A stretch of 64,000 nucleotides of DNA from Enterobacteria phage GiZh. The stretch lies in the sequence record NC_054903.1. One strand, written 5' to 3'. Shown here in pieces: positions 1 through 64,000 of this stretch. Positions within the stretch are counted from its first letter, which is position 1. Every line of letters starts with the position of its first letter. The notes under the pieces were generated by a model. That model saw only the letters and a program-made list of their open reading frames with translations, had not been told where the DNA came from and ran no database searches. A program made the translations under genes and the position numbers.

Positions 1-2933
1 GTCCAAACGAAGAAGTTATGGTATTTGGTGCGAATAACGGAACAACCCAAACAATTGAGCTTCAGCTTCCAACTAATATTTCTGTTGGTGATACTGTTAA
101 AATTTCCATGAATTACATGAGAAAAGGACAAACAGTTAAAATCAAAGCTGCCGGTGAAGATAAAATTGCTTCTTCAGTTCAATTACTGCAATTCCCAAAA
201 CGCTCAGAATATCCGCCTGAAGCTGAATGGGTTACAGTCCAAGAATTAGTTTTTAACGGTGAAACTAATTATGTTCCAGTTTTGCAACTTGCTTACATAG
301 AAGATTCTGATGGAAAATATTGGGTTGTACAGCAAAACGTTCCAACCGTAGAAAGAGTAGACTCTTTAAATGATTCTACTAGAGCAAGATTAGGCGTAAT
401 TGCTTTAGCTACACAAGCTCAAGCTAATGTCGATTTAGAAAATTCTCCACAAAAAGAATTAGCAATTACTCCAGAAACATTAGCTAACCGTACTGCTACT
501 GAAACTCGTAGAGGTATTGCAAGAATAGCAACTACTGCTCAAGTGAATCAGAACACCACATTCTCTTTTGCTGATGATATTATCATCACTCCTAAAAAGC
601 TGAATGAAAGAACTGCTACAGAAACTCGCAGAGGTGTCGCAGAAATTGCTACGCAGCAAGAAACTAATACAGGTACTGATGATACTACAATCATTACTCC
701 TAAAAAGCTTCAAGCTCGTCAAGGTTCTGAATCATTATCTGGTATTGTAACTTTTGTATCTACTGCAGGAGCTACTCCAGCTTCTAGTCGTGAATTAAAT
801 GGTACAAATGTTTATAATAAAAACACTAATAATTTAGTTGTTTCGCCTAAAGCTCTGGATCAGTATAAAGCTACTCCAACACAACAAGGTGCAGTAATTT
901 TAGCAGTTGAAAGTGAAGTAATTGCTGGAAAAAGTCAAGAAGGATGGGCAAATGCTGTTGTAACGCCAGAAACGTTACATAAAAAGACATCAACTGATGG
1001 AAGAATTGGTTTAATTGAAATTGCTACACAAAGTGAAGTTAATACAGGAACTGATTATACTCGTGCAGTCACTCCTAAAACTTTAAATGACCGTAAAGCA
1101 ACTGAAAGTTTAAGTGGTATAGCTGAAATTGCTACACAAGTTGAATTCGACGCAGGCGTCGACGATACTCGTATCTCTACACCATTAAAAATTAAAACTA
1201 GATTTAATAGTACTGATCGTACTTCTGTTGTTGCTCTATCTGGATTAGTTGAATCAGGAACTCTCTGGGACCATTATACCCTTAATATTCTTGAAGCAAA
1301 TGAGACGCAACGTGGTACACTTCGTGTAGCTACACAAGTTGAAGCTGCTGCAGGAACATTAGATAATGTTTTAATAACTCCTAAAAAGCTTTTAGGTACT
1401 AAATCTACCGAATCGCAAGAAGGTGTTATTAAAGTTGCAACTCAAGCTGAAACCGTAGCTGGAACATCAGCAAATACTGCTGTATCTCCAAAAAATTTAA
1501 AATGGATTGTGCAGAGTGAACCTACCTGGGCAGCTACTACTGCAATAAGAGGTTTTGTTAAAACTTCATCTGGTTCAATTACATTCGTTGGTAATGATAC
1601 AGTCGGTTCTACCCAAGATTTAGAACTGTATGAGAAAAATAGCTATGCGGTATCACCGTATGAATTAAACCGTGTATTAGCAAATTATTTGCCATTAAAA
1701 GCAAAAGCTGCTGATACAAATTTATTGGATGGTCTAGATTCATCTCAGTTCATTCGTAGGGATATCGCACAGACGGTTAATGGTTCACTAACCTTAACAC
1801 AACAAACGAATCTGAGTGCCCCTCTTGTATCATCTAGTACTGCTACGTTTGGTGGTTCAGTTTCGGCAAATAGTACATTAACTATTTCTAATACTGGAAC
1901 GGTAACTCGTCTGATTTTTGAGAAAGGACCTCAAACTGGAACTAACCCAGCGCAGACGATGACTATTAGAGTTTGGGGAAATCAGTTTGGTGGCGGATCA
2001 GATACAACACGTTCTACTGTATTTGAAGTTGGTGATGAAACATCTAATCACTTTTATTCTCAACGTAATAAAGCTGGTAATATTACGTTTAGCATTAATG
2101 GTACTGTGATGCCAATAAATGTTAACGCTTCCGGTTCATTGAATGCGAATGGCGTAGCAACATTTGGTAGTTCAGTTACAGCCAATGGTGAATTCATTAG
2201 CAAGTCTGCAAATGCTTTCAGAGCAATAAACGGTGATTATGGATTCTTTATCAGGAATGATGGCGGCAGCACATATTTTATGCTTACTGCATCGGGTGAT
2301 CAGACTGGCGGATTTAATGGATTACGTCCTTTAGCTATTAATAATGCATCTGGTCAAGTAACTATTGGTGAAAGCTTAATCATTGCCAAAGGTGCTACTA
2401 TAAATTCAGGTGGTTTAACTGTTAACTCGAGAATTCGTTCTCAGGGCACTAAAACTTCTGACTTATATACCCGTGCGCCAACATCTGATACTGTAGGATT
2501 CTGGTCAATCGATATTAATGATTCAGCTACTTATAACCAATTCCCGGGTTATTTTAAAATGGTTGAAAAAACTAATGAAGTGACTGGACTTCCATACTTA
2601 GAACGTGGCGAAGAAGTTAAATCTCCTGGTACATTGACTCAGTTTGGTAACACACTTGATTCGCTTTACCAAGATTGGATTACTTATCCAACGACTCCAG
2701 AAGCACGTACCACTCGCTGGACACGTACATGGCAGAAAACCAAAAATTCTTGGTCGAGTTTTGTTCAGGTATTTGATGGAGGTAACCCTCCTCAGCCGTC
2801 TGATATCGGTGCTTTGCCATCTGATAATGCTACAATGGGGAATCTTACTATTCGTGATTTCTTACGAATTGGTAATGTTCGCATTATTCCTGACCCAGTG
2901 AATAAATCTGTTAAATTTGAATGGATTGAATAA
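1..2933 (+). CDS. 34: long tail fibre proximal subunit gp34, C-terminal ~970 aa (5' end upstream of window)
   Basis: ORF 18..2933 stays open back to window start; repeated ~40-aa motifs (TPKKL..ATQ..); sits directly upstream of 35-36-37-38-t as in T4. Confidence 0.85.
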   Translation, partial: PNEEVMVFGANNGTTQTIELQLPTNISVGDTVKISMNYMRKGQTVKIKAAGEDKIASSVQLLQFPKRSEYPPEAEWVTVQELVFNGETNYVPVLQLAYIEDSDGKYWVVQQNVPTVERVDSLNDSTRARLGVIALATQAQANVDLENSPQKELAITPETLANRTATETRRGIARIATTAQVNQNTTFSFADDIIITPKKLNERTATETRRGVAEIATQQETNTGTDDTTIITPKKLQARQGSESLSGIVTFVSTAGATPASSRELNGTNVYNKNTNNLVVSPKALDQYKATPTQQGAVILAVESEVIAGKSQEGWANAVVTPETLHKKTSTDGRIGLIEIATQSEVNTGTDYTRAVTPKTLNDRKATESLSGIAEIATQVEFDAGVDDTRISTPLKIKTRFNSTDRTSVVALSGLVESGTLWDHYTLNILEANETQRGTLRVATQVEAAAGTLDNVLITPKKLLGTKSTESQEGVIKVATQAETVAGTSANTAVSPKNLKWIVQSEPTWAATTAIRGFVKTSSGSITFVGNDTVGSTQDLELYEKNSYAVSPYELNRVLANYLPLKAKAADTNLLDGLDSSQFIRRDIAQTVNGSLTLTQQTNLSAPLVSSSTATFGGSVSANSTLTISNTGTVTRLIFEKGPQTGTNPAQTMTIRVWGNQFGGGSDTTRSTVFEVGDETSNHFYSQRNKAGNITFSINGTVMPINVNASGSLNANGVATFGSSVTANGEFISKSANAFRAINGDYGFFIRNDGGSTYFMLTASGDQTGGFNGLRPLAINNASGQVTIGESLIIAKGATINSGGLTVNSRIRSQGTKTSDLYTRAPTSDTVGFWSIDINDSATYNQFPGYFKMVEKTNEVTGLPYLERGEEVKSPGTLTQFGNTLDSLYQDWITYPTTPEARTTRWTRTWQKTKNSWSSFVQVFDGGNPPQPSDIGALPSDNATMGNLTIRDFLRIGNVRIIPDPVNKSVKFEWIE

Positions 2934-2941
2934 GAGGTATT

Positions 2942-4057
2942 ATGGAAAAATTTATGGCAGAGTTTGGACAAGGATATGTCCAAACGCCATTTTTATCGGA
3001 AAGCAATTCAGTAAGATATAAAATAAGCATAGCGGGTTCTTGCCCGCTTTCTACAGCAGGACCATATGTTAAATTTCAGGATAATCCTGTAGGAAGTCAA
3101 ACATTTAGCGCAGGTCTTCATTTAAGAGTTTTTGATCCTTCTACAGGAGCATTAGTTGATAGTAAGTCATATGCTTTTTCGACTTCAAATGATACTACAT
3201 CAGCTGCTTTTGTTAGTTTCATGAATTCTTTGACAAATAATAGAATTGTTGCTATATTAACTAGTGGAAAGGTTAATTTTCCTCCTGAAGTAGTATCTTG
3301 GTTAAGAACCGCAGGAACGTCTGCTTTTCCATCTGACTCTATATTGTCAAGATTCGACGTATCATATGCTGCTTTTTATACTTCTTCTAAAAGAGCTATC
3401 GCATTAGAGCATGTTAAATTAAGTAATAGAAAAAGCACAGATGATTATCAAACTATTTTAGATGTTGTATTTGACAGTTTAGAAGATGTCGGAGCTACCG
3501 GGTTTCCAAGAAGAACGTATGAAAGCGTTGAGCAATTCATGTCAGCGGTTGGTGGAACTAATAACGAAATTGCGCGTTTACCGACTTCATCCGCGATAAG
3601 TAAACTATCTGACTACAATTTAATTCCTGGTGATGTTCTTTATCTTAAAGCACAGCTATACGCCGATGCTGATTTACTTGCTCTTGGAACTACAAATATA
3701 TCTATCCGTTTTTATAATGCATCTAATGGATATATTTCCTCGACACAAGCTGAATTTACTGGGCAAGCTGGGTCATGGGAATTAAAGGAAGATTATGTAG
3801 TTGTTCCAGAAAACGCAGTAGGATTTACGATATACGCACAGAGAACTGCTCAAGCGGGACAAGGCGGTATGCGAAATTTAAGCTTTTCTGAAGTATCAAG
3901 AAATGGCGGCATTTCAAAACCTGCTGAATTTGGCGTCAATGGTATTCGTGTTAATTATATCTGTGAATCTGCTTCACCTCCGGATATAATGGTACTTCCT
4001 ACGCAAGCATCGTCTAAAACTGGTAAAGTGTTTGGGCAAGAATTTAGAGAAGTATAA
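2942..4057 (+). CDS. 35: long tail fibre hinge connector gp35
   Basis: 371 aa (T4 gp35 ~372 aa); position between 34 and 36. Confidence 0.85.
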   Translation: MEKFMAEFGQGYVQTPFLSESNSVRYKISIAGSCPLSTAGPYVKFQDNPVGSQTFSAGLHLRVFDPSTGALVDSKSYAFSTSNDTTSAAFVSFMNSLTNNRIVAILTSGKVNFPPEVVSWLRTAGTSAFPSDSILSRFDVSYAAFYTSSKRAIALEHVKLSNRKSTDDYQTILDVVFDSLEDVGATGFPRRTYESVEQFMSAVGGTNNEIARLPTSSAISKLSDYNLIPGDVLYLKAQLYADADLLALGTTNISIRFYNASNGYISSTQAEFTGQAGSWELKEDYVVVPENAVGFTIYAQRTAQAGQGGMRNLSFSEVSRNGGISKPAEFGVNGIRVNYICESASPPDIMVLPTQASSKTGKVFGQEFREV

Positions 4058-4062
4058 ATTGA

Positions 4063-4089
4063 GGGAGCCTTCGGGTTCCCTTTTTCTTT
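4063..4089 (+). terminator. hairpin (GGGAGCC-UUCG-GGUUCCC) plus T-run after gene 35
   Basis: stem-loop with UUCG tetraloop followed by tttttcttt. Confidence 0.5.
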
Positions 4090-4096
4090 ATAAATA
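4089..4096 (+). promoter_or_regulatory. T4-type late promoter TATAAATA upstream of gene 36
   Basis: exact TATAAATA ~24 nt upstream of ATG at 4120. Confidence 0.5.
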
Positions 4097-4119
4097 CTAT
4101 TAAAATAAAGGGGCATACA

Positions 4120-4785
4120 ATGGCTGATTTAAAAGTAGGTTCAACAACTGGAGGCTCTGTCATTTGGCATCAAGGAAATTTTCCATTGAATCCAGCCGGT
4201 GACGATGTACTCTATAAATCATTTAAAATATATTCAGAATATAACAAACCACAGGCTGCTGATAACGATTTCGTTTCTAAAGCTAATGGTGGTACTTATG
4301 CATCAAAGGTAACATTTAACGGTGGAGTTCAAGTTCCGTATGCTGTAAACAACACAAACCTATGCGGTGTTTATCCAGGTAACGGTGATAATGCTACTTT
4401 TGCTGTAGCAAATATCGATATTGTTTCGTGGAATGGTATTGGTTTTAAATCATCACAAGGTTCAGCAGCTCGAACTGTTGTAATTAATGCACGTAATGGT
4501 GATATTAGTACAAAAGGCGTTGTGTCGGCAGCAGGTCAAGTAAGAAGTGATGCGGCTGCTCCTATAGCAGCGAATGACCTTACTAGAAAGGACTATGTTG
4601 ATGGAGCAATAAATACTGTTACGGCAAATGCAAACTCTAGGGTGCTACGGTCTGGTGACACCATGATAGGTAATTTAACAGCGCCAAACTTTTTCTCGCA
4701 GAATCCTGCATCTCAACCTTCACACGTTCCACGATTTGACCAAATCGTAATTAAGGATTCTGTTCAAGATTTCGGCTATTATTAA
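4120..4785 (+). CDS. 36: long tail fibre distal subunit gp36
   Basis: 221 aa, same as T4 gp36; synteny. Confidence 0.85.
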
Positions 4786-4793
4786 GAGGACTT

Positions 4794-7700
4794 ATGGCTA
4801 CTTTAAAACAAATACAATTTAAAAGAAGCAAAACCGCAGGTGCACGTCCTGCTGCTTCAGTATTAGCCGAAGGTGAATTGGCTATAAACTTAAAAGATAG
4901 AACAATTTTTACTAAAGATGATTCAGGAAATATCATCGATTTAAGCATTTCTGCTGGTGGTAATATCAGTGGTAATATTACTCAAACTGGTGATTATACA
5001 CAGACTGGAAAATTTAATTTAATTGGTCCGCAAATTGTAGAAAGCGGTGGATATATTGAGTTTAATTATCGTACTACTGGAAGTGGGGCTTGGTCCGGTC
5101 AACATACTGCGAAAGCTCCAATTTTTGTAGATTTAAGCTCAGCTACTTCCACATCTGAATATAATCCTATAATTAAACAGCGCTTTAAAGATGGAACTTT
5201 TTCATTAGGTACTTTAGTTTCTGAAGGTTCGTTGAAGATTCATTATATCAATGAATCTGGCGATTCGAAATATTGGACGTTTCGACGTGACGGCGGATTT
5301 ACTGTTGACGGTGGAGGTTTAGGAGTATCAGGAGGTAGTATAACTACATCTGGAAATATTGCAGCTCTCGGAAATATTACTTCGCCTCAGATTAATACTA
5401 AAAATATTATTTTAGATACAAAAGCATTTGGACAATACGATTCGCAGTCATTAGTTCAATATGTTTATCCTGGAACCGGTGAAGAAAACGGTATAAACTA
5501 TCTTCGTAAAGTTCGAGCTAAATCAGGCGGAACTATTTACCATGAAATCGCTTCAGCTCAAACCGGTAAAAATGATGAAATTTCTTGGTGGACCGGAAAT
5601 ACACTTACTACTAAATTAATGGGTCTTCGTAATGATGGCGCAATGGTATTACGTCGTTCACTTGCTATTGGCACAATTACCACTGACGAAAATACTAACA
5701 ACTATGGTTCTCCTACTCCAATGGGAGAAAGATATATTGCTTTGGGCGATGCTGCCACTGGTTTAAAATACATTAAGCAGGGCGTTTATGATTTAGTAGG
5801 TAATTGGAATTCTGTTGCGTCTATTACTCCTGATAGTTTCCGTAGTACTCGTAAAGCGATATTTGGACGTTCAGAAGACCAAGGCGGAACCTGGACAATG
5901 CCTGGAACGAACGCTGCCTTTTTATCAGTTCAAACACAGGCTGATGAAAACACTGCTGGAGACGGCCAGACGCATATTGGCTATAACTCAGGCGGAAAAA
6001 TGAACCACTATTTCCGTGGTAAAGGCAAAACTAATATTAATACTCAGGAAGGTATGGAAGTTAATCCGGGTATTTTGAAATTGGTAACTGGCTCTAATAA
6101 TGTAATGTTTTATGCTGATGGCGGTATTACATCTGTTAAGCAGCTTTCAATATATAATGGCATATATTTAGCAGCTAATAATTCTACTGCTGGGCTAACA
6201 TTCGCTCCAACTACTACAATTGATGGCACTAAGCAAATTTTGTGGGAAGGCGGTACTCGTGCTGGTCAGAATAAAAGCTATGTAACTGTTAAAGCATGGG
6301 GTAATTCATTTAACGCATCTGGCGATCGTAATCGTGAAACGGTTTTTGAAGTAGCTGATGGACAAGGATATTATTTTTATTCACAGCGTGTGGCTCCAAG
6401 TGGCTCTGAAACTACTGGGCCTGTTGTAACCCAGTTCAATGGACAAGTTAATGCTAGAGGAAGTATTATTACTGACGGAAGTTTTAAAGTTAATGGATTA
6501 AGCACTTTAGTCGGTAATGTTACCATGTCTAATGGTTTGTTTGTCCAAGGTGGTTCTTCTATTACTGGACAAGTAAAAATTGGTGGAACTGCTGATGCAT
6601 TAAGAATTTGGAATGCCGAATACGGTGCTATTTTCCGTCGCTCAGAAACAGCATTACATATTATCCCGACTCCTAAAGATGCCGGTGAAAGTGGTGGAAT
6701 AAGTAATCTCCGCCCACTTAGTATTAGTCTTAATAATGGTATGGTACAAATGCGCCATTCTGTTACGTTAGGCGATGATGGCGCTGGCGGTAATATGATT
6801 ACTGTGGACAACGATACCAAACTTGTTGTTGTTACTAGTCATAGTCGTATTTCTCCTAATTACCGTATGCAGGTAGGACAAGCAGCTTATATTGATGCTG
6901 AATGTACTGACACCGTTCGCCCGGCTGGCGCAGGGTCTTTTGCTTCACAAAATAATGAAAACGTTCGTGCTCCGTTCTATATGAATATTAATCGCACAGA
7001 TACAAGTACTTACGTTCCTATTTTAAAACAACGTTATGTTCAAGGAAATAGCTGTTATTCTTTAGGTACTTTAATAAATGGCGGTAACTTCAGAGTTCAT
7101 TATCATGAAGGTGGAGACGGAAGTTCAACAGGCGCAATTATAAAAGATTTAGGCTGGGAATTTACACGTTCTGGTGATTTTATATCTCCTAAGCGCATTT
7201 CTGCTGGGGGTTCAGTTTATTTAGGTACAGACGGTAACATTACTGGTGGTTCTGGTAATTTTGCCAACTTAAATAGTACAATTGAATCACTTAAAACTGA
7301 TATTGTTTCAAGTTATCCTATTGGAGCTCCGATTCCTTGGCCTACTGATACACCTCCTGAAGGTTATGCCATAATGGAAGGTCAAACATTTGATGTTGGC
7401 TTGTATCCTAAGTTAGCTGCGGTGTATCCTTCCGGCTCTCTGCCTGATATGCGCGGGCAAACTATCAAGGGTAAACCATCTGGGCGTGCTGTATTAAGTA
7501 CAGAAGCAGACGGTGTTAAGTCACATAGTCATAGTGCAAGTGCATCAAGCACGGATTTGGGTACTAAGACCACATCAAGCTTTGACTATGGTACTAAGAC
7601 GACAAGTAGTTTCGACTATGGTACTAAGACCAGTAATAATACTGGTGCTCATACGCATAGTTTGAGCGGTTCCACAAACACCGCCGGTGCGCACAGCCAC

Positions 7701-8015
7701 ACAAGCGCTCTTTATGCGGGAAGTAACAACTCTCCTGGTACTGGTTCTATAAGAGGATCCGCCGGTGGTGGTAATACGCTTGGAACTTCTTCTTCTGGGG
7801 CACATTCGCACTCTATATCTGGTACTGCTGCAAGCGCAGGCGCTCACGCGCATACTGTTGGTATTGGTGCTCATACCCATACTGTAGGTATCGGTGCTCA
7901 TACCCACACGGTAGCAATTGGCTCGCATGGTCATACTATCACTGTAAATAGTACAGGTAATACAGAAAACACGGTTAAAAACATTGCTTTTAACTATATT
8001 GTTCGTTTAGCATAA
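4794..8015 (+). CDS. 37: long tail fibre distal subunit / receptor-recognising gp37 (T4-type, His-box tip)
   Basis: 1073 aa; C-terminal HxH repeats ([16 protein letters not shown]...) typical of T4-type gp37 needle tip; synteny. Confidence 0.9.
7560..7640 (+). repeat. tandem 30-bp coding repeat (~2.7 copies) in gp37 tip region, encoding [10 protein letters not shown] units
   Basis: ggtactaagacNacaNcaagNtttgactat repeated head to tail. Confidence 0.8.
7845..7935 (+). repeat. tandem ~30-bp coding repeat encoding AHTHTVGIG His-box units in gp37
   Basis: ggtgctcatacccaYacNgtaggtatc repeated. Confidence 0.75.
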
Positions 8016-8042
8016 GGAGAGGGGCTTCGGCCCCTTCTAAAT
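8014..8042 (+). promoter_or_regulatory. gene 38 translation initiation region: SD (AGGAG) separated from AUG by a GGGGC-UUCG-GCCCC hairpin
   Basis: SD at 8014-8018 is ~24 nt from ATG 8043 with a stable hairpin in between; T4 gene 38 is known for a structured split RBS. Confidence 0.5.
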
Positions 8043-8594
8043 ATGAAAATCTATCATTATTATTTTGACACTAAAGAATTTTACAAAGAAGAAAATTACA
8101 AACCTGTTAAAGGTCTCGGTCTTCCTGCTCATTCAACAATTAAAAAACCTTTAGAACCTAAAGAAGGATACGCAGTTGTATTTGATGAACGTATTCAGGA
8201 TTGGATTTATGAAGAAGACCATCGCGGTAAACGGGCTTGGACTTTTAATAAAGAAGAAATCTTAATAACTGACATAGGAAGCCCGGTTGGTATAACTTTT
8301 GATGAACCCGGCGAATTTGATATATGGACTGATGATGGTTGGAAAGAAGACGAAACATATAAACGCGTTTTAATTCGCAATAGAAAAATTGAAGAATTAT
8401 ACAAAGAATTCCAAGTTTTAAATAATATGATTGAAGCTTCTGTCGCGAATAAAAAGGAAAAATTCTATTATAAAAACCTTAAGCGGTTCTTTGCTCTTTT
8501 AGAAAAGCATGAGCATTTAGGTGGTGAATTTCCTAAATGGCCTGAAAAAGAACAGAAGCCTTGGTATAAGCGTTTATTCAAGCATTACGTATAA
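8043..8594 (+). CDS. 38: tail fibre assembly chaperone gp38 (T4-type)
   Basis: 183 aa, same as T4 gp38; sequence recognised; follows gene 37. Confidence 0.85.
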   Translation: MKIYHYYFDTKEFYKEENYKPVKGLGLPAHSTIKKPLEPKEGYAVVFDERIQDWIYEEDHRGKRAWTFNKEEILITDIGSPVGITFDEPGEFDIWTDDGWKEDETYKRVLIRNRKIEELYKEFQVLNNMIEASVANKKEKFYYKNLKRFFALLEKHEHLGGEFPKWPEKEQKPWYKRLFKHYV

Positions 8595-8597
8595 ATA
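8590..8597 (+). promoter_or_regulatory. T4-type late promoter TATAAATA upstream of holin gene t
   Basis: exact TATAAATA overlapping gene 38 stop, 18 nt before ATG 8615; SD AAGGAGG. Confidence 0.5.
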
Positions 8598-8614
8598 TCT
8601 TAAAAGGAGGGTCT

Positions 8615-9271
8615 ATGGCAGCACCTAGAATATCATTTTCGCCCTCTGATATTCTATTTGGTGTTCTAGATCGCTTGTTCAAAGATAACGCTACCGGGAA
8701 AGTTCTTGCTTCCCGGGTAGCTGTCGTAATTCTTTTATTTATGATGGCGATTGTTTGGTATAGGGGAGATAGTTTCTTTGAGTACTATAAGCAATCAAAG
8801 TATGAAACATACAGTGAAATTATTGAAAAGGAAAGAAATGCACGCTTTGAATCTGTCGCCCTGGAACAACTCCAGATAGTTCATATATCATCTGAGGCAG
8901 ACTTTAGTGCGGTGTATTCTTTCCGCCCTAAAAACTTAAACTATTTTGTTGATATTATAGCATACGAAGGAAGATTACCTTCAACAATAACTGAAAAATC
9001 ACTTGGAGGATATCCTGTTGATAAAACTATGGATGAATATACAGTTCATTTAAATGGACGTCATTATTATTCTGACTCAAAATTTGCTTTTTTACCAACT
9101 AAAAAGCCTACTCCCGAAATAAACTACATGTACAGTTGTCCATATTTTAATTTGGATAATATCTATGCTGGAACGATAACCATGTACTGGTATAGAAATG
9201 ATCATATAAGTAATGACCGCCTTGAATCAATATGTGCTCAGGCGGCCAGAATATTAGGAAGGGCTAAATAA
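8615..9271 (+). CDS. t: holin T
   Basis: 218 aa, same as T4 holin; sequence recognised (MAAPRISFSPSDILFG..). Confidence 0.9.
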   Translation: MAAPRISFSPSDILFGVLDRLFKDNATGKVLASRVAVVILLFMMAIVWYRGDSFFEYYKQSKYETYSEIIEKERNARFESVALEQLQIVHISSEADFSAVYSFRPKNLNYFVDIIAYEGRLPSTITEKSLGGYPVDKTMDEYTVHLNGRHYYSDSKFAFLPTKKPTPEINYMYSCPYFNLDNIYAGTITMYWYRNDHISNDRLESICAQAARILGRAK

Positions 9272-9544
9272 TTATTTGTTCGTATACATCTCTAGATATC
9301 GATATACACCCTCAAAACCCTCGTTGAATTCGTCGATGAGGGTTTTCTTATCTTCTTGGGTTAATTCAGAAACAATTTTACGGAATGAATTTTGATTTAA
9401 CTTTCTACCTTCATGCGTTACTCCAATCTCATTCAGAAATGCAATAAAATTAGCACGATTTTCAACAATATCTTCTCTGGAAAATTTAATCAAAATAGAC
9501 GCAACAGTAATAATTTCACGAACTGTATCAATGTTTTTATTCAT
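9272..9544 (-). CDS. asiA: anti-sigma70 factor AsiA
   Basis: 90 aa; sequence recognised (MNKNIDTVREIITVASILIKF..). Confidence 0.9.
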   Translation of the reverse strand: MNKNIDTVREIITVASILIKFSREDIVENRANFIAFLNEIGVTHEGRKLNQNSFRKIVSELTQEDKKTLIDEFNEGFEGVYRYLEMYTNK

Positions 9545-9556
9545 TAACTATACCAC

Positions 9557-9709
9557 TCAATTAGTTGACTTTGTTATAATATCATCAGACGTTTGATTTG
9601 TAAACTGGTCTGTATTATTTTCTTCAAAAATTTTTTCTACGAATTCTTTGAACGACTCACGTTCCTGAGCTACATTATGCTCGATTACTTTTTCAAGATT
9701 ATGACTCAT
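9557..9709 (-). CDS. small acidic ORF (50 aa), hypothetical
   Basis: ATG overlaps arn stop (ATGA coupling); below ORF-track size cut-off. Confidence 0.3.
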   Translation of the reverse strand: MSHNLEKVIEHNVAQERESFKEFVEKIFEENNTDQFTNQTSDDIITKSTN

Positions 9710-9984
9710 TCGAAATAATCTTCAATTTCATAATCATGGACATAAATCATTATAGTTTTTAATACATCATCGATACTTTTTCCTGGAGCTGGAATTACGT
9801 AAAAATATCCTGCTTTTGAGAGGTCTTTATAAGTTCCAATCAAGAAATCATTATTCTCAAGATGCAGTTCTTCAACTAATTCATTGACAATTGAATGGTA
9901 TAAATTTGGTAGAAACTTATATAGCTTTTCTAGAATATCAATTTTGATTGTGTATTGAACCACGGACTGAGAATCAATAATCAT
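9706..9984 (-). CDS. arn: Arn-like anti-restriction protein
   Basis: 92 aa, acidic; position next to asiA as in T4. Confidence 0.7.
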   Translation of the reverse strand: MIIDSQSVVQYTIKIDILEKLYKFLPNLYHSIVNELVEELHLENNDFLIGTYKDLSKAGYFYVIPAPGKSIDDVLKTIMIYVHDYEIEDYFE

Positions 9985-10067
9985 AGACCTTCCCCTTATG
10001 TTTCTGTTTGCGATTAGATTCTTTAAACGCTTTCTTCTTATCCTTATGAACAGAAGCTTTATTAAAA

Positions 10068-10286
10068 TTATGTTTTGCGACTAAATTGTTCATAGTGCTG
10101 AATTACCTCTCTCAAACATTTGCATGTGAATGAAAACTTTTTAGCTACACCACATTCAAATATATGTTCTCTTAAATCACGTGTATCGGTATATCCCATC
10201 TCAACAATAAAATGCCGTATTAGATTTTTATCTTTATCATTGAGAGAATTAAAATAATCAGATTTTGAATTAATTTCCCTGGCCAA
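10068..10286 (-). CDS. hypothetical protein (72 aa)
   Basis: ORF in asiA-motA early cluster. Confidence 0.4.
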   Translation of the reverse strand: MAREINSKSDYFNSLNDKDKNLIRHFIVEMGYTDTRDLREHIFECGVAKKFSFTCKCLREVIQHYEQFSRKT

Positions 10287-10566
10287 ATTGAATCACCTTC
10301 AGTTGACGTTTTAGTTCTTTTATCATCTCTTCGTTCATCGCAATATAAAGATCGCGTAAAGCAGGCTTTAGCATTCCATTTATTGGGGAACTAAATGGAC
10401 ATACATAATCTTTTCCTACGAGCTTTTTAGTGAATTCCATATTACAGAACTGAAATGCCGGTTCATTGGCATAAATTCCCCATTTGGTTGACATCATTTT
10501 ATTGGCATATTCCAATGCCTGGATTTGATTCATAATTCCATCAATTTGAAACTTTTTAATATTCAT
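10270..10566 (-). CDS. hypothetical protein (98 aa)
   Basis: ORF; tight packing. Confidence 0.5.
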   Translation of the reverse strand: MNIKKFQIDGIMNQIQALEYANKMMSTKWGIYANEPAFQFCNMEFTKKLVGKDYVCPFSSPINGMLKPALRDLYIAMNEEMIKELKRQLKVIQFGQGN

Positions 10567-11027
10567 TAGTAAAGGTCCTCAGAGTAAAGTTCTTTTTCAC
10601 TACCACCGCGTTCAATACGTACTTGTCCAGCGTAAGTTGCAATAATCATTGCTTCTTCACGTGTCCAATAATTACTATATTGGTCAATAAACCCTTGGTC
10701 ATCATCACAAACTTGTTGAGTAACTAATTGAGGTTTAACTACATCTAAAACTGCTGCCATATCTTTAGAATAATGACGAGCACCCGGAATAACAAGAATT
10801 CGTCCATCTTTTAATTTAAAACGGTTGGCTGCGCAAACAATCCGTCGTTGGTACTTTTGGTTTTCATCCCAGTATGCAGACTGCCAACAGATTTCCGGAA
10901 CTTCTGCAAGAATATCTTCTTCTGTGCATTTATAACCATGTGCTTTAAACTTTTGAACAAGACTTTCTGGAGTCTCACGAGATAAAGGAATATTCAACAT
11001 TTTTAAACGATTAATAAATGGGTTCAT
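10566..11027 (-). CDS. hypothetical protein (153 aa)
   Basis: ORF; ATGA coupling with neighbours. Confidence 0.55.
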
Positions 11028-11353
11028 TTAAACCATCCTTTAATACGCTGCCACAAAGTTTTCTGTTGAGCTTTGTTAACACCAATTGAGCGAATAACTG
11101 GTTGAGATTCCTGGAATTCTTTATAATCGGCAAGGTAAATTTCGTAAGCTGCATCCGTAAATGAACTTATCGCTGCCATAAAATTATTGCGAATACCTAC
11201 TGGAGCATCTTTACTTTCACGAATAATCATGTATTTACCAGTCTTAATCTTTACAATAGTTCCAAGATAAGCTCCATGGTACCAAATATCCCAGCCCTCT
11301 TGAGTAGGTTCTGCGCAACGACGAAGTTCATTGACAATTTCTAACTTGTTCAT
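11024..11353 (-). CDS. hypothetical protein (109 aa)
   Basis: ORF upstream of motA-distal cluster. Confidence 0.55.
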
Positions 11354-11363
11354 TATTTATTCC

Positions 11364-11999
11364 TCACAGTTCAGATGCTACAGTGATTACAGCTTCAATG
11401 TTTTCTACTGAGCGTTTAATGTCAAGATACACATTACCGTTTTTAGCGATTTTACATGACATTCCGATATCAGTAAATTTCTGAATATGATGTTCCATCA
11501 TTTTGTATCCAAAAATTCGCATGTTTCCATTGTTGTTAATTTCAAAATTACGAATTCCGTGAGTGCGTTTTTCTAAAATAGCGAGATAGTTACTGCGATA
11601 AGTTTCGACCTTTTTAAGAACAAATCCATTTTCATCTAAAAGTTTTAACATGAGGTCTTTATCTTCTTCCATATCAGAAGTAATCTCACGAGCTTTACGA
11701 GTTGCTCGTTTTTTCAGCAGTTCCGGAGCATTTTCCTGCGCGTATAAAGTTGCTGCGTTTGAAATAATATCCTGAGCTTCACCTGTAATGATTAATCCAT
11801 CACCAGATTTCTCCACCAGGCCTTTTTTAATCAATACCCCAATATTACTATTAACTACTGCGTTACCTAAATCTGGATGCACCTCACGAACTTCTGCAGC
11901 TGTAATGAAATCTTTCTTAGCAATGGTAATTAAAATCGCAGCAGTTTTTTCATTCAGAACATCGTTAGAAGCTTTGATGATGTAAGTTACTTTAGACAT
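11364..11999 (-). CDS. motA: middle-transcription activator MotA
   Basis: 211 aa; sequence recognised. Confidence 0.9.
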   Translation of the reverse strand: MSKVTYIIKASNDVLNEKTAAILITIAKKDFITAAEVREVHPDLGNAVVNSNIGVLIKKGLVEKSGDGLIITGEAQDIISNAATLYAQENAPELLKKRATRKAREITSDMEEDKDLMLKLLDENGFVLKKVETYRSNYLAILEKRTHGIRNFEINNNGNMRIFGYKMMEHHIQKFTDIGMSCKIAKNGNVYLDIKRSVENIEAVITVASEL

Positions 12000-12035
12000 T
12001 TTCTAATCTCCGTAATTCTGTATCAGTAGTTGATA

Positions 12036-12092
12036 GTTGTATAGTACCACAGTATGCTTTGGTTGTAAACCGTTTTGTGAAAAAATTTTAAA
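12036..12092 (-). promoter_or_regulatory. early (sigma70-type) promoter with A/T-rich UP region, -35 GTTTAC and TGG-TACTAT -10 region, upstream of motA
   Basis: GTTTAC at 12065-12070 (- strand), TACTAT about 18 nt downstream, GGAG SD before ATG 11999; same cassette recurs elsewhere. Confidence 0.6.
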
Positions 12093-12120
12093 ATAAAAAA
12101 GGGAGAGCCTCGGCTCTCCC
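12090..12120 (-). terminator. rho-independent terminator (GGGAGAGCC-GAGG-CUCUCCC + U-run)
   Basis: perfect hairpin followed on - strand by ttttttatttt. Confidence 0.65.
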
Positions 12121-12125
12121 TAAAA

Positions 12126-12275
12126 TTACTGCATGACAGTTATCACAGTCATGATAACACGTTGAATTCCGAACGCAAGAAGACCTCCTGCTATGGCTGG
12201 AACAACGCCTAAACCCGCCAGTAAAATGCTACCAGATACTAATGCAGCGCTTGTAATACCAATGAATGGACTCAT
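12126..12275 (-). CDS. small hydrophobic membrane peptide (49 aa)
   Basis: ATG overlaps gene 52 stop (ATGA); below ORF-track cut-off. Confidence 0.4.
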   Translation of the reverse strand: MSPFIGITSAALVSGSILLAGLGVVPAIAGGLLAFGIQRVIMTVITVMQ

Positions 12276-13600
12276 TTGATTTCCTCTAAATCTTTGGTGT
12301 ATTCGGTAACTACATCAGTAGTTTTCCAATATTCGTTTTCTTCTTTTTTAGCTTTAGCTTCTTCAGCAAGTTTCTTTGCTTCATCGGAAGTCATATGAAA
12401 AATATTCATTCCAACTAGTTTATCAACATAAGAAGAATACATATCGATTTTCGAAAGTTCTTCGGTCAGTTCTTTACGAGTTTTACCCTGTACAACAATT
12501 TCACCTGAAATTACTTTCTTAATGAAATGTGCCTTGGCAAAGGCTAAACGAAAAGCTGACTCAGTTTCTTTGATTTTGTTATCAATTCGTTTTTGGACAT
12601 AAGTTTTACGAACTTCAACAAAGTCTTTAATTAAATCGACTACGTTATCGTAAACTTGTAGTTTTCCTTTCTCATTAATAACCGTAATATTCTGAGAACG
12701 ACGCTCAATCAACCCAAAGTCTTTCATAATTTTTGCATGGCGTTCTTCTTCATTATCGCTCAAAGAATATTCTTTACGGAATTTAACTTTAAAGCCAAAA
12801 CCATGCTCACCACAAGCATCATCCCATGTAATGAAGCCTTTATCTTCAAGTGGGTCTAAGATTTTACTCACATAAGTTTCACGATCATACTTATACGGAA
12901 TCTCAGTGATATGCATTTGAGTTCGTGAAGTAAACTTATATGTTCCACGAATTTCATATTGCCCATCAATTTCAACGACTTCACCACGAAATTCTGGGAA
13001 TTCTACCTTCGGTTTAGTTACTTTCTTTCCTTGAAGAGCTTGCAGTACAGCTTTCTTAACAGAAGAAACACTATGAGGAAGAATGTAAGTTGCATAACCA
13101 GTTGCAATACCGGAAACGCCATTAAGAAGAACAGTAGGAATAATAGGCAAATAGAAAGCAGGCGGAATGTGTTCTTTATCTTGATGTACCGGAGCATATT
13201 CAGTATCTTTATATACGTTATAGAAATTTTTACTTACACGAGCAAAAATATAACGACTTGCTGCTGCTTTTTGGACGGTACGAGAACCAAAGTTTCCTTG
13301 ACCATCTAACAGAGGAAAATTATTATTCCAAGTGTTAGCCATCAAAGCACCTGCGTCTTGCGCAGAGTTTTCACCATGATGATATCCAAGGTCCGCTACA
13401 CCACCTGCAATAGAAGCGAGTTTGTGAAATTTATCTTTATTTCCTCGTGCCAAATCAAGAGCTCGAGCAATAACAAATCGTTGAACTGGCTTAAATCCGT
13501 CAATCATGTTTGGGATAGCACGATTTTCAACCGTGTACATAGCATAAGCCAATGCTTCATTATCAATGATACTTTTTAAATCGCGATTATTCAGTTGCAT
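12272..13600 (-). CDS. 52: DNA topoisomerase II medium subunit gp52
   Basis: 442 aa, same as T4 gp52; type II topoisomerase A-subunit-like sequence. Confidence 0.9.
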   Translation of the reverse strand: MQLNNRDLKSIIDNEALAYAMYTVENRAIPNMIDGFKPVQRFVIARALDLARGNKDKFHKLASIAGGVADLGYHHGENSAQDAGALMANTWNNNFPLLDGQGNFGSRTVQKAAASRYIFARVSKNFYNVYKDTEYAPVHQDKEHIPPAFYLPIIPTVLLNGVSGIATGYATYILPHSVSSVKKAVLQALQGKKVTKPKVEFPEFRGEVVEIDGQYEIRGTYKFTSRTQMHITEIPYKYDRETYVSKILDPLEDKGFITWDDACGEHGFGFKVKFRKEYSLSDNEEERHAKIMKDFGLIERRSQNITVINEKGKLQVYDNVVDLIKDFVEVRKTYVQKRIDNKIKETESAFRLAFAKAHFIKKVISGEIVVQGKTRKELTEELSKIDMYSSYVDKLVGMNIFHMTSDEAKKLAEEAKAKKEENEYWKTTDVVTEYTKDLEEIK

Positions 13601-13604
13601 AAAT

Positions 13605-13745
13605 TTACCATACTAGTGAATGTAGTGCCATAATAACATCAGAAATGAAAAGCACGACTTGAATTAATCCGAACATTACTCCATAATATAGTGCTACTAA
13701 TAAAGTAGCAAGGGCTAATGAATAGCCCAAGATTTTCTTAATCAT
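13605..13745 (-). CDS. small hydrophobic peptide (46 aa)
   Basis: ATG/stop coupling with neighbours; resembles T4 small membrane ORFs (ac/52.1 region). Confidence 0.3.
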   Translation of the reverse strand: MIKKILGYSLALATLLVALYYGVMFGLIQVVLFISDVIMALHSLVW

Positions 13746-13896
13746 TAGTAGATAACAACACAAATGTTAAATATGCACACATACCCTGGGCTAAAGCTTG
13801 TGAAAACACACTGCTAGCATCGATACAGATAGTTAAAACACATGCTACTATCCAACAAATAAATGAAATAACTCCTAATAATTTTGCGATATTCAT
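13738..13896 (-). CDS. small hydrophobic Cys-containing peptide (52 aa)
   Basis: RBS GAGGA upstream; membrane-like. Confidence 0.35.
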   Translation of the reverse strand: MNIAKLLGVISFICWIVACVLTICIDASSVFSQALAQGMCAYLTFVLLSTND

Positions 13897-13983
13897 ATTT
13901 TCCTCACTGGCGTCCGAAGACGCCTTTAGTTTTAAGATTGTTACGATAAAACTGCATCACATGTTCGTTGTGGAAATTACTCA

Positions 13984-14427
13984 TTAATATGCCTGCAAAA
14001 CGAATTTAAAGTTATCAGCCAACATACGGTTCATTTCTTCAAGTGTTTGATACTCAGAATGATGATTACGAGTAAACGCCAAAGCTAACTGACCTTTACC
14101 AAATCCTGTCGTCAGAGGTTTCATCTTAGAAGCAGGCAGATAAAATACTGTGTATGGAACATTGTTATTTGCAATAGTACGCGCAAGTTGAGACCGGCGT
14201 TGACGAATATGACTTAGAACTGCGCTGAATCCTTGCTTAGAACGCTGATTACCCACATAAAATCGTGCGGATACGCATGAACCATCGAATTCATTTACTA
14301 AAAAGTAAAATCCAGGTTTAGATAAAATATCTTTATGCGGAGTTCCCAAAAACCACTCACCGCCCTTGATTGTACCAATAACAGTAGCGCCTGCGTTGTT
14401 CAGATCAGTAACAGCCATATATTTCAT
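13984..14427 (-). CDS. ndd: nucleoid disruption protein Ndd
   Basis: sequence recognised from [19 protein letters not shown]..; RBS GAGGAAA; ORF-track start 14475 probably too long. Confidence 0.8.
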
Positions 14428-14487
14428 TTTAATTTCCTCTAAATTATTTTCTACTCCAAGGCCGCATGAATACATACGGCCGATAAA

Positions 14488-14703
14488 TTAATCGTCGCAG
14501 TCGACGCTCAATTCCCAAAACTCTTCTACAGTATAAGTTTCAGTATCATTTTCAATACAGAAACGTTCATTACTATTATTTGCTAAAGTAGCATTAACTG
14601 TCGGTTTCTCGCTAGTGCTCTTAAGAGGTGAAATACGAATTAACTGATCACCATTATCTAAACAGAAAATTTCACCAACTTTTACATCTTTAAAACTTTT
14701 CAT
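14488..14703 (-). CDS. hypothetical protein (71 aa)
   Basis: ORF. Confidence 0.5.
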   Translation of the reverse strand: MKSFKDVKVGEIFCLDNGDQLIRISPLKSTSEKPTVNATLANNSNERFCIENDTETYTVEEFWELSVDCDD

Positions 14704-14818
14704 AATTCACCTCAAGGAGTATAAAATCCAAATGCAGTTGTTGACCATCCCATCCAATATGGGAAATTTGCACCAATGTAAAACATGAGAATATAAAACC
14801 AACCACTCAGCAAATTCA

Positions 14819-15037
14819 TCATTTTACACCATTCCAAATTGTTTCAACCACAGATTTTAAACCATTTTGATGAATATCCATTCCGACTACCGCCATCAAA
14901 TAGATTCCAACTACAACTGAACCTAAGGCAAAAATCAGCATGAAAATGAATAAAGCCGGAAAAATATTATCGAAAAACCATTCAATAAATGTAAAAGCAC
15001 TACGTTTACGCTTCATATTTTCCTCACATAAATCCAA
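14819..15037 (-). CDS. hypothetical membrane protein (72 aa)
   Basis: hydrophobic segment. Confidence 0.45.
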   Translation of the reverse strand: MDLCEENMKRKRSAFTFIEWFFDNIFPALFIFMLIFALGSVVVGIYLMAVVGMDIHQNGLKSVVETIWNGVK

Positions 15038-15137
15038 AATAAGCGTTTAATACATCAATCATTAAAACGATTGGGAATATACTCAAAACTACTAGTATTA
15101 TAACTACATTCCATATAGCTTTAATAATCTTTTTCAT
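15024..15137 (-). CDS. small membrane peptide (37 aa)
   Basis: ATG with GGAGGAA RBS just downstream of an early-promoter cassette; ORF-track 69-aa version would overlap the promoter. Confidence 0.3.
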   Translation of the reverse strand: MKKIIKAIWNVVIILVVLSIFPIVLMIDVLNAYFGFM

Positions 15138-15159
15138 TTTCTGTTCCTCCGTAGTTGAT

Positions 15160-15215
15160 AGGGTAATAGTACCACGGAAGAACAGTCTTGTAAACAACTT
15201 TTTAAAAATATTCGT
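15160..15215 (-). promoter_or_regulatory. early promoter cassette (GTTTAC ... TACTAT)
   Basis: repeat of the motA-type promoter sequence. Confidence 0.5.
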
Positions 15216-15379
15216 AATAAATGTGAATACCAACTACTACCGCTGAAACCTGTGCAACCCACCACGCACAAGCAATAAGTACAGAATTCAAAATTTTCAT
15301 AATAACCTCATCACAAAAGTAAATGTTAAACAAATTACTGGAATACTAATTAACCAAACAAAACACCACCATAATGAAC

Positions 15380-15643
15380 TCATAGCTCAATCTCAGCGAT
15401 TTTCATTTCATTACTATTAATAGCCTCTTTAAGACTATCTGAAAGAATTACATTCCAGTGGTCATTCATATGACCATTAACTAAGCGTGTAATTTCTTCA
15501 GGAGTTGAAAAATAAGGCTGATCAGACTCCCAATGCGATAATCCTAAGCGAGTATAAATCATGCCTTCATCATCGCTCGAATATTCAACTGACACAAACT
15601 CATCAGTTATTTTATGCTTAGCATAATAAAATTTAAATTTCAT
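15380..15643 (-). CDS. hypothetical protein (87 aa)
   Basis: start set at ATG with GGAGAG RBS downstream of promoter cassette. Confidence 0.5.
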   Translation of the reverse strand: MKFKFYYAKHKITDEFVSVEYSSDDEGMIYTRLGLSHWESDQPYFSTPEEITRLVNGHMNDHWNVILSDSLKEAINSNEMKIAEIEL

Positions 15644-15669
15644 TTTACTCTCCAAATCCGTATCAGTTG

Positions 15670-15725
15670 ATAGTTGTATAGTACCACGGTCCTTGTGGTA
15701 TGTAAACCGTTTTGTGAAAATTTTT
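15670..15725 (-). promoter_or_regulatory. early promoter cassette (GTTTAC ... TACTAT)
   Basis: near-identical to the motA promoter region. Confidence 0.5.
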
Positions 15726-16281
15726 AAATGGAAAGATACCATCCGTTGTAGTTGCTTTTTCTTACAACCTTACGAAGGTCTTCTCTGTCACCGATGAACT
15801 TCGGAGTGTACTGGATGACACCTGGATGAATTTCTTTAGTGTTGAATATAATTATACAGTCGGCGACTTGATGATTTAGAATGGGCCCTAGATTTATTCC
15901 AGAACCATATGGATACTCTCCGCTGCATCCTGTTGTTACCGAAATCCAACGTGAGTCAGTTTGATGTGTCTTAACTTCTACACGAAGCCCACAGTATTTT
16001 GGATGCGCCAATACATCCCATGCGTATGTATACGGGTCATTAACATCCTCTTGGCCTTTATTAACATACCCGCTTAGCCAATCTGCTACAAAAAATTCTG
16101 CGTACACAGCGATACGGCATCTTTCGATAACTTCTGCCTTATCCTGATTTGGATTTTGTTTTAAAGAGTATCTTGCTGTATCAGCAATTTTGACCTTCAT
16201 TTCACTAGTCAAGTCACTGTTCGATAGGGTAAATGTCGGAATCTGAAATAGTCTCTGTAAACCCGGATTCGTTTTCTGCAT
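15724..16281 (-). CDS. denB: endonuclease IV DenB
   Basis: 185 aa, same as T4 DenB; position next to rIIB. Confidence 0.8.
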   Translation of the reverse strand: MQKTNPGLQRLFQIPTFTLSNSDLTSEMKVKIADTARYSLKQNPNQDKAEVIERCRIAVYAEFFVADWLSGYVNKGQEDVNDPYTYAWDVLAHPKYCGLRVEVKTHQTDSRWISVTTGCSGEYPYGSGINLGPILNHQVADCIIIFNTKEIHPGVIQYTPKFIGDREDLRKVVRKSNYNGWYLSI

Positions 16282-16344
16282 TAAACTTTCCTTTTACGTC
16301 GGAATCACTGATATTCATACAATAAATCATAGTTTCCCTTAAAA

Positions 16345-16366
16345 CAAAAGGGCCGAAGCCCCTTAT
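16345..16366 (-). terminator. hairpin (GGGGCUUCGGCCC) + U-run
   Basis: stem-loop with UUCG loop and ttttgtttt. Confidence 0.5.
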
Positions 16367-16367
16367 T

Positions 16368-16562
16368 TTATTTGAATTGTGCAATTCTTTTTTCTAAACA
16401 CTCTGCGTAAGATTTCATTGAGATGAACTGTGAAAGTAGAAGTTCTTGCTCAACTGCACTAACTGTTAGAAACTTTGTGCTTTCTAAAAATTTGCTCAGT
16501 GCATTAATTTTGAGCATTAATTGATCGTATTCTTCTTTTACTCGTGCTTGATAACCTAACAT
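16368..16562 (-). CDS. hypothetical protein (64 aa)
   Basis: ORF between rIIB and denB. Confidence 0.5.
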   Translation of the reverse strand: MLGYQARVKEEYDQLMLKINALSKFLESTKFLTVSAVEQELLLSQFISMKSYAECLEKRIAQFK

Positions 16563-16590
16563 AATTTTCCTTAGTTAAGGGCCAAAGCCC

Positions 16591-17529
16591 TTATTTAAAT
16601 TGTTCAGTAACGTCTTCAACTACTTCGTATTGGCAGGTACGCATTTTAGCATCGTTGTAATCAATCGGAATTGATACTACATCACGTGGATGTACTTTAA
16701 CTTTTACAACTCGGCTGGTTGAACTGCCAAAGTGACGAATATAAGATTTAGAACACACATGCAGACCACGAGAACAAGTTTGTGTATCATCGTCATTCAC
16801 ACGAGTACGCGGCATTTTAACTACTTTACCAGGACTGTTATCAAAGGTGTTTGAGTGACAGTCAAAGTAGTTGTCACGAACTACTTTCCAAGCATAGAAG
16901 TAACCATCTTCTGTAATTTCAATATCGTTTGCTACCAAGAAATCAAAGAGTCGAGATACCGCTTTCTGGCTTGGGTTTTCCAGCAGATTTTCCAAGAACG
17001 GAAAATAAAATTCAAAGTTTTCACCTTTTTCCATCGAATCGAGAATACGATCAACTAAACCAGACCGTAATTCGATATTTTGATAGAACAAGCTTCCGCC
17101 TTCAATTCGAACATCGCCGGAAATATATTTTTCAACAGCGCGACGAACATTAATTTTTTGTGCCGCTTCTTCCAACTTATCTGCTACAAGCAGATTAAGA
17201 ATTTCCTGGAAGTTTGAATGAGTATTAGGAGTTGCGTTATAAGTTACACCGTCAACAGTAATTGAAATGAATTTTTTAGATGCATTCCAAATAATGTCAG
17301 ATTTAGCAACTGGAGCAATAACTGCATCGCTATTAACTTTAATTGTAATATCACCGCTAATAGTAACTTTAGAGCGTTTAGCTTCTTCAGCATTTTTCAA
17401 AACACGACGAATTGTGTCAACCGATACACCTTGCCAATCAGCCAATTCCTGTTGGGTGTAATTACCACTTGAATACAGCTTAACAATTTCAGCTTGTTCG
17501 TTTTTGGTCAGGCATTTAATATTGTACAT
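16591..17529 (-). CDS. rIIB: rIIB (membrane-associated rapid-lysis / Rex-exclusion protein)
   Basis: 312 aa, same as T4 rIIB; directly downstream of rIIA. Confidence 0.9.
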   Translation of the reverse strand: MYNIKCLTKNEQAEIVKLYSSGNYTQQELADWQGVSVDTIRRVLKNAEEAKRSKVTISGDITIKVNSDAVIAPVAKSDIIWNASKKFISITVDGVTYNATPNTHSNFQEILNLLVADKLEEAAQKINVRRAVEKYISGDVRIEGGSLFYQNIELRSGLVDRILDSMEKGENFEFYFPFLENLLENPSQKAVSRLFDFLVANDIEITEDGYFYAWKVVRDNYFDCHSNTFDNSPGKVVKMPRTRVNDDDTQTCSRGLHVCSKSYIRHFGSSTSRVVKVKVHPRDVVSIPIDYNDAKMRTCQYEVVEDVTEQFK

Positions 17530-17540
17530 AATTTTCCTTA

Positions 17541-19718
17541 TTAGGCCGCAAGGGCCTTCATAGTTTTAGCGATTTGGGAAACTTCATCATCACTTAAAGA
17601 GTTGCGATAACCGATGAAGTCGGAAACAATACGGAATTTCTTGGTAAACTCAGCAACCATTTTATCACTATTTTTTGAAGCATTACGTGATAATTCATCA
17701 AAGAGATTAGTTACTGTCCAGATATCATGACCGATGGTATCTTTTCCACCATTGAAATACACACCGCGTAATGAACTAACCATATTACCAAGTCGTGTAT
17801 ATTCTTCAGAAACTTCATCTGTACTGAAGTACTTCATCATAAAATCTAGTTCAGGATACTTGATAATTTTATCAATATATCGTTGAGCTGAACTTGAATA
17901 ACCTACATACTTATCATAATCTACATCATCAAAAGCATCTACATATAAATCACGCAAAGCTTCAAAAATACATTGGCACTGACCGAGTTCTTTTACCTTT
18001 TTCTGTAAAAGCGGACGAATAACATAAAATTCATTAATGCCAATAAGATTAGCCATACGAATCAAAATATTCATAGATGGATGACAAAGTGATGTAGTAC
18101 CATCCATAGAGAAAATATCAGAACGATGCATATACGCTACATAACCAGTAATTTCATCTGCTTCTGACGTAAGTGTAAATAATTCCTCTTTTTCCCAACG
18201 CCCATCTTTAATTTCAAACTTAAATGCTGTAGCAGCTTTAGGACGAGGAGCTTTACTTTTAACTACCTTTGGAATATAGCTTTTAACTAAAGCTTCAATT
18301 TCTGACAAATAATGAATGTTAACTTCATCACTTTCAAACATTGCCATAATATCAGGTAGTAAATCAATCTGCGATTCTACTTCCGGATTAATAAACAGAA
18401 GACGCTCATTGTGATGAATATTTAAAGTGTTATTAAATTCACTATCATCTAGCGCATGTGCTAATCCACGGACAATATTAACACGATTTTTAATATTATC
18501 AATAACGATATTAATTTTTGTTGTATTAATACCAAACAGACGATAACTTGACGCAACGGCTGATGTTTCATGACTTTGCTTAATGCGCTTCAGTCGAGGG
18601 TCAAGATTTACTTCATACACAACTCCTGCATTACATAACTTACTGTCAGGTTCAAACATGCTCTGCATTTTCTTATATGACAGATTTTTAGTCGTGAATT
18701 TGACTGAATTACTAATCATATAATCTCGAGCAGAATACCCCATCTTCATCAATTCACGATATGTGTGACGAGGAGATGTAGATTCTTTAAATCGTTTTAC
18801 ATCTTCATTAAATGCTTTCTCACTAAGCTCTTTAACTCGTTCAATGATATTTTTACGAGTGCGATCATCTAGTGAAAGAGCCTCGCGAGATGGAGCAATA
18901 TCAAGTGAACCCATTGGAAACTTAATGTAATTCACTTCATTGCGAATGCTTAGCCAGTTACGGTCTCTAATAACACCATCGATAGGATAAACAATACCGC
19001 CATAGATAGCATATAATCCACCACGATCAGGCCAGTATCTTTCTGGATTTACACCATAATAATCATCAAAATCAGGAAAATAATCAATTTCGCGGTCAAG
19101 ACCATTAATGATAGCCAAATCTTTGAACGGTCGCATGATATAAGAAACTTCATAAGCAAAGTTTCTAAAGTCTTTTTCTTCAACTGGAACTACGATTTCA
19201 ATACCAGTTTTATCATCTGGACCCATTTCTTTTACGAATGTAGGTTTAATCTGTGGGCCATCACCATCCATGTAAGCTACATAACCACGAATTTCACCTT
19301 TATGATACGAAGTAATACTAAACGTATCAGTATAACTAAACGGAGATTTAGAACCTAAACCAAATCCGCCAATAAAGTCATTAGATTCAGCCTTAGATGA
19401 ACTGAAGTATGAATTATACAGCCCAGGAGAATTATCATCACCCTGAATATCAAAATCACTCATACCCGGACCAAAATCTCGACAAACAAATCGTGGATCT
19501 AATCGTCCTGGAACTTGAATGATAAATTTTTCAGGATTTCCATTAAGTGCATGAGCATCAATCATGTTAGTAATCAATTCACGGACTACTGCGCGAATCT
19601 TGTTTGTATACAAATCAGATGACAGAATTTTAAATACTTTAGGATTTGCTGCGATGCTAAATGCTTTTGATTTAGAACCATTGCCAAGAATTGTTTCTTT
19701 TTCAGTGGTGATAATCAT
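17541..19718 (-). CDS. rIIA: rIIA
   Basis: 725 aa, same as T4 rIIA; GHKL-ATPase-like N-terminus. Confidence 0.9.
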
Positions 19719-19728
19719 AATTTCCTCA

Positions 19729-20001
19729 TTAATTCATATTACGTTTAATAACTTCAGCAACTTCTAGTAGTTCATCTTTAGTTGCGGTGTCGGATTGAAT
19801 TTTATCTCTAATATCTTTAAAGCGGTTTTTAAATTCTTCGGCTTCTCCCATATCGAAAAAGCGTTGAATGATTCTATATTCTCGATGAACTGCTTTATCA
19901 AAAAGTTCTAAATTTACTCTATATGATTTCATTTCAATATCCTCATTTGCCCAATTAATTATACCACATCCTTGTGTAAAGTAAACTACTGGCTCATCCA
20001 T
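19729..20001 (-). CDS. hypothetical protein (90 aa), rIIA.1-like
   Basis: ORF between gene 39 and rIIA. Confidence 0.55.
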
Positions 20002-21806
20002 TCTTTACGAAGGTCAGCATTATCTCCCATGAGCATTTCAAAAAGCTCTTTCCAATTCTCAGGAAGTTTAACAACATCATATACTGGATTTTGAATCATC
20101 TCACGATATTCAGATTTTTCCAAAGAGCCAAGTCCCTTAATATAACGGATGCTATGTTTAGGTAGAGCATCTTTGGCACTCTCATATTCAGCGACTGTAT
20201 AAAACCATTCTTGTTTTTTACCGACCTGAGCGATGATTACAGGAGTTTTGACAAAGCGAATTCGTCCTTGCTCAAACAATTCTGGCCAATTACTAAAAAA
20301 TCCGAGCAGAGAAGGATAAATGCTTCCTAGACCATCATGGTCAGCATCAGTCATAATAGCAATATTGCGATAATTCAAGTTTTCAGCTTTTTCACCAAGA
20401 ACTAGACCAGTGATTGCGCAAATATCAAATAGTTCTTTGTTTTTAAGCATATCGGCATATGACATACCCCAGCTATTAAGAACTTTACCGCGCAATGGAT
20501 AACCACCATGAAGTTCTTTATCGCGAACATCAATAAGATATCCGATAGCTGAATCACCCTCAGTCAAGAACAATGTAGTGTCAGCATCTTTACCGCAAAG
20601 ATTCGCTTTAATATGTTTATGAACCTTAGCTTTAGAAGCCTTTTTAGCTGCTTTAGTTTCTGCTGCTTTTTCTGCCGCCAATTTACGAGCCAAAGCAGCT
20701 TCAATAATCGGCATCAGAATTGCTTCATTATTTAGAATAGCGCGTGAAATCTTTTTAGCGTCAAGTTGAATATGACTACGAATTTCGCCAAATGGAGAAG
20801 TCAAACGCTCTTTAGTTTGAGAATCAAATCGCATGTTTTTCATATCACGAACAAACATAACGATAGTCAAACATTCTTTAACGCGTGCTTTAGTTACATC
20901 AATTTTGAACTTACGTTTGATTTGTGGAATAAGGTCTTCACAAATATCATCCATAACACAGTCAATGTGATGGCCACCATTCTTAGTATGAATGTTATTG
21001 ACGTATGTTAATTGACGAAAACCATCCGGTGAACGACCAACCGCAATAGAACAATTTTCTTGTTCTTGAACGATAGCATGTTCATCATATTGGCGTGCGT
21101 ATTTCTTAAAATTACCCTGAACCTTTTTACCATTAAAGGTAAATTGAATATCAGGATAAACAACAGCAAGTGTTTGGAGACGATCTAGTGTAATGTCAAG
21201 ATAAACTTGGGACAGCTCATTAGTTTCAAATGACATAAAATCAGGAATGAAAGTAACACGGGTTCCTTTCCATTTTCCAGGAATATCTTCCCATGATTTA
21301 TTTTCCATGCCGTTTGAACAACGAACTACAATATTATTTTGACCATCACCAGTTTCACCGACAAACATCACAGAAAAAATGTTTGTCAAACTAGAACCAA
21401 CACCATTCATACCACCGGTGACGCGTTCTTTATCATCACCGAAGTTACCACCTGCTTTTGGAATAGTCCACGCAGCAACAGGACCAGGAATTTCTTCACC
21501 GGTAGGTGTTTTAACCATCGCCTGTGGAATACCACGACCGTTATCTTCAACTGTTACTTGATTATTTTTAATAGTAACATTAATTTTATTCGCGAATTTA
21601 AACTTAGTACGAATACCTTCATCTACTGAGTTATCGATAATTTCATCAATAAGCTTAACAAGACCAGGTACATACTGAACACTTTCCCATTTACCAAACA
21701 GAAAGCGCTCATGCATTTCATTAGCTGAAGAGCCAATGTACATGCCGCTACGCTTTTTGATATGTTCAATATCGCTCAGAATTTTAATTTCATTCTTAAT
21801 CATCAC
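19986..21806 (-). CDS. 39: DNA topoisomerase II large (ATPase, GyrB-like) subunit, uninterrupted 39/60 form
   Basis: 606 aa single ORF; GHKL ATPase and TOPRIM-like motifs; T4 splits this into 39 + 60 with a translational bypass. Confidence 0.9.
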   Translation of the reverse strand: MMIKNEIKILSDIEHIKKRSGMYIGSSANEMHERFLFGKWESVQYVPGLVKLIDEIIDNSVDEGIRTKFKFANKINVTIKNNQVTVEDNGRGIPQAMVKTPTGEEIPGPVAAWTIPKAGGNFGDDKERVTGGMNGVGSSLTNIFSVMFVGETGDGQNNIVVRCSNGMENKSWEDIPGKWKGTRVTFIPDFMSFETNELSQVYLDITLDRLQTLAVVYPDIQFTFNGKKVQGNFKKYARQYDEHAIVQEQENCSIAVGRSPDGFRQLTYVNNIHTKNGGHHIDCVMDDICEDLIPQIKRKFKIDVTKARVKECLTIVMFVRDMKNMRFDSQTKERLTSPFGEIRSHIQLDAKKISRAILNNEAILMPIIEAALARKLAAEKAAETKAAKKASKAKVHKHIKANLCGKDADTTLFLTEGDSAIGYLIDVRDKELHGGYPLRGKVLNSWGMSYADMLKNKELFDICAITGLVLGEKAENLNYRNIAIMTDADHDGLGSIYPSLLGFFSNWPELFEQGRIRFVKTPVIIAQVGKKQEWFYTVAEYESAKDALPKHSIRYIKGLGSLEKSEYREMIQNPVYDVVKLPENWKELFEMLMGDNADLRKEWMSQ

Positions 21807-21830
21807 TTATCCTCGTTTGGTTTCGGGAAT

Positions 21831-21858
21831 ATTATACTCCGGTAATCATAAAGCTAAA
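21831..21858 (-). promoter_or_regulatory. putative MotA-dependent middle promoter (AGCTTTA box, 12-nt spacer, TATAAT) upstream of gene 39
   Basis: - strand reads ttAGCTTTA-N12-TATAAT; same arrangement recurs at 54435..54459. Confidence 0.4.
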
Positions 21859-21872
21859 GGCCCGAAGGCCTT

Positions 21873-22142
21873 TTATTTAAAACGAATAGTTGAATCCTTA
21901 AAGAACAGCCCAGAACATACTGTTCCTTCTACTTTCTGCCCGGTAGGTCCAATAGCACGAAATCCAGTATGTTGGAAATCATTTTCAGAACAACCGAACC
22001 AGTTATATCCAGTGATTTCAATATTAGTAAAACCGCTTGAAGATAAAACTTTGGTTGCATTATCAGCATCAGTACATCCTACTAAAGACACTGTTAATAC
22101 TAATGCTGCAATAGAACGATTAATATATTTCATAATTTTCAC
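21873..22142 (-). CDS. small lipoprotein (89 aa)
   Basis: signal peptide ending in lipobox LVGC. Confidence 0.6.
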   Translation of the reverse strand: MKIMKYINRSIAALVLTVSLVGCTDADNATKVLSSSGFTNIEITGYNWFGCSENDFQHTGFRAIGPTGQKVEGTVCSGLFFKDSTIRFK

Positions 22143-22510
22143 TTAAATTTAATGGCTTGAAGAAGACTAATAATTCTCAAGCGACTTCTTTCATCTTTAA
22201 CTGTAAAAGAAAGAGGGTCACCAGATTTCATAGTAATAGTACATTCAAAATCAAAATCTTCGGAAACTTCTTTGAAGAAGTCAAATTCTTCATCATAAAT
22301 TAGAACATTACTCTGACAACTATGAAGAATTTTTCCATCATTTCCAGATGCTGTACTAATCATTGTAACATTATGACCTTTCATATCTTCAATGATAAAT
22401 TCACTAGTCAATATTACAGCATTAATAGAACTATTCCTATTACTAGCAGAAAGTAGATATTTCTGTTCTTCACCTTCACGAATGCAATATTTCTTACCGA
22501 TTTTAAACAT
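22139..22510 (-). CDS. hypothetical protein (123 aa)
   Basis: ORF, ATGA coupling. Confidence 0.55.
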   Translation of the reverse strand: MFKIGKKYCIREGEEQKYLLSASNRNSSINAVILTSEFIIEDMKGHNVTMISTASGNDGKILHSCQSNVLIYDEEFDFFKEVSEDFDFECTITMKSGDPLSFTVKDERSRLRIISLLQAIKFK

Positions 22511-22512
22511 AA

Positions 22513-22689
22513 TTATCCTTTAAGTAAGTCGTAAAATCCGCCATTCACATGCTTAGGAGCAGAAGGCCGACGAGTAGACAAACGATGACATTTAGGGCAA
22601 ACATCATTTTCTCGTTCAGAAATCTTTTTAATTTTTTCATATTCATGCCCGCAATCTTCGGATTGGCATTTATAATCATACATTGGCAT
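22513..22689 (-). CDS. small zinc-ribbon protein (58 aa; CxxC...CxxC)
   Basis: MPMYDYKCQSEDCGHEY...CPKCH; below ORF-track cut-off. Confidence 0.45.
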   Translation of the reverse strand: MPMYDYKCQSEDCGHEYEKIKKISERENDVCPKCHRLSTRRPSAPKHVNGGFYDLLKG

Positions 22690-22691
22690 AA

Positions 22692-23117
22692 TTATTCCTT
22701 AAAGTGTGCTTTCAGCATTTGATACAAGGACCATGCCTGTTCATTATTTTCAATAGTAACTTTCATGACAGGAAATTCTGTGAAATCTTCTATTTGTTCT
22801 TGCTCTTTCTCTTCCTGCTCTTGCTCTTCAGCTGCCTGATATGGATTTTCCACTTCATCAAAGAACTCGGCTTCGTTAGTAGAGAGCCAGATAAAGTTTT
22901 CGTCAAGGATATCACCATGTGTTGCATATCCAATTGTGCCAGTAAATGACATAATTTTAGTAGGACGACCAAGATGGTCAACATCTAAAATTTTAAAAGG
23001 ATGCATACCTAAACGGCGTGCATAGATTCCGTTATCAGTATGATCTTTAATAAAATTTTCTTGAGCTTGTTTATTTTTAAATTGATACCATTTATTAACT
23101 TCAAATCTAATAGCCAT
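22692..23117 (-). CDS. goF: hypothetical acidic protein (141 aa), goF-like by position and size
   Basis: 141 aa ORF adjacent to cef; acidic [11 protein letters not shown] stretch. Confidence 0.4.
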
Positions 23118-23332
23118 TAATAAATTTCCTTCCAGTAAGTTGTGCCATCTTCAGTAATTTCACGAAATACACCGTAAATTGGTTGTTTATCACCAACCTT
23201 TTCATACACATAAACCGAAGTCAAGTGAGTAAACTTAACGGTATGTTCCTTTTGAACCACTACCAAATCTGGATCAAATAATACATCTTCAAATTCGTCA
23301 TTAGTGCAATTCTGAACAATTTTACGTTTCAT
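23117..23332 (-). CDS. cef: Cef-like protein (tRNA processing modifier)
   Basis: 71 aa, same length as T4 Cef; position. Confidence 0.55.
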
Positions 23333-23345
23333 TACAATTTCCTCA

Positions 23346-23615
23346 TTAATTAAACATTGGAGCGATACGTTTCAGAAGAGTAGCAGCACCTTTAGCGAAT
23401 TTTACATCATGAAAAACAGTTTCTTCTTCTGTAACAACTCGAACTTTAATATTTTCACAATCCCAATTTTTACGAACAATCTTCAAAAGCTGCAGTAAAT
23501 CTTTACATTCAGCAATATCGATAACACATCCACGAGAATCTTCCATTATCGCACGATAACCGTAAGCCATACCATAATCATTAAAAGATTGCTCGATGAT
23601 AATTAAGTTTTCCAT
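23346..23615 (-). CDS. hypothetical protein (89 aa)
   Basis: start chosen at ATG with GGAGAA RBS downstream of promoter cassette. Confidence 0.5.
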   Translation of the reverse strand: MENLIIIEQSFNDYGMAYGYRAIMEDSRGCVIDIAECKDLLQLLKIVRKNWDCENIKVRVVTEEETVFHDVKFAKGAATLLKRIAPMFN

Positions 23616-23633
23616 TTTATTCTCCAAGTTTTT

Positions 23634-23700
23634 CTGTATCAGTAGTTGATATTGATATAGTACCATAATCAACTACTGATGTATATAGTTTTATGAAAAA
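23634..23700 (-). promoter_or_regulatory. early promoter cassette variant with A/T-run UP element
   Basis: shares the conserved leader CAACTATCAACTACTGATACAG. Confidence 0.45.
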
Positions 23701-23725
23701 AAAAAAATTTAAACTTTATGCAAAT

Positions 23726-24145
23726 TTATGCTAAAGCTGCTTCGCACCATTTTTTAATTTGGAATTCAGGAACTACCATGAACTGGCCTGCAAAAACAAT
23801 ATTGTAGAGCTTGACACCATCTTCTACCCAACGGTCCGAAATAAAACCAGCGACTTGATTCGTTGTCCATGGAGTTCCATCTGTTGCCGCCGCAATTGTG
23901 AATTTATGGTCTTTTACAACTAAAACTGAAGAACAAAGTTTCCATTTAAATGCGCGTTCTTCTGGCTCAATGAACTGACTTGAGACATAACCAATGTTAC
24001 CATCAGCGTCACGAACTTTAACCTCGTTACGACCAAAAACTGGATCACTTACAGAAAGAACTTCAACCAGCTTTCCTGCAACTTTAGAACGAGAAGCAAC
24101 GGATACATATACGTAATCACCAGTAGAGAGATTTACAATATTCAT
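23726..24145 (-). CDS. paralog-family protein A (139 aa; C-terminal DRWVEDGVKLYNIVF motif)
   Basis: shares N- and C-terminal similarity with the next ORF. Confidence 0.6.
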   Translation of the reverse strand: MNIVNLSTGDYVYVSVASRSKVAGKLVEVLSVSDPVFGRNEVKVRDADGNIGYVSSQFIEPEERAFKWKLCSSVLVVKDHKFTIAAATDGTPWTTNQVAGFISDRWVEDGVKLYNIVFAGQFMVVPEFQIKKWCEAALA

Positions 24146-24154
24146 AATAATTCC

Positions 24155-24628
24155 TTAAGCTTTACGAGGAGAAGCATAACGAGTGATTTCAGATTCTTCA
24201 ACAACCCGGAAGTCACCTAAGAATACGATATTGTAGAGCTTTTCACCATCTTCAACCCATTGGTCTGTGATGAAGCCACACATCCTATCAGTTTTACTTG
24301 GACCAGCGAAATCATCAATATAATCGAATTCTTCATCAGTTACAAATTCAACGCCTTTACACAACGCCCATTTAAATTGTGTATTAGACTCAGTGGATTC
24401 AACTTCTTCAACAGAAGCAAAATGAGAGCTAACACGAGTTTCCAGAAATTTAGGACTTACGTAAGCGTACTGAGTTTCAGTTTTTCCAGAACTAGGAATG
24501 ATTCGAACTTTAACTTCTTTAACACGACCAGTACCATTAGTACGAAGTCCTACCACTTCAACTAGACGACCTGCAGCTTTAGAACGAGATGCAGACGATA
24601 CACGCTTAATTTCACCGATAGTAATCAT
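24155..24628 (-). CDS. paralog-family protein B (157 aa)
   Basis: start set at ATG 24628 (ORF-track 24673 lacks RBS); SASRSKAAGRLVEV and DQWVEDGEKLYNIVF motifs. Confidence 0.6.
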   Translation of the reverse strand: MITIGEIKRVSSASRSKAAGRLVEVVGLRTNGTGRVKEVKVRIIPSSGKTETQYAYVSPKFLETRVSSHFASVEEVESTESNTQFKWALCKGVEFVTDEEFDYIDDFAGPSKTDRMCGFITDQWVEDGEKLYNIVFLGDFRVVEESEITRYASPRKA

Positions 24629-24700
24629 AATTTTTCTCTCTTTGTTGTTAAGATTTATACTCCGCAGGACCATTATACTCTGGTCCCAAGAGTTTGTAAA

Positions 24701-25138
24701 CTAGCTTACACGAACATTAATCACTGCGCTGCGAGGAACTACAGAGTACTCTCCAGCATGAACTACGTTCAGAAGTTCAACACCATCTTCAATCCACTGA
24801 TCAGTCACCCATCCACCCACAGGATTCGCGAATGGACGACGAATATAAACTGCCTTACACAGCAGATCAGTTGGATCTTCAGGTTTTTCAATTTCTGTCA
24901 ATAGACTAAAATCTTTTTCATAAATAATAAGCGGTGATACCATTCCATAATAGTTTCTAATTTCAATATACATCATACCGATAAGAATTCCGCTATTAAC
25001 ACTAATAACAGTAAAAGGATATCCGCCAGTTAAACCAAGAAGTTCACAAAACTTATTATGAGCTGTATTAGACAGTACCGAAAAATTCTTAATTTCATCA
25101 AATTTTTTCAATTGATAAACAGCATTATTTTTAATCAT
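24701..25138 (-). CDS. paralog-family protein C (145 aa; shares only the C-terminal motif)
   Basis: C-terminal TDQWIEDGVELLNVVHAG. Confidence 0.55.
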   Translation of the reverse strand: MIKNNAVYQLKKFDEIKNFSVLSNTAHNKFCELLGLTGGYPFTVISVNSGILIGMMYIEIRNYYGMVSPLIIYEKDFSLLTEIEKPEDPTDLLCKAVYIRRPFANPVGGWVTDQWIEDGVELLNVVHAGEYSVVPRSAVINVRVS

Positions 25139-25148
25139 AATTTTCTCT

Positions 25149-25652
25149 TTAATCTAAGGTAATAAAGCCTTTTAATTCGGCATGGGATTTACGGAACATT
25201 ACTTGGTGCCCGCCAATGATAACTTGATCATCTGGAACTTCGTATACAGCAAGATAAAATCCTTTAGAAGATAATTCTTCACGCTCTTCTCGTGTGAACC
25301 ATCTCATCATATCATATTCACTAGCAAAAGCAAAATGATAAAGAGCTATAAACCATCCGGGAATATAATGATCTACGCCTACATATTCTTCTTTCTCAAA
25401 GTTAGTATTAATTGCTATATTAGCATTTTTAACTAATAATTTGTCTTCGTGTGGAAGAGGAATTCTTTTATTATCATTACTATGATGCATAAAATTAGGT
25501 CTGTCATAACCTACGTGTAATAACCACTCTTCGCTCCATGAATCTATTATACTCCTGTATGGCGTTATTTGAACACAAAGATCTCGACGTATTGTTATAG
25601 CATCTTCATAATTAAGAATACTAAACGATGATTCAACACGATAAATTTTCAT
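25149..25652 (-). CDS. hypothetical protein (167 aa)
   Basis: start at ATG with GAGGA RBS downstream of promoter cassette. Confidence 0.55.
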   Translation of the reverse strand: MKIYRVESSFSILNYEDAITIRRDLCVQITPYRSIIDSWSEEWLLHVGYDRPNFMHHSNDNKRIPLPHEDKLLVKNANIAINTNFEKEEYVGVDHYIPGWFIALYHFAFASEYDMMRWFTREEREELSSKGFYLAVYEVPDDQVIIGGHQVMFRKSHAELKGFITLD

Positions 25653-25669
25653 TTTATTATCCTCAGTAG

Positions 25670-25725
25670 CTATGGTGTTATAGTACCACAACTAACCGAG
25701 GAAGTAAACAACTTTTTATCGTTTT
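25670..25725 (-). promoter_or_regulatory. early promoter cassette
   Basis: GTTTAC ... GGTACTAT arrangement. Confidence 0.45.
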
Positions 25726-26399
25726 GTTGGAAGAGATAGAGGATCGCAATCTTCCTCTGATGGAGCATCTTCAAGACCCATAGCATATCGCAAAGCATAC
25801 TTCATCATCAGGATGTCTTTCGCACAGTCATGAATAGAATCATGTGCAACGAATCCATCTAAAGTTCCCTTTGGAAGAGGACATGTGGTCATATCACGAA
25901 CAAGCAAAAGTGCTTCAATTCTAGTACGAATATCACGTTGATTCCAGAATTTACATGGTTCTAACTTAAATGTGTCAAGTTCATTCTCGGAAACGCCGTT
26001 AAGACGCTGAATATCGCGAATGAGATCGACTAAAATTGGAAAATCAAACGACATTCCACGGCACCAGCCTTGAGATTTCCAAGGATCGATGTTATGTGCA
26101 TTGATGTAATCATTAAATTTTGCAATACCATCGATAGTGCTTACATCTTCATCTGATGGCGCAATATTTTTTCGAGCTTCAGGAGATTGATTCTTCCACC
26201 ATTCGATAGTGCTTTTAGTAAAAAGACGATGTCCTTTTTGGCTTTTTAAATCAAATTTGATTTTAATGCCACGTGAAACTAATTCATCAAATGTTTCAAC
26301 GACTTCTGGGTTAGGGTCAAAAGCAATTACAGCCAAATCAATAACAGCTGCTTTTTCACCGCTTCCCATTGTTTCAAAATCTATAATAAAATCAAACAT
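25716..26399 (-). CDS. dexA: exonuclease A DexA (DnaQ-like 3'-5' exonuclease)
   Basis: 227 aa, same as T4 DexA; DEDD-type motifs (FDFETMG). Confidence 0.85.
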   Translation of the reverse strand: MFDFIIDFETMGSGEKAAVIDLAVIAFDPNPEVVETFDELVSRGIKIKFDLKSQKGHRLFTKSTIEWWKNQSPEARKNIAPSDEDVSTIDGIAKFNDYINAHNIDPWKSQGWCRGMSFDFPILVDLIRDIQRLNGVSENELDTFKLEPCKFWNQRDIRTRIEALLLVRDMTTCPLPKGTLDGFVAHDSIHDCAKDILMMKYALRYAMGLEDAPSEEDCDPLSLPTKR

Positions 26400-26656
26400 T
26401 AAATTTTCCTCGCTAAATCACGAATTTGACCTACAGTATAGTCTTGAATATAAACTTTATTAATAGGCTCATCAATAAATTTTGCCATAGATTCAATGTC
26501 TTTTTGTATCTCTTCAAGACTGTATACTATCTTTAAAGCTTTTTCGCGAATAGTAACATTATCAGGTCCTGAATTTTCTTGAATGACAGCTTTAACATTT
26601 GCCATAAGAGATTTAAACTGGTACCAACTTAATTCAATCATTAATAATCGCCTCAT
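26399..26656 (-). CDS. small paralog 1 (85 aa)
   Basis: first of three tandem similar ~85-aa ORFs. Confidence 0.5.
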   Translation of the reverse strand: MRRLLMIELSWYQFKSLMANVKAVIQENSGPDNVTIREKALKIVYSLEEIQKDIESMAKFIDEPINKVYIQDYTVGQIRDLARKI

Positions 26657-26894
26657 AAAGATAGCTAATTTCGCCTAAAACGTAATCATTGATTGTAACA
26701 GTTTTCACTTCACCACAAAAGAATTCTAACGCAATTAAATCTCGTTCAATTTCTTCTAATTGAAGCATCAACTTACTAGATTCAATTTTTACAGTTTCAC
26801 GATTTTTACCATGAGCAATTTCATAAATTTCGCTAACTTTATCCTGAAGAAGATAAAACTGGTCTTTAGTTATTTCCACGAATAGCTTCCTCAA
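26634..26894 (-). CDS. small paralog 2 (86 aa)
   Basis: clear similarity to paralog 1 (MRRL/MRKL, LEEIQKDI/LEEIERDL). Confidence 0.5.
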   Translation of the reverse strand: MRKLFVEITKDQFYLLQDKVSEIYEIAHGKNRETVKIESSKLMLQLEEIERDLIALEFFCGEVKTVTINDYVLGEISYLYEAIIND

Positions 26895-27126
26895 ATTTAA
26901 TTAGTAATTTACAGACACTTTCATCTAGTGTAATTACCGTATCTGTATTACTGTGATATGATTGTTTTTCAATTCGTTTAATTGCTAATATAGTATCACT
27001 TATAAGATAAAGCTTATGAAGGAGCTCAGCTCCTGTTACCATAACATCGAGATTATCTTGCTTATTAGTATGCTTCCTTATACCATCTATTAGACGATTT
27101 AAATATTTTGAATTGATGTTAATCAT
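26866..27126 (-). CDS. small paralog 3 (86 aa, divergent)
   Basis: same size and position, weaker similarity. Confidence 0.45.
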   Translation of the reverse strand: MININSKYLNRLIDGIRKHTNKQDNLDVMVTGAELLHKLYLISDTILAIKRIEKQSYHSNTDTVITLDESVCKLLIKFEEAIRGNN

Positions 27127-27132
27127 ATAGCC

Positions 27133-28452
27133 TCACACATAAAACACATCATAACGACCACGTGTTACACCAACATAAAGAAGTTGTTGAGCTAATTCAG
27201 CATCTGCATAATGAATACAAGGCGTATAAATGAAAGCACGGTCTACAGACATACCCTGTGCTTTATGGAATGTTGATGCAGGAAGTGCTTTCACTTTACT
27301 AAACTGTGATTTAGCATCCCAAAAATCACTCCATGGAGCTTTTCCGCCTTTGTTCCAATTTTTATAAGTTTCTGCTGTTTTACCTAAAAATAGGTTAAAC
27401 TTATACAATTCTTCATCAGATGAAATTATTTTAATCTTTTCACGATAATATTCATCATCGCCGTAAGTTTCTACTGTTAAATCCCAATGACGAATTAAGT
27501 ATTCTCCTGGAACACCACGAGCTTTAACAAACGTTGATGTATACTCTGCTTCTATAATACGAACTAATTGTCCGTTATTAAAAATAATTTCTGACACAGG
27601 CTTTCCATCAATTTTATATGTTTTAATTAATGGTTCCTGCATTACAATAATTTCACCGACAATAAAATCTTTATCAGTTTCAAAAATCTTTTTACGAATA
27701 ATGCTATTTAACTTGTCAACAGATTTATTCGTAAATGCCATTACGCGATTTTCAAACAAATCATCTAGTGATTTGACGATTGAAAAATAATTTACCATAA
27801 AATCGCGTAAAGCGGTATCACCAGTAAATCCACGTACTCCATGCCCGTCAACAACTTTATCATAAATCCACTTACCGTTGCGAACATCAGTAGCTACATC
27901 AATAATAGGAGCATTACTGCGTTTAACTTCAGTGAGTTCACACTGATAAAAATCTTTATGTGTAAAGAATGGACTGATATAAGCAGTGTTTTCTCCTGGG
28001 TCAACAGGTCTAATTTGCTTATTATCACCTATTCCAATTATAGTACACCACGGCGGGATAGTTGAAAGCAGAATTTTAAATAGCTTTCTATCATACATTG
28101 ACACTTCATCGCAGATTAATACTCTGCATTTAGCTAAATCTGGTACTTCCTTCTGCTCAAAGAGGACATTTTCTTCATATGTTACCGGGTTAATTTTGAG
28201 AATACTGTGAATAGTACTCGCTTCTTTCCCTGATAGTTTTGAAAGAATCTTTTTAGCTGCATGAGTAGGAGCTGCTAAAATAATGCCAGTTTCGCCCGTA
28301 GATATTAAGGCTTCAATGATGAACTTAGTAAGAGTAGTCTTACCAGTACCAGCAGGTCCATTAATAGTTACATGATGTTTCTTTTCTTTAATAGCCCTCA
28401 TAACGATGTTAAAGGCATTTTTCTGGCCTTCTGTCAAATCATCAAATGTCAT
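27133..28452 (-). CDS. dda: Dda DNA helicase (SF1B)
   Basis: 439 aa, same as T4 Dda; Walker A GPAGTGKTT. Confidence 0.9.
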   Translation of the reverse strand: MTFDDLTEGQKNAFNIVMRAIKEKKHHVTINGPAGTGKTTLTKFIIEALISTGETGIILAAPTHAAKKILSKLSGKEASTIHSILKINPVTYEENVLFEQKEVPDLAKCRVLICDEVSMYDRKLFKILLSTIPPWCTIIGIGDNKQIRPVDPGENTAYISPFFTHKDFYQCELTEVKRSNAPIIDVATDVRNGKWIYDKVVDGHGVRGFTGDTALRDFMVNYFSIVKSLDDLFENRVMAFTNKSVDKLNSIIRKKIFETDKDFIVGEIIVMQEPLIKTYKIDGKPVSEIIFNNGQLVRIIEAEYTSTFVKARGVPGEYLIRHWDLTVETYGDDEYYREKIKIISSDEELYKFNLFLGKTAETYKNWNKGGKAPWSDFWDAKSQFSKVKALPASTFHKAQGMSVDRAFIYTPCIHYADAELAQQLLYVGVTRGRYDVFYV

Positions 28453-28760
28453 CGGAAAGTCCCTGCAATTGGAATACTAACAATACGCCCAGTATCTAGA
28501 ATTCGTTGATATAATCTTTGTGTATCTACATCAGGCTTAACATGTTTAACTTCTATTTTATTAAACCAAAACTTACGTGGAGTCTCAACTAATCTTGGAA
28601 TTCCTTTACCTAAAGCTAGTTTATATTGGTCTTTGAGAGTAGTAAAAACTCTATCAGCAATCTCTCTTTCAAAAAACACAGCAGGACGATGTTCATCAAG
28701 TGGAACTGGCGCCGTAAATCCGTCTTTGTCTCGGTAAACTATCGCATATACATAAACCAT
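28449..28760 (-). CDS. hypothetical protein (103 aa)
   Basis: ORF, ATGA coupling with dda. Confidence 0.55.
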   Translation of the reverse strand: MVYVYAIVYRDKDGFTAPVPLDEHRPAVFFEREIADRVFTTLKDQYKLALGKGIPRLVETPRKFWFNKIEVKHVKPDVDTQRLYQRILDTGRIVSIPIAGTFR

Positions 28761-28761
28761 A

Positions 28762-29508
28762 TTATCCTCGGATAAGTTTAAAAATTGAACAATTTAGCGG
28801 GTATCCTCTTTTCAGTTTAAGTTTATCAATAAAAGACAAGTTTTGATACCGCTCTACACCTTGAATAATTTTATCACACATATCATATTGCATTTCTGCT
28901 TCTGACAACTTTTTCACAATTTTCCAATCCGAGCCTTTAAGAAGAACGTTCAGTTTAACAACTTCAGCGCCTTCTGCTATGCGAGAACCATCAATACGAG
29001 CTTTAAGTGCTATAATCCTTAGCTTAATGTCAGAGGTCTGTTTTGATTTAGAAAGCTGAGAAATATGTTCAATTCGATTTTCACGCTTTTTCTGTATAGC
29101 TTTAATTTGATTATAAGTCTTTTTGATTTTAGCCCATTTCTTTTCATCTAAATTTAGTTTATGAACTTTTTTCGCAGATGAACGACCAATTCGCAAAGCA
29201 AATAAATCCCGTTTTTCAATCAACTCTTCTAAAGTATAATCAGAACGAAATGTATTATACTTTTTCTTTACTGCAATAACATTCCCTTTAATGTATCCAA
29301 TGTTATTATCAAAACGTTCTAATGATAATTTCTCTCCTTCAATACGATTATCAAAAGGTTCTCCCGAGTAAGCACAAACTTTTTGATCTAAAATGTTCTT
29401 AATGTAATTGAAGTCTAAGTTAAAATCTTTAGAACGTCTTTTTGCAGATGCCTGAGTATGCTCTAAACGACGTTTAATTTTACGAATTTGGTTATTAGAC
29501 AGCTTCAT
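28762..29508 (-). CDS. srd: basic protein (248 aa), Srd-like by position
   Basis: Lys/Arg-rich; located between dda and modA/modB. Confidence 0.4.
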   Translation of the reverse strand: MKLSNNQIRKIKRRLEHTQASAKRRSKDFNLDFNYIKNILDQKVCAYSGEPFDNRIEGEKLSLERFDNNIGYIKGNVIAVKKKYNTFRSDYTLEELIEKRDLFALRIGRSSAKKVHKLNLDEKKWAKIKKTYNQIKAIQKKRENRIEHISQLSKSKQTSDIKLRIIALKARIDGSRIAEGAEVVKLNVLLKGSDWKIVKKLSEAEMQYDMCDKIIQGVERYQNLSFIDKLKLKRGYPLNCSIFKLIRG

Positions 29509-29631
29509 ATTTTTCTCACATCTTACGGACGGTTAACTACTTATACTATAACATTTTTACTTTAACTTGTAAACAACTTTATGTAAAAATGCTTTAAAAA
29601 TTTCATGGTATAATGAATCTAAGTCCTTCCA

Positions 29632-30234
29632 TTATAGATTAAATCCTTCAAAATCAAGAGTATAGATAGTGTATGTTGAATACTTTTTGTACTCATATCT
29701 ATCTGCAATTCTAAATACACTTCCAGCTGGTATCATTACTTCTTGTTCATCTGAAACTAATTCCATATTACGATAACGATGGCTATCCGGAAACTTAAAG
29801 TTTGGATTGTATTCTTTACAGCGTAGAGCTTTTATAGCATACTCCTGGAAATTGAATACCATAGGAGCTTTGAATTCAAAAATAACTTGTGTGTTATACT
29901 CTAAACCGGAAGCAAAATGTAGAGCTATATTTTTATCATATGAAGCTGATACGACTTTATCAAATGTAATAATATCAATTCCTTGATTTAATACTTGCTT
30001 AGTCTCAGCTGGAACACCTCTCCAAAGAGGTTTATCGTTTGGAACCAAACGAGATTTGATTATTTCATTTAACCAAGTATGGTCATCTGGTTTATTAGTA
30101 ATACAATGAATTAAAAGTTCAATTTCAGATAAATTAAACCCTTCAGAAAGTAATTCTTCACGAATAGAAGCACGCACCGATGCATCCATTGATTTTATTT
30201 TAAAATCTTTTAGTTGCATTACTGAGTATTTCAT
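29632..30234 (-). CDS. modA: ADP-ribosyltransferase ModA-like
   Basis: 200 aa; adjacent paralogous 207-aa gene; R...S...E pattern. Confidence 0.6.
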   Translation of the reverse strand: MKYSVMQLKDFKIKSMDASVRASIREELLSEGFNLSEIELLIHCITNKPDDHTWLNEIIKSRLVPNDKPLWRGVPAETKQVLNQGIDIITFDKVVSASYDKNIALHFASGLEYNTQVIFEFKAPMVFNFQEYAIKALRCKEYNPNFKFPDSHRYRNMELVSDEQEVMIPAGSVFRIADRYEYKKYSTYTIYTLDFEGFNL

Positions 30235-30854
30235 TCAACTACCTCAATATCATAAACTTTAAATGTTCCAAATGAATCGTGTAATTTTTCTTTTGAAATA
30301 GAAGTTATTCTATACTTTCCAATTGGAATCATCCATTCTTGTTCATGTACAATCATCATTAAGTTATCAGTTCTTTCTGAATCTAACCCATCAGTATCTT
30401 CATACGTGTACTTAAACTCAGTATTAGGAGAAGAAAGTATAATATCGCTGATATGGTCAGAATAATTAAAAGCTTTATCAGTTTTTAAGCGAAGTACTAT
30501 TTCAGTGAAATATTCATCATAAGAAAAAGAACACGCTGTATGCAAACTAGTAGTAAATGAATCTACCCTGTTCGTTGAAAACACTTCTCCAACTTGCAAA
30601 TCTTTAATAAGTTCTTTTGTCGATTTTGATATACCACGATATAATTGATAAGGCGATTTAGTTAAATGCTTTTTAATGATTTTATTCAACTGTCTGTGAA
30701 GAGCTTCATTCTTTTTGGCTTCCATACATTGCCAAAGAACAGACTGCTCAAAGTCAGTAAATTTTTCACAGACTTTTTTATACATATCATATTGAAAATC
30801 AACGCTTTCAGCTTTTATAGATAACTGTTCAACATCTACAGGATTAATAATCAT
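30231..30854 (-). CDS. modB: ADP-ribosyltransferase ModB-like
   Basis: 207 aa; tandem with modA. Confidence 0.6.
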   Translation of the reverse strand: MIINPVDVEQLSIKAESVDFQYDMYKKVCEKFTDFEQSVLWQCMEAKKNEALHRQLNKIIKKHLTKSPYQLYRGISKSTKELIKDLQVGEVFSTNRVDSFTTSLHTACSFSYDEYFTEIVLRLKTDKAFNYSDHISDIILSSPNTEFKYTYEDTDGLDSERTDNLMMIVHEQEWMIPIGKYRITSISKEKLHDSFGTFKVYDIEVVE

Positions 30855-30921
30855 GATAGCCTCCGTATACTTCAGAAGCTATCATATCATCGTTAGAAAG
30901 GAAAGTAAACAACTTTTTGAA

Positions 30922-31104
30922 TTATTTTGCCCAGGGAGCCCAAGGCGGAGGGTCAAGATGGTATGAAGCTAGTTCTTCTAGAAGAGCATCTGGGGCTTCA
31001 ATTCCATAATTCTGTAATACTATACGGTACTCTTTCTTATAATCACTAGAATCATTCTGGTTATTCGTAGAATGATTATCTTCTAACATCTCAAATAAAT
31101 CCAT
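30922..31104 (-). CDS. hypothetical protein (60 aa)
   Basis: ORF. Confidence 0.4.
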   Translation of the reverse strand: MDLFEMLEDNHSTNNQNDSSDYKKEYRIVLQNYGIEAPDALLEELASYHLDPPPWAPWAK

Positions 31105-31112
31105 ATTAATTC

Positions 31113-31583
31113 CTAGCGATAAAAACCAAAGTGACGATTAGCTTCAATGATCTTTCTTTCTTCTTCGGACATTCTCCAGCGTAGTCCAACATCAAAATGA
31201 GCCCAGACCATCCTAACAAATGCATTTATATCTTTAATATCTTCAATAATGAATGTTTTACTTTTAGAAGGTTGACTCGCTAATTTAACTTTATCGTCTT
31301 CAAACATGTCAAAAAGACCATATTCATGAGCTCTTTTATAGCCTTTAATAGTTAAAGCTTCAGAAGAAGAAAATGGTGAATCTGTATTCTGCAAAATATC
31401 TTCAGTATGCTTTATAATTAGAATAACATTTTCTGGATATTTTCTTTCTTTTATATCTTTAATTAAAATATCCGGATTTTCTGCTAAAGGAATAATTAAC
31501 GAGCATTTTTTATCAAGTGTATTTACTGATTTACCTTCTTTAGACATAAATTCTATTGAATATAATTTTGCTACTTCAATCAT
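31113..31583 (-). CDS. hypothetical protein (156 aa)
   Basis: ORF. Confidence 0.55.
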
Positions 31584-31740
31584 GTGATTTCCTTTTGCCT
31601 ACTAATGGACCGTCAGGAATTTTGTTTTCCTGAATGTATTTCTCATTTTCTTCCATCATTTTACTACCGATTTTAAGAAGCAAATCCATTGCTTCATTTG
31701 CTTTAGCCTTTGCCTCTTCTAACGTCATATCTTTGGTCAT
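31576..31740 (-). CDS. small hypothetical protein (54 aa)
   Basis: ORF overlapping neighbours by a few nt; below ORF-track cut-off. Confidence 0.35.
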
Positions 31741-31940
31741 GATTTATCACCATAGATGTCTCTCATCAATTTAAGCGCTGAGCGTTCTAATTTCTTTTCT
31801 TTCTCAGCACTAATCATTGATTTCATCCATTCTTCTGACTCGTTCTGTATTTCTTTATTTGCCTGTTCAACCCAACCATCATCAATATACATTGAGTTTG
31901 GTCTATTGAACCATTCAAGCATTTTCTTCAGAACTTTCAT
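31737..31940 (-). CDS. hypothetical protein (67 aa)
   Basis: ORF. Confidence 0.45.
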
Positions 31941-32400
31941 TTGTTTTACCTAAAACAATAGTAGGAGCATCGTCAAATTCATGAATTTTTAGCAATTTTG
32001 GATTTAAATTATTCCATACATAATAAATAAAGTATGATAAAGCATCTTCACTCGCAATTATAAATTTATTTCCTTCATTTATTTTCCAGTCATATACTGA
32101 ATCGTACGAATAAAAAGATAAAGGATTACCATTATATTGTTCTGCGCTAACATTAATGTATTCGGATTTAGTAAATGCTTCAATTGCTCTAAACGGACTA
32201 TTTGGCACAGTTTCAATAATTCCGATCTTTTTAAGTTTTATTTCAACATCTTCTGGAACTGGCATTGAAACGAAATTTTCTACGAGATACATAGGGTTAC
32301 AATAACCCTTATCAATCACTACGGCTACAGTAATTGGAACATCTTTAGCAAACGACATGCTATTACTGCTAATATACATTTCAAACAAAATCGCTTCCAT
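31915..32400 (-). CDS. mrh: hypothetical protein (161 aa), Mrh-like by size and position
   Basis: start at ATG with GAGGAAAA RBS gives 161 aa. Confidence 0.4.
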
Positions 32401-32408
32401 AATTTTCC

Positions 32409-32750
32409 TCAATCACAAGATGTAGATGAACAACTAGAATCACAAGAACTTCCACATGAATCACCTGCCCATACATGAACAGGAACATTGGTGTCATATG
32501 AATCAGAACTAGACTGTGTATTCTGTGCATTAGATGATGTAGTAGGTACTGACCAGCGCCAAGGATTTTTATAATATTCTTGGGCTTCTTCATAAGTCAT
32601 AGTAACTGCTTCTACTGTTCCATCTCCCATATAAACATATTCAACTACAGTTAAAGGAAGATAGTCATTTGAAATAGGAACTACACCTTCTCCCGGAGTT
32701 GTAGAGAAAAAATCTGTAAAGAAATTTTTAAACCAATTAAAGATAAACAT
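32409..32750 (-). CDS. hypothetical protein with Cys/Ser-rich C-terminal tail (113 aa)
   Basis: C-terminus [18 protein letters not shown]. Confidence 0.55.
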
Positions 32751-32962
32751 TACAAAAAGCCTCTTTGAAATTCGACTCTTTGAAATCCACCCCAGTCAGT
32801 ATATCGCATTTCAGCATTGAACTCGACTGAACCATCTGCATGCATCATGAATGAATGCGTGACGACATCACAATCCCAGCTTTTCATACCCCATTTATCA
32901 GAGATAGCTTTATCAAGAACCTTCTGAAGGTCTTCATTTGGTTTAATCCAACGATTTAACAT
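32750..32962 (-). CDS. hypothetical protein (70 aa)
   Basis: ORF. Confidence 0.5.
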   Translation of the reverse strand: MLNRWIKPNEDLQKVLDKAISDKWGMKSWDCDVVTHSFMMHADGSVEFNAEMRYTDWGGFQRVEFQRGFL

Positions 32963-33060
32963 AGTGTTCTCCTCTATAAGATATTTTTATTATACCACAC
33001 TCATTTTGACATGTAAACCATAAAATGAAAAAAGGAATCCCGAAGGATTCCTTAAATTAT

Positions 33061-33318
33061 TTAACCACCTACACCAGGTGTAGGTGTAACAGTCCAAAGA
33101 CCTTCATTAGCAGTGATCCATTCAGTACGCTGATTTTCTTCATATACTGTAGAATATGCTGCTTTTTCAGAAGGGAATGTCTGATAATGAGCACCAGAAA
33201 TTTTGTGAACATCAGAATAAAGAGGGAAAGCTACAGAAATTTCTTTACCCTGAATTGTACCACCATCAACTGCTTGGTCAAATGTTTTGATATTAACATA
33301 ACCGCGAGTACTAGCCAT
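33061..33318 (-). CDS. soc: small outer capsid protein Soc
   Basis: sequence recognised (MASTRGYVNIKTF...AFPLYSDVHKISGAHYQTF); 85 aa vs 80 in T4. Confidence 0.85.
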   Translation of the reverse strand: MASTRGYVNIKTFDQAVDGGTIQGKEISVAFPLYSDVHKISGAHYQTFPSEKAAYSTVYEENQRTEWITANEGLWTVTPTPGVGG

Positions 33319-33334
33319 GTAATTCTCCTTTTAT

Positions 33335-33544
33335 TTAAATTACATGATTATTTATAATAAATTCTCGCGGAACGTTAAAATACCCGATTTTAGTTAATAT
33401 AACAACATCGCCGTTAATAATTACCGGAGAATAATCTTCTGGAGCATTAAATTTCCAATGGGCTCTAATATTATATCCATCAGAACCAAATGCTCGCGTA
33501 GCTGGTCTCCCAGCTTTTTGCCATGCGTAGAAATCAAATTTCAT
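33335..33544 (-). CDS. hypothetical protein (69 aa)
   Basis: ORF between soc and 56. Confidence 0.5.
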   Translation of the reverse strand: MKFDFYAWQKAGRPATRAFGSDGYNIRAHWKFNAPEDYSPVIINGDVVILTKIGYFNVPREFIINNHVI

Positions 33545-33735
33545 TTTGAATGCTCTATAATTAATTTTAAAGCTTCTTCACTGACAAAAATTTCGTCAGG
33601 ACCTTCTATAACTTCAACCATACGAAGTTGATTAGTTAAGAGCTCACATACGAGCTCCTTGTTATAATCTTTAAATAGCTGGTCAATACGTTTCTTATGG
33701 GCTTTCTTGAGCTGACGCTTATTTAAACGAGCCAT
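33541..33735 (-). CDS. hypothetical protein (64 aa)
   Basis: ORF. Confidence 0.5.
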   Translation of the reverse strand: MARLNKRQLKKAHKKRIDQLFKDYNKELVCELLTNQLRMVEVIEGPDEIFVSEEALKLIIEHSK

Positions 33736-34253
33736 TAATAACCTCGGTCTTGACGAGCGAAGTTTTCAGCATTTTTCAGATAATAAAGTTTAAATATTTC
33801 TTCAGCTGACATTCCAAGAGCAATGAATTTATTCATGAAAAAGTGAAATTGATCAATCAGTTCAAATTTAATTTCAAGCTGATCTTCAGGAGATAAATCT
33901 TGAATTTTCTTGGATTGCATTTCAGAATAACGTTTCTTCCAAGGTTTCCATACAGCAGAAGCTTCTTTTTCGCCATTACTCATACCACCGAGAGAAGTAT
34001 ATAGCTCGCGAGTTTCGTCTGCGATATAATCGTCTTGGTTTCGCAACCAAGCAAGAACTTCTCCCGCAGTTTCAAGTGAATCAGGATGACGATTTGTTTC
34101 TGGTTTATCATTAGCCAAACGAATCTGTAAATGCCGCTGCATGTCAAGCATAACCTGCAGTGGGTCAATATTGTGCATAATATTCTCAGCATATGCACGA
34201 TTTGCTTTATCAACACCTTCGATCAAATGAGCACATTCATTAAAGTAAGCCAT
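33735..34253 (-). CDS. 56: dCTPase/dUTPase gp56 (MazG-like)
   Basis: 171 aa from ATG 34253 with RBS (ORF-track N-terminal extension not used); same length as T4 gp56. Confidence 0.8.
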   Translation of the reverse strand: MAYFNECAHLIEGVDKANRAYAENIMHNIDPLQVMLDMQRHLQIRLANDKPETNRHPDSLETAGEVLAWLRNQDDYIADETRELYTSLGGMSNGEKEASAVWKPWKKRYSEMQSKKIQDLSPEDQLEIKFELIDQFHFFMNKFIALGMSAEEIFKLYYLKNAENFARQDRGY

Positions 34254-34324
34254 TATTTTTCCTTTCAATTCATGGGTTAGTAGATTAATTATACAATAAA
34301 TATATAAAGCAATAAGGAGGACAT

Positions 34325-34525
34325 ATGGTACAAAAATTAATGGCACTTGTTAATGCCATCAAAGGTAATAAGAAACGTATAGCTTTTACTATTTCTGCTA
34401 TGGTAGGAATTTTACTCTGGAACTTTATTTTATCACCAATTGCAATTGCACATGGTGTTAATATTCCAGTAGTTACTCTTGATACATTTGTAGATTTAGC
34501 ATTTGCTTTAGTTGGGTTAATTTAA
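34325..34525 (+). CDS. small two-helix membrane protein (66 aa), the only + strand ORF in the early region
   Basis: perfect SD AAGGAGG 5 nt before ATG; hydrophobic; stop overlaps gene 61 stop on opposite strand. Confidence 0.5.
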   Translation: MVQKLMALVNAIKGNKKRIAFTISAMVGILLWNFILSPIAIAHGVNIPVVTLDTFVDLAFALVGLI

Positions 34526-35550
34526 ATCTTAGCATATTTAGATAACCGCATTTTAGCCATCAACCCCTGGGCAATATTATTTTTCATATATTCCATAATT
34601 TGTTCAGGGGTTGCACCTTCCTTTCTAATCATATCATTAACATCTTTTGATTTCCAGGGAGATTTATCCCAAAACATAACCCTTTCTCCTGCATCAACTA
34701 ATTTAGTCATTCGCTTAATAGTGTCAGGATGACGAGGTTCATTATCTAAGACCCACACACGCCTATCTTTAAATGGAACAACTTCTAGGTCTAATTGACC
34801 ACCCGTAATAGCTATACCATTTTCAATAAAAAGTGAATCTATAGGTCCTTCTAAAACATATACATCACCATCTTTAACTCGTTCGACTCCATATATTTTT
34901 GTTGCCTCAGGATAAGCTTTGATGGTGATATATTTTTGAGGAGCATCTTTCTTTAATGCACGTCCTTGAAAAGACTCAGCTTTTCCATTAGCATTATAAA
35001 TTGGAATAACAAGACGAGGCTCAGAAATTTCCTTTTTGTATGTTCCCGGTGCTATGCTATTAACTAATTTAGGCCATTCAGTTGTAAACCAAAGATATTT
35101 CCATTTATCCTTTGGAATACAACGAGCTTTTACATATTTTATAATTGCATGGTCTTCCGCCAGTTTATCTAATCGAACACATGACGGAAGAGATTTAATT
35201 ATTTTCTTCTCAGGTTGTTTAGGAAGTTCTTTAGGTTTTTCTACTGGACGACTTTTACCTTTTTCTTTTCTTATTTCAAAGATATACTCACGATATAAAT
35301 CAGGTTCAAACTCCTTTAAATATATTCCGATTGGTGCATGATAGTTACAGTTATAACAATGAATATTTCCTTCATTATTATCACCATAATACCATCCACG
35401 AGCTTTATTCTGGTCGGTTTTTGAATCTCCACAAACAGGACATCTAAACCGTAATTTAAAAGTTGAACTATTATTTACTTGTGTGAATTTAGGTAAATGA
35501 GCTAATGCACGGTATGCAAACTCATTATCAATCCAAGGTATTGATGACAT
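34522..35550 (-). CDS. 61: DNA primase gp61
   Basis: 342 aa, same as T4 gp61; N-terminal zinc ribbon CPVCGDSK...CYNC and TOPRIM region. Confidence 0.9.
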   Translation of the reverse strand: MSSIPWIDNEFAYRALAHLPKFTQVNNSSTFKLRFRCPVCGDSKTDQNKARGWYYGDNNEGNIHCYNCNYHAPIGIYLKEFEPDLYREYIFEIRKEKGKSRPVEKPKELPKQPEKKIIKSLPSCVRLDKLAEDHAIIKYVKARCIPKDKWKYLWFTTEWPKLVNSIAPGTYKKEISEPRLVIPIYNANGKAESFQGRALKKDAPQKYITIKAYPEATKIYGVERVKDGDVYVLEGPIDSLFIENGIAITGGQLDLEVVPFKDRRVWVLDNEPRHPDTIKRMTKLVDAGERVMFWDKSPWKSKDVNDMIRKEGATPEQIMEYMKNNIAQGLMAKMRLSKYAKI

Positions 35551-35713
35551 TTTTACTCTTCTTTTTCTTTAGATTCCTCTTTTTTTTAGGAATCTGTTCA
35601 GGACCTTTATTTACTACAGCGCCTGATGTTGTTCCAGTAGAGATATTTTCAGGATTACCACCTGAATCTCCAGCTACCATATCTTCTTTAATAAATTCTT
35701 TATATGTTTTCAT
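35528..35713 (-). CDS. hypothetical basic protein (61 aa)
   Basis: ORF overlapping gene 61 start by 23 nt. Confidence 0.4.
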   Translation of the reverse strand: MKTYKEFIKEDMVAGDSGGNPENISTGTTSGAVVNKGPEQIPKKKRNLKKKKSKNVINTLD

Positions 35714-35760
35714 ATTAACCTCTATTCATAAAAGCATTAAAAATTTGGTCATCAATAGAT
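35711..35760. repeat. ~50-bp direct repeat copy 1 (3' end of 118-aa gene and downstream)
   Basis: about 48/51 identical to 36069..36118. Confidence 0.8.
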
Positions 35761-36071
35761 GGAATAGCAACCTTTTCGGCATCATTTAGCAAATCATTAA
35801 TTTCATCAGATAGCATAACACATGTGCCTTTATTTCCTGTAATTGTTACTGCGCAATTACGAACGTTTTCTTTATCAAATTTTAGGTTAATATTTTCGTA
35901 GTGAAAATCCTTTAATGCCGAATATATCTTTAAAATGAAATTGTCTTTTACTACAATAAACCCAACCTCACTATTAAAACGCGGTTCATGGAAACTGTAA
36001 TAAACCTTTTCATCTATAAAATCGTATGAAATTTTTTCCATTTTTAAATATGAAAATTCAGAACTATACAT
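35715..36071 (-). CDS. hypothetical protein (118 aa), one copy of a repeated domain
   Basis: homologous to C-terminal half of the neighbouring 210-aa protein; ends DDQIFNAFMNRG. Confidence 0.5.
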   Translation of the reverse strand: MYSSEFSYLKMEKISYDFIDEKVYYSFHEPRFNSEVGFIVVKDNFILKIYSALKDFHYENINLKFDKENVRNCAVTITGNKGTCVMLSDEINDLLNDAEKVAIPSIDDQIFNAFMNRG

Positions 36072-36118
36072 ATTAACCTTTATTCATAAAAGCATTAAAA
36101 ATTTGATCGTCAATAGAA
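36069..36118. repeat. ~50-bp direct repeat copy 2
   Basis: matches 35711..35760. Confidence 0.8.
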
Positions 36119-36705
36119 ACTTTTACTTTAGGCTGTTCTTCAAACGGTAATTCATATCCACATATTACAATTTTGTGATCGATACCAAAATACACAGAAG
36201 CAATATTATTAATATTATTTTCAGTGAAATCTAAATCAACATCAATATCTTTTTGACTAACGCTCAAAGGATAATTAATACGAATAATTCGATTATCTTT
36301 AACAAAGATTCCACCGACATACTCTGTGCTGCGTTTAAAGTTTACACGTTTCCTAAATGAAAAATATTCAGGTTCTTTATGCGCTCGACTCATAGGGCTT
36401 AAAGTGTATTCCGAATATGAAATATCAAATCCTACACCTTCAATATGAGCCAAAGTGTCATGATTAAACCAATTATAATCGTATGCCAAATCCATTAAAT
36501 TGTAATATGTGAAAGGCACCGGATTAACATCATATGTTGTACCTTTAAAATCTGCCCAGGCAACGATTTCGTTATCTTTAACAATTACAAAAATTGTGCC
36601 AATAAGATATCCACGGTTATTTTCATCAGGTGTTATATTATAACATTGTGCATCAGGAAATTTACCGTATTTAAACGGTGGATTTTTGTGCATATAATAA
36701 ATCAT
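36073..36705 (-). CDS. hypothetical protein (210 aa) with internal domain duplication; positional equivalent of T4 61.2
   Basis: two (F/I)VKDN-containing repeats; ends DDQIFNAFMNKG. Confidence 0.55.
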   Translation of the reverse strand: MIYYMHKNPPFKYGKFPDAQCYNITPDENNRGYLIGTIFVIVKDNEIVAWADFKGTTYDVNPVPFTYYNLMDLAYDYNWFNHDTLAHIEGVGFDISYSEYTLSPMSRAHKEPEYFSFRKRVNFKRSTEYVGGIFVKDNRIIRINYPLSVSQKDIDVDLDFTENNINNIASVYFGIDHKIVICGYELPFEEQPKVKVSIDDQIFNAFMNKG

Positions 36706-36706
36706 A

Positions 36707-37000
36707 TTATTCGCCTGTGATTTCGGTTACGATATTTTTGTTATTAAAGTTTTTATCGCAATACAGAACATAATTATACTGCATTACACCACCAGACTTA
36801 AGCTGTTTTTGTACTTCAGCTTTCATTTCAGGACGATCGCGCTCAACGATATTCATAATATCCGCTTCAATTTGAGTTTCAACTTCAGTCTGATCTGCAG
36901 TCATAGACCATTCACACAAATCTTTATCATAGCCTGCCATAGCAGGCTGAGCAGCACAAGAAGCCAAAGTAAAAATTGTAGCAAAAATAAATTTTTTCAT
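36707..37000 (-). CDS. sp: Spackle (Sp), periplasmic superinfection-exclusion / lysozyme-inhibitor protein
   Basis: 97 aa with signal peptide; same length and position as T4 sp. Confidence 0.8.
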   Translation of the reverse strand: MKKFIFATIFTLASCAAQPAMAGYDKDLCEWSMTADQTEVETQIEADIMNIVERDRPEMKAEVQKQLKSGGVMQYNYVLYCDKNFNNKNIVTEITGE

Positions 37001-37060
37001 GATAATCTCCTCAGTAGTTTATGTTTATATAGTATCTCAATTTCCAACAAAAGTAAACAG

Positions 37061-37318
37061 CTATTTTAAAACTTCTGCGTAATCACATGTTACAAACTGT
37101 TTCTCTAGCTTAACGATTTTACGAAAATGCCTTTTACACTGACGAATCTGCCTCTTCGTAGGACGTACAACAAACTTAATAAATTCCACTCGACCAAATG
37201 GAGGACTTTCTTCTGCTGGAATATCTAACACCAATTCCCATGTATCCGCAATAAGCGCTTTGAATTGCGTATTTTTCCTGACGTTATACGGAGTAGGTTT
37301 AAATAAAACAATATGCAT
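37061..37318 (-). CDS. hypothetical basic protein (85 aa), positional equivalent of T4 61.4
   Basis: immediately upstream of dmd. Confidence 0.5.
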   Translation of the reverse strand: MHIVLFKPTPYNVRKNTQFKALIADTWELVLDIPAEESPPFGRVEFIKFVVRPTKRQIRQCKRHFRKIVKLEKQFVTCDYAEVLK

Positions 37319-37319
37319 A

Positions 37320-37502
37320 TTATCCTCGGCAATCTACTTCACATACTTTCTTGTCATCAATGAAAGCTTTAACTAATGCTTTATTAACTTCAGCATATTG
37401 AGTAGTAGCCCATTGAACGTCATCTTTCATCATTGTGATTTCTTTAGTAAACATGCTTTCATTCTTAAACCACCCCATAAAAACTACCTTTACCAATTCC
37501 AT
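37320..37502 (-). CDS. dmd: Dmd, inhibitor of host RnlA/LsoA toxins
   Basis: 60 aa; sequence recognised. Confidence 0.85.
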   Translation of the reverse strand: MELVKVVFMGWFKNESMFTKEITMMKDDVQWATTQYAEVNKALVKAFIDDKKVCEVDCRG

Positions 37503-37560
37503 AACAATCTCCTCATTTAACCAACAAGACTACTATACCATAGTCTTGTCAGCTTGTAAA

Positions 37561-38988
37561 CTAAAATTTTAATTCATTTGCCAAAGCATCTAACTGAGCT
37601 CGAGCGGATTCGTTTCTTTGATAGCGATTCTGTTCAGCCTGAATCTGCTGTGAACCTGCTACTTCGTTCACTTCAGTTGGAGTAGAATCTTGTTCAATTT
37701 CTACCCATTTTTGATTTCCTTTTTGAACACCCATCAAAAACTTATTCCACTTATTCTTATCACCATATCGTGATTTGATTTGCTTAATAAGTTGTTGTTC
37801 AGCAGCTGCCAACTCCTCGGTTTCAATGACCGCAAGCATAAAATCGGCTGTCGCTGGAAGACCAGCAGATTCTGCGATATCACTCATGTTAACATCAGAA
37901 GAATCCCAAGCTTGTTTACCAACCTGTGCTGCAGTCCAAAGAACAGTTTCGGTTTCAACAGCAAGAGCACGCAATTCCTCTGCAATAGCTTTAACAGTTG
38001 TGTAACTATTTTCTGAATAAACTCTAATGCGGCAAGATTTACAAATACCTAGATAGTCGACAATAATGATTGTTGGAACAAAATTCTTTTTGAGCTTCAA
38101 TTCATTCAAGAGAGACCTGAATGTGTTAGCATCTGCTCCACCAGTAGGGTACTGTTTAACGATTAAACGACCAAGAGTAGATTTCTCACGCCATTTTTCC
38201 ATTTTTCCTTTATACTCAGCGTAAGAAATATGTCCATCATCAATATCGTCAAGAGAAACATCGAGCATGTTAGCATCAATACGTTTAGCACAGACTTCTT
38301 CTGCCATTTCCATGGAAATGTAAAGAACATTATGTCCGAGCTGTAAATAATCTGCTGCCAATGAACACAATCCTAATGACTTACCAACGTTAACGCCAGC
38401 CATTAAAACGTTCAGCGTTCCAGTTTCAGCTCCGCCTTTCGTAATTTTGTTTAGAATTCTGAGTTTAAATGGAACCTTACGAGCTTTATTCATATAAGAT
38501 AGCCAACGTGCTTCGTAGTCATCCATCCAATCATGACCAACGTAGCTATCAAATGAAATTGATAATGCTTGACGCATGATGTCAGGAATAGCACCAACAT
38601 CCGGCATTTTCTTATTTCGTTTTTCCGGAGGAAGCTCAGCATTAGTTTGAATTTCGATTATTTTAGACGTAGCATTAAACATCGCCCTTTGCTGAACATA
38701 TTTTTCTGTTTCTTTTACTAACCAGCTGTGGTCTTCTGGAGAATCGGCTAGTTTTGAAATAAGTGTTTTTACACCAGAATATTCCGTTTCAGTAAATGAA
38801 CTATTTTCTAATGCAACATTTAACGCATTAATAGATGGAACGCTATGATACTCATTAACATGAGATTTAATTAATTTGAATGTATTTTTAGCTGGACCAC
38901 TTTCAAAATATTCTGAATCCATATATGGCCAAACTTTTGAAAAATAAGCTTGATCAAATATGAGATGAGAAAGAATAATTTCTACCAC
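37561..38988 (-). CDS. 41: replicative DNA helicase gp41 (DnaB-like)
   Basis: 475 aa, same as T4 gp41; Walker A GVNVGKS. Confidence 0.9.
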   Translation of the reverse strand: MVEIILSHLIFDQAYFSKVWPYMDSEYFESGPAKNTFKLIKSHVNEYHSVPSINALNVALENSSFTETEYSGVKTLISKLADSPEDHSWLVKETEKYVQQRAMFNATSKIIEIQTNAELPPEKRNKKMPDVGAIPDIMRQALSISFDSYVGHDWMDDYEARWLSYMNKARKVPFKLRILNKITKGGAETGTLNVLMAGVNVGKSLGLCSLAADYLQLGHNVLYISMEMAEEVCAKRIDANMLDVSLDDIDDGHISYAEYKGKMEKWREKSTLGRLIVKQYPTGGADANTFRSLLNELKLKKNFVPTIIIVDYLGICKSCRIRVYSENSYTTVKAIAEELRALAVETETVLWTAAQVGKQAWDSSDVNMSDIAESAGLPATADFMLAVIETEELAAAEQQLIKQIKSRYGDKNKWNKFLMGVQKGNQKWVEIEQDSTPTEVNEVAGSQQIQAEQNRYQRNESARAQLDALANELKF

Positions 38989-38997
38989 ACTTACTCC

Positions 38998-39342
38998 TTA
39001 AAAGAATTTAAATTTTTTCTTTGACCTTTTATTAAATGCATCTTGTAGTTGCATTGTAATACATTTTTCTACATGAGGAGCTAACTCAGCTTTTCTTTCT
39101 TGGTCAAGAACAGCAAAGTCCATTACGACTTTTCCATCAACCCAATCTAATTTTGTCACATACACAATGTGTGTAGAACCGTCTTCTAGTTTAATGACAA
39201 TCTCCTGGATAACATTTTCCATGGCAGATTTAATTATCTTAAGAGATTCATTAAAAAGACGTTCTTTTCTTTCTTCTTCCCCCTCCGAAGAGGGGGATTC
39301 ATCGATAATTTCTAGATCTAAATCTAAATCATCTTTATTCAT
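38998..39342 (-). CDS. 40: gp40-like protein
   Basis: position between 41 and uvsX; ~114 aa from internal ATG. Confidence 0.5.
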   Translation of the reverse strand: MNKDDLDLDLEIIDESPSSEGEEERKERLFNESLKIIKSAMENVIQEIVIKLEDGSTHIVYVTKLDWVDGKVVMDFAVLDQERKAELAPHVEKCITMQLQDAFNKRSKKKFKFF

Positions 39343-40516
39343 TAAATTCTTCCATATCACTTAACTGCTCGAGGTCAGTTTCTAAATCAGCAGCTGATTT
39401 ACTTTTACTTTCTGGAGATTTAAATTTTTCAACCTTTGAGTTAATCAATTCATCAACTTCAGCTTCAACAATTTCATTACTATCAATAGCACCTAACTGA
39501 TAAGCACGTTTAATAGCATCTCGGAATGGTTGATGCTTAAATAAAGGACCCCAGAATGTGGTGCAGTTGGTATCTTTTGCACGCCAAGATTTTTCTTCGC
39601 GAATCATCTCACCGGTTTCTTCATCAAGAAATTCACGAGCATACCAACCATTTTTAGGTTTTACCACGAATCCTAATTCTAGAGCCATATCTAACAATCC
39701 AGAATAAGGATCGATACCGCCGTCAAATTTAACATCAATAAAGAATTTACTTTTTTCTTTAACGGTACGAGATTTTTCTACATTTAGAACAAATTGATAC
39801 CCCTGAAGATCAGAACCATCTTTAATCTGGCGTTTACCGATAATGAATACAGTATCAGCCGAATACATTACGCCTGTACCACCTGTCATCACGGTTTTAC
39901 TAAACATTTCAATTGTTTCAATTGTATGGTTAACCGCAACACATGGAATATTTTTAATGCTAAAATAAGGAGTAACAATACGGAATAATGACTTCAGTGA
40001 TTTAGCACGAGTCATATCTGCCACAGATTTTTCATTCAAGGCATCTTCCGTTTCTTTCTTAGAAGCCATATTACCGATTGAGTCGATGAATACAATAACC
40101 TTTTCACCACGCTCAATAGCTTCAAGCTGATTCACCATATCAATTTTCAGCTGTTCAACTGACTGGATTGGCGTATGAATTACTCGTTCCGGGTCAACTC
40201 CCATGGATCGCAAATAAGCTGGAGTAATACCAAATTCGCTATCATAGAATAGACAAACCGCGTCAGGATATTTGTTCAAATACGCCGCAACCATAGTCAA
40301 AGACATATTTGATTTAAAGTGTTTAGAAGGACCTGCAAAAATAGTTAAACCAGACTGCATGCCGCCATCAATCGCACCAGAAATAGCAATATTAAGCATT
40401 GGAATTTTTGTACGAATTACATCCTTTTCATTAAAGAATTTAGATGTAGTCAGTTCAGCAGTCATTTTAGAAGTGGAAGCTTTAATCAAACGGGATTTTA
40501 AATCTGCAATAGACAT
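39335..40516 (-). CDS. uvsX: UvsX recombinase (RecA-like)
   Basis: 393 aa; RecA-fold motifs; T4 UvsX ~391 aa. Confidence 0.9.
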   Translation of the reverse strand: MSIADLKSRLIKASTSKMTAELTTSKFFNEKDVIRTKIPMLNIAISGAIDGGMQSGLTIFAGPSKHFKSNMSLTMVAAYLNKYPDAVCLFYDSEFGITPAYLRSMGVDPERVIHTPIQSVEQLKIDMVNQLEAIERGEKVIVFIDSIGNMASKKETEDALNEKSVADMTRAKSLKSLFRIVTPYFSIKNIPCVAVNHTIETIEMFSKTVMTGGTGVMYSADTVFIIGKRQIKDGSDLQGYQFVLNVEKSRTVKEKSKFFIDVKFDGGIDPYSGLLDMALELGFVVKPKNGWYAREFLDEETGEMIREEKSWRAKDTNCTTFWGPLFKHQPFRDAIKRAYQLGAIDSNEIVEAEVDELINSKVEKFKSPESKSKSAADLETDLEQLSDMEEFNE

Positions 40517-40593
40517 TCATTTTTTCCATAGGCATCATTATATTTTCCTCACTGGTTAAAGATAGAGTAATTATAACACAATAAATTTAGGCA

Positions 40594-41442
40594 TTAATCA
40601 ACTGCTATTGGATGAATAGCATTAAACTTATGAAATGCTTCTGATTTTTCTTTACGCGAAACACACATGCGAAGAACCTTTAGTGGTTCATCTTCTTCAC
40701 CCAACGATTTTCGTTTTTCAATATTAGAAGTTTTCCAACGAGCTTGCTCTGGAAACTCTCTATTGATTTGCTCAAGCGCTCTATTATGTTTAGAATTACT
40801 GCGAATTGAACTGCACCCGCCAGGAGCTTGTGCTTTTCCAGATACAACCAGATATTTGAACAAGGCCAAATGCGGATAACCTTGATTAATTAAATTGAGA
40901 AATGCATACATATCTTCGCACAAATCAATTTTTCCATACCCAATTTGTTCTGTCGTAAGTTTTCCAAGGTCATACCATGTATTCGTGAATCCATATGAAT
41001 TTTCACGATAATTACCCCAAGATGAAGTAATTTTAAAAATAGGTAGACGAGCATGGCCATGATAATACCCACAATCCATGGCATCCTCAACATATTGAAT
41101 CAATTCATAGAACTGTTCACGAGTCAATTGATTGACTTTATCCACACAACGACGATCATCTCTTTTTCGCATTGAACTCATACGAATAGTAGTATCATCG
41201 TCAATCATCCAGATTCGTTGACCTGCATACATATCAGTAATTGCTTTACGAGTGCCGGCAATTCCGTTTACATCATCAGGAATAGTTACAATTTTAGCTC
41301 TAGACCCGTAAGCGTCATAATAAGCTTTTTCTTCGTGTTCACGCACTACAATATGGGGTTCATAATCAGTCGGAAACATATCAAGGGCAGAAACTGCCCC
41401 TACACGTTGATAGCTCGGAATTACGAATTGAATCATTTCCAC
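40594..41442 (-). CDS. putative DNA-hydroxymethylcytosine glycosyltransferase, GT-A type (not T4 beta-gt)
   Basis: 282 aa at the locus where T4 has beta-gt (351 aa); DDD (DxD-like) motif in IWMIDDDTTI; no resemblance to T4 beta-gt as I recall it. Confidence 0.4.
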   Translation of the reverse strand: MEMIQFVIPSYQRVGAVSALDMFPTDYEPHIVVREHEEKAYYDAYGSRAKIVTIPDDVNGIAGTRKAITDMYAGQRIWMIDDDTTIRMSSMRKRDDRRCVDKVNQLTREQFYELIQYVEDAMDCGYYHGHARLPIFKITSSWGNYRENSYGFTNTWYDLGKLTTEQIGYGKIDLCEDMYAFLNLINQGYPHLALFKYLVVSGKAQAPGGCSSIRSNSKHNRALEQINREFPEQARWKTSNIEKRKSLGEEDEPLKVLRMCVSRKEKSEAFHKFNAIHPIAVD

Positions 41443-42173
41443 TCACCGTTATAATCTTTTTTCACAATATGAGTTTCGCCAGTATTCCACCAATGATCAA
41501 CCAAGTAAAAATGACGAGAATATACATGAAGACTTCCAACATTCCATATAATAGAACCTGCTTTATACTGACGAGTTGAATCGCCTGCATTCAAATCAGA
41601 TACTAATTTATCTAATACGTATTTTTGCCATGCATAATCATTACGGAATCCGAAGACCACGTCATTTGAGCGCATGCTTACTACTGCATTGACTTTCTTA
41701 TCACGAATCAGGTACTGTACTGTATTAGTACACATGAAATCTGACATACCATCTTTATTGTAGTCAAATTGCATGGATGGACGAGTATAAATCATGATAC
41801 CACGTCGAGAATCAGGATTTTGACCAAGTTCAGCTAAACACATATCATACTGGGCATAGTTATCTTCTGACCAAATAGCCCAACCATAATTCGAGTTAAT
41901 TTCGCCTTTAGAAGATGCTACCTGCTGCCAAATCTTTGGTGTTTCACCTGGAATATCTTTAACAAACAAGCTCTTAGATTTATACCATTCAAGTTCACGC
42001 TGAATGTATTCATCATTAAGAGCGCCAAAAATAAACGGTTCATCTGCTACAAATGATGCGCCAATAATTTCAATAGTTTTAACACCAGTTTTATCAACTA
42101 CGAAATCTTTTTCCTTTAATGCAAGCCCCAAATGAAGACGGATTTCTTCAACTGTCATAGAGTCACTAATCAT
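41433..42173 (-). CDS. 42: dCMP hydroxymethylase gp42
   Basis: 246 aa, same as T4 gp42; thymidylate-synthase-like fold motifs. Confidence 0.85.
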   Translation of the reverse strand: MISDSMTVEEIRLHLGLALKEKDFVVDKTGVKTIEIIGASFVADEPFIFGALNDEYIQRELEWYKSKSLFVKDIPGETPKIWQQVASSKGEINSNYGWAIWSEDNYAQYDMCLAELGQNPDSRRGIMIYTRPSMQFDYNKDGMSDFMCTNTVQYLIRDKKVNAVVSMRSNDVVFGFRNDYAWQKYVLDKLVSDLNAGDSTRQYKAGSIIWNVGSLHVYSRHFYLVDHWWNTGETHIVKKDYNGEWK

Positions 42174-42180
42174 TTAAACC

Positions 42181-42330
42181 TCAATTGATGCATTCATATT
42201 TAAATTGTAACAGTAATAAACCCCACCCTATGATAAGAGTTGGAATCATAGCAGGAACTGTTACGCTATAGTATATACTTATTATAACCATCAAGATTAA
42301 AAGCAACACTGTTATAATTTTGCTTTTCAT
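42181..42330 (-). CDS. small membrane peptide (49 aa)
   Basis: hydrophobic; ATG overlaps imm stop; below cut-off. Confidence 0.3.
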   Translation of the reverse strand: MKSKIITVLLLILMVIISIYYSVTVPAMIPTLIIGWGLLLLQFKYECIN

Positions 42331-42578
42331 TCTTTCTCTCTGATGATAATTACCTGATTTGGCTGTGCAGACTTTTTAGTTTCACTAGCAATTGACCAAA
42401 TAAATGTAATAAACCAACCAATAATTGACCAGTTAAACAGTAAAGACGTGAAAAAGATTCCTACTGTCGATTTTGACCCACGCATCAAGGCGATAAACCA
42501 TGGAAGCATGTATATAATAATAGCCAACACACCTGAAACTAAAACCATAAAAATTGAACCTGCTACTAAAGTTTCCAT
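42327..42578 (-). CDS. imm: immunity (superinfection exclusion) protein Imm
   Basis: 83 aa; sequence recognised; two TM helices. Confidence 0.85.
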   Translation of the reverse strand: METLVAGSIFMVLVSGVLAIIIYMLPWFIALMRGSKSTVGIFFTSLLFNWSIIGWFITFIWSIASETKKSAQPNQVIIIREKE

Positions 42579-42593
42579 GTTTTCCTCACTTAG

Positions 42594-42968
42594 TCAATTT
42601 TTTTTTACACATGAATTATAAGAATTCACTACATACTCCATCGGAGCATTTTTACCAGTACGCCATTGGTAATTATTAGCCCAATTAGCCCAAATTTCGG
42701 CGCAGTAGTTTTCAATTTTTTCTTCGCGTGTAATTACATCAGAATTACGATATGCTTGAGCAGATTCATCTGGACGAATAGCTTCGTCAAAATTCGCCTG
42801 CATTTGTTCTACTGTTTGCTTTGGAGCTTCTTTATAACACTTGACATTAGGATTATAAAATTTGCTTGAACAGTTTACAATTTTTCCTACACCAGACTGA
42901 TTTACTACCGGTCCTTGAGCTACACAACCAGTAAGACCTAATGCAATAACCAAAATAGCGATTTTCAT
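42594..42968 (-). CDS. lipoprotein (124 aa)
   Basis: signal peptide with lipobox LTGC. Confidence 0.55.
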   Translation of the reverse strand: MKIAILVIALGLTGCVAQGPVVNQSGVGKIVNCSSKFYNPNVKCYKEAPKQTVEQMQANFDEAIRPDESAQAYRNSDVITREEKIENYCAEIWANWANNYQWRTGKNAPMEYVVNSYNSCVKKN

Positions 42969-42978
42969 AATAATTTCC

Positions 42979-43215
42979 TCAAATGCAAGTAGTAATTACT
43001 CCAGTAGTGCTTATGCAGGTATTACCCATTTGCACACCTAAAGATCCATTTGTATTCACATGAAGATTATCATCAATTTTAACTGATATTTTACCATTAG
43101 TGTGAATAACGGTGCTAGATTCAATCACAGGTTGAGTATCATTTTCAACACTAACAAATGGAACTGCTGCTAATGCAACTAAACAAACTGCTAAGCATCC
43201 CATAACAATTTTCAT
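42979..43215 (-). CDS. secreted/envelope protein (78 aa)
   Basis: signal peptide; start at ATG with GGAGAA RBS. Confidence 0.5.
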   Translation of the reverse strand: MKIVMGCLAVCLVALAAVPFVSVENDTQPVIESSTVIHTNGKISVKIDDNLHVNTNGSLGVQMGNTCISTTGVITTCI

Positions 43216-43244
43216 TTTATTCTCCAAATCTGTATCAGTAGTTG

Positions 43245-43305
43245 ATAGTTGTATAGTACCATGGAAGAACAGTCTTGTAAACAGTTTTGTGAAAATTTTT
43301 TAGGG
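43245..43305 (-). promoter_or_regulatory. early promoter cassette
   Basis: GTTTAC at 43277-43282 (- strand) and GGTACTATAC; conserved leader. Confidence 0.55.
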
Positions 43306-43360
43306 AATTCTAAAGGTCCAGAATCATCTGTTTTTCATAAGTATAGATTTATATTACTTG

Positions 43361-43386
43361 TATGAAAAAGGGACCCGGAGGTCCCT
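43361..43386 (-). terminator. hairpin (GGGACC-UCCG-GGUCCC) + U-run after gene 43
   Basis: stem-loop followed by tttttcata on - strand. Confidence 0.55.
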
Positions 43387-43398
43387 AGATTTATTCTA

Positions 43399-46095
43399 TC
43401 AGCCAAACAGGAAGTCTAACGAAGCTTTTTCTTCATAGTCCATACCAGCCGATTCACACATGCCTGCAAGCGGTTTAACAAACGATTTTTGGAACAAAGT
43501 TGAGTAGTCAATCCAAGACAATACGTCAGAACGAATTTCTTTTGGAAGTTCTGTGCCCGACGGCCAAGCAATGCACTTGTCACCAAATGGATTTCCTTCA
43601 CGCAATGGAAGAACCATTACTTTATTTCCATCCAAAATTGGAGCTACACCTAAACCGTTAACAGCTCGACGATAAGTTAGCACACCACGAATATGGAACG
43701 GGCATTTAAATCCTGGCCAACCTTTATCATCATATTTCGCTATATCGTTCGCAGTTTTTACTTCAGCGATAACTTTATAGTCAAGTTGACGATATTCTTT
43801 CTCGAAGTTCTTGTAGTATTCTTGAACAGACTCTTCACCTTCCTGAAGAATACGACGAATACTTTCTTCGAGTGCTTCTTGCACTGCTTTTGGTGTTGAA
43901 CTCTGCTGAGTTTCCATACCCATGATTTTTAGATGCGGTTCAGCAAATCGCTTATCTTCCATATCATAAACGTTCAGAGCATAACGCTTTTTCGCTTTCC
44001 AAAATCCGCCAACGCCCTTTGAACCAAGTGGAGGGCAAGAAATAGCTTCACGGTCCATATGCATCAGATGCTCGCGGTTATTCATATAATCACATAACTC
44101 ACGATATGCAACATCAATCATAGGTTCCATCTTTTTCTTACCGAATTGATTCATGAATTCAACTAAATCGTTCTGCTCTTTGAATCGGTCAAGACCAACT
44201 TTTTCAATAACTTTATCTACACAAACATATACCGAATCAGTATCACCTGCTGCGATGAAATCTTCGCCATTAGTTCCACATACTTTATTCAGATACTCAT
44301 TAATTTTACGAGCAATCCACTGAATACCAACTTGACCAAAAATTGTGATAGCAGTAGCATTTCGCAAATCATAGTAACGGAAATGAATGTTACCAAGAGC
44401 ACCATAAAGACTATTAATAAGAATTTTACGGTTCAGCTGATTTGTGTTAGCAAGTGTAGCTGCTTTTTCACATTCTTCAATCAAACTATTGAGAACAGAT
44501 TCAGTATAATTCGATAGTTCATTTAAGAAATCATCACTGAACTTAACATATCGTTCAACTTCAGGTTTAGTTGAACAAGACCCTGCGCCTTTCATAATAA
44601 TCTTTTTAATAGCTTCGGCATTCATTTCTTCAGCGAACATTTTCTTTTTCCAATCTTTACGCTGGAAAAATACTTTAGCGATTTCCTTTGGAATGATACC
44701 TTCTTGATGCTTATCGTACATCCATCCATTCGGAGAACAAGAATATTCATCACTCGGTTTAGGAGCTGTTCCTGCGATATATTCATGAATTGGATGAACT
44801 TTAAACTGCCCACGAATAGTCTCAGGACTAATGTTAACCTGACGAATAATGCTCGGATACAGAGACGTCAAGTCAAAACTCATAATATATCGACGAGCAA
44901 TTGGTTTAGGTTCAAACACAAATGCACCCGGAAAACTCTGTTTAACATGCGAACCTTGTTGAGGAATAACCTTATGTTCACCTTTCAATGAGTTAAAAAT
45001 AATAGCATCCCAGGTTTTAATAGGACTCATTACACCAGAAAAAGGCATTTTAGCGTAATAAGACATACTTAAAACTAGATCGATAAACCCGCGGATTTTA
45101 TCAATTGCTTGAACTGATTCTACGTCAATGATGTTATAACTAATGTATCGTTGATGATTAGTCTCACGAAGTTTATTAATAGGACCGTCGTATGGTAATT
45201 TACCTTTTTTGGTTTCATGCTGAGCAACTGATTCCAAAGAGAATGACGGCAAATTAGTAAATGCGAATTTCTTATACAAATCTAAATAATCAAGAATAGA
45301 TACGCCATCAATAGAATAAATTTCTTTGCTACCGTACATATTTTGGATAAGTTTAGATTTTACTCGACCGATTGGAGAGAAGCGTTTCATACTACGTTCA
45401 CCGAGAACCATTTTAACGCGATTCATGATATACGGAACGTCAAATCCCTCAATATTCCAACCAGTAAAAATAGCAGGTCGTTTCTGTTCCCAAAGATTGA
45501 TATATTCCATGAGCATATCACGCTCGTTATCGAATGGCATATAAATTACTCGGTCAAGAATTTCTTGAGGAACTTCATCACCACCTTCACAGTCAAGCTT
45601 AGCAGCTAACTTTGCATCCCATTTTGATACTGAACCGTACATTGAATTCAAAAGGTCGAAAACATAAAAACGGTCATCAATTGAATCGTAATGAGTGATA
45701 GCATCAATTTCATATTCTGCTTTCATTGGGTCAGGAAATTTATCACCAGTAACCTCAATGTCACAGTTAGCTACACGAACAAATTTTCGGTCATAAACAA
45801 TTTCTGAACCATATGTATCACTGATATAAGCGAGTTTAAAATCGTTCATACCGAGAGCTTCGAGACCGATGTCTTCCATTCGCTTCATCCAGTCTCGAGC
45901 ATCTTTCATTGATGGAAATTTTTGAGGAGCGCAATTTTTACCATAGATGTCTTTGTATTTTGACTCTTCCTTACAATGTCTAAACATAGTTGGAAGATAT
46001 TCTACTTCACGAGTACGTTCCTTTCCGTTTTCATCAATATAACGTTCAACAATGTTATTTCCGACTGTTTCAATAGAGATATAAAATTCTTTCAT
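43399..46095 (-). CDS. 43: DNA polymerase gp43 (family B)
   Basis: 898 aa, same as T4 gp43; exonuclease and polymerase motifs. Confidence 0.95.
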   Translation of the reverse strand: MKEFYISIETVGNNIVERYIDENGKERTREVEYLPTMFRHCKEESKYKDIYGKNCAPQKFPSMKDARDWMKRMEDIGLEALGMNDFKLAYISDTYGSEIVYDRKFVRVANCDIEVTGDKFPDPMKAEYEIDAITHYDSIDDRFYVFDLLNSMYGSVSKWDAKLAAKLDCEGGDEVPQEILDRVIYMPFDNERDMLMEYINLWEQKRPAIFTGWNIEGFDVPYIMNRVKMVLGERSMKRFSPIGRVKSKLIQNMYGSKEIYSIDGVSILDYLDLYKKFAFTNLPSFSLESVAQHETKKGKLPYDGPINKLRETNHQRYISYNIIDVESVQAIDKIRGFIDLVLSMSYYAKMPFSGVMSPIKTWDAIIFNSLKGEHKVIPQQGSHVKQSFPGAFVFEPKPIARRYIMSFDLTSLYPSIIRQVNISPETIRGQFKVHPIHEYIAGTAPKPSDEYSCSPNGWMYDKHQEGIIPKEIAKVFFQRKDWKKKMFAEEMNAEAIKKIIMKGAGSCSTKPEVERYVKFSDDFLNELSNYTESVLNSLIEECEKAATLANTNQLNRKILINSLYGALGNIHFRYYDLRNATAITIFGQVGIQWIARKINEYLNKVCGTNGEDFIAAGDTDSVYVCVDKVIEKVGLDRFKEQNDLVEFMNQFGKKKMEPMIDVAYRELCDYMNNREHLMHMDREAISCPPLGSKGVGGFWKAKKRYALNVYDMEDKRFAEPHLKIMGMETQQSSTPKAVQEALEESIRRILQEGEESVQEYYKNFEKEYRQLDYKVIAEVKTANDIAKYDDKGWPGFKCPFHIRGVLTYRRAVNGLGVAPILDGNKVMVLPLREGNPFGDKCIAWPSGTELPKEIRSDVLSWIDYSTLFQKSFVKPLAGMCESAGMDYEEKASLDFLFG

Positions 46096-46135
46096 AGATA
46101 TTCCTTAGTTTATAGCCCGAGTTATTAGGCTCTTG
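46096..46135 (-). promoter_or_regulatory. gene 43 translational operator hairpin (GAGCC-UAAUAACUC-GGGCU) plus SD
   Basis: matches the T4 gp43 autoregulatory RNA hairpin with loop AAUAACUC followed by AAGGA and AUG. Confidence 0.65.
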
Positions 46136-46153
46136 ATATATTATACTCCAAAT

Positions 46154-46171
46154 AAGGGGCCGAAGCCCCTT
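46154..46171 (-). terminator. hairpin (GGGGCUUCGGCCCC) between the 73-aa ORF and gene 43
   Basis: perfect UUCG-loop stem; weak U-run; TATAAT follows on - strand. Confidence 0.4.
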
Positions 46172-46173
46172 GC

Positions 46174-46395
46174 TTAAATTAGTACTATTTGTCGGTGAAA
46201 AATTGTCATTCCATCTGCATTAATTGACTTAACGACTGCAGTAAAGTGTTTTTGTTCTGGGTGAATTAATTTTTGAAATTCTACCTGAAATTTTAGTTGA
46301 AGGTTTTCTGGTAAATCGAAAAGTGTTTCTGTTGCAGAAAGATTATATTTTTCTTTAAGAGACGCCATGTATTCTTGTGGAGTTATAGCAGTCAT
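46174..46395 (-). CDS. hypothetical protein (73 aa) between regA and gene 43
   Basis: ATG overlaps regA stop region; ORF-track 87-aa version overlaps regA. Confidence 0.45.
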   Translation of the reverse strand: MTAITPQEYMASLKEKYNLSATETLFDLPENLQLKFQVEFQKLIHPEQKHFTAVVKSINADGMTIFHRQIVLI

Positions 46396-46396
46396 A

Positions 46397-46765
46397 TTAA
46401 TTACCAATCGTATATTTAGGAACGAGTTTCCATTCATGTTTTTGTTTAAAAGAAATAACTCGGAAGTTATTAGTTAAATCTTTCATAAAAGTTCTTTGAC
46501 CAGGAACGATTTCAATCAGCCCCCAATCTTCTAACAACCATGCAATCGAATCACGACGAACTTCATCTTCTTCTGTCATTTCAACTTGACGACCATCCAT
46601 ACGAAGCATTTCTTTAAAATGAACGATATAGTATAGTCCTTTTTTCTGAAGAATATGACAGGACTGATACAGAACTTTATCTTTATTATTAGCAATTCCC
46701 ATACGAGTCAAAGTTTCTTTTACTTTCAGAAAATCTTCAGGTTTTTTAAGAGTAATTTCAATCAT
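46397..46765 (-). CDS. regA: translational repressor RegA
   Basis: 122 aa; sequence recognised. Confidence 0.85.
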   Translation of the reverse strand: MIEITLKKPEDFLKVKETLTRMGIANNKDKVLYQSCHILQKKGLYYIVHFKEMLRMDGRQVEMTEEDEVRRDSIAWLLEDWGLIEIVPGQRTFMKDLTNNFRVISFKQKHEWKLVPKYTIGN

Positions 46766-46766
46766 T

Positions 46767-47330
46767 TTACCATTCCAATGCTAGTTTTTTGAGTTGTTTC
46801 TGTTCTTTTACGTTCTTAGTCACTTCTTTCAAAAAATCATCCGTGACTAAACCTTTTAGTTCTTTTAATACTAAAGGAAGTTTTCCATTTTTAGTAAGAA
46901 TTGATTTATAGTTAATTGCATCATTTGTATTAACTTGATACCGCTTAGCAATTAACTTAATAATCAATACTTCGGTGGAATCTTCAACTAGTTTTGCCCA
47001 TTTACCATATCTTTTACCACGAGGAACTGCAGCCATTAGATAATTAAAATGAGCTTCATCACTTAAGCCTGATCCAATTAAATTCATAGCATATACAGCT
47101 GGCATGCACTCTGGAAATTGTGATAATGCATTTTCAACCATGAATTTTGAATAATCTTTTTGAGCAATAGAGCATTTAGTTTTATTATTAATAGCTCCAA
47201 TTATTTCAAAAAACTCATTTTCAGCTTTTTCTTTAAAAGAATCAGCAGCGGATTGGACAGCTGTCCAATCTTTTGAATACCAAGCAACTTGATGCTCGTT
47301 TAATTGAATATCATCTTCAAATAAGCTCAT
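46767..47330 (-). CDS. 62: clamp loader small subunit gp62
   Basis: 187 aa, same as T4 gp62. Confidence 0.85.
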
Positions 47331-47331
47331 A

Positions 47332-48291
47332 TCACTTCCACTGCATTTCGCATGCTAATTGAATGAAAAGATATGCTAAATGTAATTCCGTATTAGCCGC
47401 AATTCCATGATACTGGTTATTTTCACCAACAATTTCATACATACGAATAATACTTTGCGGAGTTACGCGTGTATAGATTTCTTCGGCAAGTTTACCAACG
47501 AACCACGAATAATCAGCCGCATATTTTGGTGCTAAAGCTCTGAGTTGTTTAACATCTTTATTTTTGAGAGACTCAAGAACATCATCAATAGCACCACGAT
47601 CGTTAGTAACCAGTGATAAAATACCAGCATCCAAAACACCTTTAGACGAATAACTATCGAGCTCGCCAATAGTTTTACGAAAATCAGGAAAATTCTTTTT
47701 AACCAAAGCTGCTACAACTTTCATATCAGCTATAGCAATTCCTTCATGCTTACAGATTTCAGTCAATCGACGAATCATCTGCTTCATCATTTCAATTTTA
47801 TCTTCATCGGTTGGTTGACCGAACGTAATAACTCGGCAGCGTGACTGAAGTGGTTTAATAATACCATCAATATTGTTAGCAGTAATAATAATACTACAGT
47901 TTGAACTATAAGCTTCCATAAAGGAACGAAGATGTCGCTGAGACTCTGCTAACCCTGAACGGTCAAATTCATCAATAACGATTACTTTTTGACGACCATC
48001 AAATGAAGCTGCACTAGCAAAATTAGTTAAAGGACCACGAACGAAATCAATTTTACAATCTGACCCATTCACAAACATCATATCAGCATTTACATCATGA
48101 CACAATGCTTTTGCTACAGTTGTTTTACCTGTTCCTGGAGAAGGAGAATGAAGAATAATATGTGGAATCTTACCTTTACTTGTAATAGATTTAAAGGTTT
48201 CTTTATCAAAGGCGGGAAGAATACATTCATCGATAGTAGATGGACGATATTTCTGTTCAAGAATGTGTTCTTTTTCATTTACAGTAATCAT
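47332..48291 (-). CDS. 44: clamp loader ATPase gp44
   Basis: 319 aa from ATG with GAGGAAA RBS; Walker A GTGKTT. Confidence 0.85.
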
Positions 48292-48322
48292 AATTTCCTC
48301 ATTCAAGTTTTAGTGTAAATTA

Positions 48323-48342
48323 TAAAGGGCCGAAGCCCTCTA
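48323..48342 (-). terminator. hairpin (GAGGGCUUCGGCCCUU) after gene 45
   Basis: UUCG-loop hairpin immediately after gene 45 stop. Confidence 0.4.
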
Positions 48343-49029
48343 TTAAAAATCGTGGGTAGAATCAGCTTCAAGAGCTACTACATAATTCGCATGTTCACCT
48401 TCAAATTTAGCAGCACCTTGTTTACCTTTTGCCCAGAGCAGAAGTTTATAATTTCCTGGTTGCATTTTCATATTTGCCATATTGATAATGAAATTAAATG
48501 TATTTTCACCATCATAATCACCAAGAGTCAAAGAATATTTAACACGAGTCAAAGCAGAATCTTCTACTTTATTAAAACCGTTAATTACGATTTTACCTTC
48601 TTTTACCGTGATAGCAATTGTATCAATTTGCAGACCACGAGATACACGCAACAGTTGTTGAAGGTCTTCAGCTTTAATTTCAGTAACAACAGATGCTACC
48701 GGGAATGGAATTGGTTTATTAGGAGCAACTACTGTACTCGGATCGGCTGCTGGCCAAAAAATTGTTGAACGAGCATCAGCAATTTTAATATTTCCATCTT
48801 CTGACTGGGAAATTTCTGCATCATCATTAACTAGAGACAGAATACCAAGAAAACCGTTCAAATCGTAAATCGCTACATCAAAATCAATAGTGTCAGAAAT
48901 ATTTGCTTCTGCATAAGTTGTACCATTAACTGCGCGAGTCATAATAAATTGACCTGATTTAAGCATAATGCCAGAGTTAATAGTAGCGAAATTTTTCAAA
49001 ATATTCAGTGTGTCTTTAGATAATTTCAT
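48343..49029 (-). CDS. 45: sliding clamp gp45
   Basis: 228 aa, same as T4 gp45. Confidence 0.9.
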   Translation of the reverse strand: MKLSKDTLNILKNFATINSGIMLKSGQFIMTRAVNGTTYAEANISDTIDFDVAIYDLNGFLGILSLVNDDAEISQSEDGNIKIADARSTIFWPAADPSTVVAPNKPIPFPVASVVTEIKAEDLQQLLRVSRGLQIDTIAITVKEGKIVINGFNKVEDSALTRVKYSLTLGDYDGENTFNFIINMANMKMQPGNYKLLLWAKGKQGAAKFEGEHANYVVALEADSTHDF

Positions 49030-49913
49030 TTCAATTTCCTATTTACATAATAGTTAGACCAGGACCGTACAGCACCCTGATAAGATTCGTCGTTAAACCC
49101 ATTAGCTACTGCAATTTTACGAAATTTATTATAACTTGGTTTTCCGTAAGCATGCCATAAAGATTTTAATTCATCTTCATGTTCAATCCAAGTTCCTCTA
49201 GCTTTAGATTTTCTAAATTTTGATTTGAATTCCGGTAAATTATTTCTAACAGTTGCTTGAATTGAAGCTCTCTGTCTTCTTTCAGCATTATTCCATAATT
49301 CTTTTTGAGATTTAGAAATTTTTGATCTTACACTTTCTGAATTCATTATATCACTAAACTTTTTAGCATAACTACAATCAAGATATTTCAATTTCATCTT
49401 ATTTGAGAGTTTAAGCTTTTTCTCATCGGTCCAGTGATTCTTCATTGAATTAGATATTTTGTATTTTACTTCAGAACTATGTTTGTAACCTTTACGAATA
49501 CCGACATACTCAGGCGTAATTTCAGATTGCGAAAGCTTTACAATTTTTCCAGTTAAAACATTTTTATATGTTCCATATCCTTTAGCACCAATTAAAGTAT
49601 TTTCATCTGCGTATGCTTTATTAAAATATTTTATATTACTCTTTGCTTTAACTTTTAATTGAAAAAATCTCTCCAATTTTCTTGGATCTAATATAGTTTC
49701 AGCTAAAATTTTGACGGTATATTTAGTGGTTTTAATAAGTTCAAAATATTCATCGCTATAACTCGATGACACGCTTCCAGTATAAATCTTTCCAGCTGAA
49801 TCAATTATATTTGTTCCATCGAAAATTGCGTTAATTTTTGAACCTATATAATAACACGGAAAAATATTTTTAGCTTCCCGCTCTGGAAAGCTAATAAGAT
49901 ATACTAAATTCAT
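49026..49913 (-). mobile_element. putative Seg-like GIY-YIG homing endonuclease gene (295 aa)
   Basis: N-terminal VYLIS...YYIGS (GIY-YIG-like) and repeated basic K/S-rich C-terminal motifs; T4 has no large gene here. Confidence 0.45.
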
Positions 49914-50299
49914 TTATTAAACTCGGCCACAATTGTTTCCGCAACAATTTGTGCAGCAACAATCAGACGTTCATCTGCATTACCGCAATAATCATCTTCA
50001 AGGCGTTCACCACATGAAGTCATAATAAATTTAGCACCGGCGTTTAGGGATTCTGTAGTATGTTTGCGCATTAGTTCAATCCATTTATTACTTACTTCAC
50101 GATCGATAGCTTCATAATACGCATGACGAGCAGGTGCAGATTTAATTTTGTTCTGAATAACTTCCATTGCGTTATCAGAAAGAGACAAAACCCATGCGCG
50201 ACGAATTTTATTTTGGTTTTGTGGATTTGATTCAGAACGCACGTGTTTTGGCTGAATATCTTTTACATCAACAGTATAATTCACAGTAATTTTAGTCAT
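49910..50299 (-). CDS. rpbA: RNA polymerase-binding protein RpbA
   Basis: 129 aa, same as T4 RpbA; position upstream of 45. Confidence 0.7.
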
Positions 50300-50308
50300 A
50301 ATACACCT

Positions 50309-50497
50309 TTAGTCATAATAATCAGTAACAGTCCAAGCTTCATTTCTATTGGACATTATTTTTGTATATTCTGCTTTAAATGCATTCCTAAGCATAGATT
50401 CAGTAACTATATGCTCTTCATTAGAAAAATTATTTCTCAGAATATATCGTTTTATTTCAGGAAAAGTTAATAAATGCTGTCCAGTTGAATATTCCAT
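50309..50497 (-). CDS. hypothetical protein (62 aa)
   Basis: ORF. Confidence 0.45.
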   Translation of the reverse strand: MEYSTGQHLLTFPEIKRYILRNNFSNEEHIVTESMLRNAFKAEYTKIMSNRNEAWTVTDYYD

Positions 50498-50552
50498 GTT
50501 TTTCCTCCATAGAGATTATACTCTAATAAATTAAAGCATAATCTCTTATAAA

Positions 50553-52235
50553 TTAAACCATTACAGTAAATCGACCAACTTTCTTCATTTGAAGATGCTG
50601 ACCATATTCTTGCGGGTCATGGTCTTTATGCGAAATTATAAAAACATTAGTGTTTTTCATTGAATTTATAATATTAGCTACACCTTTAATACCTTCGGCA
50701 TCAAATGACCCATCAAACACTTCATCGAGTATTAACGTACTAATACTAACACCAGATACAATAGAAGCAATATCACGCCAAGTAAATAAAAGAGCAATAT
50801 CAATTCGTGCTTTTTCACCTTCACTAAATGAAGCATAACTAAAATCTTCACGACCACGGGATTTAATTGTCTCATTAAATTCTTCATCTAATGTAAACAC
50901 ATAATCCGCTTCCATTATTTTAAGATAATGGTTAATCTGCTTATTAAATAATGGAATGTACTTTTTAATAATAGCACCTTTAATACCAGAATCTTTGAGC
51001 ATATCAGTCAAAATTCCTCGGTGGTATTTTTCCATTACTAAATTAGTTTTTGTCTTAACAATTTTATCAAGTTCTTCTTGAAGCAGTGCTATTTCATCAG
51101 CATGGTCAATAAACTCAGAAGATGCTTTTTCTATAGCTGCTTTAACTTTTTTAGCTTTATCTACCGTCGTGATTAGAGATTGCTTTTTATTGCGAATATC
51201 ATTTGCCAACGACTGCTGGGTTTTAATATTATCTCGGTATTCATCAACAAGAACTTTTAAATTATCACGGTGCGTTGAAAGCTGTTCAAACGAATGCGTA
51301 CATTCAGAAACTTTATCTTTAATTTTAGAAACAACTTTATCGCCGGAACTTAATTGTGACAAACAGGTTGGACATAATCCACCTTCGTGATACATATTAA
51401 TGACTTTATTATACGAGTCAATTTTTGATTTAATTAAAACTGCTTCTTGACCGATTTTATTAAATGCATCAGTCGGGTCTTCATCTAAAACAATATTAAC
51501 TAATCTTTCGTTAGCTTCTTCTATTTCCGATTTTAACGTTCTAGCTTCTTTTGCCAAATCATCATACATATTTTGCAGACGAGTAAGGTTGTCACCAGAC
51601 AATTTTTTCTGGCGTTCAACATTATCATTATATATTTTAATTTGTTGGATAATACTATCTTTTTTAACATCAAGCACTTGGTTTTGTGAATTTAATTCAC
51701 GTATTAGTGCTTTATTAAGCTTATCCATTTCAGCTAATGTTCCTACCTCAAGCAGGTCTTCCACAAGCTTTCTTCGTGCAGGGGTCGACAAACCCATGAA
51801 AGGGGTATACCCTGCTGTACCAAGGACAACAATCTGCTTGAAACTGGCATATGACATTCCGATAAGCTGTTCAAATTCTGCTTGGAAATCTTTACTGCTG
51901 GCAGATTCATTAAGACGTGTACCGTTAACGGTGATTTCGAAAACGTTCGGTTTTTGTCCTCTTTTGATATAGTACTTTTTCTCATCATATTCCATCCACA
52001 ATTCAACTAAAAGTTCTTTCTTATTTGTGCTGTTTATTAATTGACCTTTCTTTACATCACGAAATGGCTTGCCAAAAAGCCCAAATGTGATGGCTTCTAA
52101 CATAGTAGACTTACCACCGCCATTTCGTCCAGTAATAAGAGTTTTTTGAACCTTATCTAATTGAATGTCAATAGGATTTCCACCTACTGACATTATATTT
52201 TGATACCTAACTCGGTTTAGTTTAAAATTCTTCAC
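50553..52235 (-). CDS. 46: recombination endonuclease subunit gp46 (Rad50/SbcC-like)
   Basis: 560 aa, same as T4 gp46; Walker A GRNGGGKST, coiled coil, CPTC zinc hook. Confidence 0.9.
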   Translation of the reverse strand: MKNFKLNRVRYQNIMSVGGNPIDIQLDKVQKTLITGRNGGGKSTMLEAITFGLFGKPFRDVKKGQLINSTNKKELLVELWMEYDEKKYYIKRGQKPNVFEITVNGTRLNESASSKDFQAEFEQLIGMSYASFKQIVVLGTAGYTPFMGLSTPARRKLVEDLLEVGTLAEMDKLNKALIRELNSQNQVLDVKKDSIIQQIKIYNDNVERQKKLSGDNLTRLQNMYDDLAKEARTLKSEIEEANERLVNIVLDEDPTDAFNKIGQEAVLIKSKIDSYNKVINMYHEGGLCPTCLSQLSSGDKVVSKIKDKVSECTHSFEQLSTHRDNLKVLVDEYRDNIKTQQSLANDIRNKKQSLITTVDKAKKVKAAIEKASSEFIDHADEIALLQEELDKIVKTKTNLVMEKYHRGILTDMLKDSGIKGAIIKKYIPLFNKQINHYLKIMEADYVFTLDEEFNETIKSRGREDFSYASFSEGEKARIDIALLFTWRDIASIVSGVSISTLILDEVFDGSFDAEGIKGVANIINSMKNTNVFIISHKDHDPQEYGQHLQMKKVGRFTVMV

Positions 52236-52495
52236 AAAAGATTCCTTTTAATGTATCTTTTAGACCATTCTATCATATCATCATAATCTAAAAAGTATTC
52301 ATCAAATTCAGCCATGCAAACAACACCTTGTGCTGTTTTTGATGTAATATAAATTATTCCAACATATCTAGAATCTTCTTCGGTATAATCAATATTTGCT
52401 ATGAATTCATCATTAATGTCAAATGTCGAAAACTTCACAGTATGCATCCTTAATACAAGATACAGCCATATCTCGTAATGATTTAGGTGTGTCAT
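52232..52495 (-). CDS. hypothetical protein (87 aa)
   Basis: ORF between 47 and 46. Confidence 0.5.
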   Translation of the reverse strand: MTHLNHYEIWLYLVLRMHTVKFSTFDINDEFIANIDYTEEDSRYVGIIYITSKTAQGVVCMAEFDEYFLDYDDMIEWSKRYIKRNLL

Positions 52496-52682
52496 TATCT
52501 AAAATGTTGAAGTTAAAAGATACAGCCCAGTCAGTGCAGACTGTAACCTTTTTAATACAATTATCTTCAACCTCTAGCGGTTCAAACCAATATTCAATAA
52601 TTTCTTTATGTCCAATATCATCTTTTACTTCGCATTCAAAATGCTGACTCATCATAACATTTTTAAATTCATCAAAAGTCAT
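52419..52682 (-). CDS. hypothetical protein (87 aa or shorter)
   Basis: ORF; overlaps previous, true start uncertain. Confidence 0.4.
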   Translation of the reverse strand: MTFDEFKNVMMSQHFECEVKDDIGHKEIIEYWFEPLEVEDNCIKKVTVCTDWAVSFNFNILDNDTPKSLRDMAVSCIKDAYCEVFDI

Positions 52683-53698
52683 TGTGTTGCCTCTACATAT
52701 AGCTGATTTGCATATTGAATAAGTGCTTCGCGATCAGAATCAGTGATGTCTGGAATTGCATTAATGTATTCTTCCATCAATGTCTGAAGAGATTGAACTT
52801 CAACTTCTTCACTGTCATCTGACTCAACAGAGTTATCAATCTTTGACACAACTCGTAATGAATGCACAACTTTTTCTAGTTCAGATTCGAACTTCGTTAG
52901 ATTTTTGTCTACTTCAGTTACTATAACACGTACTGATAGATTTGTAAAATCTTTATAGTCAATTTTTCCTTTAAATGGATAATGAATTCTACGATGCCAT
53001 GTAGTATTGTTTGGAATAAATTCCATTCGTTCTGTTTCTGTATCAAACATCCAGAACCCGCGAGGGTCATTCTCGTCACCTGCAGTTAGTGTCCATGGTG
53101 TCCCAATATATCTGACGTTAGCAGCCTCAGAAATAGTATGGAAGTGACCAGACCACACTTCCTTATAAGTCTTAAGGAAATCAGGTTCAAGACCGTGAGA
53201 TTTCATTCCTTTATAAAAATAAAATCCGTTCAGTTCCCAGTGACCAACACAAAAAGAAGCAGAAGAAGTTTTTATGTGCTCGAGAATTTCACCAGTATTT
53301 TCTTCACACATCCAAGGAATTAAATCAATTAAACATCCGTCAAAATCTACTGTAGTAGGCTTATCATATACTTTAACATTAGGATATTTAGCCAAAAGCT
53401 CAGTAGAGGCATTTGGATGCATTACATTTTTGTAGTGGAGATCGTGATTTCCTACAATAGTATGTAATGTGATTCCAGCATCATCAAGCATTTGAACTAT
53501 TTCACGAGCAAACTCCATAGTTTTATGCGTGATTGCTTTTCGCACATCAAAAATATCACCGTATTGAATCCAGGTAGTAATTCCATTTTTCTTAGAATAT
53601 TCTATCGCTTGTTTAATTCCATCAATTTGAATACCGCGAATCCACTCATCATCAGCTTTAACGCCTAAATGCCAATCACCCAAGTTTAGTATTTTCAT
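52679..53698 (-). CDS. 47: recombination endonuclease subunit gp47 (Mre11/SbcD-like)
   Basis: 339 aa; sequence recognised (MKILNLGDWHLG..). Confidence 0.9.
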   Translation of the reverse strand: MKILNLGDWHLGVKADDEWIRGIQIDGIKQAIEYSKKNGITTWIQYGDIFDVRKAITHKTMEFAREIVQMLDDAGITLHTIVGNHDLHYKNVMHPNASTELLAKYPNVKVYDKPTTVDFDGCLIDLIPWMCEENTGEILEHIKTSSASFCVGHWELNGFYFYKGMKSHGLEPDFLKTYKEVWSGHFHTISEAANVRYIGTPWTLTAGDENDPRGFWMFDTETERMEFIPNNTTWHRRIHYPFKGKIDYKDFTNLSVRVIVTEVDKNLTKFESELEKVVHSLRVVSKIDNSVESDDSEEVEVQSLQTLMEEYINAIPDITDSDREALIQYANQLYVEATQ

Positions 53699-54299
53699 GG
53701 TGTCTTTTCCATCCTAATTTAGCTGCTTTTGAAACCAGTTCTTTAATTTTTCCTTTTGTCCATTCAGGACCAGGAGGTTCATGACATAACATTTGCTTAA
53801 CTCCGTTATTATACCATTTTTTACCTTTATTATGTGATGAAGCTTTAAATTTATTTGACCTTCCTTTTACATAACCTTCTGGAATATAAGGTAAAAATGC
53901 AGATTTTCCTGTTAATGGATCATGTGAATGTATATTTCCTTTACAATTATGAGAACCATATAATGGATGATTTTTTCCTTTAATATCTCTTCCAAATGAA
54001 CCTTTTGGAGCAGCATATGACATATTAAAGAATAATGGATTTTTAACTGCATCATGCAATCGTTGATAATATAACTCGCATTTAATAGCTTCTTCACGCG
54101 TATCAAATTCAGCTAAAATGCATGAATCAAATAAGTGAGGATTATCTGAAAGCTCTTTATTATAAATTTTCTTATACTTTTTAGATAAAACTGAACCATG
54201 ATATCCAGCTAAATGCCTATCTAAAGACGTAGATCCAATATAAAAAGGAGGAAGTTTATCTCCACTATATATTGTTAAATAAGTTATATATTTTTTCAT
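53676..54299 (-). mobile_element. Seg-like GIY-YIG homing endonuclease gene (207 aa)
   Basis: YITYLTIYSG...FYIGSTS...R...E...N pattern; C-terminal KKWYNNG motif; overlaps gene 47 start by 23 nt. Confidence 0.6.
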
Positions 54300-54434
54300 A
54301 TATCAAGAACCGTCATTGAAATGCAAAATAAAATTATTGAAATAAATCCATCTGGCGTGCTAAAGAACCCAATCCAACATGCTCTAGCAAATAGATAAAA
54401 TGCAAGAAAAAGTATCACATATCCAAGAAATATC

Positions 54435-54459
54435 ATTATATCAAACTCCGTATAAAGCT
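54435..54459 (-). promoter_or_regulatory. putative MotA-dependent middle promoter (AGCTTTA-N12-TATAAT)
   Basis: same box, spacing and -10 as the gene 39 upstream element. Confidence 0.4.
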
Positions 54460-54461
54460 AA

Positions 54462-54479
54462 AGGGCCGAAGCCCTTTAT
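54462..54479 (-). terminator. hairpin (AAGGGCUUCGGCCCUU) at the 3' end of a-gt
   Basis: UUCG-loop hairpin overlapping the a-gt stop codon. Confidence 0.4.
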
Positions 54480-55678
54480 TTTGTAATAATGTCAAACTGT
54501 TCTTTAAAGCAGAAGCTTGAATCTTGGTGCTGATACAAAAATTCATATGCTTTTTCTCGCTCACGGTCATAAAGAGCTCGGTCAGATGACAGTTCTTTAA
54601 TACGTTCAAATGTTGATTCCATATCATTTTCATCAAACCAAATGATACCGCTATCATGCGAGGTCAAAGGAGTATTATCAACACGGAATTTTAAATTTTC
54701 GCCAGTAGATTTCCAAAATACCGGAATTGTTCCACATGCACCAAGCTCGAGATGAGTATATTCTAAAGAGCGCTGTAGATATTTTTTATCCAACTTACTC
54801 AACTGATAACCAAAACCGGATTTACTCATACGTTCAAGCATTTCGCTATTTACATAACGGTCAAGAATTTGCGTTGGCAAATTAGGAGCAATTTTAATTT
54901 GGTCTACTTGATGAAGACGATAATACTCGTATGGAATTCCTTTTTCTTTAATAGGAATGAACGCTGGAGAACGTTCCAGACCTTCCATAATAGTACTTAG
55001 TCCTGCAGGTTTAAGATGTTTTTCATGAAAATCAAACATCTGATAAAAACCTTTCCATGTAGTCGTACGACCAATCCAACGGTTGATATTCATGTTAATT
55101 TCAGAAACATCTTTCCAGTAGGTTGATCGAACCTTCGCAATATCCATAGGAGGCTGAAAGTTATATACTGTCGGTGCTTCTTCAATATCATCAAACAGAG
55201 AAACAGTTTCTGGATACCACTCTTTCATCAGAACTTTATTAAAATCACCATTATCAGAATGGCTAAAAATAACATCAGCTCGACGAACAGTTTCTTCTAA
55301 TCCCAAATTTCGACGCAAAGAAAGAGAAGAATGGTCATGCTGATAAACTACAACACGAACAGAAGGTTTAATGTTATCAATAATTTTTTTATAGTTATTA
55401 ATAGTGTCTTCTTCAACCGAAGTAGCAGGAACTGAATTGATAATTAGAATATCACAATCATTTACCAGCTTAAGTGTTTTATCGTATTCTTTTGCCAATA
55501 AAACCGGAATTGAAAATGATTTATAATCATGCGCGCAATTACGAGTAAATGATTTATCTTTAGCATAAACCAAAGTTACTTCATGACCATTTTTAATAAA
55601 CCAATCACGTTGCTCGAGTGAGAATTTTGTTACACCACAACCTTCAAGACCTCGAGCCATAAAAATACATACTTTCAT
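54476..55678 (-). CDS. a-gt: DNA alpha-glucosyltransferase
   Basis: 400 aa; near-identical to T4 alpha-gt as recalled. Confidence 0.9.
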   Translation of the reverse strand: MKVCIFMARGLEGCGVTKFSLEQRDWFIKNGHEVTLVYAKDKSFTRNCAHDYKSFSIPVLLAKEYDKTLKLVNDCDILIINSVPATSVEEDTINNYKKIIDNIKPSVRVVVYQHDHSSLSLRRNLGLEETVRRADVIFSHSDNGDFNKVLMKEWYPETVSLFDDIEEAPTVYNFQPPMDIAKVRSTYWKDVSEINMNINRWIGRTTTWKGFYQMFDFHEKHLKPAGLSTIMEGLERSPAFIPIKEKGIPYEYYRLHQVDQIKIAPNLPTQILDRYVNSEMLERMSKSGFGYQLSKLDKKYLQRSLEYTHLELGACGTIPVFWKSTGENLKFRVDNTPLTSHDSGIIWFDENDMESTFERIKELSSDRALYDREREKAYEFLYQHQDSSFCFKEQFDIITK

Positions 55679-55921
55679 TTAATATCCTCATTGTTTTGGT
55701 TTATTTTACCAAAAATTTATAAAGCAATATAGGAGCCGAAGCTCCTATCCGCATAATACACCGTATAGAGGCTCATTAGAGCTTCTAAATTTTATACGCT
55801 TATATGTTATAGTTCCTTCTGCTTTAGCTTTATCATGAGACTCTTTAAAGCGTCTCATCATTTCCTCTTTAGAGGAACGAATTTTATTATAATCTATTTC
55901 AGAAGTCTGGGTGTTCATCTT

Positions 55922-56128
55922 TCATAGTTGCCACCATTTTTTGACTTGATAGGAATCAACCCACACTTTCATATTAGGGTCTGCTCTTACAATAGGAGGA
56001 TTAACTTCTTTAATTGAACTATCATGGTATTCTTTTTCAGAAATTTTCACACAAAGATGACCATTCAAAGATTCAGTAAATCCTGCATTAATTTTAAGAC
56101 GCTTGAATTTTACGTGTGTAAGCATCAA
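55922..56128 (-). CDS. hypothetical protein (68 aa)
   Basis: ORF. Confidence 0.45.
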   Translation of the reverse strand: MMLTHVKFKRLKINAGFTESLNGHLCVKISEKEYHDSSIKEVNPPIVRADPNMKVWVDSYQVKKWWQL

Positions 56129-56411
56129 TCATATCCTCAATTTGCGATCTAGTAGTCTTCCAAAGAATACTGATGAGTTCATCGTTATATGGCTGTTTTA
56201 GAATATCCCGACTTTTCTTGATAGCATATTCGTATTGAGCAAAATTATTATTTTCAGCTGCGATCTGAGCGTGCTTATAAAGACGATTCAGTTCACGTTT
56301 GTTTTTAGACAATAACTTATTTGCTTTTCTTTCTGCTTCAAGACGGTTCTTTTCTTCAATAGAAGAAATAAGCTTTTCCACTTCATCATTAATTTCGGGT
56401 TTATCAGTCAT
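56094..56411 (-). CDS. hypothetical protein (105 aa)
   Basis: ORF. Confidence 0.5.
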   Translation of the reverse strand: MTDKPEINDEVEKLISSIEEKNRLEAERKANKLLSKNKRELNRLYKHAQIAAENNNFAQYEYAIKKSRDILKQPYNDELISILWKTTRSQIEDMIDAYTRKIQAS

Positions 56412-56412
56412 A

Positions 56413-56631
56413 TTATTTCTCTAATATAAAATAAAAATCATCATCTGTTAAATGATACCTGTAATTTAATTCTACACCATTAGATTTAAAAGCGGTATCA
56501 TACGGATTTTCTGGATCAATATCAATGTCAAGAGCTAAAACTTCCCTGAGATACATTTTAAGCAAATAGGGAATAGCTTCAACTTCAGGTATTTCTTCCA
56601 AGAATCCGGAGAGGTTAATCGTTAGCCTCAT
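56413..56631 (-). CDS. hypothetical protein (72 aa)
   Basis: ORF. Confidence 0.5.
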
Positions 56632-57172
56632 ATAAAAAATCCAAACTAGGAGAATCGTCTACAACACTTTTCTTTTCAGCCCCCGGTGTTCTATAGGTTG
56701 ATTCTTCGTAATGCGTCATTTTATCGTAGATGTCTTGAATAAAAGTTTCATCTACTAACGCAACCATATCGTCGTCACGACTGTCATAGACATTGTGAAC
56801 GAAGTAACTATATTTCTTTGCAACTTCCTTACGTTCTTTTTTAATACGCTGGACGAATGCATTAAAACAAGCTTGAGTTATATACGCATGTGGGTTTTTA
56901 TATTTCGTTTCATCAAAATTATGAAGCCCCTTAATAGAAGCTTCTATACCATCTGCAATCATTTCTTGTTTCCAAGACTGGGTGTATCCTGAAAAGTTGA
57001 AACGTTTAGATAAGCCTTCTGCAATAAGCATAATGGCTAATCCGATAGTATCATTCTGACGAACTACTTTATTTGGGTCTTTATTATTTGCTAATTCTGT
57101 TTTCCAATCAATAATAGCTTGTAAAAGCTCTTTATTGTTTACGTAATTATATTTAGGCTTAGTTTCTGACAT
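56615..57172 (-). CDS. 55: late-transcription sigma factor gp55
   Basis: 185 aa from ATG with AAGAGGTGA RBS; sequence recognised. Confidence 0.9.
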
Positions 57173-57250
57173 TTTCACCTCTTAGCTCAATTCATAGATC
57201 TATTATATCATAATATTTGAAGATCTATCTTAAAGCATAGAGGATATCAG

Positions 57251-57520
57251 TTATCTAAGTAAACAGTATGCTTGGAATACTTTCTCCATCATCTTTTTAA
57301 ATTCATGAATATCTATATAATGACTAGTTAGATCAGCATGATATAAAAAGTCTAAAAACTTTTCATGTGTACTAACATATTCACTTTCATTTAATTCAGA
57401 AACATGGCTTTCCCAATATCCAACACCAGTCTTATTTGGGAAAAATGAAATTTTCATGTATTGGTCAACATAGAAAATGCCATAATTTTCAATAGTAATA
57501 GAAATATTAATAAATTTCAT
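57251..57520 (-). CDS. hypothetical protein (89 aa)
   Basis: ORF. Confidence 0.5.
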   Translation of the reverse strand: MKFINISITIENYGIFYVDQYMKISFFPNKTGVGYWESHVSELNESEYVSTHEKFLDFLYHADLTSHYIDIHEFKKMMEKVFQAYCLLR

Positions 57521-57732
57521 ACATTCATCAACTTAGCCGCTCCAAGAGCTGCATCTAGTGAATCAAATTGGTCAACATATTCAATCAATTCGCCGTAATT
57601 GGCATATAACCACCATTGGCTAAATTCATACTCAAGGATGAATCCATTTCCTTCAATTTGAGTTAAACCATTGCCGTTTGTATTTACTTCATATCCGGCA
57701 AGACGCAAATCGTTAATAAGAGCTTCGTTCAT
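57517..57732 (-). CDS. hypothetical protein (71 aa)
   Basis: ORF. Confidence 0.5.
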   Translation of the reverse strand: MNEALINDLRLAGYEVNTNGNGLTQIEGNGFILEYEFSQWWLYANYGELIEYVDQFDSLDAALGAAKLMNV

Positions 57733-57734
57733 AA

Positions 57735-58061
57735 TTATACCTTAGTAATTTTCAGGTCTGCAAATTTTTTCTTGCGTTGATTTTTCATGCGACGAATAGT
57801 TTTATCGGAAATTTCATGCTTTTGATAAGCTTTAGATTCTACACCAAAAGCTTTAACATCAAATTCTGACAAGATATATTGAACCAACAATTCACGGACA
57901 GTATTGCGTCCAATCTTCTGATCATTCTGTTTCATCATTTGATGAAGCTCTTTTTCCCATTTATCCAAAATTTGAGGAGTTACAATATCGCCTTTTTCTA
58001 GCAAAGAAACTACTTTATCATATGCGTAAGAATTGATGGCGTTTTTAATTTGAATAGTCAT
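57735..58061 (-). CDS. hypothetical protein (108 aa)
   Basis: ORF. Confidence 0.5.
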   Translation of the reverse strand: MTIQIKNAINSYAYDKVVSLLEKGDIVTPQILDKWEKELHQMMKQNDQKIGRNTVRELLVQYILSEFDVKAFGVESKAYQKHEISDKTIRRMKNQRKKKFADLKITKV

Positions 58062-58100
58062 ACATTATCCTCAATTGCATTAAAATTTTATTATCCAAAA

Positions 58101-58125
58101 AGGGCCGAAGCCCTTAGCTAAACTT
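58101..58125 (-). terminator. hairpin (AAGGGCUUCGGCCCUUU)
   Basis: UUCG-loop hairpin, U-run on - strand. Confidence 0.45.
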
Positions 58126-58314
58126 TTTGGCACCCTTCCAGCCTTCGTACATCATTGCGGCTGATATTAATATTGCTCCTGAGCAACTTGAATATTTGTG
58201 ATTCCAAAACCAGTTTAGAAAAACTTCATCATCAATACCTTGGGCTATCATATTTTCAAAGAACTGACGACGAGATTCGGCAATTCGTTGTGATAATTTA
58301 GATTCAGGATTCAT
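58114..58314 (-). CDS. hypothetical protein (66 aa)
   Basis: ORF. Confidence 0.45.
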   Translation of the reverse strand: MNPESKLSQRIAESRRQFFENMIAQGIDDEVFLNWFWNHKYSSCSGAILISAAMMYEGWKGAKKFS

Positions 58315-58446
58315 TTAAATTTTCCAGTTACCATTTTCATCAATAAATTTAATCCAGTCATTTACTGACCACTTAGTTGTATCGCCTTTTGGAGTAACAT
58401 TTAAAGTATATAGCCCTTGCTTAAAAAGCATTCGTTTGATATTCAT
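58315..58446 (-). CDS. small hypothetical protein (43 aa)
   Basis: ATG with GAGGAAAA RBS; ORF-track 71-aa version overlaps upstream gene. Confidence 0.3.
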   Translation of the reverse strand: MNIKRMLFKQGLYTLNVTPKGDTTKWSVNDWIKFIDENGNWKI

Positions 58447-58453
58447 ATTTTCC

Positions 58454-58747
58454 TCAGCTGTAACGATAACACTCGTTTGATTTACGTTTAGCAACTCGTT
58501 GAGAAGTATTATAATCAAAATCATCGTCAATGTAAACTGATTTTTTCAACTTTCTTACTTCACCACGTAATTGGCGATTTAGCTCATCTTTAACTTCTGA
58601 ATCAATACCTTTCATTCTACGCCATTTATCTGAGCGAAAAATGTTTTCAACCATATCTTTATGACTTACCCCATCAGGAGCTTTACGCTTTCCGAAATAG
58701 TCATAATCACGAACTTTCAAGTCTTTACGACGATACGTTTTACCCAT
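58454..58747 (-). CDS. hypothetical basic protein (97 aa)
   Basis: ORF, Lys/Arg-rich. Confidence 0.45.
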   Translation of the reverse strand: MGKTYRRKDLKVRDYDYFGKRKAPDGVSHKDMVENIFRSDKWRRMKGIDSEVKDELNRQLRGEVRKLKKSVYIDDDFDYNTSQRVAKRKSNECYRYS

Positions 58748-58922
58748 GGAGTTTAATTTCCTTAGCAACTGAACTAAATACAGCACGATCACAAATCATG
58801 TGTTTATGTAACTTGAGTATAATATAGCAAACTTCAAAACTATTTACATGAGTAACACGAACAGCATTACCATTAATGAGATAATACTGTCCCTTTTTAA
58901 TTTCTTTATCAACCACAACCAT
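58740..58922 (-). CDS. hypothetical protein (60 aa)
   Basis: ORF downstream of promoter cassette at 58945..59005. Confidence 0.4.
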   Translation of the reverse strand: MVVVDKEIKKGQYYLINGNAVRVTHVNSFEVCYIILKLHKHMICDRAVFSSVAKEIKLHG

Positions 58923-58944
58923 ATCAATTCCTCAAAGGTAATTC

Positions 58945-59005
58945 ATGTGTTAATAATACCACAGTTTGAGCTCGTTGTAAACAACTTTGTGAAAATTATT
59001 TTAGG
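58945..59005 (-). promoter_or_regulatory. early promoter cassette (GTTTAC ... TGGTATTA)
   Basis: shares the UP/-35 block of the other cassettes. Confidence 0.4.
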
Positions 59006-59080
59006 GAATGATAAGAAGGGAACGATAGCTTAGAATGGTAATATACAGAATGTAAGAAAGAAAGGCCCAGAGGGCCCGTC

Positions 59081-59389
59081 TTAGTCTTCTATGATATCTC
59101 TATCATATCCAAGTGAAATGAGAGTTTCTTTGAAGTGTTTAATGTTCTTTTGTCTAGAATCATTAATGAAAATGACTGGATAACGAATGTTAAGAGATGT
59201 GAATCCAGCGCGTTTAGCAAGAGATACAATCAGCGGACGATCATACTCAATCTTACCATTATTTGTAAGAACTTTATAGAAAGTAAAAGGAGCATTGAGC
59301 TCCTTTAGAAGTTTTGTAACTGATTGACATCCAGGACAACGACCTACTTCATCTGGAATTCCATAAACTTCAATCTTATTTTGTTTCAC
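59081..59389 (-). CDS. nrdH: glutaredoxin-like protein NrdH
   Basis: 102 aa; CPGC redox motif; next to nrdG/nrdD. Confidence 0.7.
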   Translation of the reverse strand: MKQNKIEVYGIPDEVGRCPGCQSVTKLLKELNAPFTFYKVLTNNGKIEYDRPLIVSLAKRAGFTSLNIRYPVIFINDSRQKNIKHFKETLISLGYDRDIIED

Positions 59390-59391
59390 AA

Positions 59392-59604
59392 CTATTCCTT
59401 ACTAAGAGCAGCATTCAGCTTGTTAGTAATTTTATCCAGACGCTTATTGAACTCACTAGAAGATAAGCCCTTTTCTGGAGAAATTAAACTAATAACGAAA
59501 AATACAACAATAAAAGGAATAAGGAAAATAGCTCCAACTGCCATGAACAAAAAGAATGTTACAGTTGTAAGAAAATCAGCTAAACCTTTACGAAATTTAT
59601 ACAT
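59392..59604 (-). CDS. small membrane protein (70 aa)
   Basis: one TM segment. Confidence 0.5.
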   Translation of the reverse strand: MYKFRKGLADFLTTVTFFLFMAVGAIFLIPFIVVFFVISLISPEKGLSSSEFNKRLDKITNKLNAALSKE

Positions 59605-59719
59605 ATTTTACCCTTAATTGATTAACCAAGCATTGATAAGCACTAAACTATACTGTGAATAAAATTCTGGACCAAAATGAAAAATCATATCATTTATAGT
59701 ATCCATAATATAATTCAAT

Positions 59720-60190
59720 TTAATCATGTTTCCACACCCCATCGGTATTTGACCAAAGTCGCTGATTATCTGATCCTCGCCACAGCTTTTTGGTCGGAAG
59801 ATTTTTCTCATACTTCCCATCAATAATAACATCAACATATTTAAGCATTTCTAGTTGTTTAATATCTTCAAACTTATATCCTGTCCACAACCAAATGCTT
59901 TTACTGGGATAAAGATTTTTTACTGTTTGAACGATGCAATGAATAACATCTCGGTTATCAGGATAGAGAGGGTCTCCTCCAGTTATAGTTAATCCTTCTA
60001 TATAATCATTATTCAAACATTCAATTAATTGCTCTAGTGTTTCACCAGTGAATGGAATACCATTTCTAGCATTCCATGTTGATTTATTATAACACCCTTC
60101 ACATTTATGCAAACAACCTGTAACGAAAAGAACGACCCTGCAACCAGGGCCATTCACAAAATCACAGGGATAAAATCTATCGTAATTCAT
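59720..60190 (-). CDS. nrdG: anaerobic ribonucleotide reductase activase NrdG (radical SAM)
   Basis: 156 aa; CxxxCxxC cluster (GCLHKCEGCYN). Confidence 0.85.
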   Translation of the reverse strand: MNYDRFYPCDFVNGPGCRVVLFVTGCLHKCEGCYNKSTWNARNGIPFTGETLEQLIECLNNDYIEGLTITGGDPLYPDNRDVIHCIVQTVKNLYPSKSIWLWTGYKFEDIKQLEMLKYVDVIIDGKYEKNLPTKKLWRGSDNQRLWSNTDGVWKHD

Positions 60191-62004
60191 TGGTGTTTAA
60201 CCCTATGCATGATTTCTTTATTTTTACCGAGATTAAATCCGCGCTCGTTCGGATTTCCCAAATAACCACATGTTCTTCTTATGGTATTCATCTTTTTAGG
60301 ATCAGTTTCTCCACAAATAGAACAAACAAATCCGTTTTCAGTAGGAGTCATTTCATGGGTACTTCCACATGTAAAACATTTATCTACTGGCATATTAACA
60401 CCAAAATAATCTAAATGTTGTGCAGCATAATCCCATACGGCCTCAAGACCTTTTAAGTTATTTTTCATATCAGGAAGTTCAACATAAGAAATGTGACCAC
60501 CTGTCGCAATGAAATGATATGGCGCTTCACGAGAAATCTTTTCAAACGGAGTAATATTTTCTTCTACTGAAACATGGAAACTGTTAGTGTACCAGCCTTT
60601 ATCAGTAACATCTTTTACACTTCCATATTTTTCTGTATCAAGTTTACAGAAGCGATAACAAAGGTTTTCAGCAGGAGTCGAATATAAACTAAAAGCAAAT
60701 CCAGTTCTTTCAGTCCACTGTTTAAGATGAGCATTCATTTTAGTTAAAATTTCTCGTCCAATATCACGACCGACAAGAATATTCAATTCGTGAATACCAA
60801 TGTATCCTAAAGACACTGAACTTCTACCGTTTTTAAATAACTCAATTATGTCGTCATCAGGTTTAAGACGAACCCCGAATGCACCTTCTTGGTAAAGAAT
60901 AGGAGCAACAGTAGCTTTAACTCCTTTTAAGGAACTAATTCTACACATCAAAGCTTCAAAACACAGATCCATTCGTTCATTGAATAATTCAACAAATTTC
61001 TGTTCATTGAACTGTGTTCCAATATAAGAATCTAACGCGATGCGAGGAAGATTCAGTGTTACAACACCAAGATTATTACGTCCATCAAGAATTTCATTAC
61101 CAGTCGAATCTTTCCATACGCTCAAGAAACTACGGCAGCCCATTGGAGAAACCGGAACTGAAGAACCAGTAATAGCTTTATTATTCTTAGCTGAAATAAT
61201 ATCAGGATACATTCTTTTGCTTGCACATTCTAGAGCAAGCTGTTTAATATCATAGTTCGGATCGTCTTTATAAAGATTAACACCTTCTTCAACGAACATA
61301 ACAAGCTTAGGGAAAATAGGAGTTATCCCATCACGACCGAGACCTTTAATACGATTTTTCAGAATTGCTTTCTGAATCATTCGTTCAGTCCAGTCAGTTC
61401 CTGTACCAAATGTAATTGTTACAAAAGGTGTTTGTCCGTTTGAACTAAAGAGAGTATTTACTTCATATTCATAAGCTTGGAATGCATCGTATACGTCTTT
61501 TTCTGTTTTAGATTGAGCATAATTCAACGCATCAGCGATTTGCCATTTTTCTGCATCCTCAATATGTTTTGCATAGGTGCGTTTAACATAAGGAGAAAGT
61601 ACTTTATCTACATTCGCAAAAGTCGTTCCGCCATATTGATGGGAAGCAACTTGCGCAGTAATTTGTGCCATAATTGCAGTAGCAACGCCAATTGATTTAG
61701 GAGTTTCAATCTGTGCATTACCAAGCTTAAATCCGTTCTCAAGCATTCCTTTTAAATCTACTAAACAGCAATTAGTAAATGGAAGAGCAGGGGAATAATC
61801 AATATCATGGAAATGAATAATTCCGCTTTCATGCGCTTTCATAATAAAAGACGGGACCATATTTTTGGCAATGTGTTTAGACACAATACCAGCCATAAGG
61901 TCCCGTTGAGTTGGAAAAACACGAGAATCTTTATTAGCATTCTCGTTTAAAAGGTCTTTATTAGTTTTATGAATCAATCCTTCAATTTCTTTTTCAATTG
62001 TCAT
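60187..62004 (-). CDS. nrdD: anaerobic ribonucleotide reductase NrdD, uninterrupted
   Basis: 605 aa contiguous ORF; glycyl-radical C-terminus (RTCGYLG); C-terminal Zn site CFTCG...CSICG. Confidence 0.9.
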   Translation of the reverse strand: MTIEKEIEGLIHKTNKDLLNENANKDSRVFPTQRDLMAGIVSKHIAKNMVPSFIMKAHESGIIHFHDIDYSPALPFTNCCLVDLKGMLENGFKLGNAQIETPKSIGVATAIMAQITAQVASHQYGGTTFANVDKVLSPYVKRTYAKHIEDAEKWQIADALNYAQSKTEKDVYDAFQAYEYEVNTLFSSNGQTPFVTITFGTGTDWTERMIQKAILKNRIKGLGRDGITPIFPKLVMFVEEGVNLYKDDPNYDIKQLALECASKRMYPDIISAKNNKAITGSSVPVSPMGCRSFLSVWKDSTGNEILDGRNNLGVVTLNLPRIALDSYIGTQFNEQKFVELFNERMDLCFEALMCRISSLKGVKATVAPILYQEGAFGVRLKPDDDIIELFKNGRSSVSLGYIGIHELNILVGRDIGREILTKMNAHLKQWTERTGFAFSLYSTPAENLCYRFCKLDTEKYGSVKDVTDKGWYTNSFHVSVEENITPFEKISREAPYHFIATGGHISYVELPDMKNNLKGLEAVWDYAAQHLDYFGVNMPVDKCFTCGSTHEMTPTENGFVCSICGETDPKKMNTIRRTCGYLGNPNERGFNLGKNKEIMHRVKHQ

Positions 62005-62474
62005 TTTAAACTCTTTCTAAGCTGCTTCTTAAATGAAGCTATTAATTGTGTTTTAGTGTCAGATTCATTATATTCAAATCCTCTTTGAAGCATCTCAGCC
62101 ATCATTTCCTCTTTTCCTAAACGAGAAAATTCCTTTGATTTATCTCCAACGAAGTTAGGGTGAATATTATTTTGGGTGTAATCGGATTTTAAATAAGTAA
62201 GTAAATTTTCTAGCCATTCAAGATAATCAACGCCTTGTCCCTTTAAGCCAGAACGATTAAATTTATGCTTCATTTGACCTTCCGCAGCATTGCAGAGATT
62301 ACAGAGCAATCCACGTACCTTTCCTGCTTTTGGTCCATTTAATTCATGGTCATGGTCAAGGTGATTAGCTTGAACATCAGGATTTAGTTCTCGTTGGCAA
62401 ATTAAGCATTTACCGTTTTGTGCATTATAAAATTTTTGTTTTTCTTCTTTATATAATTTGCCAGTCAATAACAT
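62001..62474 (-). CDS. 49: endonuclease VII gp49 (Holliday junction resolvase)
   Basis: 157 aa; Zn-binding CLICQ...CNLCN and HLDHDH motif. Confidence 0.85.
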   Translation of the reverse strand: MLLTGKLYKEEKQKFYNAQNGKCLICQRELNPDVQANHLDHDHELNGPKAGKVRGLLCNLCNAAEGQMKHKFNRSGLKGQGVDYLEWLENLLTYLKSDYTQNNIHPNFVGDKSKEFSRLGKEEMMAEMLQRGFEYNESDTKTQLIASFKKQLRKSLK

Positions 62475-62523
62475 AATAAAACCCTTACCTTAAATAGATA
62501 AGGGTATTTATTATTTTCAAGTA

Positions 62524-62988
62524 TTAAAACGCTCGGTCAGAAAAAGAAATTTGAGTTTCAAGCCATTCAATATATTCTGCCGCGGCTTGCATTAAATTTC
62601 CTTCATAATCATCAATATCTTTTTTCAACGCCGATTTAGATAATGCATATGAAATTCGTTCACCCTGAAATCCAGCTTTAGGTTTATGAAGAACTTGATC
62701 AATTCGTTCTACAACTTCTTCAATTTCGCCATTTTCTGCGGATTCAGTATTCCACAAGCACCAATACGTAATTGGCTTATCATAGATGTTAATAATCTTT
62801 CCATCAGAAAGTTCAATTTCAATAATTCCAGTATCAGGTTCTATATCATCTTCGCATTCTTTTGCAAGTTCACGAACTTTAAAGACAGTACCTGCACTAA
62901 GTTCCGGCCAGTAATTACACAGCCCTTTATCAGCACGATTAATTCTAAACCACTTATCTACTGCAATCATGTCCCATCTCCATATCAA
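62524..62988 (-). CDS. hypothetical protein (154 aa)
   Basis: ORF between 49 and nrdC. Confidence 0.5.
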   Translation of the reverse strand: MIWRWDMIAVDKWFRINRADKGLCNYWPELSAGTVFKVRELAKECEDDIEPDTGIIEIELSDGKIINIYDKPITYWCLWNTESAENGEIEEVVERIDQVLHKPKAGFQGERISYALSKSALKKDIDDYEGNLMQAAAEYIEWLETQISFSDRAF

Positions 62989-63093
62989 TTAAGTCATTTA
63001 TTGTTGGTTCATTATATACTGTTTCTTCATCAGTGTAAACCGGTTCTTCCGGCTCTGGCTCTACAGTTTCCCATCTAGCCGCCCACCAAGGTT

Positions 63094-63414
63094 TTATAGC
63101 GTAATCCATTCTCGTACTGTCTGAGTTACTACACGTTCATGGGGCTCGACTAGTTCAACAGTCGGAACTGCATAATACCAGTCAGAATGATAAGAACCTG
63201 ACCGAGATTCATTTACAGCCACATGTACATTATGTTTTGGACTAAAGTAAACACACTGACGATATTGACATTTACCATCTTGCACCCAGTCTTCTATTTC
63301 GACAGGTTTAAGATAATCGGAAAAATCGAAATCATAGTTTTCCGAAAATGCATCATGGTCTTCAATGATTTCGCTCAGAACTGCATCAACATCTAATTTA
63401 TTTTCAATAGTCAT
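63094..63414 (-). CDS. hypothetical acidic protein (106 aa)
   Basis: ORF. Confidence 0.5.
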   Translation of the reverse strand: MTIENKLDVDAVLSEIIEDHDAFSENYDFDFSDYLKPVEIEDWVQDGKCQYRQCVYFSPKHNVHVAVNESRSGSYHSDWYYAVPTVELVEPHERVVTQTVREWITL

Positions 63415-63415
63415 T

Positions 63416-63595
63416 TTTCACCAATTAATTTCGCAATTTATTAAGTTCTTCATCATCAATCCAGGATTCTAGTCCTGATGGCAGGGCACATTCAATTTCC
63501 CAAAGAAGTTCTTCAATTTTCTGAAGACGTTCTAGTTCTTCGGCTGGAATAGCAACCATTGACGGAGCTCGTGATACATTAATATCGTAAATCAT
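63416..63595 (-). CDS. small hypothetical protein (59 aa)
   Basis: below ORF-track cut-off. Confidence 0.3.
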
Positions 63596-63597
63596 AT

Positions 63598-63813
63598 TTA
63601 CCCCAATTTAACCATACAATCGCCGTATTTCCACTTAGAAATAGACTTTTCACCATTAGAATAATAAACTTCGAGTTTAGCACGATTATTTTTAATTTGA
63701 ATAACCTTTGCTGTCATCAAAGTTCCATACCCATAATAAACTGCAACTTCATCACCTACATATACCGCGCTTCCACGATAATCATGGATATAATCAGTTC
63801 CTTCGAGCATCAT
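63598..63813 (-). CDS. hypothetical protein (71 aa)
   Basis: ORF. Confidence 0.5.
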   Translation of the reverse strand: MMLEGTDYIHDYRGSAVYVGDEVAVYYGYGTLMTAKVIQIKNNRAKLEVYYSNGEKSISKWKYGDCMVKLG

Positions 63814-64000
63814 TTAAAGTATTCTCGCAGTTGGTCAAATCCACCAATATGACTTCCATCAGGAGCAAATACCTGAGGCATTGTCAAGCCGATTTGAGTA
63901 TCACGACCTAGTTTAGTCAGAAGCTCAGCGATTTTCTCATCATCAAAAACACCTTTTTCCGGCATAATGTTGATAAATTCAAACGGCTGTTTCTTCACAG
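63810..64000 (-). CDS. nrdC: thioredoxin/glutaredoxin NrdC, 3' part (start lies beyond window end)
   Basis: C-terminal 62 aa recognised (..PQVFAPDGSHIGGFDQLREYFK); ORF continues to window edge. Confidence 0.8.
   Translation of the reverse strand, partial: VKKQPFEFINIMPEKGVFDDEKIAELLTKLGRDTQIGLTMPQVFAPDGSHIGGFDQLREYFK

Follow-up and report, generated by a model that had tools for sequence, protein, structure and literature searches.

The distal part of gene 37 of Enterobacteria phage GiZh (sequence record NC_054903.1; the whole stretch analysed, 64,000 nucleotides long, is called the window below) contains two tandem coding repeats, and we consider it probable, at a rough probability of 0.78, that the two arrays form opposite halves of a single type of stem layer in the gp37 needle. 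Repeats of both kinds are familiar components of the iron-binding needle at the tip of T4-type tail fibres, and GiZh carries one layer beyond T4. By analogy with T4, receptor specificity would lie in the head of the needle, and the repeats would set the length of its stem.

Results

Gene 37 and its neighbourhood

Gene 37, encoding the distal subunit of the long tail fibre, occupies positions 4794-8015 in the ORF list and its translation (this and all features below lie on the plus strand unless stated otherwise). Its product has 1073 aa against 1026 aa for T4 gp37 (NC_000866), the lengths given in a preliminary description of this DNA, and it shares 67% of its residues with T4 gp37 and 96% with gp37 of Shigella phage ESh33. 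The genes for gp34, gp35 and gp36 lie upstream, and those for gp38 and the holin t downstream. Gene 38 (8043-8594) encodes a T4-type tail-fibre assembly chaperone of 183 aa, identical to T4 gp38 at 179 of 183 residues (98%). The preliminary description was right to name the gene gp37, and it is that of a T4-type phage. Because gp38 is of the chaperone type, the C-terminus of gp37 is the adhesin. In T2/T6-type phages the adhesin is gp38, which caps gp37 at the fibre tip and likewise recognises the host; it is a protein of about 260 aa in which glycine-rich motifs accompany hypervariable segments, unlike the 183-residue gp38 of GiZh, and it is unrelated in sequence and fold to gp37, which is itself the adhesin here. 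In T2/T6-type gp38 the variable segments are flanked by conserved repeated motifs thought to mediate modular exchange (PMC3157838).

A promoter and terminator scan of positions 7300-8700 gave no signal above shuffle expectation, and no tRNA genes were found within the window. An antisense open reading frame at 7575-7934 was set aside as a probable by-product of histidine codons, since CAT and CAC read as ATG and GTG on the opposite strand.

Two tandem repeats in the distal part of gp37

Both repeats were recovered by Tandem Repeats Finder: a 30-bp period at 7560-7632 (2.4 copies, score 104, 83% matches) and a 27-bp period at 7842-7914 (2.7 copies, score 90, 84% matches). Up to 14 consecutive residues match the residue one period further along the chain, and in 2000 codon shuffles the longest such run had a mean of 3.2 and a maximum of 6, whether the whole gene or the C-terminal 200 codons alone were shuffled; chance repetition is thereby ruled out. 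The tandem coding repeats of the preliminary description are thus real, and two of its measurements need adjusting: the first unit is indeed 30 bp long, present in about 2.4 rather than about 2.7 copies, and the second does encode AHTHTVGIG His boxes (known HxH motifs), with a period of 27 rather than about 30 bp.

The first array consists of two units with exactly the same ten-residue protein sequence, ending in FDY (aa 923-932 and 933-942). FDY unit 1 (7560-7589) has an equivalent in T4, and FDY unit 2 (7590-7619) stands opposite a gap of 10 aa in the T4 sequence; a degenerate third ten-residue unit (7620-7649), within which a recombination junction lies (see below), leads into the second HxH motif. 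The second array comprises three 27-bp His units, AHAHTVGIG, AHTHTVGIG and AHTHTVAIG (aa 1017-1043, 7842-7922); T4 has two such units, so that one 9-aa unit is extra in GiZh. After it comes a fourth unit of degenerate sequence, SHGHTITVN (7923-7949), which nearly all relatives keep. In phage teqhad, a repeat_region is annotated at the position of the 27-bp His units.

Of the 47 aa by which GiZh gp37 exceeds its T4 counterpart, only 19 come from the repeats; 16 others fall in aa 60-190 and 12 in aa 550-810 (including an insertion of 11 aa at aa 652), and the tip contributes a net of 0.

Architecture of the needle

The C-terminal part of GiZh gp37 matches the T4 needle structure (PDB 2XGF) at E=1.2e-98 over residues 29-288 of the query, and aligns end to end with the T4 chain at about 66-70% identity over the needle. 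The only large gaps against 2XGF are one of 10 aa in the FDY array and one of 9 aa at the AHxHTVGIG units, and the full-length alignment agrees. With the stem and head boundaries of T4 taken from published work (PMC6957217), the needle can be divided as follows. The collar domain, the first half of knob D10 (aa 844-891, 7323-7466), precedes the stem, aligns to 2XGF and is recognised by the Pfam family PF07484 Collar (E=1.2e-10; 41.6 bits against a cut-off of 24). The ascending arm of the stem (aa 910-969, 7521-7700) has 60 aa, compared with 50 in T4 (882-931), and carries the HxH motifs H1 (7524-7532), H2 (7650-7658) and H3 (7692-7700). The head, or tip sub-domain (aa 970-997, 7701-7784), homologous in position to T4 932-959, is the putative receptor-binding surface and the most variable segment among relatives. 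The descending arm (aa 998-1056, 7785-7961) has 59 aa, compared with 50 in T4 (960-1009), and carries H4 (7803-7811), H5 (7845-7853), H6 (7872-7880), H7 (7899-7907) and H8 (7926-7934). The chain then returns to the collar, its last 45 residues being those of T4.

The needle of GiZh therefore shares with that of T4 (domains D10-D11) the collar, a stem with axial HxH motifs, the head between the arms and the chaperone gene downstream; the T4 stem is trimeric, intertwined and six-stranded, with an octahedrally coordinated iron at every HxH level, and that of GiZh is predicted to be built alike. The HxH motifs of T4 begin at residues 883, 915 and 929 in the ascending arm and 966, 980, 989 and 998 in the descending arm, in agreement with the H929/H931 motif and the seven irons of the published description (PMC6957217). 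GiZh differs by one additional FDY unit (10 aa) and one additional His unit (9 aa), which gives eight HxH motifs instead of seven, three ascending and five descending. The two heads are unrelated in sequence and belong to an equal length class, with 34 residues from H3 to H4. In T4, the residues needed for binding LPS and OmpC sit in the head, at 932-959 (PMC6957217). Both arrays are thus parts of the stem flanking the head, rather than of the receptor-binding tip in which they had been placed. The Pfam family PF03335 Phage_fiber, a 14-aa repeat, matches the head-proximal HxHxxSG unit of GiZh (aa 948-961; 24.6 bits against a gathering threshold of 20); it models the 14-aa double-His unit, not the tandem 10-aa FDY or 9-aa xHxHxVxIG units.

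AlphaFold2 models of the needle were set aside, because the layer register belongs to an intertwined trimer and is beyond what a model of the monomer can test. Predicted as a monomer without an alignment, the needle had a pLDDT of 41 and no secondary structure; with a 36-sequence alignment the pLDDT was 58.6 and strands appeared only in the head-proximal hairpin, without the FDY and His layers, and Foldseek matched this second model to 2XGF at E=6e-13 with a TM score of 0.34 and an rmsd of 15 Å.

A proposed stem layer made of both arrays

The register between the arms, which was extrapolated from the domain boundaries and two published contacts and not from the 2XGF coordinates, is antiparallel: in T4 the residue pairs 882/1009 and 931/960 and the reported inter-arm contact G921-F970 (PMC6957217) each sum to 1891, and H929-G964 sums to 1893. 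This register sets the T4 FDY unit (895-904) opposite residues 987-996, the unit that is duplicated in GiZh. In the arrangement that we propose, the gp37 chain would leave the collar, run outward as the ascending arm, form the small receptor-binding head and come back as the descending arm, and three chains would build a six-stranded stem whose axis is lined with HxH motifs, with one iron per trimer motif as in T4. The part of the ascending arm next to the collar is made of histidine-free 10-aa GTKxxSxFDY units, and opposite these the descending arm would be made of 9-aa xHxHxVxIG units supplying the axial histidines. Such repeats would give a rigid, folding-competent stem of set length and leave specificity to the head between the arrays.

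Two FDY units, together with the one His unit beyond T4, would therefore amount to one extra layer and about 20% more stem; the GiZh needle is predicted to contain an eighth iron site, and its extra length in nm is likewise a prediction. A relation between the count of di-His motifs and needle length has been described before (PMC12609058). Since each layer needs both halves, the arrays could change in number only together, and unmatched forms of the needle would presumably fold badly.

Matching of the two arms across needles

To examine the coupling of the arms, 161 distinct needles were compared, drawn from T4-like phages, from the fibres of lambdoid and P2-like prophages and from IMG/VR contigs. 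The number of descending HxH motifs equals the number of ascending HxH motifs plus the number of FDY units in 156 of 161, and the ascending span exceeds the descending one by 14-16 aa in 157 of 161. When arms were reshuffled among needles, those with a span difference in this range averaged 49 and never exceeded 69, against 157 in the real set, a control that overstates the significance because the needle sequences are related; the matching could in part reflect inheritance of whole needles instead of selection. All of the seven architecture classes among the 161 needles are matched, and there are five tip types that sit on two different stem architectures apiece, both arms having changed in a matched manner every time. 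The rule that takes the largest HxH-free gap as the tip mis-parsed four needles (P0026, P0054, P0200 and P0215), which have substituted histidines or histidines within FDY units and were inspected by eye. Metagenome 3300030021 contains one intact T4-like gp37 (L003) that is unmatched, with two FDY units and only four descending HxH motifs; either the mismatch is tolerated or the sequence contains an assembly error. As the arrays change jointly (156-157 of 161), expansion or contraction of a single array is apparently selected against.

Stem length itself might be a determinant of host range, an extra layer allowing the head to reach its receptor through thicker LPS, O-antigen or capsule, so that matched gain or loss of layers would be adaptive on particular hosts. 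The five contrasts with repeated matched gains and losses on one head type are in keeping with this, as are the long and short tail fibre tips of Bas63 (Felixounavirus), in which six or seven di-His motifs are found, their number varying with needle length (PMC12609058); these tips resemble the GiZh needle by description (collar, HxH needle and head), their sequences being distant. Against it, stem span and tip length are uncorrelated (r=0.02), 2+5 stems (two FDY units and five descending HxH motifs) occur in phages isolated on K-12, O157 and Shigella, and the change in length is small relative to the whole fibre, and we regard an adaptive role of this kind as improbable.

A more general formulation, offered tentatively and in our view rather unlikely to hold, would be a grammar of the needle, in which type A layers have 14-aa HxHxxSG units in both arms, type B layers have 10-aa GTKxxSxFDY units facing 9-aa xHxHxVxIG units, and a needle with a layers of type A and b layers of type B has 4 + 2a + b iron sites. 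Layers would be gained and lost only as matched pairs, and stem length could evolve apart from head specificity, tuning the reach of the head through cell-surface polysaccharide. The formula gives 7 iron sites for T4 and 8 for GiZh. No explicit statement of such a grammar was found in the literature searched; if true, it could also serve as a design rule when fibres are to be engineered to a chosen length.

Copy number among relatives and age of the duplication

Alignment of gp37 C-termini, a check proposed in the preliminary description, recovered variation in unit number among relatives (1+4, 2+5 and 3+6), so that the invariant repeat number which would have spoken against that description is not seen. 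T4 and PhiZZ23 have one FDY unit and four descending HxH motifs, some prophage fibres have three and six, and the 2+5 form is the commonest among the T4-like phages sampled (12 of 15: GiZh and 11 others), where it occurs on several different tips. At least five heads unrelated to one another are found on the 2+5 stem, and a single head type can be combined with either a 1+4 or a 2+5 stem. The close relatives sampled (S1P5QW, ESh33, ECO07P2, F2, AV117, teqhad and others) have equal unit numbers, and differences are confined to more distant needles.

Were the arrays hypermutable, frequent slippage-driven expansion and contraction would alter the geometry of the tip and switch host range within populations. 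The difference in copy number between T4 and PhiZZ23 on the one hand and GiZh on the other could be read in this way, as could L003, which resembles a single-arm change, and phage AV122, in which two His units are identical in DNA (a perfect 54-bp tandem), suggestive of recent conversion or duplication. Slippage-prone repeats are marked by long stretches of perfect or near-perfect DNA identity between adjacent units, and those of GiZh lack them: adjacent units have 5-6 differences per 27-30 nt (78-81% DNA identity), with a longest shared run of about 11 nt, and FDY units 1 and 2 differ at 6 of 30 nt, comprising four synonymous codons and no non-synonymous ones. Furthermore, each copy is orthologous across many phages and retains its own synonymous signature (that of FDY unit 2 is also found in ECO07P2, F2, AV117 and teqhad), and this orthology, combined with the synonymous divergence, indicates an old, stably inherited duplication rather than a slippage-prone tract. 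The prevalence of the 2+5 form in spite of different heads, the near absence of single-arm changes (1 of 161) and the mapping of the T4 specificity residues to the head (PMC6957217) also argue against hypermutability, which we consider very improbable. Of the proposal that repeat expansion or contraction offers an obvious route to host-range variation, what survives is that unit number varies; that such changes are a ready route is not supported, as specificity lies in the head, the arrays are matched and the copies are old.

Mosaicism of gene 37

On comparison with its relatives, gene 37 of GiZh is a three-part mosaic. Positions 4794-7297 have 2 mismatches to ESh33, positions 7617-8015 have 0 mismatches to vB_EcoM-S1P5QW, and the patch between them (7298-7616) has 31 shared sites that differ from both. 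The right-hand junction falls between 7616, the final position at which GiZh and S1P5QW differ, and 7639, where a difference from ESh33 alone first occurs, in the region of GTK unit 3 and H2. The relatives concerned (the Tequatrovirus phages S1P5QW and PNJ-9 for the needle, Shigella phage ESh33 for the shaft) have a 2+5 architecture like that of GiZh. The combination of an ESh33-like shaft, the third-donor patch at 7298-7616 and an S1P5QW-like needle in one gene was not found in the phage collection.

Recombination at the His boxes is a classical idea, and the GTK and HxH units may be mainly conserved patches of DNA for the swapping of heads by homologous recombination, with host range changing through recombination and not through copy number; we regard this as possible, though not as the likely reading. 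The mosaic gene, with its right-hand junction in the GTK unit 3 and H2 region, favours such a role, as does the presence of the GiZh head in the side tail fibre of the Nonagvirus siphophage PD328 and in prophage fibres of Shigella and E. coli. In BLAST, many phages match the conserved flanks only, as two separate pieces on either side of a divergent centre, and it is established that the C-terminus of T4 g37, with g38, was acquired from lambda-like phages (PMC3157838). However, only a single junction was mapped, to a 23-nt interval, and junctions would fall in or near the repeats by default because the whole stem is conserved; moreover, the protein sequence of the units is conserved while synonymous change is free, which points to selection on the protein and not on DNA identity. 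Exchange of heads would be compatible with the arrays being stem layers, as a second role of the same sequences.

Related receptor-binding fibres

Beyond the T4-like phages, the needle belongs with the T4/lambda receptor-binding module, a family described previously (PMC9659904), which includes lambdoid side tail fibres (Stf) and further fibres encoded by prophages. Matches at E<1e-80 run into the hundreds among the prophage proteins of E. coli and Shigella. These fibres share the collar, stem, head, unit types and matching rule of GiZh; they differ in their N-terminal shafts (lambda Stf-like or P2 gpH-like) and in that most are 1+4. Lambda tfa belongs to the homologue class of the T4-type g38 chaperone, whose gene lies directly downstream of gp37 in GiZh.

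Discussion

In the repeat-bearing segment of GiZh gp37 we see the stem of a receptor-binding module that is already well characterised, and not a new or hypermutable element; the practical value of this result lies in annotation and engineering. Work that predicts or engineers host range in T4-like phages should examine the head, which lies between H3 and H4 (7701-7784 in GiZh), and a stem should be lengthened or shortened by an FDY unit together with a His unit. Kept in 156-157 of 161 needles, the matching rule puts a constraint on the design of chimeric fibres that is both compact and testable, and it predicts that tips of the 2+5 architecture would hold 8 iron ions per fibre, as against 7.

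Gene cluster and tandem repeats

As the long-tail-fibre cluster of a T4-like phage (of the genus Tequatrovirus, judged by best matches), positions 1-9300 of the window carry gp34 (18..2933 as listed), gp35 (2942..4057), gp36 (4120..4785), the distal fibre subunit gp37 (4794..8015, plus strand; 1073 aa), gp38 (8043..8594; 183 aa) and the holin gene t (8615..9271). The gp38 product shares 179 of its 183 residues with the gp38 assembly chaperone of T4, and therefore the fibre follows the T4 arrangement, in which the adhesin is the C-terminus of gp37 itself; this differs from the T2/T6 arrangement, with gp38 as adhesin (PMC3157838). The stretch that separates gp37 (stop codon 8013-8015) from gp38 (start 8043) contains a hairpin with a UUCG-type loop (8021-8034; GGGGC-TTCG-GCCCC), which adjoins an AAGGAG ribosome-binding site and whose T4 counterpart is one base pair shorter; a terminator scan made no call there because no T run lies 3' of the hairpin. 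ARAGORN found no tRNA or tmRNA genes in the whole 64-kb window.

The preliminary description had placed tandem coding repeats in gp37, and their presence and location are borne out by Tandem Repeats Finder and by codon shuffling. The two arrays it reported are there, with a 30-bp unit in 2.4 copies at 7560-7632 and a 27-bp unit in 2.7 copies at 7842-7914; the first had been credited with 2.7 copies, and the second unit had been taken for one of 30 bp. When translated, the 30-bp array gives one 10-aa unit twice and then a degenerate third copy, and the 27-bp array gives 9-aa His units, including AHTHTVAIG, followed by a degenerate SHGHTITVN. Periodic identity in gp37 amounts to 14 residues, whereas the highest value among 2000 codon shuffles was 6; the shuffles never came near the observed value, and the repeats are therefore real. 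An antisense open reading frame (7575-7934, minus strand, 119 aa, ATG start) lies wholly inside the repeat and His region, and is probably a by-product of stop-poor composition and of His codons (CAT/CAC) that read as ATG/GTG on the opposite strand.

The greater length of gp37 relative to T4 (1026 aa) was also reported correctly. The excess of 47 residues comprises 10 and 9 in the repeats, 16 in a variable region (aa 60-190) and 12 in the mid-shaft, the tip being net zero. The variable region, which is N-proximal (about 4980-5360), is strongly divergent from T4, with DNA identity down to about 39% at 5076-5359 and a net 16 residues extra, and the shaft carries an 11-aa insertion relative to T4 (aa 652-662; 6747-6779); both are common to Shigella phage ESh33.

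Repeats as probable layers of the needle stem

The last 260 residues of gp37 match the T4 needle crystal structure (2XGF; E=1.2e-98), and Pfam detects a Collar domain and a Phage_fiber repeat, both above threshold. In T4, the knob domain D10 consists of residues 811-881 plus 1010-1026 and is interrupted by D11 (882-1009). D11 is made up of a stem (882-931 and 960-1009) and of the tip through which LPS and OmpC are bound (932-959), and seven iron ions lie on the needle axis, with ligands that include H929 and H931 (PMC6957217). Thus the chain runs outward and then returns. Alignment to T4 assigns aa 910-969 of the window's gp37 to the ascending arm, 970-997 to the head and 998-1056 to the descending arm. 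The preliminary description had put the repeats in the receptor-binding tip: its interval (7552-7940) covers most of the stem and does include the head, but the repeats themselves are stem, on opposite arms.

The T4 HxH motifs fall at 883, 915 and 929 on the ascending arm and at 966, 980, 989 and 998 on the descending one, consistent with that published anatomy (PMC6957217); the window has eight, at aa 911, 953 and 967 and at 1004, 1018, 1027, 1036 and 1045. Only two sizeable stem gaps separate it from T4, one of 10 aa (a second ascending unit of the form GTKxxSxFDY, here the FDY unit) and one of 9 aa (a descending AHxHTVGIG), giving arms of 60 and 59 residues versus 50 and 50. In T4 the stem boundaries (882 with 1009, 931 with 960) and a published contact (G921-F970) each give a residue sum of 1891, and the contact H929-G964 gives 1893. 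Extrapolated from these pairs rather than read from coordinates, an antiparallel register would set the T4 FDY unit (895-904) opposite the His unit 987-996, and thus His-free outgoing FDY units would face His-bearing 9-aa return units. The gain of one FDY unit and one His unit would then amount to one complete stem layer, and the two arrays would co-vary because each layer needs both halves. This structural reading is the best supported for both repeats.

Matching of the two arms among relatives

From 263 homologues (two protein searches), 80 IMG/VR loci and 15 phage records we assembled 161 distinct needles, belonging to T4-like gp37, lambda Stf-like and P2 gpH-like prophage fibres, and one Nonagvirus siphophage. 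In 156 of the 161, ascending HxH motifs and FDY units together are as many as the descending HxH motifs. The ascending and descending spans differ by 14-16 aa in 157 needles, versus a mean of 49 and a maximum of 69 when arms were reshuffled among needles, a control that overstates the significance of the match since the needles are related by descent. More independent evidence is provided by five head types that each occur on two stem architectures, matched every time; the PhiZZ23 head, for example, has one FDY unit and four descending motifs (1+4) in PhiZZ23 and two and five (2+5) in the homologue P0006.

Written as ascending HxH, FDY units and descending HxH, seven architecture classes were found: (2,1,3), (2,2,4), (2,3,5), (3,1,4) as in T4, (3,2,5) as in the window, (3,3,6) and (4,2,6). 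A second kind of layer is visible among them, a 14-aa HxHxxSG unit on both arms, and it follows from the known fold that the predicted number of iron sites is 4 + 2a + b, where a counts the 14-aa double-His layers and b the FDY/His layers. This formula and the explicit matching rule may be without earlier statement in print.

Four of the five exceptions reflect substituted or extra histidines that misled the parser. The fifth, locus L003 (67-2091 of IMGVR_UViG_3300030021_000020), alone among the 161 has arms that genuinely do not match: it is an intact T4-like gp37 with two FDY units, only four descending HxH motifs and a gp38 chaperone downstream. Its mismatch may be tolerated, may stem from recent recombination, or may be an error or collapse in assembly, and it is the one loose end worth a look. 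Another homologue, P0121 (938 aa), has an ascending arm (H1, FDY, H2, H3), then the first part of a head, then shaft, and after that a second, complete collar plus needle; with its one and a half needle modules, it looks like the product of a fusion or recombination.

Age of the copies and mosaicism of gp37

FDY copies 1 and 2 differ at 6 of 30 nucleotides, all synonymous, and neighbouring His units at 5-6 of 27, mostly synonymous; copy-specific synonymous signatures are common to several phages (e.g., ECO07P2, F2, AV117 and teqhad). The duplication is therefore old and has been kept by selection on the protein, and the DNA identity between copies would offer little for slippage. The 2+5 form, the commonest architecture in sequenced T4-like phages, occurs in 12 of the 15 inspected, where it carries five or more different heads; the 1+4 form is that of T4 and PhiZZ23, and ZQ3 is 2+4, with one 14-aa layer fewer. 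The deposited annotation of phage teqhad already marks the His units with a repeat_region. In gp37 of Escherichia phage AV122, one 27-bp His unit is followed directly by an exact DNA copy of itself (GCTCATACACATACTGTAGGTATTGGT twice), versus diverged copies in the window, which suggests recent gene conversion or re-duplication.

Positions 4794-7297 differ from ESh33 at 2 nucleotides and 7617-8015 are identical to vB_EcoM-S1P5QW, while the patch between them (7298-7616) differs from both at the same 31 positions, which implies a third donor and a three-part mosaic; the three parts do not occur together in any one record of the phage collection. The right-hand junction falls in the third GTK unit, directly before H2. 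This allows the conserved units a secondary role as recombination sites, although one junction proves little. The window's head with its 2+5 stem is also found in the side tail fibre of Escherichia phage vB_EcoM_PD328, a Nonagvirus siphophage that belongs to another subfamily, and, at 91% identity, in a Shigella sonnei protein, and the head sequence recurs in prophage proteins of Shigella and E. coli. Horizontal transfer has evidently carried the needle module between myo- and siphoviruses, and the mosaicism fits the long-standing view of a module moving between phages (PMC3157838; PMC9659904).

Implications for host range

Collar, two-armed HxH stem, head insertion, conserved C-terminus and chaperone are all present in the window, placing it with the T4 gp37 needle family; its iron binding and trimer geometry are predicted by analogy with T4. 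The repeats are a real feature of an already known kind. The proposal that their expansion or contraction varies host range holds only in part: unit number does vary among relatives, but it does so over evolutionary time, with the two arms changing in lock-step, and independently of head type. A cryo-EM study of Bas63 had already noted that needle length and the number of di-His motifs go together (PMC12609058). As stem layers, the repeats would supply axial histidines and set the length of the needle, and specificity would reside in the head.

Follow-up and report, generated by a model that had tools for sequence, protein, structure and literature searches.

A probable split ribosome-binding site of the T4 gene 38 type at a tail fibre gene junction, and related hairpin arrangements in other phages

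Results and discussion

A probable split initiation region upstream of gene 38

We analyzed the junction of the tail fibre genes 37 and 38 within a window of 64 kb, which is the whole stretch of phage DNA under study. The site most probably represents the orthologue of the split (noncontiguous) initiation region of T4 gene 38, in which a hairpin folds the Shine-Dalgarno sequence (SD) to a workable distance from the AUG. An SD more than ~15 nt from the start, the lack of a canonical SD, an intervening stable hairpin, orthology to T4 and a conserved structure were found together. The literature on T4 gene 38 has already established the split reading, and the element described here is the orthologue of that site. 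The split ribosome-binding site (RBS) as such is known, and the finding, though real, is an ordinary one.

The anatomy, stability, orthology and conservation of the split site were demonstrated. The UAAGGAG SD shares bases with the stop codon of gene 37. At 23 nt from the AUG it would be too far away on a linear mRNA. The 16-nt C(UUCG)G hairpin directly after the GGAG should be stable enough to stay folded on the 30S subunit. It would loop out the surplus RNA and leave an effective SD-AUG distance of 7 nt, and gene 38 would thereby be translatable from the polycistronic late message. A hairpin-dependent boost of initiation, taken over from the T4 literature, would be expected in this phage as well. 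The features of the junction are as follows.

8013..8015, + strand: TAA stop codon of gene 37, end of the ORF 4794-8015, shares bases with the SD; annotated as gene 37 in T4
8014..8019, + strand: SD AAGGAG (UAAGGAG including U8013), 23 nt 5' of the AUG, read from the sequence
8020..8035, + strand: hairpin A-GGGGC-UUCG-GCCCC-U, based on folding, pair probabilities and covariation
8036..8042, + strand: spacer UCUAAAU, 7 nt, AU-rich and without an SD, equal to the effective SD-AUG distance after folding
8043..8594, + strand: gene 38, T4-type tail fibre assembly chaperone of 183 aa, with the ATG at 8043-8045 as sole possible start

Composition of the gene 37/38 junction

The ORF of gene 37 (4794-8015) encodes the long tail fibre distal subunit with 1073 aa, and tail collar and tail fibre repeat domains were found in its last 271 residues. 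A Pfam search with gp38 yielded no family at 1e-3. The identity of gp38 (183 aa) was taken from its 97.8% identity to T4 gp38; its N-terminus MKIYHYY is common to the relatives.

The RNA of the junction reads UAA-GGAG-A-GGGGC-UUCG-GCCCC-U-UCUAAAU-AUG. Within it, UAAGGAG spans 8013-8019, AGGAG 8015-8019 and GGAG 8016-8019. The first-pass annotation had recognized the AGGAG but placed it one base off at 8014-8018, and its distance of ~24 nt to the AUG has to be corrected to 23 nt, counted on the linear RNA from G8019 to the A of the ATG at 8043. With the hairpin folded out approximately 7 nt remain, and the gap between the stop codon of gene 37 and the start of gene 38 is 27 nt. The GGGGC-UUCG-GCCCC hairpin that had been reported between both elements was indeed read at 8021-8034, with the stem arms at 8021-8025 (GGGGC) and 8030-8034 (GCCCC) and the C(UUCG)G tetraloop at 8026-8029. 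An optional sixth pair (A8020-U8035) extends the stem to 6 bp.

The same annotation was also right in regarding this SD as the sole SD-like sequence of gene 38, as no GGAG, GAGG or AGGA was present at a usable distance from the ATG in 8020-8042. No in-frame ATG, GTG or TTG was found between the in-frame stop at 8013 and position 8043. An alternative start of gene 38 with a conventional SD, which had been named as a possible objection, was looked for and rejected: the interval 8013-8043 held no in-frame candidate, and the scan of the window gave no conventional SD. The sequence around the AUG of gene 38 is strongly AU-rich.

In this phage the stop codon at 8013 and the ATG at 8043 lie in the same frame, 30 nt apart. 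That ribosomes pass from gene 37 into gene 38 by readthrough or bypass was considered and rejected, because the stop-to-ATG distance varies from 29 to 34 nt across the relatives and the frame is thus not conserved. The same-frame position is seemingly without significance.

Stability of the hairpin and its place within the window

Folding of the RNA from 8005 to 8050 (46 nt), as the first-pass annotation had proposed, gave -15.6 kcal/mol (z = -3.06), and one in 200 dinucleotide shuffles was as stable. The predicted probabilities of the five core pairs ranged from 0.985 to 0.997 in three sequence contexts of 76-231 nt, and that of the A8020-U8035 pair from 0.63 to 0.70. The hairpin 16-mer alone folds with -11.2 kcal/mol. 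With core pairs of at least 0.985 and a predicted effective spacing of 7 nt, the earlier proposal that folding yields a normal SD-AUG distance was borne out by the prediction.

Furthermore, weak extension helices were predicted. The pairs A8018-U8038 and G8019-C8037 had a probability of ~0.3-0.46, varying with the context, and an outer helix of CAUA (8011-8014) with UAUG (8042-8045) one of 0.36-0.80. These helices pair the 3' half of the SD (A8018, G8019) and the AUG, and they are absent in LF82-41 and ESCO47. They should melt on binding of the 30S subunit, since they consist of A-U and G-U pairs. Since initiation requires their melting, the fold could exert a partial, mild inhibition. The outer CAUA/UAUG helix was rejected as a part of the element; it is missing in LF82-41 and ESCO47, and both of its strands are under coding constraint.

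All ATG and GTG starts of ORFs of at least 50 aa on both strands of the window were scanned for split sites, defined by the lack of an SD at -4 to -16, an SD farther 5', a GC-containing hairpin in between and a residual spacing of 3-12 nt. A single match was obtained, the ATG at 8043. An Rfam scan of 7800-8300 at E <= 10 gave sub-threshold chance matches only and no family.

The hairpin itself belongs to the T4 intercistronic C(UUCG)G class, characterized by a C-G-closed UUCG loop, a GC-rich stem and a position 3-5 nt past a stop codon. UUCG-loop hairpins with a stem of at least 5 bp are about 5-fold in excess in the window (20, compared with 3.7 +/- 2.0 in dinucleotide shuffles). On both strands of the window, GC-rich C(UUCG)G hairpins were located at 4061, 8019, 13924, 16364, 21873, 33053, 39297, 46171, 48343, 54478, 55748 and 58115. 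Of 13 GC-rich CUUCGG hairpins, 11 start within ~7 nt past a stop codon or overlap the stop slightly. The SD of the next gene is located 3' of all the other hairpins of this type; a 5' SD is present only at gene 38. The hairpin at 46171-46154 on the minus strand (AAGGGGC-UUCG-GCCCCUU) has the same sequence as the gene 38 hairpin.

A different combination was observed at 4061-4096 (+ strand) between gene 35 (stop at 4057) and gene 36 (ATG at 4120). Here, a 9-bp CUUCGG hairpin (GAGGGAGCC-UUCG-GGUUCCCUU) is followed by UUUUCUUU and then by TATAAATA (4089-4096), identical to the late-promoter consensus of T4. The site resembles a terminator paired with a promoter, and the SD of gene 36 is located 3' of both. 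At the gene 37/38 junction, TCTAAATA at 8036-8043 deviates by one mismatch from the same consensus. A late promoter at this position was rejected, since its transcripts would begin inside gene 38 and the motif is not conserved in Mosigvirus-type junctions.

Orthology to T4 and conservation among T4-type phages

The region 7850-8250 matched the Escherichia phages TH09 and vB_EcoM-S1P5QW at 100% identity; for many genomes of Tequatrovirus, T4 isolates among them, the identity was ~97%. The window can be assigned to this genus of T4-type phages. The T4 genome record (AF158101.6) names the flanking ORFs gene 37, for the long tail fibre distal subunit, and gene 38, for the distal long tail fibre assembly catalyst. 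The junction of this reference, TAAGGAGAGGGGCTTCGGCCCTTCTAAATATG, carries one C fewer in the 3' arm of the hairpin than the window. The linear spacing is consequently 23 nt in the window versus 22 nt in T4, and one synonymous-type change is located upstream.

The 3' arm of the reference T4 sequence (AF158101.6, locus L002, 217-242) is the short GCCC, whereas the window shares GCCCC with most relatives. For other T4 records the alignment covers 191 nt in place of 190 nt, and they may therefore carry the additional C. The difference is either a strain polymorphism or a sequencing error of the reference, and it changes the quoted spacing of 22 nt to 23 nt.

For the comparison, junctions of genes 37 and 38 were collected from 19 loci, which comprised Tequatrovirus, Mosigvirus, Gaprivervirus and Moonvirus as well as two IMG/VR contigs. 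A search of viral contigs with gp38 gave 2 matches, and the diversity was sampled from GenBank phages. In total, 13 distinct junctions were obtained: 11 T4-type variants, Citrobacter phage Moon and a Yersinia phage.

The 5-bp core was paired in all 63 scorable cells of these 13 junctions. Pair 4 occurred in four forms, namely G-C in the T4 type, A-U in Mosigvirus and phiD1, C-G in LF82-41 and ESCO47, and G-U in ESh33. When the 3' partner was slid by one to three columns, only 34-75% remained paired. The covariation score was reached by 2 of 500 column shuffles, which is modest evidence, since there is a single covarying position and the phages are close relatives. The UUCG loop was altered in three lineages (UUCA, UUCU and UUAU).

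The constancy of the spacing is more telling than the covariation. Among the 11 T4-type variants the linear distance between GGAG and AUG ranged from 22 to 27 nt versus 6 to 10 nt after folding. GGAG was kept in all 11, and the stem directly adjoins it in 10. The 3' spacer differs by lineage (UUCUAAAU, UUCUGAAU, UUUUUAUAAU and UUUAUAAUA).

In E. coli O157 typing phage 6 (KP869104.1, locus L010, position 227) the altered loop UUAU-G creates an in-frame ATG within the loop. In the deposited annotation gene 38 starts at this ATG and measures 570 nt instead of 552 nt. The loop start is probably a mis-annotation owing to the unusual RBS.

The same hairpin in other arrangements

The hairpin downstream of gene 37 is not restricted to the split arrangement. 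The following types of junctions were found.

T4-type phages: stop/SD, hairpin, AUG (split)
Citrobacter phage Moon (gp38 homologue with 34% identity): UAA-UAGAUU-GGGGC UUCG GCCCC-UCU-GAGGA-AACU-AUG; hairpin kept, SD 3' of it at normal spacing
Phage T2 (unrelated gene 38, which encodes an adhesin): UAA-A-AGAGGGC UUCG GCCCUCU-AAGGA-UUUUUA-AUG; hairpin kept, SD 3' of it
Yersinia phage vB_YenM_22 (50 kb): identical hairpin followed by UUUAUUUUUUU (U7); no gene 38
stf/tfa homologues of lambda and P2: stop/start overlap TAATG; no hairpin

The position of the SD is complementary in these types. T4-type junctions carry GGAG 5' of the hairpin and none 3' of it, whereas Moon and T2 have none 5' but GAGGA or AAGGA 4-6 nt before the AUG. 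The hairpin goes with the 3' end of gene 37 even in phages whose types of gene 38 are unrelated. The split RBS is one of two ways to fit the initiation signals of the next gene around it.

In the 50-kb myovirus vB_YenM_22 (MT366932.1, locus L013, 301-395) the final ~50 nt of gene 37 are matched at ~87% DNA identity, and the GGGGC-UUCG-GCCCC hairpin is identical. Its hairpin looks like a terminator, and the shared segment suggests that the C-terminus of the fibre and the hairpin move together between unrelated phages. Taken together, the arrangements provide evidence that at the 37/38 junction the hairpin would predate or outlive the split arrangement, which is a mildly new point.

A 3'-end role of the hairpin for the message of gene 37, as an exonuclease barrier or a weak terminator, is probable in addition, in agreement with the first-pass annotation, because T2 and Moon keep the hairpin after gene 37 with the SD downstream, the hairpin of vB_YenM_22 resembles a terminator, and the CUUCGG hairpins of the window form a class that mostly follows stop codons. 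Such a role would explain why the hairpin is kept even where the SD lies downstream. The GC-rich stem-loop of a terminator was found in the window, and the U-tract in Mosigvirus-type relatives, with U5 after the stem (UUUUUAUAAU), and in vB_YenM_22; the G2469 record annotates the hairpin as a putative terminator. The tail of the gene 38 hairpin in the window, UUCUAAAU, lacks at least 5 U in 8 nt, and a simple terminator scan made no call. A literature search for T4 3'-end or Term-seq mapping found no paper. Our inference is that the hairpin acts chiefly at the 3' end of the gene 37 cistron, as an exonuclease barrier or leaky terminator, with the SD of gene 38 placed on its 5' side in the T4 lineage; this placement would work because the fold restores the spacing.

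Alternative explanations

It is unlikely that the hairpin serves solely as a 3'-end element of gene 37, with an incidental position between SD and AUG, and that gene 38 starts unaided, e.g. by S1 binding to the AU-rich spacer or the early codons. The post-stop position of 11 of the 13 GC-rich CUUCGG hairpins in the window would fit this explanation, as would the very AU-rich AUG region, the hairpins of T2 and Moon that are kept after gene 37 without a split RBS, the hairpin with U7 but no gene 38 in vB_YenM_22 and the terminator annotation of G2469. However, all T4-type junctions have the same GGAG directly 5' of the stem but differ in the spacer, and every phage without an upstream GGAG has a downstream SD. 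Moreover, the folded spacing stays at 6-10 nt as the linear spacing drifts, and the T4 site is treated in the literature as a functional split RBS (PMC3014915, PMC7297116).

Still less likely is a translation of gene 38 mainly by termination-reinitiation. Here, ribosomes from gene 37 would be held by the SD and restart at the AUG at 8043, with the hairpin shortening the path. The overlap of the SD with the stop codon makes such a mechanism possible; the UAAGGAG overlap is also present in most other split junctions found, and the homologous stf-tfa junctions of lambda and P2 (loci L014 and L015) show the classic coupled arrangement TAATG. On the other hand, the free-standing SDs after the hairpin in Moon and T2 show that de novo initiation is viable at this junction, and reinitiation could operate alongside the split-RBS model without excluding it.

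Finally, the hairpin might act as a down-regulator that keeps gp38 low relative to gp37 by partial termination and partial occlusion of the 3' end of the SD and the AUG; the chaperone is required in lower amounts than the fibre, and the weak helices do pair A8018/G8019 and the AUG (8043-8045) with probabilities of 0.28-0.80. This is very improbable, as the extension helices are absent in LF82-41 and ESCO47 and the effect described in the literature is positive (PMC3014915, PMC7297116).

We therefore retain the split RBS as the preferred reading of the site. For the window itself it matters little. The site represents a textbook exception to the SD-spacing rule and is helpful for annotation, since gene callers and annotators mishandle it, as illustrated by the terminator-only label in G2469 and the loop start in KP869104.1.

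Recurrence of the arrangement at other junctions

The combination of stop/SD, hairpin and AUG was also observed between nrdB and denA. The junction of phage T6 (NC_054907.1, locus L264, 91-123) reads UAAGGAG-UGGGCC GCAA GGCCCA-UUUUAUU-AUG, and that of Klebsiella phage KP179 (locus L265, 91-123) UAAGGAA-AGGGGC UUCG GCCCCU-CUUUAUU-AUG. In T-even and Jiaodavirus-type phages (also loci L032, L058 and L134) a stop/SD overlap, a GC hairpin and a 7-nt U-rich spacer precede the ATG of endonuclease II. The nrdB-denA junction may represent a third split RBS in T-even phages; a shallow literature search found no papers on a split site of denA.

IMG/VR viral contigs were furthermore scanned for AAGGAG-N1-3-GGGNCUUCGGNCCC, which gave at least 120 loci (L023-L142). 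In 92 of the 120 matches listed an ORF of at least 50 aa starts 0-12 nt past the hairpin, compared with 10.8% for random positions of the same loci. None of the 42 group representatives of the matches listed had an SD in the spacer. The downstream proteins showed 42 different N-termini among the matches listed, and mostly the TAA of the upstream ORF overlaps the SD. Many non-T4 contigs combine AAGGAG and a CUUCGG hairpin with a hairpin-to-ATG spacer of 5-11 nt (e.g. L033 3377-3420, L046 2851-2885, L026 4283-4315 and L076).

According to PHROGs, the commonest junction among the matches listed leads from a small phrog_18004 protein to the T7-like tail tubular protein A (phrog_394). Further junctions among them were that of an SSB-like protein with a Cas4-like exonuclease downstream and, in T4-like contigs, that of nrdB with denA downstream. 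The split arrangement occurred once in an unbiased sample of 121 GGGGNCUUCGGNCCCC hairpins (1/121), and SD and start were both located downstream in 63 of the 121. Given this single case together with the many matches listed, the design is rare but recurrent.

We see about an even chance that stop/SD, tetraloop hairpin and an AUG after 5-11 nt form a recurrent modular phage design that extends beyond the T4 genes 38 and 25 (nrdB-denA, phrog_394 and others) and lets an upstream 3'-end hairpin coexist with a translated gene behind it. The hairpin, which is also present in T2, Moon and a Yersinia phage, would then be the older element of the 37/38 junction, and the split RBS would have been fitted to it secondarily. 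The recurrence elsewhere is a mildly new point.

Comparison with known systems

Like a Rho-independent terminator, the element consists of a GC-rich hairpin which ends a highly expressed cistron, with U5-U7 in relatives. In the window, however, the stem is followed by UUCUAAAU, and transcription has to pass the hairpin to reach gene 38. The stf-tfa junctions of lambda and P2 have the stop/start overlap TAATG and no hairpin, whereas the codons of the 37/38 junction neither overlap nor abut.

In the split RBS of E. coli thrS (Sacerdot et al. 1998, in PMC7297116) the elements are likewise parted by a stable stem-loop that is tolerated by the 30S subunit. There, however, the spacing of the SD is normal, and the hairpin, which is also a protein operator, lies between the SD and a single-stranded enhancer farther upstream.

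The discovery of the C(UUCG)G tetraloop in 1988 came from T4 mRNA (PMC4371310). The intercistronic C(UUCG)G hairpins of T4 share the C-G-closed UUCG loop, the GC-rich stem and the position after a stop codon with the hairpin described here, but only at gene 38 is the SD located 5'.

In the T4 genes 38 and 25 an extended, suboptimal SD-AUG spacing is made functional by an intervening RNA structure (PMC3014915, Uzan and Miller). The fold shortens the spacing from 22 to 5 nt in gene 38 and from 27 to 11 nt in gene 25 (PMC3014915). Mutations that destabilise the structure lower initiation, which was credited to Nivinskas et al. 1999 with gene 25 as the proof (PMC3014915). Gene 25 (26-25 junction; Nivinskas 1999; Malys and Nivinskas 2009) resembles our site in that its SD lies 27 nt from the AUG and a hairpin shortens this distance to 11 nt. 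It differs in the gene and the hairpin sequence and is located outside of the window; there, the mechanism was tested by mutation and DMS probing, and mutations of the stem reduced translation.

The closest counterpart is gene 38 of T4 itself. The RBSs of T4 genes 38 (Gold 1988) and 25 (Nivinskas 1999) are described as carrying a stable hairpin between SD and start codon and are termed "noncontiguous" or "split" (PMC7297116, Aseev et al.); for gene 38 a positive effect of the hairpin 'was suggested' (PMC7297116). That a structured split RBS is known for T4 gene 38, as the first-pass annotation had stated, is thus in agreement with both reviews (PMC3014915, PMC7297116), and the junction in the window is orthologous to that of T4. 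Both share the same 37/38 junction, the stop-overlapping UAAGGAG, the GGGGC-UUCG-GCCC(C) hairpin and the downstream gene.

Follow-up and report, generated by a model that had tools for sequence, protein, structure and literature searches.

T4-type early-promoter cassettes in phage GiZh and the proposed start-site block of their TACTAT subclass

The early promoters of phage T4 were reportedly catalogued by Liebig and Rueger in 1989, by Wilkens and Rueger, and by Miller et al. in 2003. A later review (Hinton 2010, PMC2988021) notes that their consensus has further regions in addition to the -35 and -10 elements, and also mentions T4 P8.1, one of the T4 promoters characterised by experiment. Early promoters of T4 relatives prefer C at positions -3 to -1 (PMC1524935), and T4 Pe41, Pe40.4 and Pe35.3 have been confirmed by primer extension (PMC6024815). 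No promoter features are annotated in record AF158101, and a literature search found no genome-wide T4 transcription-start data set.

Cleavage by RegB/S1 is a published route by which T4 early mRNAs are inactivated (Uzan & Miller 2010, PMC3014915); its consensus is GG*AGRAYARAA, cut between G and A (PMC3014915). The shuffling of early genes by repeats is likewise a published idea, that of the PeSLs (Arbiol 2010, PMC2839356; Comeau 2014, PMC4122927). Stem-loops overlapping the -10 element have been described in PeSLs, and the T-even elements are held to be analogues, not homologues, of the RB49/phi1 PeSLs (Arbiol 2010, PMC2839356). The PeSL cassettes of the PST/T4 pair follow the consensus TTTACW-N17-TAYWAT, and the ndd.4/ndd.5 region is among those authors' own examples (PMC4122927).

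The DNA analysed here (hereinafter designated the window) is a 64,000-nt stretch of Enterobacteria phage GiZh (NC_054903.1), which sequence comparison places with the T4-like phages (Tequatrovirus) at ~98% identity to T4, and its early genes lie on the minus strand. A generic sigma-70 scan is uninformative in this AT-rich genome (80 sites, 82.7 expected), and a T4-specific pattern was therefore adopted. GTTTAC-N18-TAnnnT occurs 15 times in the window compared with 0.93 +/- 0.92 times in shuffles, every match being on the minus strand, that is, the coding strand of the early genes. The top direct-repeat family returned by a repeat finder (D1, 65 nt) has six copies, at 12023, 15148, 15660, 23639, 43235 and 58935. 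An earlier reading of the letters without database searches (hereinafter the sequence-only reading) had proposed a recurrent early promoter-leader cassette at nine positions, and a promoter-like cassette is indeed present on the minus strand at all nine, although two of the ranges it gave (29560-29600 and 30895-30925) cover the UP/-35 part only. The nine sites are orthologues of the T4 early promoters of motA, ndd.4, ndd.6, cef, motB.2, srd, modB, imm.1 and 55.6, and in T4 correspond to intergenic DNA ahead of early genes, at 93-99% identity; P8.1 was assigned to motB.2 by its map-coordinate name. The T4 early consensus, the correct orientation and this orthology all bear out the interpretation as early promoters. 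At least six more lie beyond the original list (asiA 9581, rIIA.1 19963, motB 24677, mrh.2 32994, sp 37034 and dmd 37537), as do sites at 52925 and 58513, orthologous to T4 Pe35.3 and Pe40.4 respectively.

In a formal alignment of the cassettes the -35 and -10 columns are invariant, with GTTTAC(A) and TAnnnT at sigma-70 spacing (17 bp from TTTACA to the -10). The cef-position -35 is a variant also present in the T4 orthologue (Table 1). Upstream of the -35, the A/T tract of most copies includes (T)TTTCACAAA(AC/GT)N. TGG or TGT extends the -10 in 10 of the 15 cassettes, and an SD and ATG are reached 19-37 nt from the predicted start in all 15. The TACTAT -10 hexamer ascribed to the whole family is that of the leader-type sites, with srd, modB and 55.6 each having another hexamer. 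The cassettes resemble described T4 early promoters in UP element, -35 GTTTAC, TGn, -10, orientation and place upstream of early genes, and differ in nothing essential: only a TACTAT subclass, marked by a UP sequence and a start-site block of its own, is set apart here, a subclass not spelled out in the papers examined, older promoter catalogues aside. The repeated element is the already-described strong early promoter of T4-type phages, and the leader is a feature of one subclass.

Table 1 Early-promoter cassettes of the window and their parts.
Feature	Coordinates	Strand	Basis	Details	Stem-loop (dG; z)
Intrinsic terminator hairpin	12100..12121	-		AGGGAGAGCC-GAGG-CTCTCCCT then T-run; 9 pairs, 6 GC	-21.1; -4.0
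motA early promoter	12041..12099	-	alignment + pattern	orthologous to T4 163,6xx upstream of motA, 99.5% identity
motA UP	12071-12099	-		A/T-rich with TTTTTCACAAAAC
motA -35	12065-12070	-		GTTTAC, then 18-nt spacer
motA TGG and -10	12041-12049	-		TGG + TACTAT
motA start-site block	12026..12040	-		ACAACT followed by ATCAACTAC; predicted -6..+9; predicted +1 = A at 12034
Remaining motA 5'UTR, SD and ATG	11997..12025	-		5'UTR TGATACAGAATTAC
motA SD	12008-12011	-		GGAG; GGAGATTAGAA fits RegB/S1 consensus 10/11
motA start codon	11997-11999	-		ATG
imm.1-position cassette	43213..43309	-	repeat + alignment	full leader type; SD GGAGAATAAAA, 11/11
ndd.6-position cassette	15641..15734	-		leader type; 3-nt leader deletion, ..CAACTGATACGG..
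cef-position cassette	23613..23713	-		leader type; -35 ATATAC	-20.2; -7.6
ndd.4 cassette	15135..15222	-		short leader variant; TACTAT + TACCCTATCAACTAC then GGAGG	-12; -1.8
motB.2 cassette (T4 P8.1 orthologue)	25650..25736	-		TACTAT + AACACCATAGCTACTGA + GGAT SD	-23.1; -6.2
sp (spackle) cassette	36998..37085	-		partial leader; TACTAT + ATAAACATAAACTACTGA + GGAG; newly listed
srd early promoter	29506..29601	-	repeat family D5	-10 TATAGT; UP/-35 only, no leader block
modB early promoter	30852..30937	-	alignment + pattern	-10 TATGAT; no leader block
55.6 early promoter (T4 Pe41 orthologue)	58920..59009	-		-10 TATTAT; UP TTTTCACAAAGTT; no leader block
asiA early promoter	9542..9632	-		newly listed
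mrh.2 early promoter	32960..33089	-		newly listed	-26.4; -6.8
dmd early promoter	37500..37588	-		newly listed	-18.9; -5.8
motB early promoter	24626..24728	-		GGGACC/GGTCC on either side of -10; newly listed	-16.8; -3.5
rIIA.1 early promoter	19930..20014	-		spacer 1 base shorter; newly listed

The hairpin upstream of the motA promoter forms the stem-loop part of that cassette, is predicted to end the upstream motA.1/52 transcript, and carries a terminator annotation in phage e11/2. Three of the full leader cassettes are predicted to drive ORFs that are not intact in T4: a 78-aa ORF at the imm.1 position (42979-43215, phrog_4189; missing from T4), an 87-aa ORF at the ndd.6 position (15380-15643, phrog_2390; deleted) and an 89-aa ORF at the cef position (23346-23615, phrog_3720; truncated).

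The conserved transcribed leader, proposed for all copies, is confined to seven promoters, each with a TACTAT -10. It is full-length at four (motA and the imm.1, ndd.6 and cef positions), partial at three (ndd.4, motB.2 and sp), and absent at srd (29550), modB (30886) and 55.6 (58958), which have only the UP element, the -35 and part of the -10 in common with the family. Exact copies of the 22-nt leader CAACTATCAACTACTGATACAG are limited to 12018-12039 and 43230-43251; a further copy, at 23634-23655, has three mismatches. A looser form of the block, TACTAT + N5-YATMRMYWR, identifies six sites in the window compared with 0.04 expected, only after TACTAT, with a related form at 25685. Genome-wide, ~15-16 TACTAT promoters of T4 carry the block, corresponding to ~40% of its early promoters, and no copy of the motif was found outside a TACTAT -10 context in T4 intergenic DNA. 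Members of the subclass usually have the UP sequence TTTTCACAAAAC, and the block, AcAACT followed by ATCAACTAC, comes directly after the -10.

The +1 positions in this phage were placed by analogy with T4 promoter map units: the published starts of T4 Pe35.3, Pe40.4 and Pe148.6 (PMC6024815 map units) lie 7 nt after the -10 hexamer, which would put +1 on the A of ATCAAC. The leader block then spans predicted positions -6 to about +9, namely the discriminator and the first ~9 transcribed bases. This predicted span is within reach of RNA polymerase at a promoter, which bears on the contention that the leader goes beyond what a promoter needs, as far as its strongly conserved part is concerned. 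NAD-capping was set aside as a lead: it prefers a purine at -1, a position at which the block has T.

The block always lies equally far from the -10; its distance to the SD varies, the predicted 5'UTR being 21 to 35 nt long. Among TACTAT promoters, the 15 nt that follow the -10 show an identity of 0.52-0.70, compared with 0.30-0.38 in other early promoters, and the UP region 0.57-0.59 compared with 0.38-0.40; mean pairwise identity of the spacers is 0.31-0.34 within the class and 0.33-0.34 among unrelated early promoters. The core CCTATCAA lies at the same offset from the -10 in promoters of Mosigvirus, Dhakavirus and Jiaodavirus, and orthologous motA leaders of other genera differ outside this start-site core. 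A literature search with the leader sequence itself returned only unrelated papers. Because the block adjoins the -10, its distance to the SD varies, the spacers have diverged, the core recurs in other genera and the RNA is unstructured, we take the block to belong to an extended promoter and start site.

Farther downstream, a GGAG-containing SD had been assigned to every copy; it is present at six of the nine listed sites, the other three having no GGAG. The RegB/S1 consensus is matched at 11/11 positions in the cef- and imm.1-position cassettes, at 10/11 in motA and the ndd.6 position, and at 8/11 in ndd.4 and sp, while the motB.2 SD is a GGAU variant with all seven following positions in agreement. 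In the MFE structures the SDs of the seven leader cassettes are unpaired. As in published RegB/S1 sites (PMC3014915), an intergenic GGAG or GGAU in an early SD is followed by an A-rich stretch in unpaired RNA; the likeness, known here from sequence, covers the 3' module of the cassette only and not the block after the -10. The GGAG SDs, as predicted RegB targets, are consistent with the published consensus. The window stops near T4 48.3 kb and does not reach regB (T4 62.3 kb).

Two cases show that cassettes have exchanged sequence. The cassette at the imm.1 position is a mosaic, with a UP like that of motA and ndd.6, a spacer like that of ndd.4, and a leader like that of motA, with which it has an exact 33-nt run in common although the two loci are 31 kb apart. 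This identity could reflect recent exchange rather than selection. In another phage the ndd.4 cassette carries the spacer end and discriminator of that phage's own nrdC.8 cassette, a conversion tract. An identical 21-nt core precedes at least eight different genes in T4-like contigs, and a scan of IMG/VR with this core yielded just 20 stretches, all in a few T4-like contigs, which served to count downstream genes but not to gauge breadth. Within genomes, the best paralogue identity reaches 94-100% in three of the five compared, whereas orthologous cassettes of the window and of Mosigvirus/Dhakavirus are 62-69% identical. Three of ~20 breakpoints between the window and T4 fall exactly at the 3' edge of leader-type cassettes, in a setting where indels survive mainly in intergenic DNA anyway; the ORFs at these three indels fall into PHROGs families without an assigned function. 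A crossover within the promoter, on the PeSL model, was considered as the cause of the indels and rejected because the junctions are 4-8-nt start-codon microhomologies, not within the promoter or leader. The sequence-only reading had also named the repeats as potential recombination substrates, which the mosaic cassettes and one clear conversion tract support and the three indel junctions do not. The direct case for the promoter/leader repeat itself as a crossover site consists of that one conversion tract and the literature.

Like PeSLs, the window sites are repeated composites in which an AT-rich stretch and an early promoter lead into an SD and start codon; they occur in plastic regions, ahead of small ORFs without an assigned function and near indels between related phages, and they fit the PST/T4 consensus. 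They differ in that a stem-loop, frequent in PeSLs, is clear in only about half of them, and in that the indels join at start-codon microhomologies and not between two full cassettes. Stem-loops are clear at motA and mrh.2, as upstream terminators, and around the -10 at the cef position, motB.2, dmd and motB; that of ndd.4 is marginal, and none is significant at the imm.1 and ndd.6 positions, sp, srd, modB, 55.6, asiA or rIIA.1. Upstream of the mrh.2 promoter lie two strong hairpins, one of them the terminator GGAATCC-TTCG-GGATTCC. Mosaic cassettes, one conversion tract and cassette-edge indels together fit the published PeSL shuffling model.

Other explanations of the conserved leader have to be weighed against an extended start site. 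The sequence-only reading suggested a shared RNA element, which could be either a structured motif acting in cis or a 5'UTR site where a protein or sRNA binds and co-regulates these early mRNAs, and conservation does extend past the -10, with a weak 4-bp AUCA..UGAU hairpin predicted in some copies. The 3-nt deletion in the ndd.6-position copy breaks this hairpin, however, and the seven leaders fold no better than shuffles (MFE 0 to -4.7 kcal/mol, z -0.39 to +1.14). Rfam at gathering thresholds gives zero matches in the whole window, the block is fixed to the -10 while its distance from the SD varies by ~15 nt, it never precedes an SD that has no TACTAT promoter, and motA leaders of other genera differ except in the start-site core, all of which makes an RNA element extremely improbable. 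An operator at or just after +1, bound by a phage or host protein such as a factor that shuts off early promoters, would suit a shut-off whose mechanism is stated to be not understood (PMC3014915; PMC2988021). The block is placed where a repressor would obstruct RNA polymerase, and two inverted copies flank the -10 at the cef position, but shut-off is general and the block is found in only ~40% of T4 early promoters, its palindromy is limited to ATCA..TGAT, and no candidate protein was identified. IHF, with the consensus WATCAANNNNTTR, was tried and discarded: TATCAACTACTGA, read directly from the sequence, misses the TTR. We consider an operator highly improbable. It is also very unlikely that the block, TACTAT and the UP sequence define a distinct early-promoter class with a dedicated recognition element, for example a target of shut-off or of Alt/ModA-ADP-ribosylated RNA polymerase, in place of a generic start-site context.

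In T4, the lysozyme gene e, gene 49 and I-TevI are controlled by promoters placed in hairpins, such that read-through transcripts fold and conceal the SD. By this logic the leader would be the 3' arm of a hairpin with its 5' arm in the spacer, read-through RNA hiding the SD and RNA from the cassette's own promoter leaving it open. Hairpins around the -10 are predicted at motB.2, the cef position, dmd, motB and ndd.4 (Table 1), where, as in the classical cases, the spacer can pair with the start region or SD and the -10 lies in the loop. At the cef position the spacer CATCAGTAGTTGAT and the leader ATCAACTACTGATG are reverse complements, giving a 13-bp inverted repeat around the -10; at motB.2 the spacer is complementary to leader and SD; and at dmd the repeat ACAAGACT/AGTCTTGT lies on either side of the -10. 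Perfect inverted repeats of at least 7 bp surround the -10 in 11/34 T4 early promoters compared with 2.5% of mismatched-partner controls, and stem-loops overlapping the -10 are known from PeSLs (Arbiol 2010). The SD lies inside the stem at motB.2 and ndd.4 but outside it at the cef position and dmd, and the best-conserved leaders, at motA and the imm.1 and ndd.6 positions, have no such hairpin (z -1.2, +0.5 and -0.7), so that this reading covers a subset of cassettes and not the conservation of the block. Unlike the classical cases, which are late promoters within early transcripts, the promoters concerned here are early and only a subset. Concealment of the SD is a tentative account of the leader, possible but unlikely. 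If instead no selection acted on the leader, its similarity would be the footprint of recent duplication or gene conversion (concerted evolution), for which the mosaic cassettes with their 33-nt run, the conversion tract, the excess of paralogous over orthologous identity and the PeSL literature all speak; such copying probably explains the extended tail TGATACAG and the exact identities. Yet identity in the spacers, flanked by the conserved -35 and the -10/leader, is no higher than background, which implies that whole-cassette copying is old or incomplete while the block has been kept, and the CTATCAA core holds its -10 offset in three other genera. Absence of selection is thus decidedly improbable.

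Very probably, the repeats as a whole are T4-type early-promoter cassettes in which the block belongs to the promoter and start site, the SD is of RegB type, and the cassettes serve as PeSL-like linkers. Host sigma-70 RNA polymerase would transcribe from these promoters as soon as infection begins. Each compact cassette is predicted to run from an optional upstream terminator or stem-loop through an A/T-rich UP, -35 GTTTAC(A), spacer and TGn + -10 to an unstructured 5'UTR of 20-35 nt, which leads by way of a GGAG-type SD to the ATG of an early gene, usually a small one. The block may be kept for its part in open-complex formation, start-site choice and escape, and also as giving an open, A/C-rich 5' end, although ~60% of the early promoters of T4 lack it and are strong nonetheless. 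Sequence exchange among cassettes would account for the longer tail and the exact identity of some copies. The SD module GGAGAAUAAAAUG, by its match to the RegB/S1 consensus, is a putative cleavage target, and the cassettes, as short dispersed homologies beside small accessory ORFs, may behave like PeSL shuffling linkers. The analysis establishes the anatomy of the cassettes, their non-random occurrence, their orthology to T4 promoters, the absence of RNA structure in the leaders, differential conservation, mosaicism and one conversion tract; from sequence we infer that the promoters are active in this phage, where +1 lies, that the block acts in initiation and that RegB cuts the SDs.

The analysis mainly confirms textbook T4 biology, in which strong early promoters, leaders and RegB-sensitive ribosome-binding sites drive host take-over, and under the PeSL model the dispersed short homologies of the cassettes also help to shuffle accessory genes. 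Its modest addition is to set apart the TACTAT subclass, with a start-site block conserved while the spacers have been randomised. The TACTAT block thereby offers a concrete and cheap target for promoter swaps addressing initiation, escape, and sensitivity to Alt/ModA or to early-promoter shut-off.

By its sequence, the repeated element of the window is a real, non-random feature, and it corresponds to the early promoter already known from T4, in an equally known cassette arrangement; the phage that carries it is 98% identical to T4. T4 and its closest relatives (Tequatrovirus) show 97.8-98.0% identity to a 3-kb stretch around the element, and the window runs on the T4 reference AF158101 from ~151.7 kb through the map origin to ~48.3 kb. 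The element lies on the minus strand, the strand of the region's early genes. The T4-specific pattern GTTTAC-N18-TAnnnT has 15 matches, none of them on the plus strand, where shuffled sequence gives 0.93 +/- 0.92, and the top direct-repeat family returned by a repeat finder is the cassette, with six 65-nt copies. A generic sigma-70 scan of this AT-rich DNA was uninformative (80 sites vs 82.7 expected).

The sequence-only reading had proposed a repeated promoter-leader cassette at nine sites. All nine carry the promoter and are positional orthologues of T4 intergenic regions upstream of early genes (motA, ndd.4, ndd.6, cef, motB.2, srd, modB, imm.1 and 55.6); at least six additional early promoters (asiA, rIIA.1, motB, mrh.2, sp and dmd) and the orthologues of T4 Pe35.3 and Pe40.4 had escaped that listing. 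The leader is less regular than proposed: it is missing at srd, modB and 55.6, whose -10 hexamers are other than TACTAT, and of its 22-nt form just two copies are perfect (12018-12039 and 43230-43251), the one at 23634 having three mismatches. What is conserved is a looser block after TACTAT, found at six sites compared with 0.04 expected, with a related form at 25685. Salmonella phage STML-198 (database match H80), which lies outside the close T4 group, shares 90% identity over the 51-nt -10/leader core at 15642-15692, with no match over the rest of the 1.1-kb query.

Cassette features in the window
Feature	Position	Strand	Remark
motA terminator hairpin AGGGAGAGCC-GAGG-CTCTCCCT + T-run	12121-12100	minus	
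motA UP region, A/T-rich tract including TTTTTCACAAAAC	between terminator and -35	minus	
motA -35 GTTTAC	12070-12065	minus	
motA spacer	between GTTTAC and TGG-TACTAT	minus	18 nt
motA TGG + -10 TACTAT	12049-12041	minus	
motA leader ACAACTATCAACTACTGATACAGAATTAC	after -10	minus	followed by SD
motA SD GGAG	12011-12008	minus	
ATTAGAAA, then ATG opening motA	ATG at 11999	minus	
Inverted repeat around -10, cef position	23639-23686	minus	
Inverted repeat around -10, motB.2	25660-25702	minus	3' arm includes SD
Inverted repeat around -10, dmd	37515-37555	minus	
Inverted repeat around -10, motB	24650-24693	minus	
Inverted repeat around -10, ndd.4	15142-15180	minus	3' arm includes SD
87-aa ORF, phrog_2390	15380-15643	minus	directly behind ndd.6-position cassette
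78-aa ORF, phrog_4189	42979-43215	minus	directly behind imm.1-position cassette
89-aa ORF, phrog_3720	23346-23615	minus	directly behind cef-position cassette

The counterpart of the motA-upstream hairpin in phage e11/2 bears a terminator annotation. Elsewhere in the window, an intergenic hairpin family, AAAGGGCC-GAAG-GCCCTTT, occurs at 16340-16369, 21849-21878, 46147-46176, 48317-48346 and 54453-54482; on the coding strand it reads as a terminator with a GGGC(C)-UUCG-G(G)CCC tetraloop hairpin and a T-run behind it, the C(UUCG)G type of hairpin that is classical for T4.

Across the whole T4 genome, the -10 is TACTAT in ~15-16 of roughly 40 early promoters, nearly all of which run on into AcAACTATCAACTAC or TACCCTATCAAC, and the block motif is never found without a TACTAT -10 in T4 intergenic DNA. 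Mean pairwise identity in the TACTAT class and in other early promoters, respectively, is 0.57-0.59 and 0.38-0.40 in the UP region, 0.31-0.34 and 0.33-0.34 in the 14-nt spacer, 0.52-0.54 and 0.30-0.38 in the 6 nt after the -10, and 0.68-0.70 and 0.30-0.32 in the next 9 nt. Copying of whole cassettes would homogenise the spacer too, and the diverged spacer, at background identity, sits between a conserved -35 and a conserved -10/leader; the similarity is therefore not simply that of young duplicates. The pattern points to a TACTAT subclass that can be set apart and whose start-site block is under selection, a small refinement of the more recent accounts compared here.

Published map units of three T4 early promoters (Pe35.3, 35,662; Pe40.4, 41,225; Pe148.6, 150,727; PMC6024815), set against the first bases of their -10 hexamers (35,674, 41,237 and 150,739), place the start at the 7th base after the hexamer. 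By transfer from these promoters, we infer that +1 in the window is the A of ATCAAC, which makes ACAACT the discriminator (-6 to -1) and ATCAACTAC positions +1 to +9; A occupies the predicted +1 in 7/7 TACTAT promoters. The block keeps a fixed distance from the -10, and its distance to the SD changes with the length of the predicted 5'UTR (21-35 nt), an arrangement that argues for a function belonging with the promoter or with the 5' end of the RNA rather than with the ribosome-binding site. RNA polymerase at a promoter reaches positions up to about +20, and escape at strong phage promoters is influenced by transcribed-region sequence. T4 early promoters have further consensus regions besides UP, -35, TGn and -10 (PMC2988021), and C is favoured at -3 to -1 in relatives' early promoters (PMC1524935).

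Folding of seven leaders, each taken from its predicted +1 to within the first codons, gave 0 to -4.7 kcal/mol (z -0.39 to +1.14). Their sole recurrent pairing, a 4-bp AUCA/UGAU stem, is lost through a 3-nt deletion in the ndd.6-position copy, and Rfam at gathering thresholds returned no match across the whole window. The suggestion of a shared RNA element thus finds support in neither search, and the leader is best described, on these predicted folds, as an open, A/C-rich, G-poor 5'UTR. The 3' module of the leader fits the strong RegB/S1 site consensus, GG*AGRAYARAA (PMC3014915), with 11/11 bases matching in the cef- and imm.1-position copies and 10/11 in those of motA and the ndd.6 position; the motB.2 SD is a GGAU variant, and the regB gene lies outside the window. 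The proposal of the GGAG SDs as candidate RegB targets repeats published work and is consistent with the sequence.

Many early promoters contain an inverted repeat between spacer and start region, with the -10 hexamer in the loop. Around the -10, 11/34 T4 early promoters have a perfect repeat of 7 bp or more, vs 2.5% of controls, in which spacers and start regions were paired between different T4 promoters. On this basis the leader might instead be the 3' arm of a hairpin that hides the SD in upstream read-through RNA and leaves it open in the cassette's own transcript, much as T4 gene e and gene 49 have SDs hidden in read-through and exposed in own-promoter transcripts. Predicted folding energies of -17 to -23 kcal/mol (z -3.5 to -7.6) were obtained for the window's cef-position, motB.2, dmd and motB cassettes; in the motB.2 and ndd.4 hairpins the SD belongs to the 3' arm and would be masked in a read-through transcript. 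However, the best-conserved leader copies (motA, imm.1 position and ndd.6 position) have no -10 hairpin, and block conservation is left unexplained; the modelled hairpins would explain a subset of cassettes.

Stem-loops overlapping the -10 are listed among the PeSLs, the promoter-early stem-loop cassettes of T4-type phages, which combine a repeated AT-rich region, early promoter, stem-loop and SD/ATG, precede small ORFs in hyperplastic regions and serve as the linkers through which modules are shuffled (Arbiol 2010, PMC2839356). The T-even elements were termed analogues by Arbiol et al. themselves (PMC2839356), and the model was carried over to PST and T4 (consensus TTTACW-N17-TAYWAT), the ndd.4/.5 region being among the published examples (Comeau 2014, PMC4122927). 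The window cassettes resemble PeSLs in their repeated promoter and SD/ATG before small ORFs near indels, but differ in that only about half have a significant stem-loop, so that membership, as originally defined, is partial.

That the repeats are recombination substrates, as also proposed, repeats this published work, and the sequence is consistent with it in part. In favour, the imm.1-position cassette is a mosaic, with a UP region like motA/ndd.6, an SD like ndd.6/cef, a 21-nt run (-35 and most of the spacer) identical to ndd.4 and 33 nt exactly in common with motA. In the T4-like IMGVR_UViG_2974742932_000001 (IMG/VR stretches L027 vs L015), the spacer end and discriminator within the ndd.4 cassette are those of the phage's own nrdC.8 cassette, and both flanks are still ndd.4: a gene-conversion tract between cassettes whose loci the T4 map separates by ~113 kb. 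Across T4-like contigs, the identical 21-nt core stands upstream of no fewer than eight different genes. Three window-vs-T4 breakpoints coincide precisely with the 3' edges of leader-type cassettes, where the three ORFs of the table, members of PHROGs families without assigned function, are deleted or truncated in T4, leaving the mini-ORFs MKIAEIEL* and MENSLKVLILF*; at the ndd.6 position the ORF-containing form is commoner (418/503 records). A crossover inside promoter or leader was rejected as the origin of these indels: the junctions instead are 4-8-nt start-codon microhomologies (AAATGAAA, ATGAAAAT), and the downstream partner is no second full cassette. Perfect homology between cassettes is short (<=33 nt).

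Other differences from T4 were also observed. Breakpoints lie at 20321/20386, 33356/33772, 34293/34314, 40504/41451, 55669/55694, 60190/60170 and 61466/61469; mobA/60.1, segF, dam, mobB, mobC and the nrdD intron with I-TevII are missing, and ~950 bp of unrelated sequence (40505-41450) replaces segA and beta-glucosyltransferase, so that most T4 homing-endonuclease genes of the region are absent. Insertions of 220-875 bp at 46178-46396, 49041-49915, 53699-54292, 22136-22507 and 26902-27132 are intergenic in the replication-gene cluster (43/regA, 45/rpbA, 47/a-gt, 39.1/39.2 and dda/dexA.2). A 49-nt direct repeat (94% identity; 35711-35759 and 36069-36117) containing a gene start (SD + ATG, minus) flanks a ~310-bp segment missing from T4, which looks like a tandem duplication or an insertion via translation-start homology. 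Diverged tandem repeats in and around motB (23757-24819; spacings 429, 495 and 537 bp; just 77-79% identity to T4) point to two or three motB-like paralogues in tandem.

The motA surroundings (24-41 kb) were compared in four other genera, represented by Jiaodavirus KP179, Mosigvirus phage 55, Dhakavirus JS10 and Kanagawavirus CIP9. GTTTAC is kept in the early promoters of all four, and (C/T)(C/T)TATCAA recurs at an unchanged -10 offset in many promoters of KP179, phage 55 and JS10. In the 16 nt that follow the motA -10, the Mosigvirus and Dhakavirus orthologues are 62-69% identical to the window, whose own best paralogue is 100% identical; the Klebsiella and Enterobacter phages have a different type. 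As read from these alignments, the block is a deep start-site core with lineage-specific extensions, the latter closer within a genome than between orthologues, which is the signature of exchange among cassettes.

Follow-up and report, generated by a model that had tools for sequence, protein, structure and literature searches.

Between gene 52 and denB, phage T4 carries a series of long-annotated, non-essential genes; of the micro-proteins they encode, only Ac and Stp have been functionally described after 30 years. Knockouts of ac, indels within it and the G38R substitution confer resistance to acriflavine, whereas Ac expressed on its own from a plasmid sensitises E. coli to the drug by 3 logs, and cells with Ac accumulate acridines or do not expel them; residues D26-A27 form a helix break in the protein, and the authors of that preprint propose, as a hypothesis, that Ac blocks AcrAB-TolC (bioRxiv 10.1101/2025.06.30.662393). 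In T4, the peptide Stp acts as an inhibitor of EcoprrI, a restriction enzyme of type Ic, and thereby unmasks the PrrC anticodon nuclease (PMC1484252). Phage carrying the saΔ9 deletion, which removes everything from 52.1 through denB, are viable but give a 50% burst and have lost the stimulation of phospholipid synthesis, and data obtained with rIIΔDD2 suggest that denB or neighbouring genes may contribute to the lipid phenotype too (PMC6071114). When transcripts were targeted by CRISPRi-ART, 52.1, ac, stp, ndd and ndd.1–6 were all scored 'Not Fit', in contrast to gene 52, which was scored 'Fit' (PMC11879866 supplement); the main texts of the HIDEN-SEQ and CRISPRi-ART papers do not mention the genes of the block. 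The block is therefore dispensable in laboratory hosts, as both the CRISPRi-ART knockdown and the viability of saΔ9 indicate.

We compared this T4 region with the corresponding part of Enterobacteria phage GiZh, using a stretch of 64,000 nucleotides from record NC_054903.1, referred to here as the window. The window belongs to a Tequatrovirus and is 99.2% identical in nucleotide sequence to phage Kha5h, and a database search returned near matches to the window in 572 phage records. A first-pass annotation made from the letters of the window had drawn attention to at least six ORFs of 28-52 aa between gene 52 and denB, and had proposed that they encode membrane micro-proteins equivalent to T4 ac, stp and the ndd.x genes. 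All six were found, and all six are on the minus strand, which that annotation had left unstated. The string of ORFs is the T4 early accessory block lying between gene 52 and denB, 52.1-ac-stp-ndd-ndd.1…ndd.6, and, judged from the sequence comparisons, we regard both this identity and the coding status of the ORFs as nearly certain. Genes 52.1, ac, stp, ndd, ndd.1, ndd.2, ndd.2a(/ndd.3) and ndd.4-ndd.6 occupy homologous positions in the annotations of T4, RB14 and Kha5h, profile searches gave a full-length match of every ORF to its own PHROG or Pfam family, and a comparison with the annotated T4 genes ac, stp and ndd.1-6 gave a gene-for-gene match. The block is read leftward on the minus strand. 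For the explanation as a whole, we estimate a probability of about 0.85. The proposed equivalence to the T4 genes was upheld by synteny, near-identical proteins and the family matches, but Stp falls outside the class of hydrophobic micro-proteins because it is hydrophilic and cytosolic. The list of ORFs also needed extension: it omitted ndd.2a, which encodes a hydrophobic protein of 65 aa, and for stp it gave no coordinates, mentioning the gene only by its T4 name. Because the block consists of long-annotated T4 genes, the finding is correct but ordinary, and contains nothing that would surprise a T4 specialist.

The T4 block itself (T4p265–T4p275, NC_000866 165209..166996) has the same order, strand, spacing and overlaps as the block in the window, shares both of its early promoters, and encodes proteins that are identical or 1–2 residues apart. 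In T4 alone, a 1-nt deletion splits ndd.2a into ndd.3 and a truncated ndd.2a, whereas the window has the intact form of 65 aa. Similarly, orf87 is cut to 8 codons in T4, while the window has the full 87 aa between denB and ndd.6. A variable segment of ndd is 15 nt shorter in the window than in T4, and Ac of the window has one additional Thr. The loss from T4 orf87 amounts to 79 codons in frame, and the 8-codon stub keeps the overlap with ndd.6. Exchange of a PeSL (promoter-early stem-loop) cassette was considered as the cause of this loss and rejected, because the loss resembles a simple deletion, in frame, from one ATGAAA repeat to another.

Starting from gene 52, the block opens with the 52.1 orthologue (13605..13745; minus strand, as are all features located below), which encodes a hydrophobic peptide of 46 aa, counted from its ATG. 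This peptide matched Pfam DUF7396 over residues 1–46 of 46 (81.9 bits versus a cut-off of 27) and phrog_3595 (E = 1.2e-25), and 52.1 was found in 811 phage records. The gene directly precedes gene 52, in the same orientation, in the window, T4, RB14, RB69, JS98 and VR7, and its product retains 74–91% amino-acid identity in RB69, JS98, SP18 and VR7 while pS is 0.39–0.72. We also observed that conservation of 52.1 across genera equals that of gp52, and that 52.1 and gene 52 always keep their adjacent positions. The ac (acridine sensitivity) orthologue (13738..13896, 52 aa) is flanked by 52.1 and stp, as expected, and matched phrog_2501 with 88.6 bits. The sole difference between its product and T4 Ac is an inserted Thr (…LLSTND), and G38 and D26-A27 are kept; this is the PP01-type variant with the additional Thr, reported to be phenotypically normal (bioRxiv 10.1101/2025.06.30.662393). 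Function was assayed for T4 Ac and the PP01-type variant. The stp orthologue (13904..13984) encodes a hydrophilic peptide of 26 aa, identical to T4 Stp at 26/26 residues, that matches the Stp anticodon-nuclease activator family over its full length (PF08133, 75.3 bits versus a cut-off of 25; phrog_6763), and the gene displays zero non-synonymous change within the genus. The two genes that follow, ndd (13984..14427), encoding the nucleoid disruption protein of 147 aa, and ndd.1 (14488..14703), encoding a hydrophilic protein of 71 aa that belongs to phrog_2183, were treated as context genes, ndd not being a micro-ORF.

The ndd.2 orthologue (14712..14822) encodes an aromatic-rich peptide of 36 aa, or of 35 aa when read from a second ATG at 14819; the first ATG is ATA in ESh28, and the second is therefore the universally available start. 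Its product matched phrog_4135 end-to-end (E = 1.7e-24), and the gene was present in 517 phage records, some of them from Klebsiella phages, in which identity is 44%. The intact ndd.2a (14819..15016) encodes a hydrophobic protein of 65 aa, in which an N-terminal KRKR is followed by a hydrophobic core (residues 18–45) and an amphipathic tail at the C-terminus. This protein matched PF23906 (DUF7248) over residues 6–63 (71.9 bits versus 27) as well as phrog_2401 (E = 3.4e-30), and has 37–41% identity to its counterparts in SP18 and VR7. The 37-aa product of the ndd.4 orthologue (15024..15137) combines an N-terminal KK..K with a TM core at residues 11–29, matched phrog_3098 end-to-end (E = 5.6e-21), and retains 58–61% identity in JS98, SP18 and VR7, with the gene occurring in 594 phage records.

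The two ORFs that had been placed around 15235..15380 are ndd.5 (15202..15300, 32 aa) and ndd.6 (15297..15383, 28 aa). The ndd.5 orthologue matched phrog_5011 end-to-end with 91.6 bits (E = 3.6e-26), and no match to it was found at the four loci examined in other genera (RB69, JS98, SP18, VR7). A tblastn search of all phage records also returned no match, but we rejected this result as an artefact of low-complexity filtering of a 32-aa hydrophobic query, since the peptide is identical in nine genomes. The ndd.6 orthologue matched phrog_8851 end-to-end (E = 1.6e-17) and was present in 492 phage records, with 44–54% identity in RB69, JS98, SP18 and VR7, where it always abuts an orf87 homologue through an ATGA, GTGA or TTGA overlap. 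A hydrophobic helix and a W-C…IP-IC motif are kept in its product across five genera, and second codon positions change least. Just beyond the interval covered by the first-pass annotation, between ndd.6 and denB, we found orf87 (15380..15643), encoding a hydrophilic protein of 87 aa from the RB14ncORF269c / RB69ORF270c family (phrog_2390, 158 bits); T4 is without it, and it is unannotated in Kha5h.

The ORFs had also been credited with RBS-like sequences, and a clear Shine-Dalgarno (SD) sequence was indeed present for about half of the micro-ORFs. Strong GAGG/GGAGG SD sequences precede ac, ndd.4, ndd.5, ndd.1 and ndd.2a, with ac and ndd.2a each directly preceded by GAGGAAAAT-ATG, ndd.4 by GGAGGAACAGAAA-ATG and ndd.5 by GAGGTTATT-ATG. 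At 52.1, ndd.2 and ndd.6, the SD sequence is weak or absent, and the start codon of each of these genes lies within the stop codon of the gene upstream or directly at it. The overlapping stop and start codons that had been described were located at five junctions, comprising an 8-nt overlap of ac with 52.1, a 1-nt overlap of ndd with stp (TAATG), and three ATGA overlaps (ndd.2a/ndd.2, ndd.6/ndd.5 and orf87/ndd.6), an arrangement that suggests translational coupling. At the end of the block, the 52.1 stop codon is 4 nt ahead of the gene 52 ATG, and gene 52 is without a clear SD sequence. A motif scan combined with RNA folding detected a CUUCGG-loop hairpin, GGCGUCUUCGGACGCC (13909..13924), within the last stp codons and immediately 5' of the ac SD sequence (−13.1 kcal/mol, z = −2.8).

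The motif GTTTACW-N17-TAYWAT occurred 12 times in the window, each time on the minus strand, versus 0.08 expected. Two conserved T4-type early promoters of this kind, of the sigma-70 type and both reading GTTTACA-N17-TACTAT, flank the gene clusters of the block, at 15166..15195, with TG upstream of the −10, and at 15678..15707, and both correspond to promoters annotated in the T4D record X75802. The promoter at 15166..15195 is assigned to ndd.4 and the genes downstream, and that at 15678..15707 to orf87-ndd.6-ndd.5. We infer that the block is translated early from polycistronic mRNAs, with ribosomes loading at the strong SD sites of ac, ndd.2a, ndd.4 and ndd.5, while 52.1, ndd.2, ndd.6 and stp would be reached by termination-reinitiation at the stop/start overlaps. 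Both promoters fit the PST/T4 consensus for PeSL cassettes, TTTACW-N17-TAYWAT, and the PeSL study cites an exchange of ndd.4/ndd.5 between T4 and PST (PMC4122927). The two promoters of the window are ∼76% alike over 85–95 nt, and the gene content between them differs among relatives; no clear terminator-like hairpin adjoining either promoter was detected in a motif scan of the window.

In a time-resolved T4 data set, the transcripts of all genes in the block were classed as early. The products of 52.1, ac, stp and ndd.2–ndd.6 were absent from the time-resolved T4 proteome, which covers 85% of the annotated T4 proteins, and the ndd.1 protein was detected; small size and hydrophobicity may be responsible for the missing products. 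Searches of the literature turned up no relevant ribosome-profiling or small-protein study of T4, and direct evidence for a product exists only for Stp, from the literature, and, genetically, for Ac.

To evaluate coding, ORF density was compared with simulated sequences. ATG-ORFs of ≥28 aa covered 88% of the minus strand between 13601 and 15723, versus 27±11% (maximum 56%) in 500 Markov-1 simulations, and 10% of the plus strand of the same interval. Hydrophobic ORFs of 28–70 aa numbered 6, versus 0.34±0.57 expected (maximum 3) from 1000 composition-matched simulations, and the same count on the plus strand gave zero. Lack of conservation of the reading frames in relatives had been named, together with a lack of translation evidence, as what would overturn the proposal. 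The comparison did not overturn it, all frames being unbroken in 9/9 of the Tequatrovirus relatives compared. The frames of 52.1, stp, ndd.2a, ndd.4 and ndd.6 were also unbroken in other genera, for which the comparison loci were RB69, JS98, SP18 and VR7, and the changes were mostly synonymous. Pooled within-genus pN/pS was 0.06 for ac, 0 for stp, 0.07 for ndd.2, 0.09 for ndd.2a, 0.04 for ndd.5, 0.09 for ndd.6 and 0.31 for 52.1; the value of 0.64 for ndd.4 comes from only 5 variable sites. Across genera, pN/pS was 0.10–0.24 for 52.1, 0.30–0.33 for ndd.4 and 0.06–0.23 for stp. For ndd.6 the cross-genus values were 0.36–1.03, and its sequence is therefore loosely constrained beyond the need for a hydrophobic helix. 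A gp52 control against VR7 gave a pN/pS of 1.07 owing to an alignment mis-registered by an N-terminal indel, and was disregarded.

The description of most of the ORFs as hydrophobic was accurate, the best 19-residue Kyte-Doolittle window reaching 2.2–3.05 in five of the six and 1.17 in ndd.2. Each of the hydrophobic peptides, 28–65 aa in length, is dominated by a single hydrophobic segment, which spans 19–29 residues and is free of charges. AF2 predicted one helix for 52.1 (residues 2–45, pLDDT 94.5) and one for ndd.2a (residues 6–64, pLDDT 89.7), although these were single-sequence runs, in which a helix is expected for nearly any hydrophobic peptide, and they support 'helical' only. Taken together, hydrophobicity, the positive-inside pattern with K/R-rich N-termini and the helix predictions point to inner-membrane helices, such that each product except Stp would be one long hydrophobic alpha-helix that enters the inner membrane of the host in the first minutes of infection, with a topology that is probably N-terminus-in for the most part (52.1, ndd.2a and ndd.4).

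A host protein offers a functional analogy for such peptides. E. coli AcrZ, a small inner-membrane regulator of 49 aa, binds AcrB. Ac is similar to AcrZ in size, in its single TM helix, and in its proposed target, AcrAB-TolC, but AcrZ is a positive modulator encoded by the host, whereas Ac is encoded by the phage and is a proposed inhibitor. By extension from Ac, the products of 52.1, ndd.2, ndd.2a, ndd.4, ndd.5 and ndd.6 might each bind or modulate a particular host inner-membrane complex, and would then have a conditional, host-specific accessory function; that the remaining micro-proteins modulate host inner-membrane complexes in this way is a tentative suggestion, which we consider possible rather than probable. 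One of them would be a candidate for causing the stimulation of phosphatidylglycerol synthesis that was mapped with saΔ9. A more specific version, in which all are specific, Ac-like inhibitors or modulators and not generic membrane filler, one is the long-sought phosphatidylglycerol determinant removed by saΔ9, and 52.1 is perhaps a tether or regulator of the membrane-associated T4 topoisomerase, appears doubtful as a complete package. These membrane micro-proteins, which are conserved, dispensable and expressed early, make up a compact group in the phage that has been studied best, and roles in host-specific counter-defence or in remodelling the envelope are plausible for them.

Other readings of the ORFs were considered. 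The coding strand is 36% T, and biased toward hydrophobic codons, and T4 mass spectrometry left peptides of the micro-proteins undetected, both of which might be expected if the ORFs were untranslated frames, open by chance in DNA that is rich in T and either intergenic or regulatory. However, six hydrophobic ORFs were reached in 0/1000 simulations, the frames are unbroken in every relative with changes mostly at third codon positions (pN/pS 0.04–0.09 for most), several ORFs are kept across genera despite saturated synonymous sites, and, in the case of ac, frameshifts and one missense change alter the phenotype. We regard chance frames as extremely unlikely, and, going by the substitution pattern, as effectively refuted. 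T4 RefSeq, PHROGs and the records of many relatives imply a different location for the translated products, since they label ndd.2, ndd.5 and ndd.6 'outer membrane protein' and ndd.2a 'periplasmic protein'. In such proteins, a cleavable signal peptide would be followed by a soluble or beta-barrel domain, but peptides of 28–65 aa have no mature domain after the hydrophobic helix, and the single continuous helices predicted for ndd.2a and 52.1 are the signature of bitopic inner-membrane peptides. No experiment behind these labels was found in the literature searched, and they trace to automated localisation predictions made when the T4 genome was annotated. It is thus very unlikely that the products are outer-membrane or periplasmic proteins.

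It is also conceivable that some of the smallest ORFs act mainly as translational relays or shape the structure and stability of the mRNA, and that the peptides themselves have little function; ndd.6 would be the foremost case, and 52.1 or ndd.2 might be others. For ndd.6, the A/G/T-TGA start overlap is always kept, the stop overlaps the ndd.5 start, the 8-codon stub of orf87 in T4 preserves the overlap, and cross-genus pN/pS reaches 0.55–1.03; yet its within-genus pN/pS is 0.09, and five genera have kept both the helix and the W-C…IP-IC motif. The closeness of the 52.1 stop to the ATG of gene 52 (4 nt), itself without a clear SD sequence, would suit a relay as well, but the amino acids of 52.1 are 74–91% conserved while its synonymous sites diverge (pS 0.39–0.72), and knockdown at the 52.1 start was 'Not Fit' when gene 52 was 'Fit' (PMC11879866 supplement), so that expression of gene 52 is independent of 52.1 translation. 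A role mainly in relaying therefore seems quite improbable. Factors in lysis timing, superinfection exclusion or membrane integrity that work with rII, in the manner of a holin, an antiholin or Imm and not as modulators of host transporters or lipid enzymes, might also be small single-TM proteins, and the block adjoins denB.1, rIIB and rIIA, which protect membrane integrity, and is expressed early, like T4 imm and sp. Against such factors, the description of saΔ9 mentions no lysis or exclusion phenotype (PMC6071114), no similarity to the holin, Imm or Sp families was found in PHROG and Pfam scans, and Ac, the sole characterised member in this comparison, has a drug-accumulation phenotype; we consider this role improbable.

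The reading of the ORFs as the T4 early accessory block makes the present result a re-discovery of annotated T4 genes, and one that reveals how unevenly related genomes have been annotated. The caution that such ORFs are easily missed by length filters holds, because stp, 52.1 and ndd.6 often lack annotation in related genomes, being annotated in 3/13, 6/13 and 2/13 of the relatives inspected, respectively. We also noted that a wrong label for Ndd.4, 'naphthalene 1,2-dioxygenase', has spread to other records.

The string of tiny ORFs that the first-pass annotation had flagged between gene 52 (12272..13600) and denB (15724..16281) is the early accessory block of T4, rediscovered, and its genes were already known. 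All six listed ORFs exist in the sequence, and comparison of the window with the annotated T4, RB14 and Kha5h records identified them as 52.1 (13605..13745, 46 aa), ac (13738..13896, 52 aa), ndd.2 (14712..14819/14822, 35/36 aa), ndd.4 (15024..15137, 37 aa), ndd.5 (15202..15300, 32 aa) and ndd.6 (15297..15383, 28 aa). The list left the strand unstated and gave no coordinates for the hydrophilic stp (13904..13984, 26 aa), named only as a T4 gene, or for the hydrophobic ndd.2a (14819..15016, 65 aa). Every gene of the region is on the minus strand, from gene 52 through the micro-ORFs and ndd (13984..14427) to denB, denB.1 and rIIB, as is orf87 (15380..15643), an 87-aa ORF that is absent from T4 and lies just outside the flagged interval. 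Over 2.5 kb around the string, the Enterobacteria phage Kha5h is 99.2% identical, and 572 phage records match this region, nearly all of them Tequatrovirus (T4-like), with Escherichia, Shigella and Yersinia as hosts. We put the probability that these ORFs are genuine genes, orthologous to those of T4, at about 0.95.

Between 13601 and 15723, 88% of the minus strand and 10% of the plus strand lie within ATG-initiated ORFs of 28 aa or longer; 500 composition-matched simulations gave 27±11% (maximum 56%). The minus strand has six ORFs of 28–70 aa that reach a hydropathy of 2.0 or more in a 19-residue window, the plus strand has none, and 1000 simulations gave 0.34±0.57 (maximum 3). The reading frames are conserved in relatives: each micro-ORF is intact, with near-identical protein, in all nine Tequatroviruses aligned (Kha5h, RB14, T4, PM133, IME537, Pu-Krd-SF3, ESh28, EC.W13-3 and KK4), and variable sites cluster at third codon positions. 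Pooled pN/pS within the genus was 0.06 for ac, 0 for stp, 0.07 for ndd.2, 0.09 for ndd.2a, 0.04 for ndd.5, 0.09 for ndd.6 and 0.31 for 52.1; the value for ndd.4, 0.64, comes from five variable sites only. Within ndd, codons ~44–55 form a local mosaic patch, whereas the rest of the protein is conserved; here the window and Kha5h share a divergent segment, 15 nt shorter, where T4, RB14 and others read LVSKLDGRPFSNPCVSARF.

Conservation extends beyond the genus, as seen in loci from RB69 (Mosigvirus), JS98 (Dhakavirus), and SP18 and VR7 (Gaprivervirus). Across genera, identity is 74–91% for 52.1 (pN/pS 0.10–0.24, with pS up to 0.39–0.72), 58–61% for ndd.4 (pN/pS 0.30–0.33) and 80–96% for stp; ndd.2a is 37–41% identical to its SP18 and VR7 counterparts. 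For ndd.6, identity to all four phages is 44–54% and pN/pS 0.36–1.03, with second codon positions least changed, the pattern expected for a transmembrane helix. When all phage records were searched with tblastn, 52.1 was found in 811, including Klebsiella and Kosakonia phages, stp in 607, ndd.4 in 594, ndd.2 in 517 (Klebsiella phages at 44% among them) and ndd.6 in 492. Full-length matches to existing PHROGs were obtained for every ORF, and 52.1 (DUF7396), stp (PF08133) and ndd.2a (DUF7248) have Pfam matches above cut-off.

The warning that such ORFs are easily missed by length filters was justified by gaps in the 13 related records inspected, three of which annotate stp (T4, RB14 and JS98), six 52.1 and two ndd.6. 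Kha5h, the closest genome, has no annotation for 52.1, stp, ndd.6 or orf87, and labels Ndd.4 (locus L001, 1925..2038) a naphthalene 1,2-dioxygenase, a label that recurs in at least one other record (PP216085.1) and seems to be a mistake that arose from the gene symbol ndd.

The proposal that the products are membrane micro-proteins matching T4 ac, stp and ndd.x was supported, except for the hydrophilic Stp. One uncharged hydrophobic stretch dominates each of the other peptides, and Lys/Arg residues cluster at the N-termini of 52.1, ndd.2a and ndd.4. Single-sequence AlphaFold2 predicted one continuous helix for ndd.2a (residues 6–64, pLDDT 89.7) and for 52.1 (residues 2–45, pLDDT 94.5). These features fit bitopic inner-membrane micro-proteins, and we are reasonably confident that the hydrophobic products are helical peptides of the inner membrane; the labels "outer membrane protein" and "periplasmic protein" in many records do not fit them.

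The T4-type early promoter GTTTACW-N17-TAYWAT has 12 exact matches in the window, all on the minus strand (0.08 expected), at 9576, 12041, 15166, 15678, 24672, 25680, 32989, 37029, 43253, 58508, 58953 and 63011. The copies at 15678..15707 and 15166..15195 are ~76% identical to each other over ~90 nt and are the counterparts of the pair of promoters that the T4D record X75802 annotates. The former would drive orf87-ndd.6-ndd.5, and the latter ndd.4-ndd.2a-ndd.2-ndd.1 and then, past a stem-loop, ndd-stp-ac-52.1-52. The copy at 43253..43282 differs from that at 15166..15195 by one base, making the pair a possible recombination substrate. A CUUCGG-tetraloop hairpin at 13909..13924 (GGCGUCUUCGGACGCC; −13.1 kcal/mol for its 56-nt context, z = −2.8) is contained in the final codons of stp (…GVFGRQ*) and directly adjoins the Shine-Dalgarno of ac; a comparable CUUCGG hairpin, with a T-run after it, is found at 16347..16364, between denB.1 and denB.

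The ORFs had also been said to have RBS-like sequences and overlapping stop/start codons, which holds for the string as a whole but not for every gene taken singly. A strong Shine-Dalgarno precedes ac, ndd.1, ndd.2a, ndd.4 and ndd.5; it is weak or missing for 52.1, ndd.2, ndd.6 and stp, which start at or inside the upstream stop (by 8 nt, ATGA, ATGA and TAATG, respectively), an arrangement that points to translational coupling. The main rival explanation is that the smallest ORFs serve as relays in such coupling. Consistent with this, ndd.6 always overlaps both neighbours, and the A/G/T-TGA overlap with the orf87 family is kept in RB69, JS98, SP18 and VR7, whose records mostly leave ndd.6 unannotated. 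In T4, a deletion between ATGAAA repeats has removed 79 codons of orf87 in frame (locus L003, about 2997..3100), yet promoter and RBS have been kept, as has an 8-codon stub, MKIAEIEL*, which carries no annotation and still overlaps the ndd.6 start with its stop codon. However, the within-genus pN/pS of ndd.6 (0.09) and its conserved hydrophobic motif argue against a pure relay role. Within Tequatrovirus, orf87 itself occurs in no fewer than three highly diverged alleles (pN 0.17, pS 0.40 vs PM133, IME537 and Pu-Krd-SF3), while ndd.6 and denB on either side hardly vary; it is a hot spot of mosaicism with the early promoter as its boundary.

In T4, transcripts of 52.1, ac, stp and ndd.2–ndd.6 are classed as early in a time-resolved study, whose proteome detected Ndd and Ndd.1 and did not detect 52.1, Ac, Stp or Ndd.2–Ndd.6 (PMC9697503 Table S2). 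CRISPRi-ART knockdown scored 52.1, ac, stp, ndd, ndd.1–ndd.6 and denB as "Not Fit" and gene 52 as "Fit" (PMC11879866), which indicates that gene 52 fitness is independent of 52.1 translation. The gene 52 ATG is 4 nt past the 52.1 stop, without an obvious Shine-Dalgarno (…tatggTAAatttATG; window 13600..13625). The T4 deletion mutant saΔ9, which lacks 52.1, ac, stp, ndd, ndd.1–ndd.6 and denB, is viable with a yield ~50% of wild type, but infection no longer stimulates the synthesis of phospholipids, especially of phosphatidylglycerol (PMC6071114). Knockouts, indels and G38R in ac confer acriflavine resistance on T4, plasmid-borne ac alone makes E. coli ~three logs more acriflavine-sensitive, and the +Thr variant, the form in the window, is phenotypically normal; the authors propose that Ac blocks AcrAB-TolC (bioRxiv 10.1101/2025.06.30.662393), a proposal repeated in PMC13250531. 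By analogy, the uncharacterized micro-proteins might also be specific modulators of host inner-membrane complexes, a tentative idea that we consider somewhat improbable, and for which the saΔ9 lipid phenotype would be a candidate read-out. The role of these conserved early micro-proteins is a long-recognized question, which the window leaves unchanged.

Both T4 sequences (L003, 2433..2629, and X75802) carry a 1-nt deletion directly after the ndd.2a start (ATGAA-CGTAAACG in T4 vs ATGAAGCGTAAACG). The 65-aa ndd.2a is intact in the window and eight other Tequatroviruses, and by this deletion the ancestral gene came to be read in T4 as a 26-aa out-of-frame "ndd.3" plus a truncated ndd.2a. "ndd.3", a PHROG singleton, appears to be an artefact, produced by a frameshift in the T4 lineage.

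In T4, Stp inhibits EcoprrI, a restriction enzyme of type Ic, and activates PrrC, a latent anticodon nuclease (PMC1484252). An intact 25-aa homologue is found in the Kagunavirus vB_EcoS-Ro145c2YLVW (locus L015, 1494..1571, minus strand), and others in K1ind2, Veterinaerplatzvirus T145P1, Bas95 and PH1062; in these unrelated siphophages they are mostly unannotated, and their presence implies that the anti-EcoprrI peptide has spread by horizontal transfer outside the T4-like phages. To judge from the comparison of the Kagunavirus and window genes (pS 0.90, pN 0.06), Stp in siphophages is under strong purifying selection. Besides the stp that is annotated, JS98 (locus L005, 1227..1298 and 1292..1354) has a second stp-like sequence without annotation, which shares 96% identity with residues 2–25 of T4 Stp, and an adjacent partial 52.1 duplicate, extra copies that point to a probable local duplication.
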